This document shows positions 1 through 64,000 of a DNA stretch of 64,000 nucleotides, piece after piece. The DNA lies in the NCBI GenBank assembly GCA_030390025.1, contig CM059432.1:48796001-48860000 (forward strand), given 5' to 3'. A program made the position numbers and the translations under genes. How positions within the stretch are numbered: position 1 is the stretch's first letter; each line of letters starts with the position of its first letter. The notes under the pieces are model-generated. The model saw nothing but the letters and a program-made list of their open reading frames with translations, did not search any database and had not been told where the DNA came from. Origin of the DNA: Squalus acanthias. Taxonomy: Eukaryota.

Positions 1-2071
1 GAACCAATTTTTACCCTGAGGGGGCAAGAGCTCTATTTGCCAAAAAAAAACCCAGCCATGGACAACTAAAGAGGTTAGAGATAGCATAAAACTAAAAGAA
101 AAAGCATACAAAAATGCAAAAAAATGCTCGATTCTGGTGAATGGAAAAGAGACAAAGAACAGCAAAGGGTGACAAAACAGATAGTAAGATCTACAAAAAG
201 GGAGTATGAAAAGAAACTTGCAAAGGATATCAAAATCAACACAAGAACTTTTACAATTATATTAGGAAAAAGAGGGTAGTCAGGAGCAATGTTGGCCCCT
301 TGAAAACTGATATCGCTGATACGGTCAATGGTAATAAGGAAATGGCGGACATGTTGAATAATTGCTTTGTGTCAGTATTTACAGTAGAGGAAGAGGATAG
401 CATGTCAAAAATCCCAAGGAAACTAATATTGAATCAGGGACAGGGACTCAATAAAATTAATGTAAGCAAAATAGCAGTAATGAAGAAAATAATGGCACTA
501 AAGAGTGACAAATCCCCAGGACCAGATGGTTTCCATCCCAGGGTTTTAAAGGAAGTCAGTGAACACATTGCAGATGCCCTAATTATAATCTTCCAAAGTT
601 CTCTCAATTCAGGAACCGTCCCTTTAGATTGGAAAATTGCACATGTCACTCCGCTATTTAAGAATGGCGAGAGAGGGAAACCAGGGAATTATAGACCAGT
701 TAGCCTAACATCTGTTGTTGGGAAATTACTAGAGTCTATAATTAAGGATAGGGTGACTGAACACCTTGAAAATTTTCAGCTGATCAGAGAGAGCCATCAT
801 GGATTTGTGAAAGGTAGGTCATGCCAGACAAACCTGATTGAATTTTTTGAAATGGTAACTAAAATAGTGGACAGGGGAATGTCTATGAATGTTATTAATA
901 TGGACTTCCAGAAGGCATTTGATAAAATCCCTCATAAGAGACTGTTATCTAAGGTTGAAGCCCATGGAAGTGAAGGCAAATTGTTGACCTGGTTAGGAAA
1001 TTGACTGAGCGGCAGGAGACAGAGAGTAGGGATAATGGGCAGGTAGTCTAATTGGCAGGATGTGTCTAGTGGTGTCCTACAGGGATCTGTGTTGGGGCCT
1101 CAACTGTTCACAGTATTTATTAATGACTTAGATAATGGCATGGAAAGCCACATATCCAAATTTGCCGATGACACAAAGATAGGCGGCATTGTAGGCAGTG
1201 TAGATGAAAGCATAAATTTACAAAGGGATATCAATAGATTAAGTGAATGGGTAAAACTGTGGCAAATGATGTCAATGTAGGCAAATGTGAGGTCATCCAC
1301 TTTGGACCTAAAAAGCAGGGTACTTTCTAAATGGTGAAAAGCTATAAAAAGTGGAGGTCCAAAGAGATTTGGGGGGTCTAGGTACATAAATCATTAAAAT
1401 GTCATGAACAGGTACAGAAAATAATCAAAAAGGTTAATGGAATGCTGACCTTTATATCTAGAGGACTAGAATACAAGGGGGTAGAAATTATGTTACAGCT
1501 ATACAAAGCCCTGGTTAGACCACACCTGGAGTACTGCGAGCAGTTCTGGGCACCACACCTTAGGAAGGATATAGTGGCCTTGGAGGGAGTGCAGCGTAGG
1601 TTTACCAGAATGATACCCGGACTCCAAGGGTTAAATCATGAGGAGAGATTACACAAATTAGAGTTGTATTCCCTAGAATTTAAAAGGTTAAGGGATGATT
1701 TGATCGAAGTTTTCAAGATATTAAAAGGACCAGATAGGGTAGATAGAGAGAAACTATTGCTGCTGTTTGGGGATTCTAGGACTAGGGGGCATAGTCTAAA
1801 AATTAGAGCCAGACCTTTCAAGGGTGAAATTAGGAAACACTTCTACACACAAAGGGTGGTAGAAGTTTGGAACTCTCTTTCACAAACTAGATCAATTGTT
1901 AATTTTAAATCTGAGATTGATAGCTTTCTGTTAACCAAAGGTATTAAGGAATATGGGCCAAAGGTGGGTATATGGAGCTCGGTCACAGATCAGCCACGAT
2001 CTCATTGAATGGCGGAACAGGCTCGAGGAGCTAAATGGCCTACTCCTGTTCCTACCTTCCTGTGTTCCTTG
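1..2071 (+). mobile_element. CR1-clade LINE (HER1-like), degenerate ORF2 with 3' tail; begins upstream of window
   Basis: ORF pieces 300-1004, 1062-1280, 1442-2008 carry [37 protein letters not shown] and LVRPHLEY motifs broken by stops/frameshifts; CR1-type 3' UTR (tggcctactcctgttcct) at ~2036-2071. Confidence 0.95.
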
Positions 2072-2480
2072 TAGGACACCACTAGTAACTTCCTCCCAAT
2101 TTGAGTTCATACCCATTATCCCTTCTCTCTGTCTTCTACTGCCTAACCAATCTCCTAACCAGGTCAATAATTTGCCTTCAATTCCATGAGCTTTTATTTT
2201 AGCTAACAATCTCTTACATGGAACCTTATCAAATGCTTTCTGGAAGTCCATATAAACTACATCCAAAGACATTCCCCTGTCTACTATTTTATTTAGTTCC
2301 TCAAAAGATTGAATTAGGCTCGTTAGACATGACCTACCCGTTACAAATCCATCTCTCCAGTCAGCTTAAATTTCTCAAAGTCAGTCTGTCCTTAATTATA
2401 GATTCCAATATCTTCCCCACAACAGACTAAGAGGTCTACAATTTCCAGGTTTATCCCCATCACCTTTCTTAAATAATGGA
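2072..2480 (-). mobile_element. CR1 LINE RT fragment, opposite strand
   Basis: Minus-strand ORF 1931-2272 reads [15 protein letters not shown]...EEVTSGVLQG. Confidence 0.9.
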
Positions 2481-3641
2481 GTTAAATGATAAAATGATTA
2501 TCCTGGACAGAAATAATGCAAACAGCTGGTTGTTTATCCTCTATTCCTTATCTATTGTACAATCTTGTACAAAATAGGGTGATAAAACTTCTATTCCACA
2601 TAGCTGGTTCATGGTCATACATATTTCCTCAAATGTAACTAGAGACATCGGACAAGAAAAGAAACCCAAAGGTACACTATTTGAATAGGAATGATTCAAG
2701 GATGCTAGACAAATGAATGTGTATTTCATTCCTTCCACCAAACAGAGAAACACAGACAGCTCGCTGACATATCGTCACAGAGGTCAATTTTAAAATTATT
2801 ACAATACTGGCAAGCTCTAAATTCCTAATAAAAATATATAATGTTGGAATTCTTATGATCTGAAACAGAATAGATGGATCCATCATCTTAATGTGTTCAT
2901 ATATCAATGAATTATTTGATGATATACTTCCAGAGCAGATGCAATGCCAGCAGAATCAATAAGAATCAGTACGTCCCATAAGCAGTATTGATCGTGAATA
3001 ACCTAGAACTTACTTCATTCAGTTCCAGCTGCCAGAAACCTAAAGATGAACCTCAGATGCTAAGAAGAAAATTATTGCCATAAGTATTTCATAACTTGGA
3101 AGATTGACGTGTTCCTTTTTAAGAGTTCTGTTTTAGTCGCTGGCGTCCAAGCAAATTTGCAATTTATTATCCTTTTTGTCAGCAATTACTAATGATTTAA
3201 CTCATTCTGTTGGCTCATCTAAGACCTCCATTGTAAAAGCTCAATTTTTTTGATTCATGACCTCTCCAATCTGAATGCACAGGTGGATAACTGGGTTAAT
3301 TTGTTTACCAGTATTCCCCTGGCAAATAACCAAGTCTTTGAATTCCTGTATGTGTTCCATGTGCTCTGTCACTTTAAGCTTGAACTGTAAGCACCCTTTT
3401 TATTCATTTGATTTTTTTCACAAGCTAAAATTGGCTGGACATCTATTGACATCACTACAAATGACAGGTTCAATTTGGCGTTTATATATGTGAGGCTGGC
3501 AACACATCTTCATTTCACTGGTATGTGTACTTCAGGTTATTCTATCACTTTTATCTAGCCTTTAAAATTTCAGTCTATTCCATAATCTCTTCTAATCTCA
3601 GTCAGACTTGTACTTAAGACTGTTTCATTCAATAATGATGC

Positions 3642-4070
3642 TACAACAACAACAACAACTTGTATTTTTATCGAACCTTTAACGTAGCAAAACGTTCCAA
3701 GGCACTTCACAGGAGTGTTATAAAACAAAATTTGACACCGAGCCACATAAGGAGAAATTAGGGCAGATGACCACAAGCTTGGCCAAAGAGGTAGGTTTTA
3801 AGGTGCGTCTTAAAGGAGGAAAGAGAGGTAGAGTGGTGGAGAGGTTTAGGGAGGGAATTCCAGAGCTTAGAGCCTTGGCAGCTAAAGGCATAGTCGCCAA
3901 TGGCGGAGTGATTAAAATCAGGGATGGTCAAGAGGCCAGAATCGGAGGAGCGCAGAGATCCCGGAGGGTTGTAAGGCTGGAGGAGATTACAGAGATAGGG
4001 AGGCCATAGAGGGATTTGAAAACAAGGATGAGAATTTTAAAATCGAGGCGTTGCTTAACCAGGAGCCAAT
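3642..4070 (-). mobile_element. L2-clade LINE 3' fragment
   Basis: (ACA)n tail on the plus strand followed by sequence matching the L2 3' ends at 41500-41906 and 43989-44770. Confidence 0.85.
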
Positions 4071-5949
4071 CTCCATTGACTTGCCACTACTACATTCACA
4101 TAAAATGGATTTTTTCCCCACAGCTTGCACTTGATTTTGCTTCGTTCTGTGTTTTGCACTGTGGTTATGTTTATGCTTGCCACATTTTCTGCATGTTTCC
4201 TAAAAGGCTGGGCAACACTTGGGCCCATCCTGCACTCCACTGCATACATTCAATTTAATTTTTTCTTCTTCAGTTCTGATTCAAAATAACATTACATTCA
4301 GCAATTTAACTTTTGCTTACAAACTGTATCTAGCAGACTGACTTCACCAGTGTGAGTCTAATCATCGGCAACTGTGCTAATTGACAGATTGATACTTATA
4401 AAATGTGCTCTCAACAGACAACTCGCCAATTTAGAGGCAGGAAATGGGGGTGGTGAGGCCATTGGTCAAGGGCATGCTGCAGCAGGTTACAGGGGGGCGG
4501 TGGGGGTGGTTGTCGAGAATAGAAAGAAGCAACACTGTGGAGCAGAACTGACAGCAGCAACTACATAAGCATTCAAATCCATTAAGATGGAAAACCAAAA
4601 GGACACCGTCAGAAAAATGTCTCCAAAAGCTCCATCCAGCTTTACCTGACAACAGTTGCGGATCCCTTTAAGCATAGCTGGATATGGCCATCTTCTGACT
4701 TGTCCATGGTTGGTAGGTGGGAGCAGGAACAGGCGGGTTGAGACAAAAATGGAATTGGGATCTAAATGAAGTAATTTCACCACTATTGTTTCAGGTGGGA
4801 GCTCTAGTCATCTGGATTCTAGTCCACCCAAAAATCAGAACTGACGCCAAAGCAGCAATAAGTTGGCACAACTAGCAGCTGCTTAATTTTGGTTCCACTA
4901 CAGTCCCATTTTTGAGTGCTATAACAAAGGGGCAGCACTGAGACAAATATTACCCCCTATATGTGGTGTATCTCGGAAAGTAATTTTTAATGATGAAATA
5001 CAGAGGACAACTCATAGGGACTTTTCTAGACAACCGAGTATCATTTTTAAGTACAATTTAATTAAATTTGAAATGGCAGGATCATAATTGTTGGAAGAAT
5101 TACTGAGTGAAAACTTTTTTGTAAAGAATTTTCAGGCCAGACTTCAATGTCAAGCAACTAAAGTTCTAGTTATTTTAATAATGTCAATCTAACCAAAATG
5201 CATTTGATACTAAACAAACCTTTTGTTTCAATTTGCACAGTTTCGGTTTTGCTCATAAGCGTAAGTGTCTGTACAATGTAAATAGCAAGCCCTCAGCTTT
5301 TCATTTGTACAGTTGTACAGAAATCAATTTCCAGAGCTAAGTCAATACTAAGCAAATCATGGCTGAATAAAGCTCAGGGACCTTAGGGATTTCATGGAAT
5401 AAAACTTCAGCAACAACAAATAATTCGTTAAATAGCAAGTTCAGGCAGTTCACGCCCAGGACATTACTTAATGAAAATGCAAGTATTCTTCATAGAGTAG
5501 CATTTACCAGAAAAGACTATAATCTGCTTTCTTTCACAGTTGAGTAAGTCCTTAACAATAAGCAAAACAAATAAGTAATTTAAAAGCTGTGCTTTCATAA
5601 CAATTACATTAACATTAGCGTATTTCCAATATAAACAGAGGAGCAATCTACCCATTATGTAGAAACAGAATTAGATAGAAAAAAATTAAAGTAAAGTACG
5701 ACTTTGTCTCCAGTACACTTAATTTTTGAAATAGTAAAATATAATGCATGGCAGACACTGTGACATATGTCTAGAGGAGTCCAGTGTTTCCATCCTGTTA
5801 CACCAATTGCCAAATATATGCATTCTCTTCAGATTTGTGCTAGAAGCTGAGTATTTGCCACCCTCCCTCTGAGGAAGCACTTCACCTCCACTCCGAACCC
5901 TTCCTAGTTCTGTGGCTGAAATCAGGAAACCGTGTTATGGAACCTCAGT

Positions 5950-6150
5950 AACAGCAACTTGCATTTATATAGCACCTTTAACATAGAGAAATGTCCAGAG
6001 GTGCTTTACAGAAGCATAATCAGACACTATAGGGGCAGAAACCTGAGGCGAGAGGTTCAAGCATGGAATTGAAGGGATTTAGGAGCTGAAAGCACGCTCA
6101 AGGACTTTGGAGAGGAAAGCCGTTTAGAAATGGGACGGTAGTTTGCAAGA
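5950..6150 (-). mobile_element. Highly degraded L2 3' remnant
   Basis: aacagcaacttgcatttatatagcacctttaacatag matches the L2 tail seen elsewhere in the window. Confidence 0.6.
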
Positions 6151-6474
6151 AAAAGTGTTTTGTGACTAGGTAATGGTGTGCCTACACATATTAGAACAAT
6201 TTTATAGTCATCAAATTACTGTGTGTGATATGATTGGCTGATAATGATATCATGCAGTAAACTTGAATCAGAAGATATTCACACATGGTAGAATTTATCC
6301 AGAAGAGACCATTTCAACTACTGCTAAAATCTGCATAAATACACATAACTTAGTATAAAAAAAGGATTTTGGTTTTTGAGGGGTGGCGTGTGATTTATTT
6401 TTCATTTCCTATCTTTATTCACAATAGCTGTGAAGAAGGACAATAATGATTCCCGGACTGAACTAAACGGCACA

Positions 6475-7138
6475 GGGCTGGAGTTTCCTCAATCCGACTT
6501 ACACCGCAATTTACGCCGGTTTCCCCATCGATCATGCCGATGGCAATTTATGCCGAACTTTCCTGAGAATCTCATTAGTATATGCTGAACTTAAAAACCG
6601 CCGTAAAGCGGAAATCAGTAGAAACAATCGGGCCCTGAGGAAAGCACGGAATATATGCCATCTATCTTAAGTCCAACTTTCTTATTGATGTTATGAAAAT
6701 TAAAGTTTGAAGCCATCAAACCATCATTTATGCACATTAAGCACAGCATGTTTAAGAAAATCAAATTGTAGAAACTTTTTGATTTTTAATGTAACAGATT
6801 CTGATGTCATAAAAGCATTCAAAGATACAAAAAATACAGTGCAGGTCTCAATAGGGAAAATAAACCACAAAAAAACCCAGAAAAAGTGACATCGGGACCT
6901 GCTGTGCCCAAAATTTTGGGTGTAAATGTATGCCCATTCAGAAATGGCGTAAATGTAGTAAACTCACATCTGTTTTTTTGCATGGGGAACAGAGCTATGT
7001 TAATGAGTTAAGTGGAGTTTTGTTGGACATAACTCGGGAGTGGTGCAAATGATCAAGGAAATTTGGATGTAGTGAGGTTCTGGCGTAAAGCCAGCGTAAG
7101 TCTCTTACGCGTGAAGTTCCTTGGAAAAAACCCAGCTC
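6475..7138. mobile_element. Probable non-autonomous DNA transposon (MITE)
   Basis: Imperfect terminal inverted repeats (gggctggagtttcc / ggaaaaaacccagctc) and repeated ttacgcc/ggcgtaa motifs; TSD not matched. Confidence 0.55.
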
Positions 7139-7161
7139 TTTCGCCGTTGTTGTGTGGAGAT

Positions 7162-7292
7162 TAACGTTCCCCCTAAGCTGCGCGGGTGCGCTGCCATCGG
7201 GTGGTCCCCCGCAGGCTACTCACAAGTTGGAAGAGAGACTGCGCAGCAAATTTAAAGAGACTGGGCACAAAAAAAAATTAGAGGGAATATTG
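7162..7292. mobile_element. 131-bp hAT-type MITE
   Basis: TIRs TAACGTTCCCCCTAA / TTAGAGGGAATATTG; perfect 8-bp TSD GTGGAGAT at 7154-7161 and 7293-7300. Confidence 0.85.
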
Positions 7293-7617
7293 GTGGAGAT
7301 GTGAGAAAATTTTGGGTCTGTGTGTTTATCAAGGTTTCACAACAATTGTCAGCTAATAAAAATCTTTTATCCTCAAACTGTAATGCTTAGTTCGTGCAAG
7401 TACAAATTTACAAAACTAACATTAGCACTCCTTACAATGTAGCTATTAAAAATTGTTTTTTTTGATATAACAGAAATTTTAGGTTAACTATCAATATTTA
7501 TAAATATGTTTTGCGCTTTATAATCAGCCTAATAATCAGCTGTATAATTTATATCACACTTAGCTCACTCTCCAGTACAGATCACTACATTTGATGATTT
7601 TACCAAAAGAATACATT

Positions 7618-8243
7618 GAGGGTGAAATTGGCCTTCAGCAGTAGCACAATATGGGCGATAGCGAACTGACAGGCCATTTTTTATTTTCTATTAAAGTCAA
7701 TGGAAAAGAAAATCAGGTTGGCTATAAAATGGGCTGCCCATTCATTATCACCCATTTTGTGCTAGAAAGAAAGACTTACATTTATATAGCACCTTTCACA
7801 ACCACCGGACATCTCAAAGCGCTTTACAGCCAATGAAGTACTTTTGGAGTGTAGTCACTGTTGAAATGTGGGAAACACAGCAGCCAAATTGCACGCAGCA
7901 AGCTCCCACAAACAGCAATGTGATAATGACCAGATAAACTGTTTTTGTTATGTTGATTGAGGGATACATATTGGCCAGGACACCAGGAATAACTCCCCTA
8001 CTCTTCTTCGAAATAGCGCCATGGGATCTTTTATGTCCATGGGGCCTCGGTTTAACGTCTCATCCAAAGGATGGCACCTCCGACAATGCAGCACTCCCTC
8101 AGCACTGCACTGGAGTGTCAGCCTAGATTTATGTGCTTAAGTCCCTGGAGTGGGACTATGAACCCACAACCTTCTGACTCAAGAGGTGAGTGTGCTACCA
8201 ACTGAGCCACAGCTGACACTTGACATAGACCAATTTCACCGCC
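7618..8243. mobile_element. PIF/Harbinger-like MITE interrupted by a SINE
   Basis: TIRs gagggtgaaattgg / ccaatttcaccgcc; 3-bp TSD ATT at 7615-7617 and 8244-8246. Confidence 0.75.
7764..8220 (-). mobile_element. tRNA-derived Deu-domain SINE (SacSINE1/AmnSINE1-like), full length
   Basis: tRNA-like head with A/B boxes on the minus strand (tggctcagttgg; gggttcatagtcc), conserved central body, L2-like tail; closely matches 9633-10104. Confidence 0.85.
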
Positions 8244-8826
8244 ATTTAGTCTATTTATTGTAAACCCCAGTGGTTTGTATAGTCACTGCTAATTGTCTTT
8301 AATATTTTTAAAATGTTGCTTGTTTCAATGTTAGGTGCATGACTGAATGGTTGAAATACCACAAGCATGTAGGTGTCCTTCAGCATAATTTGTTTCTTTG
8401 ACAGGTGTCTCCCTATGAGTGGTTGACTTGTTTGTCAATACAGTGTTGTGATAAAAGAGGCTAATCAAATGACATGAAAATCCCAAAGATTTAACACCTA
8501 CTTAAAGCAATCAAAAATACGGCCTGGTATTTCTTTTCTTATTTACAAAGGTTGCGTCATATATTTAGGATGTTGGTAATTTGATTAAGCAGCAAGATAT
8601 TTTAGATTAGATGTTAACAGCACTCTTGCAAATTCTGAAAGACACGGTGTTTAAAATAGTGGCAAACGTTTACCAGGAGTGAAATAAGAACACCAGTATA
8701 CTTAATTACAATGAGTTGGATCCAATTAAATTAATTAACACTACATATCTCAATCTGCTAAATGACATACAACACCAGTGCTAAATCCTGGTATAATTCT
8801 CGCTGTACCCCTCCAAAGCCAATATA

Positions 8827-10168
8827 ACTGGAATCCATTATTAAGGAAGTGGTAATAGGGCACTTAGAAAATCATAATATGATTAGGCAGAGTCAACATC
8901 ATGGTTTTATGAAAGGGAAATCATGTTTAACAAATTAATTAGAGTTTTTTGAGGATATAACTAGCAGGGTAGGTAAAGGGGAACCAAAGATGTAGTATAT
9001 TTGTATTTTCAAAAGGCTTTCGATAAGGTACCACATAAAAGATTATTATGCAAGATAAGGGCTCATGGGGTTGGGGGTAATATATTAGCATGGACAGAAG
9101 ATTGGTTAACGGACAGAATACAGACAGATGGGATAAACAGATCATTTTCGGGTTGGCAGGCTGTAACTAGTGGGATATACTGAGGAAGGATATACTTGCT
9201 TTAGAGACGGTGCAACAAAGGTTCACTAGATTGATTCCTGAGATGAGAGGATTGTCCTATGAGGAGAGATTGAGTAGATTGGGCCTATACTCTCAGGAGT
9301 TTAGAAGAATGAGAGTTTATCTCATTGAAGCATACAAAATTCTGAGGGGGATTGACAGGGTAGATGCTGAGAGGTTGTTTCCCCTGGCTGGAGAGTCTAG
9401 AACTTGGGGGCATAGTCTCAGGATAAGGGGTCGGCCATTTAAGACGGAGATGAGGAACAATTTCTTCACTCAGAAGGTTGTGAATCTTTGGAATTTTCGA
9501 CCCCAAAGTGCTGTGACTGCTGAATTATTGAGTCTATTCAAGACTGAGATAGTTAGATTTTTAGACTCTAGGGAAATCAAGAGATATGGAGATCAGGCGG
9601 GAAAGTGGAGCTGAGGTCAAAGATCAGCCATGAGTGTCAGCCAGTGGCTCAGTTGGTAGCACACTTGCCTCTGAGTCAGAAGGTTGTGGGTTCATAGTCC
9701 CACTCCAGAGACTTGAGTACAAAAATCTAGGTTGACACTGCAATGCAGTACTGAGGGAGTGCTGCACTGCTGAAGGTGCCGTCTTTCGGACAAGACGTTA
9801 AACTGAGGCCCCGTCTGCTCTCTTAGGTGGACGTAAAAGATCCCATGGCACTATTTCGAAGAAGAGCAGGGGAGTCATCCCCAGTGTCCTGGCCAATATT
9901 TATGCCTCAATCAACATAACAAAAACTGATTATCTGGTCATTATCACATTGCTGTTTGTGGGAGCTTGCTGTGCGCAACTTAGCTGCTGTGTTTCCTACA
10001 TTACAACAGTGACTACACTTCAAAAAAGTGCTTAATTGGCTGTAAAGCGCTTTGGGACGTCCGGTGGTTGTGAAAGGCGCTATATAAATGCAAGTCTTTC
10101 TTTTATGATCTTATTGAATGCCGTATGGCCTACTACTGCTCCTAATCCTTACGTTCTTATGTTCTTAT
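8827..10168 (+). mobile_element. CR1 LINE 3' portion with internal deletion and a SINE inserted in its 3' UTR
   Basis: ORFs 9001-9183 ([10 protein letters not shown]) and 9210-9614 (RFTRLIP...NLWN); tail resumes after the SINE and ends in (gttcttat)n. Confidence 0.9.
9633..10104 (+). mobile_element. Deu-domain SINE (SacSINE1-like), full length
   Basis: A box tggctcagttgg at ~9645, B box gggttcatagtcc at ~9688, Deu-like body, tail gcgctatataaatgcaagtctttc. Confidence 0.85.
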
Positions 10169-10460
10169 CTTTCCTGAGGTTTGGTGCCCAAAACTGAATG
10201 CAATACTCCAGATGGTGTCTGACCAAGGCTCCATACAACAGAAACATAAAGCTCCATACAACAGAAGTGTAACTTCCTCACTTTTTGTATTCCACCCCCC
10301 TTGAGCTAAAGACTAACATTCCATTATCCTTTTTGATTACTATTTTGTACCTGTGGAATGGGACGGAAACGTCGACATGGAGGATGAAAGAACACACTGG
10401 GAAAAGAAATGATTTAAAAGGAAACTTACTTATTGAAATAACCATATAAAATTATATAGG

Positions 10461-12152
10461 TGTAGAATTCGCAATATATCGCGATTTTATTAATAAGGAG
10501 AAGAACACATAGTTTCGTTCAAACAGCTTTTATTTCAGCAGAATGCTGTCAGGTTTTCAAAGTGGACACAAGCAGCTTGTAAAATGGCCGCCGCGCCTCG
10601 TGGCAGAACATTCTAGACTTTTCAACAGGCAGACAAGATGGCGTTCCAGTAAACATTTGTGCAAGATCGATTAAGACTCAGCACATTGAAGATAATACAC
10701 GAGACATCATGGGTTCACAGTATACACATAAATACTGAAATCGGTCTCCCAGGTGCGAATGAGGGCTGTTGTACCAAGTAATCAAGAACCCATCCAAAGA
10801 CATTAATATGTAAAATCCCAACGACCCTACGATGAGAGAGCCGTTAGCGGGTAGTTACAGAAAACACTTGGAAGCCCAAAACCCCTCCAGGGAGAACACC
10901 GACCGATTAAACAATGGGAAGAAATATTAACAGGTACTCAGACATTTACGAGTAGCCCCGAAACCCATTAAAACGAAGATCACCCTATACAAGACATTTG
11001 AGCGCCAAACCCTAACAAAAGAAAAGACATTAAGGTTGGGCGGGAAACGGAAGATTTTGCACTATAATTACAAGCTCCAAACCGTCCATCTTTCTCTTGA
11101 CTCTTTGACTCTTGACTCTTATTCGGTTGACTCTTATCTTGCTGGTGTTTATCCTCGTGGCTGCTCTTGACTCGCCGTCTTGTTCCTGCTTGCCTCGTGC
11201 CTCTTTTCAGAAGACTGTTGAACTTTACGATCCGCTCGGATCTACCTCGTGTCGTGTCGCGAAGACCTGTGTAGAACTGGGCTCTGAAGCCTTGAAGCGG
11301 GCGCACCATCCCGATAAGTCGGTAAACGGTGTTGGAACCGAAGGCCCGAGATGAGATGAGATGAGATGAGATGAGAAGAGAAGAAGACCATACTTATCGC
11401 CACGGTCAGTAAGCTCCGACCGCGCCTGTAGGTCGAATAGACATTTTCCTTGCCCAGGAAGACTCTTCTTTGAGTTTTATCGAACCGGTGTGAGGGCACA
11501 GGAAGACTCTTTTTTGAGTAGAGTCGGAACTCCGAGGACAACACAGATCTTCATGACAGCAGACGTTCCAGCCTGCTAGCCGGAGCAGAAACGAGTAAAC
11601 AAGTGGGGCCAGGAGACCCCCTGATCGACACGTGGGCGCTGCGGTGAAAAACATCCGATCAGAGTTTTCGGAATTCTCCGAGTTATCACGAGTGGTGAGC
11701 ATGAGTCTCGAATCCTACGAATCTAGCTTAGGACAGATATTGATAGGGGAGGGTTTTAAGTATTAAGGATAATTGTAATGTGTGCCCCCATTTACGATGT
11801 GTCGTTCGTTCCTCGTTTCCCCGAAATTAGTTACATAACTGCGTGTAAGATTGTACTGTCATTAATCTGTGCTTATGACATGTGTTTCGTAATCTTAAAT
11901 ATTATGCAATAAAGATTTTCCATTTCGTACCATTCAACCGAGTCTACCTGAGTTTCATCTCCATTACTGCTCTCGCATCTAAGTCCAGTGTCTAGAACCG
12001 TAAGGGCGAGTGGGTCGAACCACTCACAGGTGTGTCTAGTGCTCCCAGACTGGCTGGAGACCAGAACAGGCAACAAGGCCTAAACCCGCACTAGCACCCG
12101 GGCTGCACAGAGCCACGCGAATCTCACAGGCTGAGAGACAAAAACCCTTACA
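10461..12152 (+). mobile_element. Solo LTR (1692 bp), ERV- or Gypsy-type
   Basis: TGTA...TACA termini; perfect 4-bp TSD TAGG at 10457-10460 and 12153-12156; TATA-like tataatta at ~11063 followed by a pyrimidine-rich tract; AATAAA at 11908-11913; CpG-rich relative to flanks. Confidence 0.8.
11348..11376 (+). repeat. (GAGAT)n microsatellite within the solo LTR
   Basis: Five tandem GAGAT units. Confidence 0.95.
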
Positions 12153-14171
12153 TAGGTAATTAAAAATCTATTTTGTATCAACATTTTTGTGAAGCTAACT
12201 TCACTGCAGCACGTGATAGAATAGAATGAATATAAAGTTTAAACAGTAAATATTGCATGTCTTTATAATGTTTGAAATGAAGTAGTTCTGTTTACTACTT
12301 TACTATTTTGTACAAATGTACAAAATTAACAAAGCATTGAATAAAGGAGTGTTTATTAATTGTTAATATTAATTGTTTTCACATTTGATCTAGTTCTAGA
12401 GTTTGTTTACAGACTGGCTGTGATGTGAGCTTTGGGAGAACTCATCACTCAAAGGATCATTAGAGGCACATAAACCACAAAACAGCTGGATCTTAGCCCC
12501 ACAATTTTCACCATGTGACCTTCAGGGGACTTCAAGGAATTATGAATGGAACAGGAGGAGTTTTGCTGCTAGTTTCTCATCAGTACGATGATCAGATTAA
12601 CTGGAAACTAAATCTGCTCCACCAAGTCATCCAAGCTGCATAATATTAAGCCACATCATCATCCCACTGTGCATCTGGATGTTACCAGAATGCATGTTCT
12701 TATGGACATTTTGAATGGTCTGAAGCAGGTGAAAGCTCTCCCCCAACATGCATGTTAAATGGCCATCACCTGATGTCTCCCCTAATCGTCTATGATCGAC
12801 ACTCAGGCTTACATGGCGTTATACAGTCATGCCCCTGTTGAGGAATTTGCTACAGCTATGCAGCCCTGTTGTTGGTGAAAGCACAGTGCAAAGTCTGGAT
12901 GCTGGGTCTCTCGATTACAGGGCTGTGAGGTGTTTTCCCTCACCAGATGCAACATTGCAGTCCTGCTTGGTCAACCCTGTGCTTATTGCAGGGGTGTGAA
13001 TCTGAGCAATGGGATGTGAAAACAGTCATCTGTGGAGACAGGAAAATATATTTTCATGAATTGGTTTTACCTGCGCTTGAATTGTAGGTGTTTTATAACA
13101 ATACTATTCCAATATACAAATCATTAATTATCTTATTTCAAATACAGCAAACACATATGTATACTGGATAATGTATGTGTATCTTGCAAAACTTTATACT
13201 GATTATTGTTATTGAGCCTAGTATAGAAAACCATTTGAACATCATATTATTTAGGAGTGTATATAGCACTTACCTGAATAGGAAAACTCCAAATATGCGC
13301 TGGCTCCCTTGAACAGATGACTTAAGTCGTTGGCCATCACTTTGTCCATTCAACTGAGGAACCTTTTGAGGGCATTGTGGATGTTTTGTCCTCTGCAATG
13401 TTATTGATTGCAATGTTGTTTTTGGACACATCGTTTAACTTTTTGATGTTTTCTGCTGTACTAGGATTACATAGGATATACAGCACAGAATCAGGCCATT
13501 CGGCCCAACCAGTCTATGCCGGCATTTATGCTCCACTCGAGCCTCCTCCTGTCTTTCCTCATCTAATTCTATCAGCATAACCCTCTATTCCCTTGTCCCT
13601 CATATGCTTATCTAGCCTCCCCTTAAATGCATCTATACTAATCGCTTCAACCACTCCCTGTGGTAGCGACTTCCACATTCTCACCACTCTCTGGGTAAAG
13701 AAATTTCTTCTGAATTCCCTATTTGATTTCTTAGTGACTATCTTATATTGCTCTTCCCCACAAGTAGAAACACCCTCTCTGTGTCAACTCTATCAAAACT
13801 TTTCATAATTTTAAAGACCTCTATTAGGTCACCCCTCAAGAGAAAAGAGACTCAGCCTGTTCATTCTTTCCTGATAGGTATAACCTAGCATTTCTGGTAT
13901 CATCCTTGTAAAGCTTTTTGGACCCTCTCCAGTGCCTCTATATCCTTTTAATAATGTGCCAAGCAGAATTGTACACATTACACCAAGTGTGGTCTAACAA
14001 AGGTTCGATACAAGTTGAGCATAACTTCTCTACTTTTCAATTCTATCCCTTTAGAAATAAACCCTAGTGCTTGGTTTGCTTTTTATTAATCTGCGTTGCT
14101 ACTTTTAGTGATTTTTGTATTTGTACTCCGAGATCCCTTTGCTCTTCTACCTCATTTAGTTTCTCATTTTC

Positions 14172-14710
14172 CAAGGCACAAGTCCAGAGTGTGATGAAAT
14201 ACTCTCCACTTGCCTGGATGAGTGCAGCTCCAACAACACTCAAGAAGCTCGACACCATACAGGACAAAGCAGCCCGCTAGATTGGCACCTCATCCACCAC
14301 CTTAAACATTCACTCCCTCTACCACCGGCGTATCGTGACTGCAGTGTGTACCATCTACAAGATGCACTGCAGCAACTCACCAAGGCTTCTTCAGCAGCAC
14401 CTCCCAAACCCGCGACCTCTACCACCTAGAAGGACAAGGGCAGCAGGCGCATGAGAACACCACCACCTCCAAGTTCCCCTCCAAGTCACACACCATCCTG
14501 ACTTAGAAATATATCACCGATCCTTCATCGTCGCTGGGTCAAATTCCTGGAACTCCCTACCTAACAGCACTCTGGGAGTACCTTCACCACACGGATTGCA
14601 GCGGCTCAAGGCGGCGGCTCACCACCACCTTCTCAAGGGCAATTAGGGATGGGCAATAAATGCTGGCCTTGACAGCGACGCCCACATTGCATAAAGAAAT
14701 AGAAAAAAAA
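14172..14710 (+). mobile_element. 3' fragment of the tRNA-headed LINE family (family B)
   Basis: KAQV.SVM.YSPLAWM coding remnant; tail ctcaagggcaattagggatgggcaataaatgctggcctt followed by an A-rich end. Confidence 0.9.
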
Positions 14711-15185
14711 ATAATATGTGATCTCCCTATTTTTCTTACCAAAATGTAATACCTCACATTTATCTGTGTTGAAATTTATTTGCCAATTATATGCCCATTC
14801 TACAAGTTTATTAATGTCTTCTTGTAATTTGTTGTAGTCCTCCTCAGTATTGCCTATTCCACTCCGCCCTCCCCCCCTCCCGGCCCCCCCCCCCACCCCC
14901 CAAATTTGGCATCATCAGCAAACTTAGAAATTGTGTTTTGGATTCCAATGTCTAAATCGTTAATATAAATTGTGAACAACATTGGACTCAGCACTGATCC
15001 TTGTGGGATCCCACTTTCCACCTTCTGCCACTCTGAATAGCTGCCTTTTACCCCTACTCTCTGCTTTCTGTCTTGAAGCCAGCTAGCTATCCATTCTGCT
15101 ACTTTTGCCCTGACTCCGCATTCTCTGGCCTTATTCATTACTCTTATTATGTTGTAACTGTTTGAAAATCTAGATAAATTACATT

Positions 15186-17728
15186 TAGATACATAGATAC
15201 ATAGAAGATAGGAGCAGGAGTAGGCCATCCGGCCCTTCGAGCCTGCTCCGCCATTTAATGAGATCATGGCTGATCCTCCAATTCAGTATCCCGTCCTCGC
15301 CTTCTCTCCGTAACCCTTAACCCCTTTTGCCTGTAGAAATATATCTAATTCCCTCTTAAATATATTTAATGAGCTGGCGTACACTGCCCTCTGTGGCAAT
15401 GAGTTCCACAGGTTCACCACCCTCTGAGTGAAGAAATTCCCCCTCATTTCTGTCCTAAATGGTTTAGCCCTTATCCTTAAATTATGTCCTCTAGTTCTGT
15501 TCTCACCAGCCAAGGGAAACATTCCTTCTGCATCTAGTCTGTCTAGACCTGTCAGAATTTTATACACTTCTATGAGGTCCCCTCTCAATCTTCTAAACTC
15601 CAGTGTGTACATCCCTAAACTACATAGTCTCTCCTCATAGGTCAATCCCGCCATTCCTGGTATCAGCCTGGTGAATCGCCGCTGCACCCTCTCCATGGCA
15701 AGAACATCTTTCCTCAGATGAGGCGACCAAAACTGTACACAGTACTCGAGGTGTGGTCTCACCAGTGCCCTGTACAGCTGCAGCAAGGTATCCCTGTTCC
15801 TGTATTCCAACCCTTTTGCTATGAAGGCCAGCATACCGTTTGCCTTCTTGATCGCCTGTTGCACCTGCATGCTCGCCTTCAGTGACTGGTGTACAAGAAC
15901 ACCCAGGTCTCTCTGTACTTCCCCCTCTCCCAATTTATTGCCATTTAAATAATAATTTGCCCTCCCGTTCCTGCACCCAAGGTGGATAACTTCGCACTTG
16001 TCCACATTATAGTGCATCTGCCATTTATCCGCCCAATCACCCAGTCTGTCCAAATCGCTCTGGAGCTTCCTGGTCTCCTCCTCTGAGCCCACCCCCCCTC
16101 CTAGTTTAGTGTCGTCTGCAAATTTGGAAATGCTGCATCCGACTCCCTGATCCAGGTCATTAATGTAAATTGTGAACAGCTGGGGACCCAGGACAGATCC
16201 CTGTGGTACCCCACTTGTTACTGCCTGCCATTCAGAAAATGAGCCGTTTATTCCAACTCTCTGTTTTCTATCTGACAGCCAGTTCTCTATCCACGTCAAT
16301 ACTTTCCCCTTTATCCCATGAGCTTCAATTTTCCCTGCTAATCTTTTATGTGGGACCTTATCGAAGGCCTTTTGGAAGTCCAGGTACACCACATCTACTG
16401 GCTCTCCCCCATCTATTTTACCAGTTACTCCCTCAAAAAATTCCAATAGATTAGTCAAGCACGATTTACCCTTTGTAAATCCATGTTGACTCTGTCCTAT
16501 CCTGTCCCCATTTGCTAAGTGCTCCGCTATTTCATCCTTAATGATGGACTCCAGCATTTTACCCACAACTGATGTAAGGCTTACAGGTCTGTAATTACCT
16601 GCTTTTTCCCTACCCCCCTTTTTGAATAGTGGGGTAACGTTAGCTACCCTCCAATCCATGGGCACTGTTCCCAAGTCTAATGAATTCTGAAAAATCATAC
16701 TTAGTGCATCCGCTATCTCTAGGGCCACCTCCTTCAGCACCCTAGGATGCATGTTATCAGGCCCTGGGGATTTGTCCGCCTTCAATCCCTTTAGCTTCCT
16801 TAACAACATATCCTTAGAGATATTGACTTGCGTCAGTTCCTCCTTTGCAAATGTCCCTATTTTTCCCGATATCCCAGGGAGGTTTTTTGTGTCTTCCTTC
16901 GTAAAGACTGACCCAAAGTATGCATTTAGTTGGTCTGCCATTTCTTTATTTCCCGTTATATATTCCCCCGTATCTGACTGCAATGGGCCAACTTTGGTTT
17001 TCACCAGTCTTTTCCTCTTGATATACTTATAAAAGCTTTTGGAGTTAGTTTTTATATTTTCCGCCAGCTTGCTTTCGTAAGCTATTTTGCCCCTCTTGAT
17101 TAAGCCCTTTGTCCTCCTTTGCTCTATCTTAAACTGTTCCCAATCTTCCGCTCTGGCGCTTTTTTTGGCTATTTTATACGCCCTATCTTTGGATTTTATG
17201 CTGTCTCTAATTTCCCCTGTTATCCACGGTTGAGTCACCTTTTTAGATTTCCTTTTATGCCAGATTGGTATAAACAATTTTTGCAATTTTGTCATTCTAT
17301 CTTTAAATGCTTGCCATTGTTTATCTACCTCCAGTCCTCCCAGGAACGTTGTCCAATCAGACCTACTCAGTTCCCGTCTAATGGCATCATAATTCCCCTT
17401 GTTTAAATTCAGGACCTTAGTCTCTGAGTCAATTTCTTCGCTCTCCATTTCGAGTGAGAAATCGATCATGTTATGATCGCTCTGACCCAAGGGTCCCCGT
17501 ACAACAAGATTACTAATTAGTCCCTTCTCATTGCACAGTACCCAGTCCAATATAGCCTGTTCCCGAGTTGGTTCCTCGACATATTGATCCAGATAACCAT
17601 CCCTTAAACACTCAAAGAATTCCTCCTCCTCATTATTTTTACTGATTAGGCTATTCCAATCTATATGTAAGTTAAAGTCACCTATGATGACAGCTGTGCT
17701 CTTATTGCACGCTTCTCTAATTTCCCTC
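15186..17728 (-). mobile_element. Young 5'-truncated CR1 LINE
   Basis: (atagatac)n tail, 3' UTR, and an uninterrupted ORF2 reading frame up to the truncation point inside the endonuclease (IGDFN motif). Confidence 0.95.
15283..17550 (-). CDS. CR1 ORF2 (partial APE endonuclease + reverse transcriptase), 5'-truncated but uninterrupted
   Basis: 755-aa ORF with [24 protein letters not shown] and FADD motifs; the frame stays open upstream to ~17728. Confidence 0.9.
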   Translation of the reverse strand: MDWVLCNEKGLISNLVVRGPLGQSDHNMIDFSLEMESEEIDSETKVLNLNKGNYDAIRRELSRSDWTTFLGGLEVDKQWQAFKDRMTKLQKLFIPIWHKRKSKKVTQPWITGEIRDSIKSKDRAYKIAKKSARAEDWEQFKIEQRRTKGLIKRGKIAYESKLAENIKTNSKSFYKYIKRKRLVKTKVGPLQSDTGEYITGNKEMADQLNAYFGSVFTKEDTKNLPGISGKIGTFAKEELTQVNISKDMLLRKLKGLKADKSPGPDNMHPRVLKEVALEIADALSMIFQNSLDLGTVPMDWRVANVTPLFKKGGREKAGNYRPVSLTSVVGKMLESIIKDEIAEHLANGDRIGQSQHGFTKGKSCLTNLLEFFEGVTGKIDGGEPVDVVYLDFQKAFDKVPHKRLAGKIEAHGIKGKVLTWIENWLSDRKQRVGINGSFSEWQAVTSGVPQGSVLGPQLFTIYINDLDQGVGCSISKFADDTKLGGGVGSEEETRKLQSDLDRLGDWADKWQMHYNVDKCEVIHLGCRNGRANYYLNGNKLGEGEVQRDLGVLVHQSLKASMQVQQAIKKANGMLAFIAKGLEYRNRDTLLQLYRALVRPHLEYCVQFWSPHLRKDVLAMERVQRRFTRLIPGMAGLTYEERLCSLGMYTLEFRRLRGDLIEVYKILTGLDRLDAEGMFPLAGENRTRGHNLRIRAKPFRTEMRGNFFTQRVVNLWNSLPQRAVYASSLNIFKRELDIFLQAKGVKGYGEKARTGY

Positions 17729-18830
17729 GTGCATTACCCTTGTCTACTCTCTCAATTACCTCTTCAAAGAATTCAATGAGGTTGGTCAAGCAAGAGTTTC
17801 TTTTCTGAAATCCACGCTGACTAGTCATTATTATATTTTTGGTTTCTAGATATTCTTCTATTTTTTCCCTTTAGTAGGGATTACATAATTTTTCCTACCA
17901 CTGATGTTAAGCTGACTGGTCTATAGTTCCCTGGACATGTTCTATCTCCCTTCTTAAATATAGGTATTACGTTAGCTATCTGCCAGTCCTCTGGCACTAC
18001 ACCTTTTTCTAATGAATTATTAAATATGTGTAATAATGCCTCTGCCATCTCTTCCCTACATTCTTTTAAAATGCGCGGATGTAATCCGTCTGGACCAGGG
18101 GTTTTATGCTCTGAGTTTGATTAGTTTATTTAATATCTCTCCTCTTTATTTTAAATGTGGTTATACCATTTTAAATCTCATCTTCCGATGTCATGTCCAC
18201 CTGATCTGTCTCCCTGGTAAATACTGAAGCAAAGTAATTATTTAATATTCCTGACATTTCGCTATCGCTGTCTGGGATTTTATCCTGACCGTCCCTATTC
18301 CCATCCCGACTTTCCATTTTTTACTTATGTGCCAGTAGAATATTTTACTATTTTGTTTTATGTTCCTTGATAATTTAATTTCATAGTTCCTCTTTGCCTT
18401 CCTAATTGTTTTTTTGACTTCTCTCTTAATCGCTTCGTATTCTCCCTTGTCATGCACTCCCCTGCTGTCGATGTACTTAATATATGCCTCTTTCCTTACC
18501 CTCAACTTTTATTCATCCATGGTGTCTCATTAGTGTTTAGCTTGTTCTTGATTTTTAGCGGAATACATTTTTCCTGGACTCTGTTGAACACCGTTTTAAA
18601 TGTTTCCTATTGCTGTTCTACATCATTATTTGCCAATATCGTTGTCCATTTTATTTTCTCAAGTTCTATTCTCAGCCCCTCAAAATCAGCTTTTCTGCAA
18701 TCTATTACCCTGGACTTCGTCATACTTATGTCCTTCTCAATTATTATCTTAAAGAGTATTATATTATGGTTGCTATTACCTAGATGTTCCCCTACTTTTA
18801 CTTCTCTTATTGATAGCATAGTGGGAACGA

Positions 18831-18906
18831 TAGTGTAGTGGTTATGTCACTGGGCTAGTACTCCAGAAGCCTGGACTAATAATCTGGAAACGTGAGTTCA
18901 AATCCC
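18831..18906 (+). promoter_or_regulatory. Pol III type-2 internal promoter (A box, B box) at the LINE 5' end
   Basis: TAGTGTAGTGG at 18831-18841; GAGTTCAAATCCC at 18894-18906. Confidence 0.75.
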
Positions 18907-20336
18907 ACCAATGGCAACTGGGGAATTTAAATTTAGTTAATTAAATAAATCTGGAATAAAAAGCTAGTATCAGTAATGGTAACCATGAAACTATCGGATT
19001 GTCGTAAAAACCCATCTGGTTCACTAATGCCCTCTAGGAAATCTGGCCTATGTGTGACTCCAGACCCACAGCAATGTGGTTGACTCTTAACTGCCCTCTG
19101 AAATGGCCAAGCAAGCCACTCAGTTGTAACAAACTGCTACAAACATAATAAGAAAGAAACTGGATGGACCACCTTGGCACACGGCAACGGCACACCCAGG
19201 CCAGTCAACCCTGCAAAGTCCTCCTCACCAACATCAGGGAACTTGTGCCAGAATTGGGAGAGCTGTCCCACATACTAGTCATAGACATACTCACAGAATC
19301 ATACCTTTCAGCCCTGGCTGTCCTCAACTTTGAGTCTGGACCCCATGAAGTCTCATGGCTTCAGGTCAAGCATGGGCAAGGAAATCTTCTGCTGATTACC
19401 ACCTACTGCCCTCCCTCAGCTGATAAATCAGTACTCCTCCATGTTGAACACCACTTGGAAGAAGCAATGAGGCACAGAATGTACTGTGGATGTCCATCAC
19501 CAAGAGTGGCTCGGTAGCACCACTGCTGGCCTGAGTCCTGAAGGACATAGTTGCCAGTTTGGGCCTGCGACAGGTGATGAGAGAACCAACACAAGGGAAA
19601 AACCGACTTTACCTGTCGCAGATGCATCTGTCCATGGTAGCAGTAGCAGTGTCCACTGCACAGTCCTTGTGGAGACGAAGTCCTGTCTTCACACTGAGGA
19701 AAACCGCCGTTCTGTGGCGGCGGCGGCACCACCACCATGCTAAATGGGATAGATTCAGAACTGATCTAGCAGCTCAAAACTGGGCATCCATGAGGAGCTG
19801 TGGGGCAGCAGCAGAATTGTATTCCACCACAATCTGTAACCTCATGGCCCGGCATATCCCTCGCTCTACCATTACCACCAAGCCTGGTTCAATAAGGAGT
19901 GTAGAAGAGCATGCCGGGAGCAGCCCCAGGCGTAGCTAAAAATGAGGTGCCGACCTGGGGAAGCTGCAACACAGGACTGCATGTATGCTAAAAAGCAGAA
20001 GCAGCATGCTATAGACAGGGCTAAGCGATCCCACAATCAACGGATCAGATCAAAGCTCTGCAGTCCTGTCACATCCAGTCGTGAATGGTGATGGACCATT
20101 AAACAACTAACAGGAGGAGGAGGCTCCATGCATATCCCCATTCTCAATGATGGTGGAGCCCAGCACGTGAGTGCAAAAGACAAGGCTGAAGCGTTTGCAG
20201 CCAGAAGTGCCAAGTGGATGATCCATATCGGCTTCCTCCTGAGGTCCCCACCATCACAGAATCCAGTCTTTAGCCAATCCGATTCACTCGACGTGATATC
20301 AAGAAACGGCTCAGCGCACTGGATACAGCAAAGGCT

Positions 20337-21707
20337 ATGGGCCCTGACAATATCCCGGCTATCGTGCTGAAGACTTGTGCTCCAGAACTAGCCGCGCCTC
20401 TAGCCAAGCTGTTCCAGTACAGCTACAACACTGGCATCTATCCGACAATGTGGAAAACTGCCCAGGTATGTCCTGTCCACAAAAAGCAGGACAAATCCAA
20501 TCCGGCCAATTACCGCCCCATCAGTCTACTCTCAATCATCAGCAAAGTGATGGAAGGTGTCATCAACAGTGCTATCAAGTGGCAGTTACTCACCAATAAC
20601 CTGCTCACTGATGCCCAGTTTGGGTTCCGCCAAGACCACACTGCTCCCGACCTCATTACAGCCTTGATCCAAACATGGACAAAGGAGCTGAATTCCAGAG
20701 GTGAGGTGAGAGTGACGGCCCTTGACATCAAGGCAGCATTTGACTGGGTGTGGCATGAAGGAGCCCGAGTAAAATTGAAGTCAATAGGAATCGGGGGGAA
20801 AACTCTCCACTGGCTGGAGTCATATCTAGCACAAAGGAAGATGGTTGTGGTGATTGAAGGTCAATCATCACAGCCCCAGGACATCACTGCAGGAGTTCCT
20901 CAGGGCAGTGTCCTAGGCCCAACCATCTTCAGCTGCTTCATCAATGACCTTCCCTCCAACATAAGGTCAGAAATGGGGATGTTCGCTGATGACTGCACAG
21001 TGTTCAGTGCCATCCACAAATCCTCAGATAATGAAGCAGTCCATGCCCGCATGCAACAAGACCTGGACGACGTTCAGGCTTGGGCTGATAAGTGGCAGGT
21101 AACATTCGCGCCACAGAAGTGCCAGGCAATGACTATCTCCAACAAGCGAGAGTCTAACCACCGCCCCTTGACATTCAATGGCATTACCATCACCGAATCC
21201 CCCACTACCAACATCCTGGAGGTCACCATTGACCAGAAACTTAACTGGACCAGCCACATAAATACTGTGGCAACAAGAGCAGTTCAGAGGCTAGGTATTC
21301 TGCGGCAAGTGTCTCACCTCCTGACTCCCCAAAGCCTTTCTACCATCTGCAAGGCACAAGTAAGGAGTGTGATGGAATACTCTCCACTTGCCTGGATGAG
21401 TGCAGCTTCAACAGCACTCAAGAAGCTCGACGCCATACAGGACAAAGCAGCCCGCTTGATTGGCACCCCATCTATCACCTTAAACATTCACTCCCTCCAC
21501 CACCAGCGTACCGTGGCTGCAGTGTGTACCATCCACAAGATGCACTGCAGCAACTCGCCAAGGCTTCGTCGGCAGCACCTCCCAAACCCATGTCCTCTTC
21601 CACCTAGACTGCAGCGCTTCAAGAAGGCGGCTCACCACCACCTTCTCAAGGGCAATTCGAGATGGGCAATAAGTGCTGGCCTTGCCAGCGAAGTCCACAT
21701 CCCATAA
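20337..21707 (+). pseudogene. Reverse transcriptase domain of the family-B LINE
   Basis: [32 protein letters not shown] and FADD motifs; a deletion near 21608 relative to the 14172-14710 copy removes part of the C-terminus. Confidence 0.9.
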
Positions 21708-22007
21708 ACGAATTTAAAAAAAAAATCTGCTCTGGTTTTTTCCCCATTACTAGATCCAGTAGTGAATCCTCCCTTGTTGGGCTTCTTACATATTGGGTTA
21801 GAAAGGTGTCCTGTACACATTGTAGGAACACCATTCCCTTATCCCTACCTCTTCTGGCCAATTCATTTTGGGGTAGTTGAAATTCCCCATGATTATTATG
21901 CTATGTTTTTTACTCATTTCCCTAATTTGTTTGCATATTTCTTCCTCCACTTCCCTTCTACTATTAGGTGGTCTATAGACTACCCCAATTAGTGTGATTG
22001 ATTCTAA

Positions 22008-22872
22008 GGGGGAGAAATTCAGTATCGCCCCGTTTGGGGCGCAATTATCGGCCGGGAGCAAAGTTTAGCGCCTGGTGCTAATTATCGCCTCCAACTGCAA
22101 ACTTGGCTTCTATCGCCCCTGGAGGTGATTGGAGCGCTAAATCAGGCGCTACACACCTCTCTTAAGGCGCTAACGTCGAGGAGCGTGGCGCTACCTCAGA
22201 GCGCTGGTGAAGCTCATGTGATGTCAGTCAGCAATGGAACACTGACACACTGGCGCCGGCCAGTTCTTAAAGGGAAGGGTCGATCTTGCTCTCCATCCAC
22301 ACCCTGCTCATTACAGCCTTGAATCTCGGCCTGGAGAGACCTGTGCATCAAATCTGCTGGAAAGAACAAGGGAGAGGCCCAGGGAAAGAGCTCAGAGTGC
22401 AGCCCCCATAGTCTCTTCTAAATCGATGCAAAGAAGTTCAAATCAAAATGAACCTGCAAAGTGCTGCTCAGTACCCAAAACTTCTTCACACAGCGCTGAA
22501 TCTCTCCAGAAGTCTCTCTCTCTCAGAATGCGTGGTGCAAAAATGTCGCCGACAACACAAAGGCAGGAATTGGTCGCCTTTAAATAGCGCTCCCCCAGTC
22601 CCTTCCCGACTGCAAAACGCTTCCCTCAAACTGTCGTTGCTAGCAGCAGGCGGTAAGGCAGGGGGCGCCACTCAATATCCGGTCCGGGGCGCTACCGGGG
22701 CGTTGCACGCTCGACTGACGTCATGATCTACGGGCGCAGGAGATCGTGGTGGTAGTGTTTTGCGCCGCCGCAAAATGTCTGGTCAATTTCGCAAGCAAAC
22801 ATCGCCGCGCCCGGGCGCTAGGTGCTTTGCGCCCCATTAGCGGGAGGCGCAAAGCAACCGAATTTTTCCCCC
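22008..22872. mobile_element. PIF/Harbinger-like MITE (865 bp)
   Basis: TIRs GGGGGAGAAATTC / GAATTTTTCCCCC; TSD TAA at 22005-22007 and 22873-22875; removal restores the host CR1 frame. Confidence 0.9.
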
Positions 22873-24061
22873 TAAATCTTTTATCTCTATCCACATGGAT
22901 TCTATTTCTGTCTTACCGATAGCTGCATCACTTTTTTCTACTGCCATTATGTTATCTCTAATATGTACAGCGACTACGCCGCCCCTTTTTCCCTCTCTAT
23001 CTTTTCTAAACATTTATCACTTTGAAAACACTGTGACTTGAAACATATTGATCCCAAACATTTTGCTAGCCTCCCTCAACAGGCAAAGATATTCAAATGC
23101 CAAGGAATACTCATTTCAATTTGATGAACTATTTCACAAATACAAACAATTCCAGTTCACTAAGACATGGTCCAGTGTGTTTGAACATAATCACTGTCTC
23201 CCTAAAAATGATGCACATATCTCCTCCACCGGTCTCTCTCAGTACCCTCAGATATAGTCCATCTATCCTTGGGATTTACTGATTTTAAGTCCCTTCAATC
23301 TGTTTAGATCCTCTGCTTCACTAACATTGTCATCAGGGTCTTTTATCAATGCCCTACGATTCACACTCTAATCAAATCACTCTTCTCAGAGGCTGCAGGC
23401 GCAGAAAGGTGAAGGCTGTTGGTGATCGGTACTCTGCACAAGAGGATTCACCAGGAGCTTGGAGCAGGATAAAATCTCAACCTTTCTGCAAAGCTCCATC
23501 CATCACCTCTCTCGTTTTGCAGCATGCTGAAGAGGAGAGAGACTTGGTTAGAGAGCAGACATGGAGCTGTCGGGAAAGGGTGATCGCATTATGAGAGATG
23601 GCAAGCTATCAACCCATATAGCAGCCTTGAAAACATCATGACCGGTGTGGATAAGAACTGTGTGGACTTATTTTACAGTAGTAGCGGGTATTCTTCCATC
23701 TTCATGTTGGCATTGATGCTATTTTATTTATAAAATCCATATATATTTATTATACAATTAACTCTCACTTTGAGCTCAGTCACTAAATTCTGAACAACTT
23801 ATATGGTTTACAAGAGAAAAGCATGCATGAAGTAGTCAGTGCATGAAATTGAAAAATGGGCTACATCTCACTTTTCATCAGTTATTCCTTTTAAGTGGCT
23901 TAATTGTGAAAGAAGCATTATTCGGGGTGCATAATTATGGACTTCTCTTCTTTTGATCCTTCTAACAGATTCAGATTGCATGTACCTGCCCACTTTGATT
24001 TGGGTATGTTATTATTTCAATATAAGGGTAATGAATACTACGTTAAGGAAAAGAAGATAAT

Positions 24062-24803
24062 GGCCCAGAAATTGATCTCGCTCTGTTCCCGCGGGGGTAA
24101 GGCTTCCCCGCGATCTCTCACTCCGCTTGTGCTTTTTCAGATCCAGCTCGCACGAACTTGATGTTCCAGACATCAGCTGGACAGTGCTTGCGTATCCCAC
24201 CGGCGTAGTGAATTCGTGCGAGCTGTGGGATCACGTGACTCAGTTAGAGCCAATGGCAGCACACCATCCTCCATTCATAAGTTTCACATATGTGCTGTGA
24301 AATCTATGAATCTTACACCCCCCCAAAATAACAGCTAAACCTCAATTAAATAAAAAAAAAACCATCACATTAATAAAATAAGTATAGTTAAATAAATTAA
24401 CCATTTTAAATAAAAAATTAAATTTTTGAAAAAATTTAAAATCTTTTAAAAAGTTATAAAAATAAACTTACCTGTCTTTAAAGTCTCTAAAAAAGATATA
24501 CCTGTTAAAAAAAATTCAAAAAAATACTTAATTCACTACTTACCTTGTTAAAAGTGGGTCTTACTCCTTCTTTTTCCATTTCTAAAATCTTCCGTACTTA
24601 CCTGCGCGTCCAAAGCATGAAGTGCACAGCGTGCGCACAGCCTGTAGCGCGCACGCGATGCACCGAGGAACCGCCCCCTTTTCCAAAGACCAAGTGCCGG
24701 TTTTCAGCGCATGCGCAGGGCATGCAGAAAACCGGCAATTGGAGAGAGAATACGCGAGAGTACGCACTGCGTACTCTCGCGCAGCGGGATGAATTTTTGG
24801 CCC
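24062..24803. mobile_element. PIF/Harbinger-like MITE with AT-rich core
   Basis: TIRs ggcccagaaatt / aatttttggccc; TSD AAT at 24059-24061 and 24804-24806. Confidence 0.8.
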
Positions 24804-26706
24804 AATATGCCCATAGACATTTATGTTGAACCAACTGAGTGAATGGTAACGCTTTCATAATAAAAAAAGTCACATAAATCATAGAATTATATGGCAGAGG
24901 AGGAGGTCATTTGGCCCACGTGTCTGTGCCGGCTCTTTGAAAGAGCTCTCCAATTAGTCCCACTCCCCTGTTCTTTTCCCATAGCCCTGCAAATTTTTCC
25001 ACTTCAAGTATTTGACCAATTCCCTTTTGGAAGTTATTAATAAATCTGCTTCCACCAGCCTTTTAGGTAGTGATCATAACAACTCGCTGCATAATTTTTT
25101 TCCCCTCATGTAGCCTCTTGTTCCTTTGTCAATTACCTTAAATCTGTGTCCTCTGGTTACCGACCCTTCTCCCATTGGTAACAGTTTCTCCTTATTTACT
25201 CTGTCAAAACCTTTCATGATTTTGAACACCTCTATCAAATGTCCCCTTAACCCTCTCTACTCTAAGGAGAACAACCCTAGTTTCTCTAGTCTTTCCAAGT
25301 AACTGAAGTCTTTCATCCCTGGTACCATTCTAGTAAATCTCTTATGCACCCTCTCTAAGGCCTTGACATCCTCCCTAAAGTGTGATACCCAGAAGTGAAA
25401 ACAATACTCCAGCTGGGGCTTAACCAGTGTTTTCTAAAGGTTTAGCACAGCCTCTTTGCTCTTGCACTCTATGGCTGCGATTTTGCCAGCGCTCAGAGGG
25501 CGGGTTTGGAGGCGGGTCAGAGGTTAAAGTCGTTTTGATTGACGGCGGGTTCCGCACCCGCCATCATCCCGCCTCCTCACAACCTTCTCAAGTGTCGGGT
25601 CCCCGATTTGCGAATGGACCCGACACCTAGCGGCGGGAAATGGATTAAAGGCAATTAACTGCCTATTAACAGGTATTTGTGAGCAATTTTCAGGGTTTTT
25701 TCGATTTTCCAGCTTTTGGGTCGGGTTTTATGACGTACGACAACATGCCAGGTAAGTGTGGCGTGTTGTGAGTCTGGTCTGATGTTTGTGAAAAGATGAC
25801 AGCTGCAGAAGTGGTGTCAAGGATGCCATGTTGCACATGGTGAGTTTCAGAGCAAAGAAAATGTTGGTTACTGCATTTTTAATGCATATACAGATTTCTT
25901 TAGCTTACAAGTTTTTAAACCCAACTGTATGTCCAGTGCCAGCTCATTGGGAGAACCTCTCTCAACAGTGACAGATCGCTTCTGTCATCTCACCTGTAGC
26001 TGCCATCTATTCCAGCAACATTGGAGCCAATGAAACAATCAGACCTTGGTCCTCCGAATCCTTCCACAATCATCCCCAACACCAACATCACCAACCTAAT
26101 CACCAACCTTCGCCGCCATCACCTGATGCTGCACCGGACACAGGGCATCAGCCGCTGGCAAAATTGCTGGCCAGGAGGCCAGCGATGGCATCACCATAGC
26201 CAGACTTTCTTCACTTGATGCTGTAAATCCTGGCTGCCAGATGATGCGTCAGGTTGACAGCACCGTGAAGCATCCCTTTAATGTCCAAGCCATTCCATAC
26301 ACACACATCACTATAGCGGGGCGGGCGGGGGGGGGGGGTGGGGGTTGAGTTATGACTGAACAATCACTGGAACACAGTAAGACACTTCTCAATGTGCGCT
26401 CAGATCTGTCCAATAAGGGGCACTTTTTGAAAACGAGATTTCACTGTGTGACAACACATTACCAGAAACTTCGCATGGACATTGGCTAAACCTCTCAAGT
26501 GCCCACACTTGTGTGTTGTTAGTTGGTATGCTTGCAGTAGAATGAGGGTGAGTGTGAGGGGTGGCTAGTGAGATGGGGAAGTGATAAAGTAGACAGAGAG
26601 GGCTGGGTGGAGGTGCAAGGTAAGTTGGTGTCCTGGGGAGGTCTCTTCCGCCCTTGGAAGGGAAGAGAACCTCCCTGCGTACTGTGACTCCCTCCATAAG
26701 CATATA

Positions 26707-26934
26707 TGATGTGGAGATGCCGGTGTTGGACTGGGGTGGACAAATGTGAGAAGTCGCACAACACCAGGTTATCGTCCAACAGGTTTATTTGAAATCACAC
26801 TGCAGTGTTCTCTGACTATATATGCTGTGCCTATATGCATCTCTTCACTTCACCTGACGAAGGAGCAGCGCTCCAAAAGCTTGTGATTTCAAATAAAGCT
26901 GTTGGACTATAACCTGGTGTTGTGTGACTTCTCA
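26707..26934 (+). mobile_element. Penelope-like element remnant with inverted terminal copy
   Basis: 12-bp flanking duplication CATAAGCATATA at 26695-26706 and 26935-26946; ~55-bp inverted repeat at 26745-26799 vs 26882-26936; hammerhead core inside. Confidence 0.8.
26850..26886 (+). ncRNA. Minimal hammerhead ribozyme motif (core mutated)
   Basis: tcac-CTGACGA-a-ggag(cagcg)ctcc-AAAA-gctt-gtga; stems I and II pair, but GAAA reads AAAA. Confidence 0.65.
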
Positions 26935-27277
26935 CATAAGCATATAGAGGGAGTCATTGGAGAGTCTGGGTGCAAGAGTTCACCTTTGTGCAGCGATTGT
27001 CAGTGTTTTCAGCACCTCAATGCTGTCAAACACTGAAAAATCGACTGTCAAAATAAAGTTGTGCATGGTCCCTTTAAGGAAACCGGCAGATGACGCATCA
27101 TCAAATGATGTCATCAGACCCGCTTCCTGTTAATTGGCCGGTAAGCCTGCAGGGCAGGCTTAAAAAGGCCAATCAAGGGAAAATCACGTCTGCAGAGTGG
27201 AGGCAGCTGGGGTGGGACCAGAACCCGGAAACCAGCTGTCCTGCACCCATCCCGACACCGACGAGAAAATCACGGCC

Positions 27278-27980
27278 GTTATCTCTTTTTCTCTCCACAG
27301 AGGCTGCCTGACCTGCTGAATATTTCCAGCATTTTCTGTTTTTATTTCCAATTTCCAGCATCCGCAGTAGTTTACTTTCATAACTTCTTCCTTTGATTAA
27401 CATGAAATCATAGAATGCTACAGCACAGAAATAGGCCATTTGGCCTATCACTTCTGTACTTATGTTTTTCTCCACATAGGACACCCAGTCTAATGCTACT
27501 CTCCTACTCGCTTTCATTACCTTTAACATTTCTTTTTAAGCAGCTATTGCATTCCCTTTTAAAAGTATCATGGACACTGTTTCAACAGCAGTTTGTGTCA
27601 GAGAATTCCACATTCTATCCCTTCACTGTGTGAAGAAATTATTTCTAAATTCTCCCCTCCCCCTTGAATTCTTTTTATTTGTGTCCTTTTGCTACCATTT
27701 TATCTTCCAGTGGATACAATCGATCACCATTAACTTTATCGTAAATCCTCATAATCCTGAAGGCCTTTATCCGGTCAACCCTCAACCTTCTCAGTTCTGA
27801 TGAGAAAAACCCTAGCTTCTCAAGTTTCTTCTCATAATTTTAACCATCTCTGGTAACTTCGTATTAAATCTATGCTGCACTTTTTCCATTCCGTTATGTG
27901 CTGAAGTTGTGGTGTGGAACTTGAACTCATAAACTTCTAAATTGGAGGGAAGAGTAGTGAATTGAAAGAAATATGAACCA
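27278..27980 (+). repeat. ~700-bp direct duplicate of 46762-47464
   Basis: Near-identical sequence including unique junctions; duplicated ORF translations 27415-27633/46899-47117 and 27570-27800/47054-47284. Confidence 0.97.
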
Positions 27981-28530
27981 GGTTTTCAGCACCTCAAAGC
28001 TGTCAAACACTGAAAAATATTGTGCATGGTCCCTTTAAGGAAACCGGCAGATGATGTGTCATCAAATGACATCATCAGACCCGCTTCCTGTTAATTGGCC
28101 GGTAAGCCCGCATTAACAAGGCCAATCAAGGGAAAATCATGTCTGCAGAGCGGAGGCAGCTGGGGGCGGGACTGGAACTCGTAAACCAGCTGACCCGCCC
28201 CCATCCCGACACCGCTGAGAAAATCATGGCCTATGCCTCTGTTTATAAAGCCAAGCATCCAGTATGCCTTTTTAACACTTGTCCTGCCACCTTCAGAGAT
28301 TTGTGTACACACACCCACAAGTCTCTCTGTTCCTGCACCCACTTTTGAAGATTGTGGCCAGAGCCTCCACAATTTCTACCTTTACTTACTTCCCTTAGTA
28401 ACCTCGGATACATCCCATCTGGACCAGGTGACTTTTCTACTTTGAGCACTGCCAACCTTTTAAGTACCTCCTCTTTATCTATTTTTATCCAATCCAATTT
28501 CTCTACTACCTCCTCCTTTACGGTGACAAA

Positions 28531-28787
28531 GTATTTATTGCCCATCCCTAATTCGCCTGAGGGCATTAAGAGCCAACCAGTGGGACTATAATCACATGTA
28601 GGTCAGACTGTGCCAGGGAAGTGTTAGTGAACCAGTTGAATTTTTATGACAATCTAGCAGCTTTCATTGTCATTTTATCAGGTGCTCCCCACAAATTTAT
28701 TGAATTGAATTTCCGAATTTGCCACGGTGCGTTTTGAACTTACAACCTCTGGGTTACCAGTATAGTGTCATAACCACTAGGCTACCA
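28531..28787 (-). mobile_element. tRNA-headed SINE made of the family-B LINE 5' head plus its 3' tail
   Basis: A box TAGCCTAGTGG at 28784-28774; B-like AGTTCAAAAC at 28740-28731; body homologous to 18831-19100; ends in aattagggatgggcaataaat. Confidence 0.8.
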
Positions 28788-28857
28788 TAAATCGATCTAG
28801 ATGTTCAATTGTCCTGGATATATTGAGAAAAGGAAACATAAGGATTTTTCAAATAGT

Positions 28858-29585
28858 TTTTTTAAATTCGTTTATGGGATCAGGGCATCGCTGGCAATGC
28901 CAGCATTTATTGCCCATCCCTAGTTGCCCTTGAGAAGGTGGTGGTGAGGCACCTTCTTGAACCGCTGCAGTCTGTGTGGTGAAGGTACTCCCACAGTACT
29001 GTTAGGGAGGGAGTTCCAGGATTTTGACCCAGCGACGATGAAGGATCGGCGATATACTTCTAAGTCAGGATGGTATGTGACTTGGAGGGGAACGTGGAGG
29101 TTGTGGTGTTCCCATGCGCCTGCTGCCCTTGTCCTTCTAGGTGGAAGAGGTCGCGGGTTTGGGAGGTGCTGCCGAAGAAGCATTGGCGAGTTGCTGCAAT
29201 GCATCTTGTAGATGGTACACACTGCAGCCACGGTACGTCGGTGGTGGAGGGAGTTGAATGTTTAAGGTGGTGGATGGGGTGCCAATCAAGCGGGCTGCTT
29301 TGTCCTAGATGGTGTCGAGCTTCTTGAGTGTTGTTGGAGCTGCACTCATCCAGGCAAGTGGAGAGTATTCCATCACACTCCTTACTTGTGCCTTGTAGAT
29401 GGTGGTTAGGCTTTGGGGAGTCAGGAGGTGAGACACTCGCCGCAGAATACCTAGCCTCTGACCTGCTCTTGTTGCCACAGTATTTATGTGGCTGGTCCAG
29501 TTAAGTTTCTGGTTAATGGTGACCCCCAGGATGTTGATAGTGGGGGATTCGGCGATGGTAATGCCATTGAATGTCAAGGGGAGGA
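28858..29585 (-). mobile_element. Family-B LINE 3' fragment
   Basis: ORFs 29305-29577 and 28920-29231 match the C-terminus of the 20337-21707 ORF; same tail. Confidence 0.92.
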
Positions 29586-29852
29586 TATGGCAGCATTTCC
29601 TTTTTCCATAGCACTGGGACTAGATGCAAAATACTTCAGGAAATAATTCTGCAAATTATATACACTATATTTGTACGGGGAAACCTCAACCCCATTCCTA
29701 ACCAGATATTCATCCAGTTGTTTTTTTTTAAAGGTGTTAATCAGCACATTGCTTTCGACTTTACAGGGGGAGACTAATTCAACTCTGTTGAGAAAATAAC
29801 AGTCTAATCTCAAGCCTTACTTGAGGTTCTGAACCACATACTCAAATTCTAT

Positions 29853-30602
29853 GGGGGAGAAATTCATATCACCCAGTTTGGGGGCAGTAACTTTTGAAAG
29901 TTAGGAAACTTAGCACCAGGCGCTAATGATTCCCAGCTTTAAAAAAATTCGGTTTTGCGCTCCAGGAAGGATGTGGAGCACTAAATCAAGCGTCCCACTT
30001 CCTTCCTGGAGCACAACAGGCAGCAGGCGGGGCGGTAGGTGTGCAGCGCTGCACAATGGGCCGTACAGCGCTGCCGCGTTGGAAGGCTCCTTCCCTCCCT
30101 TAAAGGGAAGGGCCATCGCTGCAGGCTCTGCAAGGGGAAAACTTACCTGGTCCCCAACGGCAGACACGATCCAGCCCAATCAGCCCGATGCACAGCAGCA
30201 GAGTTCCGGGCTGATCCATCGCTGGCAAAGACAAAGGGAAACAAAAAAGAAAAAGCTCATTTCAGAATTTTTTTTTACTTACCTCAGCCACCTCGCCTTT
30301 AAGTATCGTCCCCAAAGCGCCCGGCCTCCCGATGAATGCCTCCTGCAGCTGCCGTGTCTTCGCCCGGCAATGCTGCAGGGGACGGAACCGAAGTTCGGGT
30401 CCGGGGCGCTGCGCAGCCGGATGACGTCACGATCTCCGGACGCAGGACATCGTGGCGCTAGGGGTTACCGCCGCTGCAAACCGCCAGGTGAATTTCGCGG
30501 GCAGCGGTAACATCGCCGCGCCCGGGTGGTAAGTCGTTAGCACCCCGTTATCGCCCCCCGGAGGCGATAATGGGAGGCGCTAAGGAGGCCAATTTCAAGC
30601 CT
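29853..30602. mobile_element. PIF/Harbinger-like MITE related to 22008-22872
   Basis: Left TIR gggggagaaatt, degenerate right end aatttcaagcct; TSD TAT at 29850-29852 and 30603-30605. Confidence 0.75.
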
Positions 30603-30639
30603 TATGTTTTTTTGCTTATCATCAGTAAGTTTTCATCAA

Positions 30640-30930
30640 TAATCTCCGTATTTTAAAAATCCAGGTAATTTTTTCCGATTTTCTTCAATGAAAACAAGTT
30701 TAGTCCAGACTCTCTCTTGATGTCTTACAATCCTAGGTCTCGGAATCATGCTGGACACTCTTCTCAGAAACTTCTCCAATGCAACAATATCTTTTTGATA
30801 GGTTGCCTCAAACTGCACAAATACTCTAACAGTGGTCTCATCAATGATTTAAACAATCTTAGAATAACTTGATGTGAGATATACTCAAATGCCCTTGAGA
30901 TGCATCCCAATATGTAATTAGGCTTGTTGA
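30640..30930 (-). mobile_element. Highly degraded CR1 RT C-terminal fragment
   Basis: Minus-strand VRPLLEYCAV-like and KDIVALEKFLRRVSSMIP remnants. Confidence 0.6.
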
Positions 30931-31214
30931 AACAGGCATGTTTGTGTGTCTGTCATATCTGTCCAAGGGGCTGGCTGGGAAACAGTGGGCCGCTGTTTCT
31001 TTGAGCTCAGCCATTACTCAAATCGAAAATGGCAGTCTAGCTGGTGCAGAAGCACCACGTTTATTACCACATTAGTAATTCTTATGTCAGCTACACTAAA
31101 TTATAGCAGATAGCCCCATTAATATCTAAATACAGTGTCAATTCTTAAGAAGGGGAATGAAATACAAAATTAAAAGTGCAGTGTTGACAAGGACAAAGTC
31201 TGACATAAATATCT

Positions 31215-32670
31215 TCAGCTAAAACTGCCAAGTAGATTATTCGGCCTCCTCCAGAGGTCCCCATCATCATAGATGCCAGTGTCCAGACAATTCAGTTCAC
31301 TCCACATTAGGAAGTGATCGCGTGCACTGGACACGGTAAAGGCTATGGGCCCTGAAAACAACCCGGCTGTAGTGCTGATGATCTGTGCACCACAACTAGC
31401 TGACCCCTAGCCAAGCTATTTTGGTACAACTATGATACTGTGGAACATTACCTCAGGTATGTCCTATCCATAAAAATCAGGGCAAATCTAACCTGGCCAA
31501 TTACGACTCTATCAGTCTCCTCCCAATCAGCAGAGAAGTGATAGAAGGAGTTAACAATAGTGCCATCAAGCCATAACTACTCACCAACAACATGCTGACT
31601 GATGCTCAGTTTGGCCTCTGCCAGGACCACTGAGCTCCAGACCTCGTCACAGCCTAATCCAGGCATAGACACATGAACTGAATGCCATAGTAGCTGCCCT
31701 CGACATCAAAGCTGCATTTAACCAAGTATAGCACCAAGGAGCCATAGCAAAACTGAGCTCAAGGGATCTAGGGGAAAAACACTCCAATGACTGGAATCAT
31801 ACAACAAACAACAACTTGCATTTATATAGTGCTTTTAACATAGTAAAACATCCAAGGCTCTTCACAGGAGCGTTCTAAGGCAAAACCTGATACACAGGAA
31901 GATGGCTGTAGTTGTCAGAGGCAATTACTGCAGCCCCAGGACATTGCTGCAGGAGTTCATCAGGGAGATGCCCTGGGGCCCAACCATCATCAGCTACTTC
32001 AACAACCTTTCCTCCATCATAAGGCCATGAATGGGTCTGCTTGCTGTCCAGAGTGTTTAGCTCCATTCACAACTCCTCCAATGATGAAGCAGCCCATGCA
32101 ACAGGAGTTAGACAACATCCCCAAGTGTGGGCTGACAAGTAGCAGGTAGCATTCATGACACAATAAGTGCCAGGCAATGACTATCTTGAACAAGAAAAGA
32201 TCCAATCAGCTCCCTCTGACCTTCAATGGTACCACCATTCACTTGGTCCCCCACCAACATCCTGGAGGTCACCATTATGCAGAAACTTCACTGGACCAGC
32301 TATATCAACACTGTGGCTTTAAGAGCAAGGTCAAAGCTGGTTACTCTCTGACAAGTGCATCACCCTCTGACCCATAAAAGCCTCTCCATCATCTGTAAAG
32401 CTTGTCAGGAGTGGATGCAATACTCACCACTCACCTGGATGGATATAGCCACAACAGCACTAAGAAGCTCAACACCATCCAGGACAGAGCAGTTCCTGCC
32501 ACTCGACTCAATTTTCACCCCAGGTAAACTGTGGCTGCAGTATGTACGATATACAGGATGCACTGCAGCAACTCATGTAAGATTATTTTAACCGTGCCTT
32601 CCAGCTCCACGACCTCTACCACCGAGTGCAACAAGAGTAGCAAGAGAATAGAAACACAGTCACCTCCAAG
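31215..32670 (+). mobile_element. Old, heavily mutated family-B LINE RT fragment with a short L2 tail inserted at ~31802-31875
   Basis: Collinear with 20200-21610 (aaggctatgggccctga, gacatcaaagctgcattt, caggacattgctgcaggagttc). Confidence 0.85.
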
Positions 32671-32769
32671 AAAGTGAAATCGGGCTGGGTGTAAAAAGGG
32701 CAACCGATCCGATCCTGTCAGTTTCCCATCGGGAGGGTAGGTTAAATTAAGCCTTCTAGAATCTCAGAA

Positions 32770-33355
32770 ACAACAACAATAAACCAACAACTTGTATTTA
32801 TATAGCTCCTCTAACGTAGTAAAACGTCCCAAGGTGCCTCACAGGAGCGTTATAAAACAAAATGTGACACCGAGCCACATAAGGAAATATTAGGGCAGAA
32901 AAGATGTAGGTTTTAAGGAGCGTCTTAAAGGAGGAAAGAGAGGTAGAGAGGCGGAGAGGTGTAGAGAGGGAATTTCAGAGCTTAGGGCCTTGGCAGCTGA
33001 AGGCATGGCCACCAATGGTGAAGCAGTTAAAATCAGGGATGCTCAAGAGGCCAGAATTAGAGGAGCACAGATATCGCGGAGGGTTGTGGGGCTGGAGGAG
33101 ATTACAGAGATAGGGAGGGGCGAGTCTAGAGGTAACAAAGGCATGGATGAGGGTTTCAGCAGCAGAAGAGCTGAGGCAGGGACTGAGTCAGGCTATGTTG
33201 TGGAAGTTGAAATTGGCAGTCTTAGGGGTGGCTCGGATATGTGGTCGGAAGCTCATCTTGGGGTCAAATATGACACCAAGGTTGTGAACAGTCTGGTTCA
33301 GTCTCAGACAATTGCCAGGGAAAGGGATGGAGTTGGAGGCTAGGGAACAGTTTGT
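32770..33355 (-). mobile_element. L2 LINE 3' fragment with internal deletions
   Basis: (ACA)n tail; NSIPFPGNCLRLNQTVHNLGVIFDPKMSF coding remnant. Confidence 0.88.
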
Positions 33356-34664
33356 GAATCCTACAGTGTTTTCAAGGGGTGTCTCTGCTGTTAGAGCAAT
33401 TGTAATGATAATTGAGATGATCGTGTAATGTTCGACAGTAACCATAGAGAAAGGTTCCAGGGTTAATTGCAAGTACTGTGCTGCATTATTCAAACACGAT
33501 CTGTGCATTTATAGCGACATAGCATTTCATATCCAACATGCAAAGCATATCCAATGTAATGTTTTTAATTCTATTTTTTCTGTAGGAAAGATGAAACAAT
33601 AGCAAACTTTGATGAAGCTGAATTTTTGCTGCTTTTTCAGAAGCACATTTGCAACACAAGGAGGGTGGAGGTGGGGTGGTGGGGAATTGCTGTGGATTGA
33701 TGCACTCTCTGTTCAGAAGCCGATTACATTGCAATGAATATAGAACCAGAGAGAGTATGAGTGTAATTTGAGATTATGTACACATCATACCAATGATGAT
33801 ACATGCTCAATATTTCAAACTATTTTATTTATAACTTCCATTTTGAGCTGTTTCTTTTTCTTCTCAGAGTTCTGTAATGGAAGGAGTTTACCCCAGAACC
33901 AAATAGATATAGCTCCATCTCCATCAATGTAAAATGTTTAAACAGGCATGAATAATCTGATAATTTGACATTTAATTTGCTGGACCGGTGGGACTTTTAA
34001 GTATGCTGCTAGCTTTGTAGGACTGGATATCTTCCATTTTAATTAACTTTGTGAATAGGATGATGAGTAACGAGGATTCTGTTTTAATTTTGTAAAAATC
34101 ATTATTTCTTTCTGCTGACATGCTATGCAGTTTAAATGAACCTTTCTTCATTTATTGCTGTTCACAGATGTGATGGCTGTCAGCTAAATCTGTATTATTA
34201 TCGCACATCTCACCAATCTCTAGTTTAACTGATTTTGACAATTAATCTGCAGTGAATGTGCTGGCTATAGACGTGACTGATGGTAAAATGTTCAGAAAGT
34301 TTGCTGTGACATCCAATGAATGGCAGGCTTATAGATTAAAATTACAGTCACGGCATCTGATGTGGTAGGAGTTATACATTACAAAATTCCTCTTTGGATA
34401 GCTGGAGTATTGTCAAGGGAAATAACTGAGCTCCATGTAAAGGTCTCTAAACAATCGAGTATAGTTAACTGGTATCATTTGCTTTGAGTTGTCAATGTAG
34501 CCACATAATTTAAGATGTGTTTCTTTAAGGGTGGCTGATTGGTTATTAATGAATGAGAAGGCATTGACGTTCTAAAGTCTGATATACAAATCCTCAAGTT
34601 CATTATTGCCACTAGATTATGGAACTTTGAAATTACATTTAGCTAATATGTACATAATTCAAAT

Positions 34665-35040
34665 GGCCCAGTTGGTAGCACTCTCGCCTCTGAGTCCGAA
34701 GTTTGTGGGTTCAAGTCCCACTCCAGAGACTTGAGCACAAAAGTCTAGGCTGACACACAAGTGCAAGACTGAGGGGATGTAAAAGATTCCGTGGCACTAC
34801 TTTGAAGAAGAGCAGGGGAGTTATCTCCTGGCCAATATTTATCCCTCAATCAACATCACTAAAACAGATTATCTGGTCATTATCACATTGCTTTTTGTGG
34901 GAGCTTGCCGTGTGTAAACTGGCTGCCGCATTTCCTACATTACAACAGTGACTCCACTTCAAAAGTACTTCATTGGCTATAAAGCGCTTTGGAACGTCCT
35001 GAGTTCATGAAAGACGCTATATAAATGCAAGTCTTTCTTC
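34665..35040 (+). mobile_element. Deu-domain SINE, internally deleted
   Basis: Head agttggtagcactctcgcctctgagtc and B box gggttcaagtcc; body and tail as in 9633-10104. Confidence 0.85.
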
Positions 35041-35987
35041 ATATATAAAATAAAATGTAAATAGATGCTTACATTTTTAGAGTGCTCCCAGTAAATTATC
35101 TCATTGGACTGCAATCATGTTTCCTGGGCTGCCAACAAGATAACTCATTGAGTGGTAGTGCTGAATGTTATAATATTGAGAAATATGTCTTTGTTGCATT
35201 CATAACTGATCTGTATCAGTCTATAATGTCCTGAACCATCAATGGCTGGGCAACCAGACTTTGGCGCCAGTTTTTAGCAAATCAAAGACCAAATTTGAAC
35301 AATGTGCGTATCCTCTTTAGAATGGAAGGTACATTTTCAGAACTAAAGAAAACAGGTAAGTAAAGTATTTATACACCATAATATTAAAGGGAAACAGTAT
35401 AAAAATTATCATACAGTATATTTAGAAATAAAAAGTAAATTAAATCTAGTAAAATTTGATCAGAGTGAATGGGAAAGAGGAGAAAGAGCAAAGGGTTAGT
35501 ATTGACTAGAAAAGTCTACTTCTGACATTTGAGTAGATTATTGCTGTAAAATGAGGTTGTTTTTCAGTGTCACATTGAAGACTTAATACATATTGGATCA
35601 GAGTGACTGGAATTCCTTGGCACTGCTGCACCTCAAAGGGTTAAAGTGATTGCAGTTGCAAAGTTTCAAACTACAGTGGCTGTTCGGTCCAACAGCAGCA
35701 TAATGGATCCTTAAAAGTAGGACACCATAGCTGATTAAACCAGTTGCTCTTCCATTTGGTTTAAGCCAATAATAGGGCTGAAGATTGAACTGCTTTGATT
35801 ACTATAAGACTCATTCACTTTAGCCACTATGTGTGGAAGTGTCATCACAGAAGCTTGGAATAATGACAATACCAGTGTCAGCATGCCATGGACATGCTCA
35901 ATATGGTTTACATGAATCAATTTAATAAAGCCAAAATAAAAACCAATTTCAAAGGAAAACTTATTTCATAGTATAATAATTAGAGAT

Positions 35988-36183
35988 AGCGCCGTTCCTT
36001 CATGGTTGCTGGTTCAAAATTCTGGAACACCCTCCCCATCAGCACTATGGGATTACCTTCACCACACGGACCGCAGCGGTTCAAGAAGGCGGCTCACCAC
36101 CACCTTCTCAAGGGCAGTTAGGGATGGGCAATAAATGCTGGCCTTGCCAGAGACGCCCACATCCCATGAACGAATAAAAAACA
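35988..36183 (+). mobile_element. Family-B LINE 3' tip
   Basis: gcagcggttcaagaaggcggctcaccaccaccttctcaagggcag...cccatgaacgaataaaaa. Confidence 0.9.
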
Positions 36184-36256
36184 ATCAAATGTTAAAAGTC
36201 AAGGATTGTGAAAATTATCAGCCAAACGGAGTAAAATGAGCCTGTGTAAACAGATT

Positions 36257-37364
36257 GGGGGAAATTTTAAACTAAAAAAATGGGTGGGTTGGGGCTTTGA
36301 GTTAGTTGAAGTGTTAAAAATTGGAATCCAGACCTGAAACCGCCTCCAACCCGCCTACTTCCCCTTTTAACATGGGCGGGACGGGGGGGCGGGCAGCCAT
36401 TCCGCTGCAAGGAGGTGGGTTGTCAATTTAAATATTATAATGAGGCTGGAAGCCTCTTCCTTAACTTCCATTTTGTATTTAACTTTAGCTGGTCAGGATT
36501 TGCACACCTCGTGGAACCCTCCAGCTAAAGCAAGGCGAGGACTGCTGGATCCTGGAGGTAAGTGCCTTTACACTTACCTCCTGAATCCGGGGTCCCTGCC
36601 TAACCCACCCCCTGCGATCGGAGATCCCCACGAGGCCTCCACTTCCCCCTCCCAGGCCTCTGATTCCCCCCACCTCAGGCCTCCGAGCACCCCCCACCCC
36701 AGGCCACTAATCCCCCTCCCCCCGGCCTCCGATTCCCACCCCCGCAAGGCCTCCACCCACCCTATGCTGCTCCTGTTCCACGATCCCTTCAGATCCCCCT
36801 CCCGTGCTGCTGCTGCACCCTGCAGCTCCGATCCTCATCGGATCGCCCCCCCCGCAACCCCCACCCCCCGCTGATGCTGCCGACCCCGATCCATATTGGA
36901 CCCCCCCACCAGCTGCTGCTGCCGCCCCTGATCCCCATTGGACCCCCCCACCAGCTGCTGCTGCCACCCCAATCTGACCCCCCCCCCCCCCGCCACTGCC
37001 TCCAATTCTTATCAGACCCCACCCTGCTGCCACTGCGCGGCCCCCAATTCTCATCCAACCCCACTCCCTGCGGCCCCCGACCCTCATCAGACCCTCCCCC
37101 TGCTGCTGCTTACCGCCACCCCCCCCCCCCCACACACAATTCCTCCCTTCCTCCTCTGTTGTGTGGTATAGTGCCGCAGGCCTACCCCCCGCCCCCCACC
37201 CCCCCCCGCCCCGGGAGCCAGCCAGCCTCTCAATCTAGCTGGCTGCGGGTGGGAAACAGAGGCTTCCCATTCAAATCAGCTCCTGCCCTTAAATTCTGGT
37301 TTCCCGATAGCCTCGGAGCCCCCCACCCCCGCTCCCAACCCACCTTCCCCATTAAAATTCAGCC
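36257..37364. mobile_element. Harbinger-like non-autonomous element with C-rich internal minisatellite
   Basis: Ends gggggaaattttaa / ttaaaattcagcc; TSD ATT at 36254-36256 and 37365-37367; left part homologous (inverted) to 61215-61494. Confidence 0.75.
36600..37210 (+). repeat. C-rich degenerate tandem repeat
   Basis: Recurrent units such as gatcc...attggacccccccaccagctgctgctgcc (~42 bp, 36888-36970) and poly-C runs. Confidence 0.8.
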
Positions 37365-39433
37365 ATTAGTTGCAGCTGTAACATTGGTGCAGTAAATACA
37401 TTTATAAAACCAATTAAAAAAGACCCTAGTGCAGAAGCAACAATGAGAAGAAAGTGCTCTTGTCTGCAAGCAGAAGCACACTTGATACTCGGACAGCTCT
37501 ACTGTGACAGAATTTCTGAACACGTCTGCTGAAAAATTACCATCTACACTTAAATTTCCGTGTTATGTTTTCTAACAAGAAACCTCAGGGTTAACGACTG
37601 TGTGCAATGATGCAGGAATAACTATATTTCACATGAGTGGCCAACTTTTGGATTGGAGGACTTCTCCAGAAAAGGACTTGTAATTGCAAACATGACTGAA
37701 GCAAGAGGCATGAGTAAAAAAAAAATCAGAACAGGCAGTCATGGAGTGAGGATAGTGTACAGTGGGACATCTGCCCAACATAAAGTGCACATCTGTTCCC
37801 ACTGGATCTTCCGATTTGACCCCTAATTATGTGTGTGAGATGAGCTTCTGCCCACATGGGCACATGCATGACGGTAGGATTTCTGAGCACTGTTGCTGTT
37901 ATTTAAAGGAGTGTAACGCTGAAGTATAGAATACATTTTTCCTTTGCCGTACTGCAGACAGGGATAATACTATAGAATCTGAAGTAAAAATGAAATGACA
38001 ACTGGGTGACCATATAGTTAGAAAAAAAAGAAACCGATTGCACGGTTTTGCCTACATGAGAGACAAAGCACAAGGTTCTAAACATAGTGCTCTGAGGCAT
38101 TTAATGTTGTAATGATGCTCAGGTTCAGCATCTACCAATTACTTGAAATAACTTGTTTGCATTTTGCACTGAAAAACAGATTCCCTTTAGAACTGAAATT
38201 TTGAAAGAGTGCAGATTCCTTAAAAAGTAGATCGCGAAGGATTTGGGGAGTAAGTTACTGAAAAAGTCCTATATAAGATTTTCCCTACAAAGAAAATACA
38301 TCGATCAGAGAAATTAGAGAAATGTTTCGAAATTCAAGTCAATAAATCCTCTCAATTAAACTCTCATTTCATATGAAATATAGGGAAGGGGTTTAAATAA
38401 TCACATGACTTCTCACCAATGGAGGATTACTGAAAGTGAACGGCCATATTTGTGGAGTAATCCTTTGAGGTCCTGGTGCATGCAGTGAGGCAAAAGTGGG
38501 TTGCCTCAGTTGGCACTCAAGAGCACCCTCCCTAGAGTTGTCTGAAATGACAGACAGAAGATAGTTGGCAGGGTGATTGTTGTCTGCAACACTCAGTAAA
38601 CCTTGCTGCAAATGTGGGAGAAGATGGTAGACCGGATGAAAGATGCCACGGTAATGCTACCCAGCAGATTCTAATAGCAAGTATCTATCCCAAGTATGCA
38701 TGCTATAAAGTGTGTCCTCAGAACCCGTTACTCTCTACTGCACATCCCTCAAAAGATGTCAGAAAACTTTACAACCTTTTGAATTTTTAGTATACATGAC
38801 TATGCAGCCACATGGCACTCATACTGGATGCCCATTACAGTTGAAGCTGCTGTCACACTGAAAACTCAACATTACTTCCCATAGCAAATCCTGGCAACAC
38901 ACCCCAGCTGTATGATCCATTTTCAGTTCAGGAAGACCTGCCTGTATGATAGGATGGATTCCATCAAAACCCCGTGCACTTTGTGAATTTGGGTAGCCAT
39001 GTTATGATCCTGTTGCTATTCAATGTTAAATGCAATGGAAGTGCTGGCTCTGTGAGCAATGCACCAGTTACTTGTTTCTTATATCTGTGGGCAGCAAATT
39101 AGCTGATACTGTGATGATCCCTATGCTAGCCTAAAAGCAGGTAGAGGCATAACAGGGGGGATGTAATGTTAACTGACAGTGCTGTCATTATGATGGATGC
39201 TGGCTGCAATTATCCTTATATCAATGGCACAGCTCTATAACAGTCTCTGTGTTTGCCAGGTAGGTGTGCCAGGGCATACAGCTGTGACTGATGGCATAAT
39301 GGTGGGTGAGGGCAGTCCTGATCTGGTGTCTGCTACTCTCATTGGGCTGCCTTCTTTGACTGTCTTGATCTGCTAGGAGTGCTTTGAGAGCAAACCCCAT
39401 ATTTGTGGAAAAATACTGTTTTTGAAAGAAAAA

Positions 39434-40130
39434 CATTGCCAAATCCCCCACCATCAATATCCTGGGGGGGTCACCATTGACCAGAAACTTAACTGGACCA
39501 GCCATATAAATACTGTGGCAACAAGAGCAGGTCAGAGGCTAGGTATTCTGCGGCGAGTGTCTCACCTCCTGACTCCCCAAAGCCTTTCCACAATCCACAA
39601 GGCACAAGTAAGGAGTGTGATGGAATACTCTCCACTTGCCTGGATGAGTGCATCTCCAACAACACTCAAGAAGCTCGACACCATCCAGGACAAAGCAGCC
39701 CGCTTGATTGGCACCCCATCCACCACCTTAAACATTCACTGCCTCCACCACCGGCGTACCGTGGCTGCAGTGTGTACCATCTACAAGATGCACTGCAGCA
39801 ACTCGCCAAGGCTTCTTTGGCAGCACCTCCCAAACCCGCAACCTCTACCACCTAGAAGGACAAGGGCAGCAGGCGCATGGGAACACCACCACCTCCAAGT
39901 TCCCTCCAAGTCACACACCATCCTGACTTGGAAATATATCGCCGTTCCTTCATCATCGCTGGGTCAAAATCCTGGAACTCCCTCCCTAACAGCACCATGG
40001 GTGTACCTTCACCACATGGACCGCAGCGGTTCAAGAAGGCTCACCACCACCTTCTCAAGGGCAATTAGGAATGGGCAATAAATGCTGGCCTTGCCAGCGA
40101 CGCCAACATCCCAGGAACGAATCAAAAATA
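39434..40130 (+). mobile_element. Family-B LINE 3' fragment
   Basis: ORF 39422-40081 (VTIDQKLNWTSHI...YSPLAWM) and characteristic tail. Confidence 0.92.
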
Positions 40131-41906
40131 ACACATGCGAGGAGCTCATGGACTTCTTTGTCACTAAGATTAAGACCATCTGTTTAGCTGCTTCTGCCAC
40201 AACGTTCCTTTCCTCCAGCCCACCGGGCCAAACTTCCCCTAAGGTTTCCCCCTGCCATAGCCCTGAACTCTCATCTTTCTTTAGTTTCGCTCCTATATCC
40301 CTTCATGCCCTCTCCGAGCTTATCTTGTCCATGAGACCTACCATTTGCTCCCTTGACCGTATTCCCACCAAACCGTTGACCACCTAACTTCCATTCCTGG
40401 CCCCCTATTGTTAATGGTTCTCTCTCCTCAGGTACTGTCCCCATACCCTTCAAGTCTGCGTCATCACCCCTCTCCTCAAAAGACCCACCCACCCATGACC
40501 CCTCTTGCCCCATCTCCAACTTCCCTTTTCTCTCCAAAGTCCTTGAACGCGTTGTCACCTCCCAAATCCGTGCCCATCTTTCCCGCAACTCCATGTTTAA
40601 ATCCGTTCAGTCAGCAGTGAAACGGCCCTGAGCGAAGTTACAAATGACATCCTATGTGACTGTGACAAAGGTAAACTATCCCTCCTCATCCTTCTCGACT
40701 TGTCTGCAGTCTTTGACACAGTTGACCACACCATTCTCCTCCAACACCTCTGCTCCATTGTCCAGCTGGGTGGGACTGCCCTTGCATGGTTCCATTCTTA
40801 TCTATCCAATCGTAGCCAGATAATCACCTGCAACGGCTTCTCTTCCCGCTCCCACACCGTTAACTCTGGAATCCCCTTCGGATTTATCCTTGGCCCCCTC
40901 CTATTTCTCATCTACATTTTGGCCCTTGGCCACATTATCCGAAAACATAATGTCAGGTTCCACATGTACGCTGACATCACTTAGCTCTACTTCACCATCA
41001 CCTCTCTCGACCCCTTCACTGCCTCTGATTTGTTACACTGCTTGTCCAACATCCAGTATTGGATGAGCAGAAAGTTCCTCCAACTAAATATTGGGAAGTC
41101 CAAAGCCATCGTCTTCAGTCCCCACCACAAACTCCATTCTCTAGCCACCGATTCCATCTCTCTCCCTGGCAACTGTCTGAGGCTGAACCACACGGTTCGC
41201 AACCTTGGTGTCATATTTGACCCAGAGATGAGCTTCCAACCACATATCCGCTCCATCACCAAAACCGCCTACTTCCACCTCTGTAACACTGCCCCAGTCT
41301 GCCCAGCCTCATCTAGTGTGCTGCTGAAACCCTCATCCATGCCTTTGTTACCTCTAGACTTGACCATTCCAATGCTCTTCTGGCTAGCCTCCCACCTTGC
41401 ACCCTCCTTAAACTTGAGCTCATCCAAAACTCTGCTGCCCATCTTCTAACTTGCACCAAGTATGCTTCAGCCATCACCCCTGTGCTCGCTAACTGGTCCG
41501 GCAATTCTTGATTTTAAAATTCTCATCCTTATTTTCAAATCCCTCCATGGCCTCGCCCCTACCTATCTCTGTAATCAGCTCTACAACCCACTGAGATCTC
41601 TACGCTCCTCTAATTCTGGCCTCTTGCGCATCCCCGATTTTAATTGCTCCACCACTGGCAGCCGTGCTTTCAGCTGGCTAGGCCCTAAGCTCTGAAATTC
41701 CCTCCCTAAACCTCTTCGTCTCTCTACCTCTCTCTCCTCCTTTAAGACGCTCCTTAAAATGTACCTCTTTGACCAAGCTTTTGGTCATCTGTCCGAATAC
41801 TTCTTTATGTGGCTCGTGTCAAATTTTGTTTGATAATTCTCCTGTGAGGCCTTTTGGGACATTTTATTACTTTAAAGGCGCTACATTAATTTAAGCTGTT
41901 GTTGTT
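40131..41906 (+). mobile_element. L2 LINE RT and 3' end, degenerate
   Basis: LDLSAVFDTVDH, LGPLLFLIY, FHMYAD, WMSRKFLQLNIGK and NLGVIFD motifs; (GTT)n tail at ~41897-41906. Confidence 0.92.
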
Positions 41907-42204
41907 TCAGTCGTGGACGTGTACATTACATAAAAGCTGTAGTTCACTTGAGCACACAGCAAAGCCACATGTACTTTATTGGATTTGGCCTATTGATAGC
42001 AATTATAGATATATCTTCACTGACAGCATGTGTCAGTGTTTAAAATAGATTTTTTTGATGTATTTTGCTCTGCCAGAAATCCTGCATTGCTATTTATTTT
42101 TCCTATTCTGTTTTTACATGTGGGTTTCTCTGGAGGAAATGGTGCCGCACTGGTTCAAATCTTTAGTTCAGTTGTGTATTTTTGTAAAGTCCTTAAACTA
42201 TTTT

Positions 42205-42345
42205 TTCAAGGGAATTGGACAGTTGCTTTAAAAAGGGGAATATTAAAGGGAATACGGCAAGCAGGAGAGTGGGATTAGGCTAGATGGTACATGTGGAGGC
42301 TTGATAAGTTGCATGGTCTGTTTCTGTGCTTAACAGTCTATGATT
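42205..42345 (+). mobile_element. Degraded CR1 3' tail
   Basis: ttcaaggggaattggac...aagggaatacggcaagcaggagagtgggattag...tggtctgtttctgtgct...ctatgatt. Confidence 0.55.
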
Positions 42346-42349
42346 TAAT

Positions 42350-42735
42350 GGGGTAGATTTTCTCCCGGGCCCTGTTCAGATGGACTGCCAGCAGATCGAG
42401 CCGGCCGGCTGCCTAATAATCCTGACAGGAGACGCGTCCCTTTTGAGGACGGGGCCTTATTGCTGTAGACCTGGTGGGCTACAGGCAGAAAATAAGCACC
42501 CAAGGCAGCCCACCCTCCGTCTCTGGGTCACCACAACATGGGTCCCACGTAGGTCATAGGACCCAATTTCTATAATGAATGGGCCTACCACCTGACTTAA
42601 GCTCCAAACCCCCTACCCCAGTGAAAATAGGGACGGCTACACCCTCGGCGGGAACAGGGCGGTAAGTTGTGCCCCATCAGTTTCGGGATGCTAGCACCCC
42701 CTTTCCACCAGGCGAGAGGCTTCAAAATTTCCTCC
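42350..42735. mobile_element. Harbinger-like MITE
   Basis: Ends ggggtagatttt / aaaatttcctcc; TSD AAT at 42347-42349 and 42736-42738. Confidence 0.7.
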
Positions 42736-42858
42736 AATTTAATATATATGTTCTTTGTAATTGATTCAGAATTAGGCTAACAACTGAATTGCTCTAGATC
42801 GAATTCACCTATTTTTCTCTTTTTAAATTTGCACTTATATTCTACTGGTAAAGGTGTT

Positions 42859-43617
42859 GGCCCAGATTTTGTGCCTATAATGACAATGAAACTGTCAGCA
42901 TTCGCTGTCATTACCCTGTGAAACTGACAGCAACTTCTGGCGTCCACACATGCGCAGTTAAAACACGGAAATCCAGAAGTTGCCGTCAGTGATTCCCTGC
43001 TCCTCCACAGGGTGCACTGTTTAAGTCTCTGCAGATGACAATCTTTGAGAAATCACTGAATTGATGAGAACTTCCCCTTTTATGCTGTAATATCGCTGTT
43101 AAAAATATCCATGAAAGGTTAAGCCTTATTCCATGAGGTGTAACTGGGTTTTTAACAGTGTACTAAGTCATAATTACTACTGAACAACCTCTCTGGCCTT
43201 GAAAAACTAACACTATATTTGTGGAATGTCAATTTTTTCCATTATGATAAAATACTTTTTTAATATAATAAAAATTATTATTTTTAAGTTTGTTTGTGAT
43301 ATTTCAGCTTCTACCTTAATTCCATGTGTATGTCCCAATCTTTATTTTGCTCCCTGTAAAATTTATAAAAAGTGAAGGATAATCAGTGCATTTTACTTCC
43401 TGGTTTGCTGTCTGTAAGAATTCTTCAATGTGATTGCCCGCTTAGCCTGCATGATGACATCACTGTTGCTGGATGCTTGAGATCCCCTATAAATGGCGCC
43501 AGAATCAAATTAATGTTGGGAAAGGTAAAATTAACCCCACAGGGATCGCTAGATCTTTGTGGGCAGCTTTTTGCGAGGTCAGCAGTGAGCGCCGTCACTA
43601 ATCGCAAAATCCGGGTC
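42859..43617. mobile_element. Harbinger-like MITE
   Basis: TIRs ggcccagattttgtg / cgcaaaatccgggtc; TSD GTT at 42856-42858 and 43618-43620. Confidence 0.82.
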
Positions 43618-43988
43618 GTTGAATAACAATAATATTCTGCATGGAAATTGTTCTTTTTTCAAACTTCTCTTTACTCTTTTTTTTAACAAAAAGTTATTTA
43701 TTTCTCTATTCGTTTTAGGTTGTACTACAGCACATTGATGAGAGTACAAAGAGATGACCTACTCTATCCAGCTCGAGTCAGGCACTCGGTGTTGTGTTGG
43801 CAACATCCAGGGAGGTAGAGGGAAGGTGACTCGCCTGCCTTTTATGTATGAACCACATAACACTATCATGGGACAGCACAGTTAGGAGTAACAACTGATC
43901 ATGTGGGGAACTATGGGCAGGAATCTTCACTCTACTATTCTCTGGGACACCAACGTGCAACACGTCCCATGGAAAGATGCTTTTTAAG

Positions 43989-44772
43989 ACAACAACTTGC
44001 ATTTATATAGCGCCTTTAATGTAATAAAATGTCCCAAGGCACTTCACAGGATTGTTATCAAACAAAATTTGACACCGAGCCACATAAGGAGATATTAGAT
44101 AAGGCAGATGACCAAAAGCTTGGTAAAAGAGGTAGGTTTTAAACAGTGTCTTAAAAGGAGAGAACGGTAGAGAGCTTAAGGCCTAAGCAGCTGAAAGCAC
44201 GGCGCCAATGTTGGATCGATTAAAATTGGGGATGCGCAAGGGACCAGAGTTGGAGGATCGCAGAGATCTCGGAGGGTTGTAGGGCTGGAGGAGGTTACAA
44301 AGATAGGGAGGGACGAGACCATGGAGGGATTTGAAAACAAGGATGAGAATTTTAAAATCGAGGCATTGCCGTATCAGGAGCCAATGTAGGTCAGGGAGCA
44401 CAGGGGTGATGGGTGAACGAGATTTGTGTAAGTTAGGATATGGGCAGCAGAGTTTTGGATGAGCTCAAGTTTACGAAAGGTGCAAGGTGGGAGGCCAGCC
44501 AAGAGAGCATTGGAATAGTCAAGTCTAGAGGTAACAAAGGCATGGATGAGGGTTTCAGCAGCAGATGAGCTGAGGCAAAGGCGGAGTCAAGCGATGTTCT
44601 GGAGATGGAAATAAGCCATCTTGGTGTTTGCATGGATATGTGGTCGGAAGCTCATCCCTGGGTCAATTATGAAACCAAGGTTGCGAACGGTCTGGTTCAG
44701 CCTCAGACATTTGCCAGGGAGAATGATGGGTTCGATGGCTAGGGAGTGGATTTTGTGGCAGGGACATTAGAC
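43989..44772 (-). mobile_element. L2 LINE 3' fragment
   Basis: acaacaacttgcatttatatagcg tail; LHWLLIRQCLDFKILILVFKSLHGLVPPYL remnant. Confidence 0.9.
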
Positions 44773-46414
44773 AGAACAGCATATCTCTGGGGAAATCTCT
44801 GTCCAATGATTTGATTTCACTTTAACAGTGAGCCTTGTGTATATTTGAATAGATTAAGAGTACTGTAACTACAAAATCGGTTACTGAAACTGATATAACA
44901 ATCATCCAAGGAAACAACTGGAATTTAATAATGTCACAAATGCAAAAAGGACTAGTGTATGTTAGTCCCTGTATTAAATATGAATCATAAGAATCCCCAA
45001 AGAATGGATTTCAGCATGCCGGGAAATTGCTTATGAGGGAAATGCTCATCCGTTCATGATTAATTCATGCAACTAAACTGTAACGCATTCAAAAGTGCTT
45101 TATGTGGCAGACTTAATATTATTGGTTTTCTGAGCACTCTTGAATAAAATGACAGCTATGGTCACATAATGGAGTGCCTTGAAAAAGAAGCTTTTGCTGG
45201 AGGTGGGTTTTAATTAAGCAAACATGGACGCTACACTGAGCTACCCAGAAACAAATCAATGTCGATATTTGAAAAATAATGATTTTTTTCCCCCAAAACA
45301 AATACACAACAAAAATGATAAAATAATAGTTTGGGGACCTCAGGGCCACTGAGAAGACACAATATAAACATCAAAGTCCTTCCAACTACAGGATGGTGTG
45401 GTCTGTGCTTTCACAGCACGTCAGCCCTCAGGCTTTATTTTAAGCAGTAAAAACAGTGCCATAAACATGTTTAACACCATTTGGGGCTGGCACCAAGTAT
45501 CAAATATATGTTGAAAAAAAATTGGCAATGTTAACCAATCTCTTGCTTTTCACAGAAAAAGGTGGATGCCAATTATATCGCTGATAGGGTTTTCTGAACA
45601 TCAATTACTGAGTGGATTTTTCCCTCATTGACGATTAAAGTATCAATCAATGTCATTAAACATGTCCAATATTTTTAGCAAGTGCTATTTTAAGAAAATA
45701 TGCAAATTTCACAAACTGCTGCCTGTAAAGTTGCTGAGTACATTAAAAATTTGAAAAAATTACAAACTGCAACCTCGAAAAACTCTATTAGAAAGATAAT
45801 GAGAGAGACAGATTTAGGTGGAACATTCTTTTTAGACTAGAAGGGAGCGCTTGATGAATGCAAAACTTGTGCCCAGATGTGATTTGTGTTTTCTTAAGTT
45901 TCCATCACAGAAAATAATGGTATCACATTTTAGAGAGGAAATGATTCATAGTCGCTGTATTTCCACTGCTTAGGACTAATTAAATTAGTGCTACTATGGT
46001 AATTCACAGATTTAGCCATTTAAAGGACTAAAATAGTATTGAAGTGAGAGACAGACTCTACTGTGAAGTAGTTGCATGTCTGGTCAATTTTTAATGCTAT
46101 GTTGTGAATGATTTTAATATACAATAAATTGATGGGTTCTATGGGAAAGGGTTATATTTACATTTTTTTAAATTTTATGTTCAAAGTAACTTGTGGTGAA
46201 AGAAACCCCAATCTATACAATCAAAGAAAACAGAAGTATAGCCCCTATAATTATACGGTGGGATACAATTCAAAATGAAAAAAAAACACTTAATTCTGCT
46301 CACCTGCTGCCCTTTTCCCTTCCCAATGGAAATTAAAATTGGGAGAGATGTATGAGGGGTGGCAGAATCGATATCGATATCGCCCATTTTATGCTATCAC
46401 CCAAAGTCAAAAGG

Positions 46415-46730
46415 ACCTCCACTGTCTTTTGGATGAGACATTAAATTGAGGTCCTATCTGCCTTATCAGGTGGATGTAAAAGATCCCATGATACTATTCG
46501 AAGAAGAGAAAGGAAGTTCTCCTGATGTCCTGGCCAACGTTTATCCCTCAATGAACATCACTAAATTTGATTATCTGGTCATTTATCTCATTGCTGTTTG
46601 TGGGACCTTGCTGTGCTGCATTTCCCTATATTACAACAGTGACTGTCCTTCAAAAGTACTTTACTGGCTGTGAAGCACTTTGGGATGGCCTGAGATCATG
46701 AAAGGCCTTCTATAAATGTAACTTCTTTCA
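46415..46730 (+). mobile_element. 5'-truncated Deu-domain SINE
   Basis: Body and tail match 9780-10104. Confidence 0.8.
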
Positions 46731-46857
46731 AAGTTCTGACAAAAGGTCATCGACCTGAAACATTATCTCTTTCTCTCTCCACAGAGGCTGCCTGACTTGC
46801 TGAATATTTCCAGCATTTTCTGTTTTTATTTCCAATTTCCAGCATCCGCAGAAGTTT
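46731..46857 (+). mobile_element. Penelope-like element terminal remnant with degenerate hammerhead motif
   Basis: agttCTGACAAaaggtcatcgacctGAAAcatt; downstream sequence matches the arm at 47726-47826. Confidence 0.7.
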
Positions 46858-46889
46858 ACTTTCATAACTTCTTCCTTTGATTAACATGA

Positions 46890-47390
46890 AATCATAGAAT
46901 GCTACAGCACAGAAATAGGCCATTTGGCCCATCACTTCTGTACTTATGTTTTTCTCCACATAGGACACCCAGTCTAATGCTACTCTCCTACTCGCTTTCA
47001 TTACCTTTAACATTTCTTTTTAAGCAGCTATTGCATTCCCTTTTAAAAGTATCATGGACACTGTTTCAACAGCAGTTTGTGTCAGAGAATTCCACATTCT
47101 ATCCCTTCACTGTGTAAAGAAATTATTTCTAAATTCTCCCCTCCCCCTTGAATTCTTTTTATTTGTGTCCTTTTGCTACCATTTTGCCTTCCAGTGGATA
47201 CAATCGATCACCATTAACTTTATCGTAAATCCTCATAATCCTGAAGGCCTTTATCCGGTCAACCCTCAACCTTCTCAGTTCTGATGAGAAAAACCCTAGC
47301 TTCTCAAGTTTCTTCTCATAATTTTAACCATCTCTGGTAACTTCGTATTAAATCTATGCTGCACTTTTTCCATTCCGTTATGTGCTGAAG
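46890..47390 (-). mobile_element. Degraded CR1 3' fragment (donor copy of the duplicated block)
   Basis: atcatagaatgctacagcacagaaataggccatttggccc tail; NFFTQ...W coding remnant. Confidence 0.75.
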
Positions 47391-47518
47391 TCTTGGTGTG
47401 GAACTTGAACTCATAAACTTCTTATCTGGAGGGAAGAGTAGTGAATTGAAAGAAATATGAACCAATGAATAGAAAGCTGTAAAATCTGGTTTGCTTGAAA
47501 GTGCAAGCATGTCACAGG

Positions 47519-47980
47519 TAGGGTTGCCAACCTTCCAGGATTGTCCTGGAGTCTCCAAGAATTGAAGATTAATCTCCAGGACACAGCTGCAAGCAACCAG
47601 GAGAAAATTTAAAAGCAAAATACTGCGGATGCTGGAAATCTGAAATAAAAACAGAAAATGCTGGAAATACTCAGCAGGTCAGGCAGCATCTGTAGAGAGA
47701 GAAACAGAGTTAACGTTTCAGGTCGATGACGAAGGGTCATCAACCTGAAACGTTAACTCTGTTTCTCTCTTCACAGATGCTGCCTGACCTGCTGAGTATT
47801 TCCAGCATTTTCTGTTTTTATTTCAGGAGAAAATTTATATTGGCATTCAAAAATTGTGTGCTTTTTTCATTTTCTTTGAAGACTTTTGTTCATTAGTTAG
47901 AGTATATATTGGAAATGGAAAAAGGGCTGGGAGGCCACGTGATGTAACTTCCAGGAATACATCCAGAGCTGGCAACCCTA
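47519..47980. mobile_element. hAT-type MITE interrupted by a Penelope-derived palindrome
   Basis: TIRs TAGGGTTGCCA / TGGCAACCCTA; 8-bp TSD GTCACAGG (47511-47518) / ATCACAGG (47981-47988). Confidence 0.85.
47612..47826. mobile_element. Penelope-derived inverted-repeat insert (near-perfect hairpin)
   Basis: Arms 47640-47730 and 47736-47826 are reverse complements with few mismatches; flanked by the duplication (CAG)GAGAAAATTTA at 47598-47611 and 47824-47837. Confidence 0.85.
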
Positions 47981-49109
47981 ATCACAGGATAAGCTTTCAG
48001 TGAAAGTTTAACAAACCAAAAATCGAAGGCATAAAATTCATGCAATGAAACATCTTCTGTAGATAGTCTCTTCATGATCACAGTGCCTGTAAAGTGTTTC
48101 CATGAGAGAATGCTCTTATCATTTCCATTAAAATAATTACCCAGACAAAGATAAATGATATTCTGATATGCTGAATGCTGACTGTTGTCAAAGACGAGTG
48201 GTGGGGGAGGGGGAGCTAGTTTCATTTCTCTTCGTTTCTGCAGCACTGTGCCTCTCTGCTTTTTCAAATTGGTTACTGTCAGTGCAACTGAGCCAAGCCA
48301 TTACACTGCTCCATTTGGCCAAATTGCTTTCCATCAGTGTCATTCACTTTTGCCATTATTCTCATTGCTGCCTCCAGAAATAGTTTAATACAACAGACCC
48401 TTTCATAATGCGTTTTTGGGACGATGTACAGAAAGTGTGGAGGAGGGGATTTCTCTAGCTGCTCTGTTGGACACAGAGCTGTGAACTATGCATGTTTTCC
48501 CAAAGATCATGGCACTAGAGAGCATCACAAGATGCTACTTTCCCTCTGTTGGATCATTTACAAATGTTCTGCTCCAAAGTGAAAAAAATTATTTAACCCT
48601 TAAGAGTGTGGTCAAACTTACTTGTTTGCCTCACCGTTGGATTGCAGGGACTGCTAGTGATTACCTGAGAAGAACCCTTTACATAAAGATAAACCTGGTT
48701 CTGTCAATGATGCAACCATGTAAATCTTAAAACTTAGGGCTTGAAGGCACTTCTTACACTACAGGATTTCAACTAGAGATAGACATGTGGTTTTCCCATC
48801 GTCGGCATCAATCTGAAGCGTAAACGAGTTGAAGTTTGGTTTTAGCGAATTAAGCTTAGGGAGCTTATTCTCCATCTTTATACCCTGTATCTCTGTAGTA
48901 CATGGTGGAACCCAGCACGCTGACTTCAATTGGACCAGAAGCGGGTGTAAAAGTAGAAGAGCGGCACATGGAAGTCTCTCTCCTGAAGCAGGATTCCCGA
49001 TCGAGCACAGAAGTGAAATAGCAGTTAGGCTGGTTTAGCAATCACTCCTTATGTTCAATTTGCAGCCAATGAAAACCCAACTTTTTGGAACTTGTTCCCA
49101 TTTCTAAAT

Positions 49110-51880
49110 TTTTTTAAAATTCATTCATGAGATGTGGGCGTCGCTGGCAAGGCCAGCATTTATTGCCCATTCCCAATTGCCCTTGAGAAGGTGGTGGTGA
49201 GCCGCCATCTTGAACCGTTGCAGTCTGTGTGGTGAAGGTACTCCCACAGTGCTGTGAGGGAGGGAGTTCCAGGATTTTGACCCAGCGACGATGAAGGATT
49301 GGTGATATACTTCTAAGTCAGGATGGTGTGTGACTTGAAGGGGAACTTGGAGGTGGTGGTGTTCCCATGAGCCTGCTGCCCTTGTCCTTCTAGGTGGTAG
49401 AGGTTGCGGGTTTGGGAGGTGCTGCCGAAGAAGCCTTGACGAATTGCTGCAGGGCATCTTGTAGATGGTACATACCGGTGGTGGAGGGAGTGAATGTTTA
49501 AGGTGGTGGATGGGGTGCCAATCAAGCAGGCTGCTTTGTCTTGGATGGTGTTGAGCTTCTTGAAACATAGAAACATAGAAGATAGGAGCAGGAGTAGGCC
49601 ATTCGGCCCCTCGAGCCTGCTCCGCCATTCGATGAGATCATGGCTGATCATCCAAACTCAGTACCCTGTACCTGCCTTCTCCCCATATCCCTTGATACCT
49701 TTATCTTTAAGAAATATATCTAACTCATTCTTCAATATATTTAGTGACTTGGCCTCAACTACCTTCTGTGGTAGAGAATTCCACAGGTTCACCACTCTCT
49801 GGGTGAAGAAATTCTTCCTCATTTCTGTCCTAAATGGCTTACCCCTTATCCTTAGATTATGACCCCTGGTTCTGGACTCTCCAACCATCGGGAACATTCT
49901 TCCTGCATCTAGTTTGTCCAGACCTGTCAGAATTTTATATGTTTCGATGAGATCCCCTCTCATTCTTCTATACTCCAGCGAGTATAAGCCCAATCGACCC
50001 AATCTCTCCTCATATGTCATTCCTGCCATCCCAGGTATCAGCCTTGTGAATCTTCGCTGAACTCCTTCCATGGCAAGAACATCCTTCCTCAGATAAGGCG
50101 ACCAAAACTGCACACAGTACTCAAGGTGTGGTCTCACCAAGGCCCTGTACAACTGCAGCAGGACATCCCTGTTCCTATACTCAAACCCTTTCGCTATGAA
50201 GGCCAACATACCATTTGCCTTCTTCACCGCCTGCTGCACCTGCATGCTTACCTTCAGCGACTGGTGCACAAGGACACCCAGGTCTCGTTGCACTTCCCCT
50301 TCTCCCAATCTATTGCCATTCAGATAATAGTCTGCCTTTCTGTTTTTGACACCAAAGTGGATAACCTCGCATTTATCCACGTTATATTGCATCTGCCACG
50401 CTTCTGCCCACTCACCCAACCTGTCCAAATCATCCTGGAGCTTCTCGGTATCCTCCTCGCAGCACACACACCCACCCAGCTTTGTGTCATCTGCAAACTT
50501 GGAGATATTACATTTAGTTCCCTTATCTAGATCATTAATGTATATTGTGAATAGCTGGGGTCCAAGGACCGATCCCTGCGGTACCCCACTAGTCACTGCC
50601 TGCCACTCGGAAAAAGACCCATTAATTCCTACTCTCTGCTTTCTGTCCGCCAACCAGTTCTCTATCCAAGTCAGTACCTTACCCCCAATCCCATGTGCTT
50701 TAACTTTACACGCTAATCTCTTATGCGGGACCTTATCGAAAGCCTTTTGAAAGTCCAAATACACCACATCTACTGGTTCTCCCTTAACTATTTTCCCAGT
50801 TACATCCTCAAAAAATTCCAGTAGATTAGTCAAGCACAATTTACCTTTTGTAAATCCATGTTGACTTTGTCCGATCCTGTCACTGTTTTTCAAGTGCTCA
50901 GCTATTACATCCTTTATAATGGACTCTAGCATTTTACCCACTACCGATGTCAGGCTTACCGGTCTGTAATTCCCCGCTTTCTCTCTACCACCCTTTTTGA
51001 ATAGTGGGGTAACATTAGCTACCCTCCAATCCATGGGTACAGTTCCAGATTCCATCGAATGTTGTTGGAGCTGCACTCATCTAGGCAAATGGAGAGTATT
51101 CCATCACACTCCTGACTTGTGCCTTGTAGATGGTGGAAAGGCTTTGGGGAGGCAGGAGGTGAGACACTCGCTGCAGAATACCCAGCCTCTGACATGCTCT
51201 TGTTGCCACGCTATTTTTGTGGCTGGTCCAGTTAAGTTTCTGGTCAATGGTGACCCCCCAGGATATTGATGGTGGGGGATTCGGCGATGGTAATGCTGTT
51301 GAATGTCAAGGGGTGGTGGTTAGACGCTCGCTTGTTGGAGATAGTCATTGCCTGGCACTTGTGTGGCGTGAATGTTACCTGCCACTTATCAGCCCAAGCC
51401 TGAATGTCGTCCAGGTCTTGCTGCATGCTGGCATGGACTGCTTCATTATCTGAGGAGTTGCGAATGGCACAGAACACTGTGCAGTCATCAGCAAACATCC
51501 CCACTTCTGACCTTATGATGGAGGGAAGGTCATTGATGAAGCAGCTGAAGATGATTGGGCCTAGGACACTGCCCTGAGAACTCCTGCAGTGATGTCCTGG
51601 GGCTGTGATGATTGACCTCCAACCTCCACAACCAGTCTCCCTTTGTGCTAGGTATGACTCCAGCCAGTGGAGAGTTTTCCCCCTGATTCCCATTGACTTC
51701 AGTTTTACTAGGGCTCCTTGATGCCTTGATGTCAAGGGCAGTCACTCTCACCGCACCTCTGGAATTCAGCTCTTTGTTCATCTTTGGACCAAGGCTGTAA
51801 TGAGGTCTGGAGCTGAGTGGTCCTGGTGGAACCCAAACTGGGCATCAGTGAGCAGGTTATTGGTGAGTAAGTGCTGCTTA
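49110..51880 (-). mobile_element. Family-B LINE 3' half split by a young CR1
   Basis: Segments 49110-49563 and ~51057-51880 rejoin (AAPT.LKKLNTIQDKAA); QGSVLGP and FADD motifs in 51244-51735. Confidence 0.92.
49564..51056 (-). mobile_element. Young 5'-truncated CR1 LINE with uninterrupted RT frame
   Basis: (aaacatag)n tail; ORF 49658-51076, whose first few codons come from the host element, is highly similar to 15283-17550. Confidence 0.95.
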
Positions 51881-53083
51881 GGTGAGAGAAAGAAGGTGAG
51901 TAAATGGTATAAAAGTTAAAGGTGTACAGTTGGAGAGGATTAGAACAGGTAGCGTAGATGGGAAAAAAAAGTAACATTGCAGTTAATATAATAAAAATAG
52001 GAGAGAGCATGGGGAAGAGAGAAATTTAGAGGAAACATAGGACAACTGAGAAAGCAGAACTAAAGTTTTTTAATTGCTTTGTTTTTAACTGAATTGTACT
52101 TTAGGTGTTATAGGGAGAGAGAGAGCTGCTCCTGATATTTCAGTATCTTTGTGGGTGTAATATTGTACATTGAAGACCAAAGAAACATGGGGAAGGCATT
52201 ATAATGCGTCTTCTGTGTCATTTGAATATTAGAGTGAATCTGCTGCTCGTTTCTTAACTTGCCTCCAAGCCTAGCAGAAATGCAAGTCATGCAGCAAATG
52301 GGATGGAGATATTAAGTTATAGAGCTGAGCCCCTTTTTCTGGTTGGTTACACCTTGTAATGCCCTGTGTGGGCCATTTTGCAAAAGATTAAAAAAACTGT
52401 CCCAATAAAAAAATCATTGGGCATAGGGAGACATCCTTTTCCCTGCGCTTGCTGTTCATCTGAAGATTCAAGTTATAAAATACATTGTCAGATTAAATGC
52501 TTTAACTATATTATGAAATTTCGCAACTTGTGTATATTTTCCATTTTATTCTTTTTGAAATTTTATTTTTGTACAACTAAGCCCACAGACCATTATTGTT
52601 TACCCGTCAATCCTACTAAAGTCACAGATTTAACTATGAAGTCAAAATCAAATGGAAAATAGCATGACCTGAATCTAGAAGGAAATTGAGCAGCACTCAT
52701 AAAAATGCACCCACGCAATGCATCAAATGTTGATGACGTTGTTTCTGGAACTCTCAGAACACAAATATCATCATAATTTGAAAACCTATACCTTTGAAAA
52801 GAGTGGTGTGGGAGGAAGGAGTTTCGATTCATGGGGCACTGGCACCAGTACTGGGGAAAGAGGGAGCTGTTCTGCCGGGACGGGCTCCACTTAAACCGGG
52901 CTGAGACCAGCGTCCTGGTGAATCGAATAACTAGGGCTGTAGATAGGGCTTTAAACTAAAAAAAGGCGGGGGGTATGGGGGTCAGGTGAGGGGAAATTTA
53001 GAAATCTAAAGAGAAAGATCAAGGCAATAGAGCAGTGTACCGATTTGGGTAAAAATAAGCAGAGTGTGACAGGAAGGTACAGA

Positions 53084-53749
53084 GGGGGAAAAATTGGGTC
53101 GCGCCCCCTTTGGGGCGCTAACTTCACCGGGGCGCTACTTTTAGCACCCAAAATTCACCGGTAGCGCCCCAAGAGGGAGGCGGGGTGCTACTGGAAGTGC
53201 CCCGCCTCCCTCTTGGAGCACTGCGAGTGAATATCGTGACGCTACGGCACATCGCGCCGTGGTACTGCAGGCCTTCCCCCCCTTATTAAATGGGAGGGGC
53301 CCAGTGCAAGCAACCCGGGGCCCAGCTGGGCAACCAGGGATCGGAGTGCCGGCTCTTAAGAGAAGTGCCGGGCTCACGAGCGCAGCCGGCACTCTGCGGG
53401 GGGGCTGCACAGACGGCCGGGGACGGCAAAGCGGATAGGTGCTGGCAGGCGGCCAGCAATGAAAATGGCCACCCGGCACCTTCCCTTTAATTTGCGCCGC
53501 CCCAGCCGCAGGTAGGCCCCCCTGACCCTGTCGGACATAGCGTCCGGCGGTAAGTCAGGGGGTGATACCGAAGATCGCAGCCGGGGCGTGAGCGGGGCGC
53601 TGCGCACGGCGATGATGCCAACGGTTACCGCCGCCGCTAAACTCCAGCTGAATTTCGCGGGAGGCGTCAGCTGCGCCGCGCTCATGCGCTAGTTGCTTTG
53701 CGCCCTGTTAGCGCCCTCTTAGGGTGCAAATCAACCGAATTTTTCCCCC
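53084..53749. mobile_element. PIF/Harbinger-like MITE (666 bp), GC/CpG-rich
   Basis: TIRs GGGGGAAAAATT / AATTTTTCCCCC; TSD AGA at 53081-53083 and 53750-53752. Confidence 0.88.
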
Positions 53750-55910
53750 AGAGAGTTTAATGGTAGCAGTGCAGTAGGGAATAAGGTCAAAGCAGGGATA
53801 ATGGTAAAAAAATTAAATTAAAGGCTCTTTATCTGAATGCATAAAGCATTCGTAACAAGATAGACGAACTAGTGGCACAAATAGAGATAAATGGATTTGA
53901 TCTAATAGCCATTACAGAGACATGGTTGCAAGGTTGCCAAGGTTTGGAACTAAATGTTCCAGGGTACTTGACATTTCGAAAAGACAGGCAGAATGGAAAA
54001 GGAGGTGGGAGTGGCCCTGATAATAAAGGATGACATAAGGACAGTAGCGAGAAAGGATCTCGGCTCGGAAGATCAGGAAGTAGAATCAGTATGGGTGGAG
54101 ATAAGGAATAACAAGGGCAGAAAGCACTGGTAGGAGTAGTATATAGACCCCCTAACAGTAGCTATACTGTTGGACAGAATATTAATCAAGAAATAGTAGG
54201 AGCTTGCAACAAAGGTAATGCAATAATCTTGGGGTCTTTAATCTTCATATAGACTGGACAAATCAAATTGGCAAAGGTAGTCTGGAGGACGAGTTCATGG
54301 AATGTTTTCGGGACAGTTTCCTAGAACAATATGTCATGGAACCAACCAGGGAATAGGCTATTTTAGATCTTGTATTGTGTAATGAGACAGGGTTAATTAG
54401 CAATTTCATAGTAAAGGATCCTCTGGGGTAGAGTGATCATAATATGATAGAATTTTACATTAATTTTGAGAGTAACTTGCCTAAGTCTTAAACTTAAATA
54501 AAGCCAATTACATAGGTATGAGAGGCGAGTTGGCTATGGTAGATTGGAAAAATAGATTAAAAGGTATGGTGGTATATAAGCAGTGGCTAGCATTTACAGA
54601 AATATTTAATAATTCTCAACAAAAATATATTCCATTGAGAAACAAAAACTCCACGGGAAAAGTGATCCAACCATGGCTAACTAAAGATGTTAAGGATAGC
54701 ATTAGATTGAAAGAAGAAGCTTATAATGTTGCAAAGAATAATAGTAAGCCTGAGGATTGGGAGAGTTTCAGAAACCAAAAAAGGTTGACCAAAAAATTGA
54801 TAAAAAGGGAAAAATAGAATATGAGAGAAAACTAGCAAGAAATATTAAAGCAGATTGTAAGAGTTTCTACAAGTATGTAAAAAGGAAAAGAGTAGCAAAA
54901 GTAACCGTTGGTCCCTTAGAGGCTGAGACAGGAGAAATTATTATGGAAAATAAGGAAATGGCAGAAACGTTAAACAAATATTTTGTATCTGTATTCACAG
55001 TAGAAGACACAAAAAGCATACCAAAAATGGTGGGGAACCAAGGGTCTAATGAGGGTGAGGAACTTAACGTAATTAATATAAGTAGAGAAAAAGTACTAGA
55101 GAAACTTATGGGACTAAAAGTCGACAAATCCCCTGGACCTGACGGCCTACATCCTAGGGTTCTAAAAGAGGTGGCTGAAGAGATAGTGGATGCATTGGTA
55201 TTGATCTTCCAAAATTCCCTAGATTCTGGAGAGGTCCCAGTGGATTGGAAAGTCGCAAATGTAACACCGCTATTCAAGAAAGGAGGGAGAGAAAAAACAG
55301 GGAACTACAGGCCAGTTAGCCTGACATCAGTCATCAGGAAAATGCTGGAAAACATTGTTAAGGAAGTGGTATCAAGTCACTTAGAAAATCATAACATGGC
55401 AGAGTCAACATGGTTTTATGAAAAGGAAATCATGTTTGACAAATTTATTAGAGTTTTTGAGGATGTAACTGGCAGGATAGATAAAGAGGAACCAGTGGAT
55501 GTAGTATATTTGGATTTCCAAAAGGCATTCGATAAGGTGCCACATAAAAGATTATTACAGAAGATTAGGGCTCATGGGGTTGGGGGTAATATAGTAGCAT
55601 GGATAGAGGATTGGTTAACGGACAGAAAACATAGAGTAGGGATAAACGGATCTTTTTCAGGTTGGCAGGCTGTAACTAGTGGGGTGCCGCAAGGATCAGT
55701 GTTGGGGCCTCAGCTATTTACAATCTATATTAATGACCTAGATGAAGGGACCGAGTGTAATGTATCCAAGTTTGCTGATGATACAAAGCTAGGTGGGACA
55801 GTAAGCTGTGAGGAGAACACAAAGAGTCTGCAAAGGGATATAGATAGACTAGATCGACTAAGTGAGTGGACAGTAAGGTGGCAGATGGAGTATAATGTAG
55901 GGAAATGTGA

Positions 55911-56105
55911 TTGTCGTAAGAATGAGCCTTACGCGTGGTGAACTTAAAGTAAGCTTTAATCAACTAAAAAGGTGCTACATACAAAAGAGGTCTTACTCTA
56001 TGCCTCTCCAGGATCCAACTGATCAGCCCAGTATTTATCCTGGACTAATCACAGGAAGTGATGTAATAAAGTTCGAGTCACAGGAAGCTGTATTGTGTTA
56101 CCACA
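55911..56105 (-). repeat. 3' LTR (195 bp)
   Basis: Identical to 60197-60391; preceded on the sense strand by the polypurine tract GGGGGGGGAGAA (56106-56117). Confidence 0.95.
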
Positions 56106-56168
56106 TTCTCCCCCCCCAAAAGATTAGGAGGCCGGGATGAAGTTCGAGTCACAGGAAGCTGTATCGTG

Positions 56169-59100
56169 TTACCACATTCTCCCTCCATTTCGTAGCCGCT
56201 GGACGAGGGAGAGCCACACCCGTTTGGGTTCTCGTAGCGGTAGAGGGCCCCTAGCCCGTTTACCCGCCGCGGGCCGTGGACCAGAGTCCGAGTGATCCAG
56301 CCCGCTCTGTGAGGGGTCAGGACGATCCTGACTGTGTACTGGTGCCCGAACGGGTGTCGGGCAGGGCTGTGGCAGATCCGTTTCCGAGCGTATGGTACGG
56401 GGTGGATCGTGGCTGCGTGTGCGAGCCCCGACGGGCTCATAGTCAGTCTGCCCCAGGTCGGCACGCTGGAGTGAGGTACCAGCCGGCGTCAGATCCAGAT
56501 CGTGATGAGAGGCACCTGGCGAGCCCAGAGATGTGCCTGGTACAATATCATCCCCTGGTGTCCCTCTATGTTTCGGCGGGCAGGGAGCCAGATCCCGCAA
56601 TGACACGGTAGATTCCCGACCGTCAGGATACCAAATATAGGCGTAGGTAGGGTTGACGTCAGTGAGCTCAACCTCATCTACCAGGGGGTCATTCTTAGAC
56701 GCCCGAACATATCTTCGGAGTAGCACTGGTCCCGGTGCAGTCAGCCATGATGGGAGCGATATCCCATAGGATGAGCGACGCTGAAATCGGAAGAACCGTT
56801 CATGAGGCGTCGTATTTGTGGCGGTCGAAAGGAGGGACCGTGTGGAGTGTAATGCGTCTGGAAGTACTGCTTCCCATTGCTGGTTGGGTAGGCCCCGAGA
56901 TCTCAAAGTCAGACGTACCGCATTCCAGATGATAGCGTTAAAACGCTCGACTTGCCCATTCCCGACCGGATGATAAGGCGTCGTTCTGCTGGCAGCAATA
57001 CCCCGTTCCGAGAGATAGGCCTTGAGTTCTCCTGACATAAAAGAAGGGCCCCGATCCGAATGAACATAGGATGCCATGCCACAGAAAGCAAATACCTGCT
57101 CAAGGCAGCTGATAACCGTGGTCGTCAGCATATTGGGGCAGGGAAAGGCAAATGGAAAACGGGAATACTCATCGACCATGGTCAATAGATAAGTGTTGCG
57201 AGTTGAAGAGGGCAACGGCCCCTTAAAATCGATGCTAAGCCGTTGCATTGGCTGGGTCGCATGTATGAGTATACCACCCGAGGGGCGGAAAAACTGAGGT
57301 TTCAATTCCGCACAGACTCTGCAGTCCGAGCACATCTTCTTTACATCCCCGGTAGAGAATGGGAGATTTCGGGACCGCACGAAGTGTAGCATGCGAGTAA
57401 CGCCCGGATGACACAACCCATCATGGATGTCTACGAGCGTAGAGGGTGCCATGGCGGAGCAGAATGCTCGTGTGAGGGTATCCGGAGCCACATTCTCCTT
57501 GCCAGGTCGATAGTGGATGGTGTAACCAAAAGAGGCCAATTCCAGCCGCCAAAGCTGGATTTTATTATTTTTAATTTTGGTCCGTTTTCGATTATTGAGC
57601 ATGAAGGCGACCGATCGCTGGTCCGTGATTAAGGTAAAGTGCTGGCGAGCTAGGAGATGAGTCCACTTCCGTACTGCCTCTATGATGGCTGTAGCTTCTT
57701 TCTCGACTGGAGGATAATGTAGCTCAGCCCCTTGAAAAGTCCTGGACAAAAATGCCACCGGACGACCTTCCTGATTCAGAGTGGCCGAGATCGCCACCTC
57801 CGAGGCATCACACTCAACAACAAAAGGAAGACTCTCATCGATGGAGTGAAGAGCCGCTTTCTCCAACTGTTTTTTCAGGAGGTTAAAGGCTGCAACAGCT
57901 GCTGTGTCTAGTGGGAATGTGCTGGCCTTCAGTAGAGGTTGGATTCGGTCCGAGAAGTTAGGAATCCATTTAGCATAGTATGCAAACAGGCCGAGGGCCT
58001 GGCGCAAGGAGGCCGGATTCTTAGGTGGCGGGAGTTCTTGGAGTGGGCGAAGCCTTTCAGGGTCAGGTTTAATGATGCCATTGCCCACACAATAGCCAAG
58101 GATGTTGATGGTTGGTTGTGACTCAATGGATTTAGCCGCATTTAATGTCAAATTACGGTGCTGGAGTGCATCCCAAAATCGTTGGAGATTGGCGTCATGT
58201 TCCCGCTGATTGCGACCTGCGACAGTAATATTGTCCAGATAAGGAAACGTATCCTTTAAGTCTTCCTGTTTGACCAGGTCATCCATTGCTCGCTGGAAGA
58301 CAGCCACTCCATTAGTGACCCCAAAGGGGAGGCGACAAAATTGATACAGCCGTCCATTGGCTTCAAAGGCCGTATACTGCTTGTCTGAGACCTTCAAGGG
58401 TACCTGATGATAGGCACTTTTCAGATCATATGTTGAGAACACCGTGTACTCAGCCAGTTTATTAACCATATCATCGATGCGCGGCAATGGGTATGCGTCC
58501 AAGTCCGTATATTGATTGATGGTCTGTGAATAGTCAATGCACAGCCGTTTCTTGTGAGGTTGTAGAGGGTTCTTAACAATAACGACCTGGGCGCGCCATG
58601 GCGATGAACAAGGCTCGATGATATCCTCTGCTAAAAGCCGAGAAATCTCAGCCGCAATAAAAGACTGGTCTTCCTGACTGAAACATCGTGACTTTGTTAT
58701 AATCGGTTTGCATCGAGGAGGGATACTGGTAAACAGTGAGGGTTCATCCAGTGAAGCTGCTGACAATGCACAGAACGGTAATCGAGGTCGTATATTAGAA
58801 ATAGTGAGTTCAGGTTTGGATCCGCCGAACTCAATGGTGAGCTTCTTATGCTGCTTTTGAAAATCTAGCCCTAAGATAAGATCACTACATAAGTCCTTGA
58901 GCACCGAAAGCCGGGTGGAGGGATACCTGTGACCATTAAGTGTTATTTCAACCATACAAAAGCCAGAAATTCTGGTATTAAGTGATGACTGAGCCATCGC
59001 AATTGCCTGGTCCGATGGGAAAACATATAGCTTTAACTCTGCAACAATCTGTTCCCTAATGAAACTATCAGTGCTACCTGAGTCAATTAAGGCATCTAAA

Positions 59101-60119
59101 GTATGTCCATTAATTGATGCTTTTGTAGCTGCATGGAATAGGTTCTGAGGACAAGCAGCTGTAATTGGTGTCGTTGCACAAAGAGTGGCTGAAACTCTAG
59201 GTGTGTTTCTTCGAGAGAAAACCCGAGAGGAAGCACGATAGATTTTAGCCGGAACATCTTGATAGGCCCTTACCGGGGCAGTTCGGTAGGACTTAGCTTG
59301 ATAAGCCCTCGTAGAGGCTCTTGATAGGCAAACCTTTGCAAAATGACCCTTTTTGTTGCAATGACTGCAAAACGCATTGCGAGCAGGGCAGAATTTCCGA
59401 GGGTGAAACTCATCACCACAAAAGAAGCATTTCTTAGATTGCCAAGAGGCTGCCACAGTGGGGTCATCATCCTCTTCATCAGTGAAGTCATCAGATTGAT
59501 CGTCAGGGATAAAGTCCTCCCTAATAGAGTTCACCTGTGGCCTCTTAAATTGCCTGACTGTAGTTAAGGCAGCAGACCGAGGTCTGGGCACTGTATAAAG
59601 GTCTGAATTTCTTTTTGCCAGATCTAGAGAGCAAGCCATGTCATAAGCTCTCTGAAGCTCAAGTGTCTTACTTTCCAGTAGACGCTGGCGTATAAATGGG
59701 GAGGCAAGCCCGCAGATGAAAGCATCACGGATCATTTCTTCACGGTACAGCTCAACTGAGGCCGCCTGAAAGTTACAGTCCATACTAAGTCTGCGAAGCT
59801 CTTGGAGGAATTTATCAATGGATTCCTCCGGCCCTTGTTGGGCTGTAGCTAGTAGATGTCTGGCATAGACCTCATTCGGTGTCTTAGTATATAGTATTTT
59901 AAGCGTCCGGGTTGCCTCCTCGTAACTGCCCCATTCCTCGACATACTGAAATACATTCGGGGTGACACAGTTGATGAGTATCCGCAATTTTGAGTCATCA
60001 TCAGCCTTGCAATATTCGAGAAAATTGTCAAACGTGCGATACCAGTGTTTCCACACCTTACCGGCTGCTGGGGTGTTTGGGTCCAAGTCAAGACGCGATG
60101 GTTTAAGGATGTTTTCCAT
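56169..60119 (-). CDS. Gypsy gag-pol polyprotein (Gag with two CCHC knuckles, protease, RT, RNase H, integrase)
   Basis: 1316 aa; CFFCGDEFHPRKFC and CSHCNKKGHFAKVC knuckles; ALIDSGS; DLKSAYHQ, LPFG, YLDN; ECDAS, EKEA; HPG...CSDC, IDFKGP, VDEYSRF, SDRG, ERFN. Confidence 0.97.
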   Translation of the reverse strand: MENILKPSRLDLDPNTPAAGKVWKHWYRTFDNFLEYCKADDDSKLRILINCVTPNVFQYVEEWGSYEEATRTLKILYTKTPNEVYARHLLATAQQGPEESIDKFLQELRRLSMDCNFQAASVELYREEMIRDAFICGLASPFIRQRLLESKTLELQRAYDMACSLDLAKRNSDLYTVPRPRSAALTTVRQFKRPQVNSIREDFIPDDQSDDFTDEEDDDPTVAASWQSKKCFFCGDEFHPRKFCPARNAFCSHCNKKGHFAKVCLSRASTRAYQAKSYRTAPVRAYQDVPAKIYRASSRVFSRRNTPRVSATLCATTPITAACPQNLFHAATKASINGHTLDALIDSGSTDSFIREQIVAELKLYVFPSDQAIAMAQSSLNTRISGFCMVEITLNGHRYPSTRLSVLKDLCSDLILGLDFQKQHKKLTIEFGGSKPELTISNIRPRLPFCALSAASLDEPSLFTSIPPRCKPIITKSRCFSQEDQSFIAAEISRLLAEDIIEPCSSPWRAQVVIVKNPLQPHKKRLCIDYSQTINQYTDLDAYPLPRIDDMVNKLAEYTVFSTYDLKSAYHQVPLKVSDKQYTAFEANGRLYQFCRLPFGVTNGVAVFQRAMDDLVKQEDLKDTFPYLDNITVAGRNQREHDANLQRFWDALQHRNLTLNAAKSIESQPTINILGYCVGNGIIKPDPERLRPLQELPPPKNPASLRQALGLFAYYAKWIPNFSDRIQPLLKASTFPLDTAAVAAFNLLKKQLEKAALHSIDESLPFVVECDASEVAISATLNQEGRPVAFLSRTFQGAELHYPPVEKEATAIIEAVRKWTHLLARQHFTLITDQRSVAFMLNNRKRTKIKNNKIQLWRLELASFGYTIHYRPGKENVAPDTLTRAFCSAMAPSTLVDIHDGLCHPGVTRMLHFVRSRNLPFSTGDVKKMCSDCRVCAELKPQFFRPSGGILIHATQPMQRLSIDFKGPLPSSTRNTYLLTMVDEYSRFPFAFPCPNMLTTTVISCLEQVFAFCGMASYVHSDRGPSFMSGELKAYLSERGIAASRTTPYHPVGNGQVERFNAIIWNAVRLTLRSRGLPNQQWEAVLPDALHSTRSLLSTATNTTPHERFFRFQRRSSYGISLPSWLTAPGPVLLRRYVRASKNDPLVDEVELTDVNPTYAYIWYPDGRESTVSLRDLAPCPPKHRGTPGDDIVPGTSLGSPGASHHDLDLTPAGTSLQRADLGQTDYEPVGARTRSHDPPRTIRSETDLPQPCPTPVRAPVHSQDRPDPSQSGLDHSDSGPRPAAGKRARGPLPLREPKRVWLSLVQRLRNGGRMW

Positions 60120-60196
60120 GATGGGTGATTCCCTGGATCCTTAGTTCCGAGTTCGTCCAAAAAGTTTGAGTGCGAAGTTTTTCAAAGTTGATTAAA

Positions 60197-60391
60197 TTGT
60201 CGTAAGAATGAGCCTTACGCGTGGTGAACTTAAAGTAAGCTTTAATCAACTAAAAAGGTGCTACATACAAAAGAGGTCTTACTCTATGCCTCTCCAGGAT
60301 CCAACTGATCAGCCCAGTATTTATCCTGGACTAATCACAGGAAGTGATGTAATAAAGTTCGAGTCACAGGAAGCTGTATTGTGTTACCACA
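60197..60391 (-). repeat. 5' LTR (195 bp)
   Basis: Sense strand TGTGG...GACAA; TATA-like GATAAATA; ATTAAA poly(A)-type signal. Confidence 0.95.
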
Positions 60392-61214
60392 GTGAAGTTA
60401 TTCACTTTGGTAGGAAGAATAGAAAAACAGAATACTTTTTAAATGGTGAGAAACTTTCAAATGTTGGCGTTCAGAGAGATTTGGGTGTCCTCGTGCAAGA
60501 AACACAGAAAGCTAGCATGCAGGTACAGCAAGCAATAAGGAAGGCAAATAGCATGTTGGCCTTTATTGCAAGGGGGTTGGAGTATAAAAGTAAGGAAGTC
60601 TTGCTACAATTTTATAGGGCCTTGGTGAGACCACACCTGGAGTACTGTGCAGTTTTGGTCTCCTTATCTAAGGAAGGATATACTTACCTTGGAAGTGGAG
60701 CAACAAAGGTTCACTAGATTGATTCCTGAGATGAGAGGGCTGTCCTATGATGAGAGATTGTGTAGAATGGACCTATACTCTCTGGAGTTTAGAAAAATGA
60801 GAGGTGATCCCATTGAAACATACAAGATTCTGAAGGGGATTGACAGGGTAGATGTTGAGAGGTTGTTTCCCCTGGCTGGAGAGTCTAGAACTAGGGGGCA
60901 TAGTCTCAGGATAAGGGCTAGGCCATTTAAGACTGAGATGAGGAGGAATTTCTTCACTCAGAGGGTTGTGAATCTTTGGAATTCTCTGCCCCAGAGGGCT
61001 GTGAATGCTGAGTCTTTGAGTATATTCAAGGCTAAGATAGATAGATTTTTGGACTCTAGGGGAATCAAGGGATATGGAGATCGGGCGGGAATGTGGAGTT
61101 GAGGTCGATGATCAGCCATGATCTTATTGAATGGCGGAGCAGGCTCGAGGGGCCGTATGGCCTACTCCTGCTCTTACTTCTTATGTTCTTATGTTCTTTA
61201 CATGGAAAATAAAG

Positions 61215-61494
61215 TCTCCGATCTTATGTATAAAGGCACTTACCTCCTGGATCCAGCAATCCTCGCCTTACTTTAGCTGGCGGGTTTCACGAGGCCTGCA
61301 AAACCCAATCAGCTACAGTTAAATTTAAAATGGTGGTTAAAGCTGAAGCATAGCAGCCTCATTATAATATTTAAATGGGCGACCTGCCTCCTGGGAACGG
61401 GTTGGAGGCAGTTTGGGGTCCAGATTCAGACTTTTAACACTAACTTCCCACCTGACCCTAACCCACCCATTTTTTTGCGTTAAAATTCCCCCCT
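61215..61494 (-). mobile_element. Partial copy of the 36257-37364 Harbinger-like element
   Basis: Reverse complement matches 36257-36570 (aaaaaatgggtgggtt...ccagctaaag...ggatcc.ggaggtaagtgccttta). Confidence 0.8.
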
Positions 61495-61495
61495 A

Positions 61496-61955
61496 CGTGT
61501 CAGGTCGATGACCTATCGTTAGAACTGGAAATGGTTAGAGATGTAACAGGTTTTAAGCAAGTATAGAGACAGGGAAAGGGGGAAGGGAAGGAAAGAACAA
61601 AAGGGAAGGTCTGTGATAGGGTGGAAGGCACCAGAGATTAAATTGCAAAAGGGATGATAGGGCAAGGCAAAAAGAATGGCAATGGGACAAGAAAAGAAAC
61701 AAATGAGGAGTTGTAAATGGGAATATCAGAATCATGAGCAGCAGCTCCCGTCCGAAAAAAAGGGGGCAGAGGTTATGGTCTGAAATTGTTGAACTCACCG
61801 TTGAGTCCGGAAGGCTGTAAAGTGCCTAATCAAAAGATGAGGTGCTGTTCCTCGAGCTTACGTTGAGCTTCATTGCAACAGTGTAAGGGGCCGAGGACAG
61901 AGAGGTCAGAGTGGGAGTGGTCCGGAGAATAAAAATGACAGGAGACCGGAAGTTA
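61496..61955 (-). mobile_element. Penelope-like element 3' fragment (GIY-YIG endonuclease C-terminus, 3' UTR, degenerate hammerhead)
   Basis: Minus frame LPVSCHFYSPDHSHSDLSVLG...RKLEEQHLIF*LGTLQPSGLN; end reads agttctaacgataggtcatcgacctgacacgt. Confidence 0.85.
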
Positions 61956-63539
61956 CGACTTGACACATGATCCTCACCGATGGGGAAATCCTCATTGCTG
62001 GCGCAGAGTTGGGCTAGTTGCCCACCAACTGCCCAGCAATTACATATGAAAATTTTACGGCTGATGCAAACAGACTCAGGGCCTGTTTTCATCAGCGTAA
62101 GGGGATACCTCAAAAGATCCAAAGCATCGTTCGGCATGTTTTAGCTCGCAGAAAAGTGAAATTGGAACATTACAACAGATCGAAGCACCTGAGCTCCATT
62201 TGAATAATTTAGCCCTGAGCTTCGTAGAATTGCGAAGAGGTTTTTTTGTTACTGTCTACACATTTAATCTCTGTATTATTGAAATCCTGATATTGAAGCT
62301 TGGTGCTGTCATTTCGCCAGTTGTTTTGTGTGGGACAACCTGAGTGCCACTGTTCAGTTCTCTGTACCTCATATGGTTGTGACTGATTGAATTCAACCGA
62401 TACTAAATCCCAAATTAAGAATGAAACGTTAAACCTATATATTTAAATCTTATTTCCTGACATTAAAGCTTTTAATGCAACATTCGGCATGTCAGGTGCC
62501 AGTCTGCACCCTCCTTTCTTCTATAAGCCTGACGCAATGGTTCCCACATAGCTGTCAACACTGTAAGAAGAAACTCGGCGCTTCCACTGATTGGAGCACT
62601 AGGCCCATGTGATCCCAGGTACGCTTCCGCATACGCTGCACCACTGGGATCTGTGGGCCATTACGCTGCCGTCGAGTACGCAGCGTCAAACAGCAAGTTC
62701 GTGAAGGAGGGTCCCCATCAGGTAAGTTCACAGTCTATTAGGATGCTGGCGGCGTACTCCGTAGGTACGCCACCAACCGGAAAATCTGCTCCATTAAGTA
62801 GGTTTTTTTAAGGGAACTTCTACTGAATTGTCCATTAAATATCTCATCATGATACAAGTGCAGTGCCATTGACCTCTCTATTCCACTCTCTCCTAGATAG
62901 TTCTTCAGAGGACAGATTGGCCCGACCACCTTATATTTTTTTGCTTGTCAATAATATACAGTGCTTGGTGGTTCATTATAGATTACCAAAGATTATAAAG
63001 TGTGAATTAGATTCATAGATAATCAAACCCTATAAGACAGCTTTGTACTCTGTAATTAATTATTTTGTGTTTTTAATTTTTTTAATTTTTTAACTTCCAA
63101 AATAAAGTGGCAAAAACATAGGAACCAATCAACTGTACTGAGTACATTTTTTAAAACAGCACATTATGCTGTTCAGTTACCATGGGCAACACTAGCTACC
63201 ATCTACACTGTAACACTGCTATAGAAGCAGTAAATATGTTCACAAGAAGATTATACGGTAGTAATAAATTTCCCTGAGCATTAGAATGTCTCCTCTCTGT
63301 TGCCACATTTCCATAACAAAGAGGCCAGGTAATATGCTCACAGGCTGCTTACCCTACTGCTCTTATACACCTTCCCCTTTGAGTAACTGCTTTGTCTCCA
63401 CTTGCCACTTCCTCTTGATAGCCTGTCTGGGGATGTGAATGTTCAATAGTAGGAAATCTGGTGCATGAGAAGGAAGCAATGATGGAATAAAATAGAAATA
63501 GGCACGTTAATGCATGCAGTTCTTGGCAATGCATTATAG

Positions 63540-63842
63540 GAACACTATTGCAATCATGGAAAGGGTACAGTGAAGATTCACTGGAATGACAGAAGGAATG
63601 AATGAGAGATTATAGTTATGAAGAAAGGCTCAAAAAATTGGAGCTTTTCATTGGAACAGCAGAGTAGGTGAAGAGGAAATGTAATAGAGGTTTGAAATTT
63701 ATGAAAGGTTTTGAGAGAGGGCAGTAGAAGAAGGCATAAACCCAGGATTATCACAAGAAGAATGAAAGGGAAAGTTAGAAAAAAAATCTTTTCACACAGG
63801 TTATTAGAACATGGAAAGCTTCACCACAAGTGGCAATTGAGA
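63540..63842 (+). mobile_element. Highly degraded CR1 C-terminal fragment
   Basis: gaaagggtacagtgaagattcactggaatg...tatagttatgaagaaaggctc...ttttcacacag remnants (ERVQ.RFT.M, SYEERL). Confidence 0.65.
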
Positions 63843-64000
63843 CAACGGGTTAGATTTTAACTTGGGCTTCTCAGTATAAATGGGGCGGTAGCAGCTCAAA
63901 CACAGCTGACTGCACCATTTACACTAGTGCTCTGGAGGCTGCCACCCTGCTGCTGGCCGACTCGAAGCACCTACCTGTTTTAGGCAGTGAACTTTTTAAT

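What the first reader, a model, noticed from the sequence alone, without database searches (positions are those of the whole stretch)
18811..21725. tRNA-headed, single-ORF LINE with no TTTT on its sense strand: candidate Pol III-transcribed autonomous retrotransposon
Seen: the block sits inside an older CR1 whose reading frame rejoins exactly (PEQI|REV), so head and body most simply arrived as one unit. It starts with A box TAGTGTAGTGG (18831) and B box GAGTTCAAATCCC (18894), and reaches the APE endonuclease only ~400 nt later, leaving no room for ORF1. Reading all ~2.9 kb of the sense strand I found no run of four or more T, but about a dozen A4+ runs. The younger partial copies (14172-14710, 28858-29585, 39434-40130, 49110-51880) also lack sense-strand TTTT, whereas neighbouring CR1 ORFs contain many (e.g. 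544-547, 843-848). Known: T4+ is the vertebrate Pol III terminator, and LINEs are normally Pol II-transcribed. Inference: this LINE family uses a SINE-like Pol III promoter and has purged terminators from its coding sequence, which would require cap-independent translation. This copy itself is mutated and defective. Novelty is unverified.
Basis: partly seen in the sequence, partly recalled or inferred. Interest (0 to 1): 0.88.

Follow-up and report, generated by a model that had tools for sequence, protein, structure and literature searches.

The report
LINE family with a tRNA-derived head
A very abundant jumping gene of this large animal genome carries, as its true first 100 bases, a tRNA-like start signal of the kind normally found only on short parasitic repeats, so this protein-coding element may be copied by the cell's small-RNA polymerase.

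Summary
Window 18809-21724 is one insertion into an older CR1-like element. From 18823 it is a decayed copy of a ~3.28-kb single-ORF (endonuclease + reverse transcriptase) LINE.

The tRNA-like head is not a chance SINE insertion. Of 20 genomic copies chosen only by their endonuclease region, 18 carry it. A head marker and an endonuclease-start marker occur 15,435 and 13,811 times in the genome. In 48 aligned copies, similarity starts abruptly at the same base, 8 nt before the A box. Head variants co-segregate with ORF variants.

There is no ORF1 and no in-frame ATG near the ORF start.

The sense strand has no T4+ in the majority sequence. It has 11 private T4+ sites and no shared one in 85.5 kb of copies. 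This is not significant against dinucleotide or synonymous-codon shuffles (P = 0.21 and 0.11). T-run avoidance is nevertheless more extreme than in all 47 related LINE ORFs, while A-runs are normal.

Pol III transcription is therefore plausible (about 0.5) but unproven. No usable RNA evidence was available. Six full-text searches found no description of such an element.

The parts
18809..18822 (+). 14 extra nucleotides at the 5' junction. They belong neither to the host element nor to the family sequence, and they resemble head nt 7-17 (about 10 of 11).
   Evidence: Empty-site joint 18808->21725; family homology begins at 18823; sequence read.
18823..18918 (+). tRNA-derived head. A box at 18831-18841, B box at 18894-18906. 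D, anticodon (AGT-type loop) and T arms are present, with a ~23-nt insert in the variable region and no acceptor-stem pairing.
   Evidence: 48-copy alignment; ARAGORN calls a tRNA in 3 of 49 related loci (Thr, Thr, Ile) and 0 in the window; Rfam tRNA model below threshold in 3 of 5 loci (20-26 bits against 29), model positions 7-64.
18919..19139 (+). SINE-type body serving as 5'UTR. It holds three poly(A)-signal-like hexamers (18940-18945, 18944-18949, 18955-18960). It also holds an in-frame ATG (19103) that is closed by TAA (19127-19129).
   Evidence: The same body occurs in a SINE at 28530-28790 (-) and at 10-20 times higher contig depth than the head in laid runs.
19140..19217 (+). CpG-rich linker of variable length between the SINE-type body and the endonuclease. 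It contains no conserved in-frame ATG.
   Evidence: anchor distances of 57-74 nt, not multiples of 3; the ATG is replaced by ATA in about 9 of the 48 copies.
19218..19900 (+). Apurinic-type endonuclease region (decayed). 105 nt of the family sequence are missing at 19313.
   Evidence: Pfam Exo_endo_phos_2, E = 1.6e-8, on the homologous piece of L046; window against majority alignment.
20480..21200 (+). Reverse transcriptase domain (decayed).
   Evidence: Pfam RVT_1, E = 5.7e-36, on the homologous piece of L044; tblastn of P0002 on the window, 47% identity.
21201..21659 (+). C-terminal part of the ORF. 163 nt of the family sequence are missing at 21608, and the family stop codon is mutated here.
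21660..21724 (+). 3'UTR/tail shared with SINEs, ending ...CGAATTT(A)n. It carries AATAAG here where other copies have AATAAA.
14172..14711 (+). Partial 3' copy of the same family.
28857..29584 (-). Partial 3' copy of the same family.
39439..40131 (+). Partial 3' copy of the same family.
49109..51874 (-). Partial copy of the same family, interrupted by a 1.5-kb foreign insertion (49564-51056).
28530..28790 (-). Old SINE copy: a homologous tRNA head without the 23-24-nt insert, the same body, and the LINE's 3' tail.

Best explanation
This is a decayed copy of a very abundant, roughly 3.28-kb single-ORF LINE. It encodes an endonuclease and a reverse transcriptase. Its tail looks L2-like from recall; the clade was not resolved.

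Shown: the family's genuine 5' end is a tRNA-derived SINE-type head followed by a SINE-type body. Head, body, ORF and tail have been copied together as one unit through at least two subfamilies.

Inferred, most likely mechanism:
1. The A and B boxes act as an internal type-2 Pol III promoter that starts transcription at the first base of the head.
2. Because the sense strand has no T4+ terminator, Pol III can run through all 3.3 kb. It would stop in flanking DNA, as it does for the SINEs that share the tail.
3. That RNA is the template for target-primed reverse transcription, and every full-length copy carries its own promoter.
4. Speculative: the same uncapped RNA is translated by non-AUG or cap-independent initiation. 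Alternatively, the protein comes in trans from Pol II read-through transcripts of other copies.

The confidence given is for the Pol III mechanism. The structural part (head belongs to the family and is co-inherited with the ORF) I hold at about 0.95.
For: - Unbiased sample: of the top 23 non-self rows of an endonuclease-only search, I took the 20 with query start <= 10 and fetched 700 nt upstream of each. 18 of 20 carry the head, 14 of them contiguously; 2 are 5'-truncated.
- Whole-genome counts at <= 2 mismatches: head-specific 22-mer 15,435; endonuclease-start 21-mer 13,811; reversed-pattern controls 0.
- In 48 aligned copies the flanks are unrelated, and similarity begins abruptly at GGGAACGGTAGC. 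The A box starts at +9 and the B box 52 nt after it.
- Head variants at sites 21, 26 and 32 co-segregate with ORF variants at 1029, 1623, 1749, 2021, 2036, 2551 and 2987 (Fisher P = 0.001-0.009 each, 28 copies).
- The junction between the SINE-type part and the ORF is the same in all copies.
- The 3,278-nt majority sequence has T runs of 469/76/7/0 for lengths 1/2/3/>=4, and one 966-codon open frame.
- 15 full-length copies hold 10 T4+ in total, against a mononucleotide expectation of 4.3-4.8 per copy. A4+ counts match expectation.
- 50 copies and fragments (85,515 nt) have 11 private and 0 shared derived T4+ sites.
- Two young copies, 96.5% identical to the majority, have none inside the body.
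- 0 of 47 related LINE ORFs lack T4+ (range 2-39).
- The family's TTT odds are 0.25, against a minimum of 0.64 among the 47. Its TTT/AAA ratio is 0.31, against a minimum of 0.44.
- Other LINE pieces in the window have T4+ at or above expectation.
- SINEs with the same tail exist.
Against: - Zero T4+ is not significant once TT depletion or codon usage is kept. Dinucleotide shuffles give a mean of 1.46, P(0) = 0.21. Synonymous shuffles give 1.86, P = 0.11, and codon-order shuffles 1.78, P = 0.14.
- The run-length series fits a simple geometric decay.
- The private-versus-shared test gives P = 0.20.
- One GC-rich relative (L150) has equally low TT (0.71) and only 2 T4+, so composition alone can come close.
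- No natural Pol III transcript of this length and no Pol III-made mRNA of a transposon is known to me (recalled).
- The element has AATAAA in its 3'UTR, as Pol II mRNAs do.
- No RNA, cap or polymerase-occupancy data were available. The laid runs are contigs of uncertain kind.
- None of the 22 fetched copies with a 3' end has an intact ORF. The longest open frame seen is 821 of about 966 codons.
Confidence: 0.5

Rival explanations
1. The head is a fixed, inherited part of the LINE, but full-length RNAs are made by Pol II from an internal promoter in the SINE-derived 5'UTR. The tRNA-like part would serve another role or none, and the T-poor sense strand would be an incidental compositional bias.
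For: - LINEs are Pol II elements as far as is known (stated in Kojima 2018, PMC5786205, discussion read).
- The T4+ absence is not significant against dinucleotide or codon shuffles.
- AATAAA is present in the 3'UTR.
- L150 shows that a GC-rich LINE can be almost as T-run-poor.
Against: - The 5' end of the family coincides with the tRNA +1, with the A box at +9. That is where a type-2 Pol III promoter would start.
- A and B boxes are kept in both subfamilies.
- Three poly(A)-signal-like hexamers lie 117-137 nt from the start.
- T-run avoidance is strand-specific and more extreme than in all 47 relatives.
Confidence: 0.3
2. Copies are transcribed from upstream host promoters, and the tRNA-like fold is cut at its 5' side (RNase P-like processing). 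This would give the precise 5' end, much as 5' ribozymes do in R2 and RTE elements.
For: The 5' boundary is precise. 5' self-cleaving ribozymes in several LINE clades are cited in Kojima 2018.
Against: - The head has no acceptor-stem pairing. The Rfam alignment covers model positions 7-64 only.
- ARAGORN sees a tRNA in only 3 of 49 loci.
- The 5'UTR shows no unusual folding stability (z = +0.75 and -0.36).
- Cutting at the 3' side of the fold would separate the head from the body.
Confidence: 0.05
3. The head is added anew at each insertion. The reverse transcriptase would switch from a head-less LINE RNA to an abundant SINE RNA within the shared body.
For: The body is shared with SINEs. Template switching that builds chimeric retrocopies is known for L1 (U6/L1; PMC4476161, seen in the search listing only).
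Against: - The LINE-type head carries a 23-24-nt insert that the window's SINE lacks.
- The marker for that insert occurs about as often as the endonuclease start (15,435 against 13,811).
- In the laid contigs, head depth equals LINE 5' depth while body depth is 10-20 times higher.
- Head variants are linked to ORF variants up to 3 kb away.
Confidence: 0.05
4. A SINE happened to insert at the 5' end of this one truncated LINE copy.
For: None beyond the single-copy appearance in the window.
Against: 18 of 20 independently chosen copies have the same head at the same junction. The genome-wide marker counts agree.
Confidence: 0.01

Closest known systems
tRNA-derived SINEs with a LINE-derived tail (SINE2 class). 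The elasmobranch and coelacanth families SacSINE1/LmeSINE1 and HE1 were seen in Luchetti 2017, PMC5499810 (passages), and in the Ohshima 2013, PMC3747384, table.
   Same: tRNA-derived head with A and B boxes at the very 5' end, a non-coding body, a 3' tail shared with a LINE, and no T4+ inside.
   Different: This element is 3.28 kb long. Between body and tail it carries a 966-codon endonuclease/reverse-transcriptase frame that stayed open in the majority sequence. Whether its body is the Deu or V domain could not be tested, because no reference sequence was readable.
Single-ORF L2/CR1-type LINEs (for example the zebrafish L2 elements that have only ORF2; recalled, no call).
   Same: Endonuclease plus reverse transcriptase in one ORF, no ORF1, about 3.3 kb, a specific 3' tail that partner SINEs copy, and frequent 5' truncation.
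   Different: Their 5'UTRs are not reported to be tRNA-derived. Here the first ~96 nt are a tRNA-derived promoter-type head, and the ORF lacks an in-frame ATG near its start.
SINEs built from the 5' and 3' parts of LINEs (bipartite non-autonomous LINEs plus an added head; Kojima 2018, PMC5786205; abstract, discussion and passages read).
   Same: The SINE body equals the LINE 5' part and the SINE tail equals the LINE 3' part.
   Different: Kojima found this only for the RTE and Vingi clades. He assumes that the head is added to an already deleted LINE, that the LINE is Pol II-driven, and that SINEs 'cannot encode a protein'. Here the complete coding LINE itself bears the head, so one internal deletion would yield a SINE.
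U6/L1-type chimeric retrocopies made by template switching (PMC4476161; search listing only).
   Same: A Pol III-type small-RNA sequence is joined to the 5' side of a LINE sequence.
   Different: Those are dead-end copies with variable junctions. Here the junction is fixed, and the composite has itself multiplied to about 14,000-15,000 copies and diversified.

Membership tests
LINE (non-LTR retrotransposon with APE and RT) | Apurinic-type endonuclease domain | tested here: met
   Pfam Exo_endo_phos_2, E = 1.6e-8, on L046:574-1284. Homologues carry PF03372/PF14529.
LINE (non-LTR retrotransposon with APE and RT) | Reverse transcriptase domain in the same long ORF | tested here: met
   Pfam RVT_1, E = 5.7e-36. 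One 966-codon open frame in the majority sequence.
LINE (non-LTR retrotransposon with APE and RT) | Many 5'-truncated copies sharing one 3' end | tested here: met
   Window copies are all 3' pieces. L151 and L152 are truncated at majority positions 1040 and 584. Contig depth rises towards the 3' end.
LINE (non-LTR retrotransposon with APE and RT) | Assignment to the L2 or CR1 clade by RT phylogeny | not tested
   No named reference sequences were available. The (TGAA)-like tail is only a recalled resemblance to L2.
tRNA-derived SINE (SINE2) | tRNA-derived head with A and B boxes at the 5' terminus | tested here: met
tRNA-derived SINE (SINE2) | Short (below about 700 nt) and non-coding | tested here: not met
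   3,278 nt with a 966-codon open frame.
tRNA-derived SINE (SINE2) | 3' tail copied from a partner LINE | tested here: met
   The tail is the LINE's own. SINE copies share it.
Type-2 Pol III transcription unit | A box near +8 to +19 and B box 30-60 nt downstream | tested here: met
   A box at +9 to +19 and B box from +72 in the 48-copy majority.
Type-2 Pol III transcription unit | No T4+ terminator inside the transcribed unit | tested here: met
   0 in the 3,278-nt majority sequence. The significance depends on the null model.
Type-2 Pol III transcription unit | Pol III/TFIIIC occupancy and uncapped 5'-triphosphate transcripts | not testable with these tools
   No RNA holder is on record, and only contigs could be laid.
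Deu- or V-domain SINE superfamily | Central domain matching the published consensus | not tested
   The source papers are not held. Supplements gave nothing, and a string search of papers gave nothing relevant.

The most novel reading that the evidence does not exclude
[quoted passage not shown] Its 3.3-kb uncapped transcript would be both the template and (by non-AUG, cap-independent initiation) the messenger. The same element would be the direct parent of SINE families by simple internal deletion, which would tie a conserved SINE body to a LINE 5'UTR.
Probability: 0.4. Interest if true: 0.9.

Novelty: new variant of a known kind. Interest (0 to 1): 0.72.

Why it matters
LINEs and SINEs are taught as two kinds. 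LINEs are Pol II-made, protein-coding and autonomous. SINEs are Pol III-made, non-coding and parasitic. A successful LINE family that carries a SINE-type Pol III head as its own 5' end blurs that line.

It gives a one-step route to new SINEs, by internal deletion of a headed LINE. It extends the idea that SINE bodies come from LINE 5' parts beyond the RTE and Vingi clades.

It also makes a long-standing question testable in a natural system: can Pol III make a functional messenger of several kilobases? The T-run-free coding sequence is a concrete, checkable prediction. If Pol II turns out to drive the element, the structure still shows that a LINE can capture and keep a SINE's front end for a long time.

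Tried and rejected
- ARAGORN and Rfam at gathering threshold find no tRNA in the window. The head is too degenerate in this copy, so related copies had to be used.
- RNA evidence: no RNA holder is listed for the stretch. The four laid runs are contigs whose RNA label is a guess. They cannot show starts, strand or expression. I used them only for joints and relative contig depth.
- A private-versus-shared (McDonald-Kreitman-like) test of T4+ gains gave 11 private and 0 shared for T. A, C and G together gave 58 private and 14 shared. Fisher P = 0.20, so the test is underpowered.
- Folding of the 5'UTR of two copies shows no unusual stability (z = +0.75 and -0.36). There is no support for an IRES-like or ribozyme-like structure from this test.
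- ATG candidates for the ORF start. The ATG at majority nt 303 is in frame but is closed by TAG/TAA. The ATG at nt 358 is out of frame in most copies that keep it (anchor distances 57-74 nt, commonest value 68, 5 copies) and is replaced by ATA in about 9 of 48 copies.
- 80 metagenome relatives at 25-40% amino-acid identity have no sense-strand tRNA or A/B box pair upstream of the ORF. The head is therefore not a general trait of the wider group, or those contigs lack their 5' ends.
- The identity of the SINE body (Deu or V domain) could not be checked. The supplements of Luchetti 2017 and one file of the MetaSINE paper could not be read and may hold the needed consensus sequences.
- Earlier notes of this scan held nothing on this family.
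- I considered that the LINE lands preferentially beside SINEs. I rejected this because the junction is constant and no SINE tail lies between body and ORF.
Full report
WHAT LIES AT THE COORDINATES

The block is real and arrived as one insertion. Joining the minus-strand flanks gives an open host frame...GKKPEQI|REVKVGEHLG.... Contigs of all 4 laid public runs join 18808 directly to 21725, with 2 nt of ambiguity. This means other copies of the host CR1-like element lack the block.

Homology to the inserted family starts at 18823, not 18811. The 14 nt at 18809-18822 are extra junction letters that resemble head nt 7-17.

Compared with the family's majority sequence, this copy is 87-94% identical. 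It lacks 105 nt at 19313 and 163 nt at 21608.

THE HEAD BELONGS TO THE FAMILY

A search of the window's own 3.7-Gb genome with head plus endonuclease start gave 10,646 first-look candidates. Of these, 40 were scored, and nearly all ran from the head into the endonuclease. All 29 loci cut out continued into LINE sequence. Because that query favours joined copies, I made an unbiased sample.

- I searched with the endonuclease region alone.
- From the top 23 non-self rows I took the 20 with query start <= 10. Three rows starting at 37, 17 and 43 were dropped, and lower rows were not examined.
- I fetched only the 700 nt upstream of each.
- 18 of 20 carry the head: 14 contiguously and 4 with internal deletions. 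Two are truncated at query positions 232 and 263.

Genome-wide counts agree. A 22-mer that marks the LINE-type head occurs 15,435 times and a 21-mer at the endonuclease start 13,811 times (<= 2 mismatches). Reversed-pattern controls give 0.

In an alignment of 48 copies the upstream flanks are unrelated. Similarity begins abruptly at the same base, GGGAACGGTAGC....

Head variants at sites 21, 26 and 32 co-segregate with ORF variants at seven sites out to position 2987 (Fisher P = 0.001-0.009 each, 28 copies). Head and body have therefore diversified together as one replicating unit.

ANATOMY OF THE FULL-LENGTH ELEMENT

Of the 20 head-anchored copies fetched at 4.5 kb each, the 14 least rearranged measure 3.09-3.29 kb. 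All 20 are decayed.

The majority sequence of 15 copies (those 14 plus the window's copy) is 3,278 nt, with one open frame of 966 codons (nt 312-3212). The other two frames open for at most 120 codons, so there is no ORF1. Pieces of natural copies hit Pfam Exo_endo_phos_2 and RVT_1. Their database relatives are 930-990-residue endonuclease/RT proteins on 3.2-4 kb contigs.

The family is huge and was active fairly recently.
- An RT query gave 598,550 first-look candidates.
- Among 97 scored, open frames reach 821 residues.
- Two such copies are 96.5% identical to the majority sequence but 5'-truncated.

The layout is:
- nt 1 to about 96: head
- about 97-330: SINE-type body
- about 330-430: CpG-rich linker of variable length
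- then the endonuclease, the RT, a short 3'UTR and a tail ending CGAAT(A/T)0-4(A)n

THE HEAD IS tRNA-DERIVED

ARAGORN calls a tRNA in 3 of 49 related loci (Thr, Thr, Ile) and none in the window. The Rfam tRNA model aligns to 3 of 5 loci at 20-26 bits (threshold 29). It covers the D, anticodon and T arms, with a ~23-nt insert in the variable region. It does not cover the acceptor stem.

The A box starts at +9, and the B box starts 52 nt after the A box ends. This geometry places a type-2 Pol III start at the element's first base. That last point rests on established knowledge of tRNA-type promoters, not on a test here.

T RUNS, FOR AND AGAINST

For selection against T runs:
- The window copy has 0 T4+ and 13 A4+.
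- The majority sequence has T runs of 469/76/7/0 for lengths 1/2/3/>=4, whereas A, C and G have 14, 11 and 9 runs >= 4.
- 15 full-length copies have 10 T4+ in all. Eight are internal and private, and two sit at the 3' terminus. The mononucleotide expectation is 4.3-4.8 per copy. A4+ counts match expectation.
- In 85,515 aligned nt of 50 copies and fragments there are 11 private and 0 shared derived T4+ sites.
- Other LINE pieces in the window have T4+ at or above expectation.
- Among 47 related LINE ORFs from metagenome contigs, none lacks T4+ (range 2-39, median observed/expected 1.19).
- This family's TTT odds (0.25) and TTT/AAA ratio (0.31) lie below all 47 (minima 0.64 and 0.44). Its A runs are normal.

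Against:
- Shuffles that keep dinucleotides give a mean of 1.46 T4+, P(0) = 0.21.
- Synonymous-codon shuffles give 1.86, P = 0.11, and codon-order shuffles 1.78, P = 0.14. Only recoding with uniform synonymous codons gives 5.06, P = 0.003.
- The private-versus-shared comparison with A, C and G has P = 0.20.
- One GC-rich relative (L150) has the same TT depletion (0.71) and only 2 T4+.

My reading is as follows. The absence of terminators is a met precondition for Pol III read-through. The strand-specific avoidance of T runs is exceptional among relatives. But the signal sits in T content, TT frequency and codon choice (Phe TTT 3 against TTC 15), so composition cannot be excluded as the cause.

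START OF TRANSLATION

The open frame has no ATG in its first 279 codons. An in-frame ATG at majority nt 303 is followed by TAG and TAA. An ATG at nt 358 is out of frame in most copies that keep it (anchor distances 57-74 nt, commonest value 68, 5 copies). In about 9 of the 48 copies it is replaced by ATA. The frame nevertheless stayed open in the majority sequence, so the protein was made. How it was made is unknown. This is compatible with unconventional initiation but does not prove it.

RELATION TO SINEs

An old SINE at 28530-28790 (-) has a homologous head without the 23-24-nt insert, the same body and the LINE's tail. Laid contigs show many joints from about 19096-19134 to about 21609-21649, which is the SINE form. 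In those contigs, depth over the body and tail is 10-40 times the depth over the head and the LINE 5' part. These are contigs of uncertain kind, so I use them for structure only.

The LINE-type head is thus essentially LINE-specific, while body and tail are shared with SINEs. Because tRNAs lack the insert, the LINE head looks derived. This favours capture of a SINE front end by the LINE, followed by joint evolution. The opposite order, SINEs born from a headed LINE by deletion, is not excluded.

MECHANISM

Shown: the composite is one inherited, self-propagating unit with a fixed junction and a sharply defined 5' end at the tRNA +1.

Inferred: Pol III starts there and reads through the terminator-free body. 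The RNA is reverse-transcribed at the tail, as for the SINEs that share it.

Speculative: the same RNA is translated, or the protein is supplied in trans.

The rivals are listed separately: a Pol II internal promoter, 5' processing of read-through RNA, and repeated template switching. The last two are disfavoured.

LITERATURE

Six full-text searches found no paper describing a coding LINE with a tRNA-derived head or a Pol III-driven LINE.

- Kojima 2018 (PMC5786205; abstract, discussion and passages read) screened all Repbase SINEs against LINEs. He found LINE 5' parts in SINE bodies only for RTE and Vingi. He states that such LINEs are Pol II-transcribed and that SINEs cannot encode a protein.
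- Luchetti 2017 (PMC5499810; abstract and passages) links SacSINE1-type SINEs to an L2 LINE by the tail only.
- Nishihara 2016 (PMC4824008; passages) says the function of SINE central domains is unknown.
- The original HE1/HER1 and Deu-domain papers are not held.

Repbase and Dfam could not be searched, so prior deposition of such a consensus cannot be excluded.

LIMITS

- The clade (L2 or CR1) and the superfamily of the SINE body are recalled resemblances, not tests.
- The host looks like a cartilaginous fish from recalled repeat sequences only.
- The copy counts are marker counts at <= 2 mismatches, not curated copy numbers.

Noticed in passing
window 14648-18808 and 21725-21870, minus strand: The host is a long CR1-like LINE copy (38% identity to P0075 over residues 120-909). 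Its endonuclease frame stays open across the insertion site, and its sense strand has 10 T4+ (8.3 expected).
   Followed up: partly
window 49564-51056: A 1.5-kb foreign insertion sits inside a partial copy of the family. It begins with an RT-like reading (..[19 protein letters not shown]..), so another retroelement is probably nested there.
   Followed up: no
window 31216-32574, plus strand: A related but distinct LINE copy, 72-74% identical in nucleotides to the studied element over its RT region. Whether that family also has a tRNA-type head is unknown.
   Followed up: no
window 18940-18960 (majority nt 117-137): Three poly(A)-signal-like hexamers (ATTAAA, AATAAA, AATAAA) lie directly after the head in a highly conserved AT-rich stretch. 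This is odd for a Pol II messenger so close to its start.
   Followed up: partly
3' ends of copies, e.g. window 21706-21725, L036, L038, L152, window 49109-49125: The terminal motif varies between CGAATAAAAA, CGAATTTAAAA and CGAATTTT(T)AAAA. The only recurrent T4+ of the family therefore sits at its very 3' end.
   Followed up: partly
window 36069-36184, plus strand: A tail-only copy (116 nt) of the shared LINE/SINE 3' end. It could be an extreme 5' truncation of either element.
   Followed up: no
L078:1965-2039 (metagenome contig): A tRNA-Ile call lies on the antisense strand about 60 nt upstream of an unrelated organism's LINE ORF. It is probably a neighbouring gene or a target-site preference.
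   Followed up: no
L039:4140-4400 and L041:120-200: C-rich simple repeats (CCCGAC-like and CCCCCG-like) flank two genomic copies.
   Followed up: no
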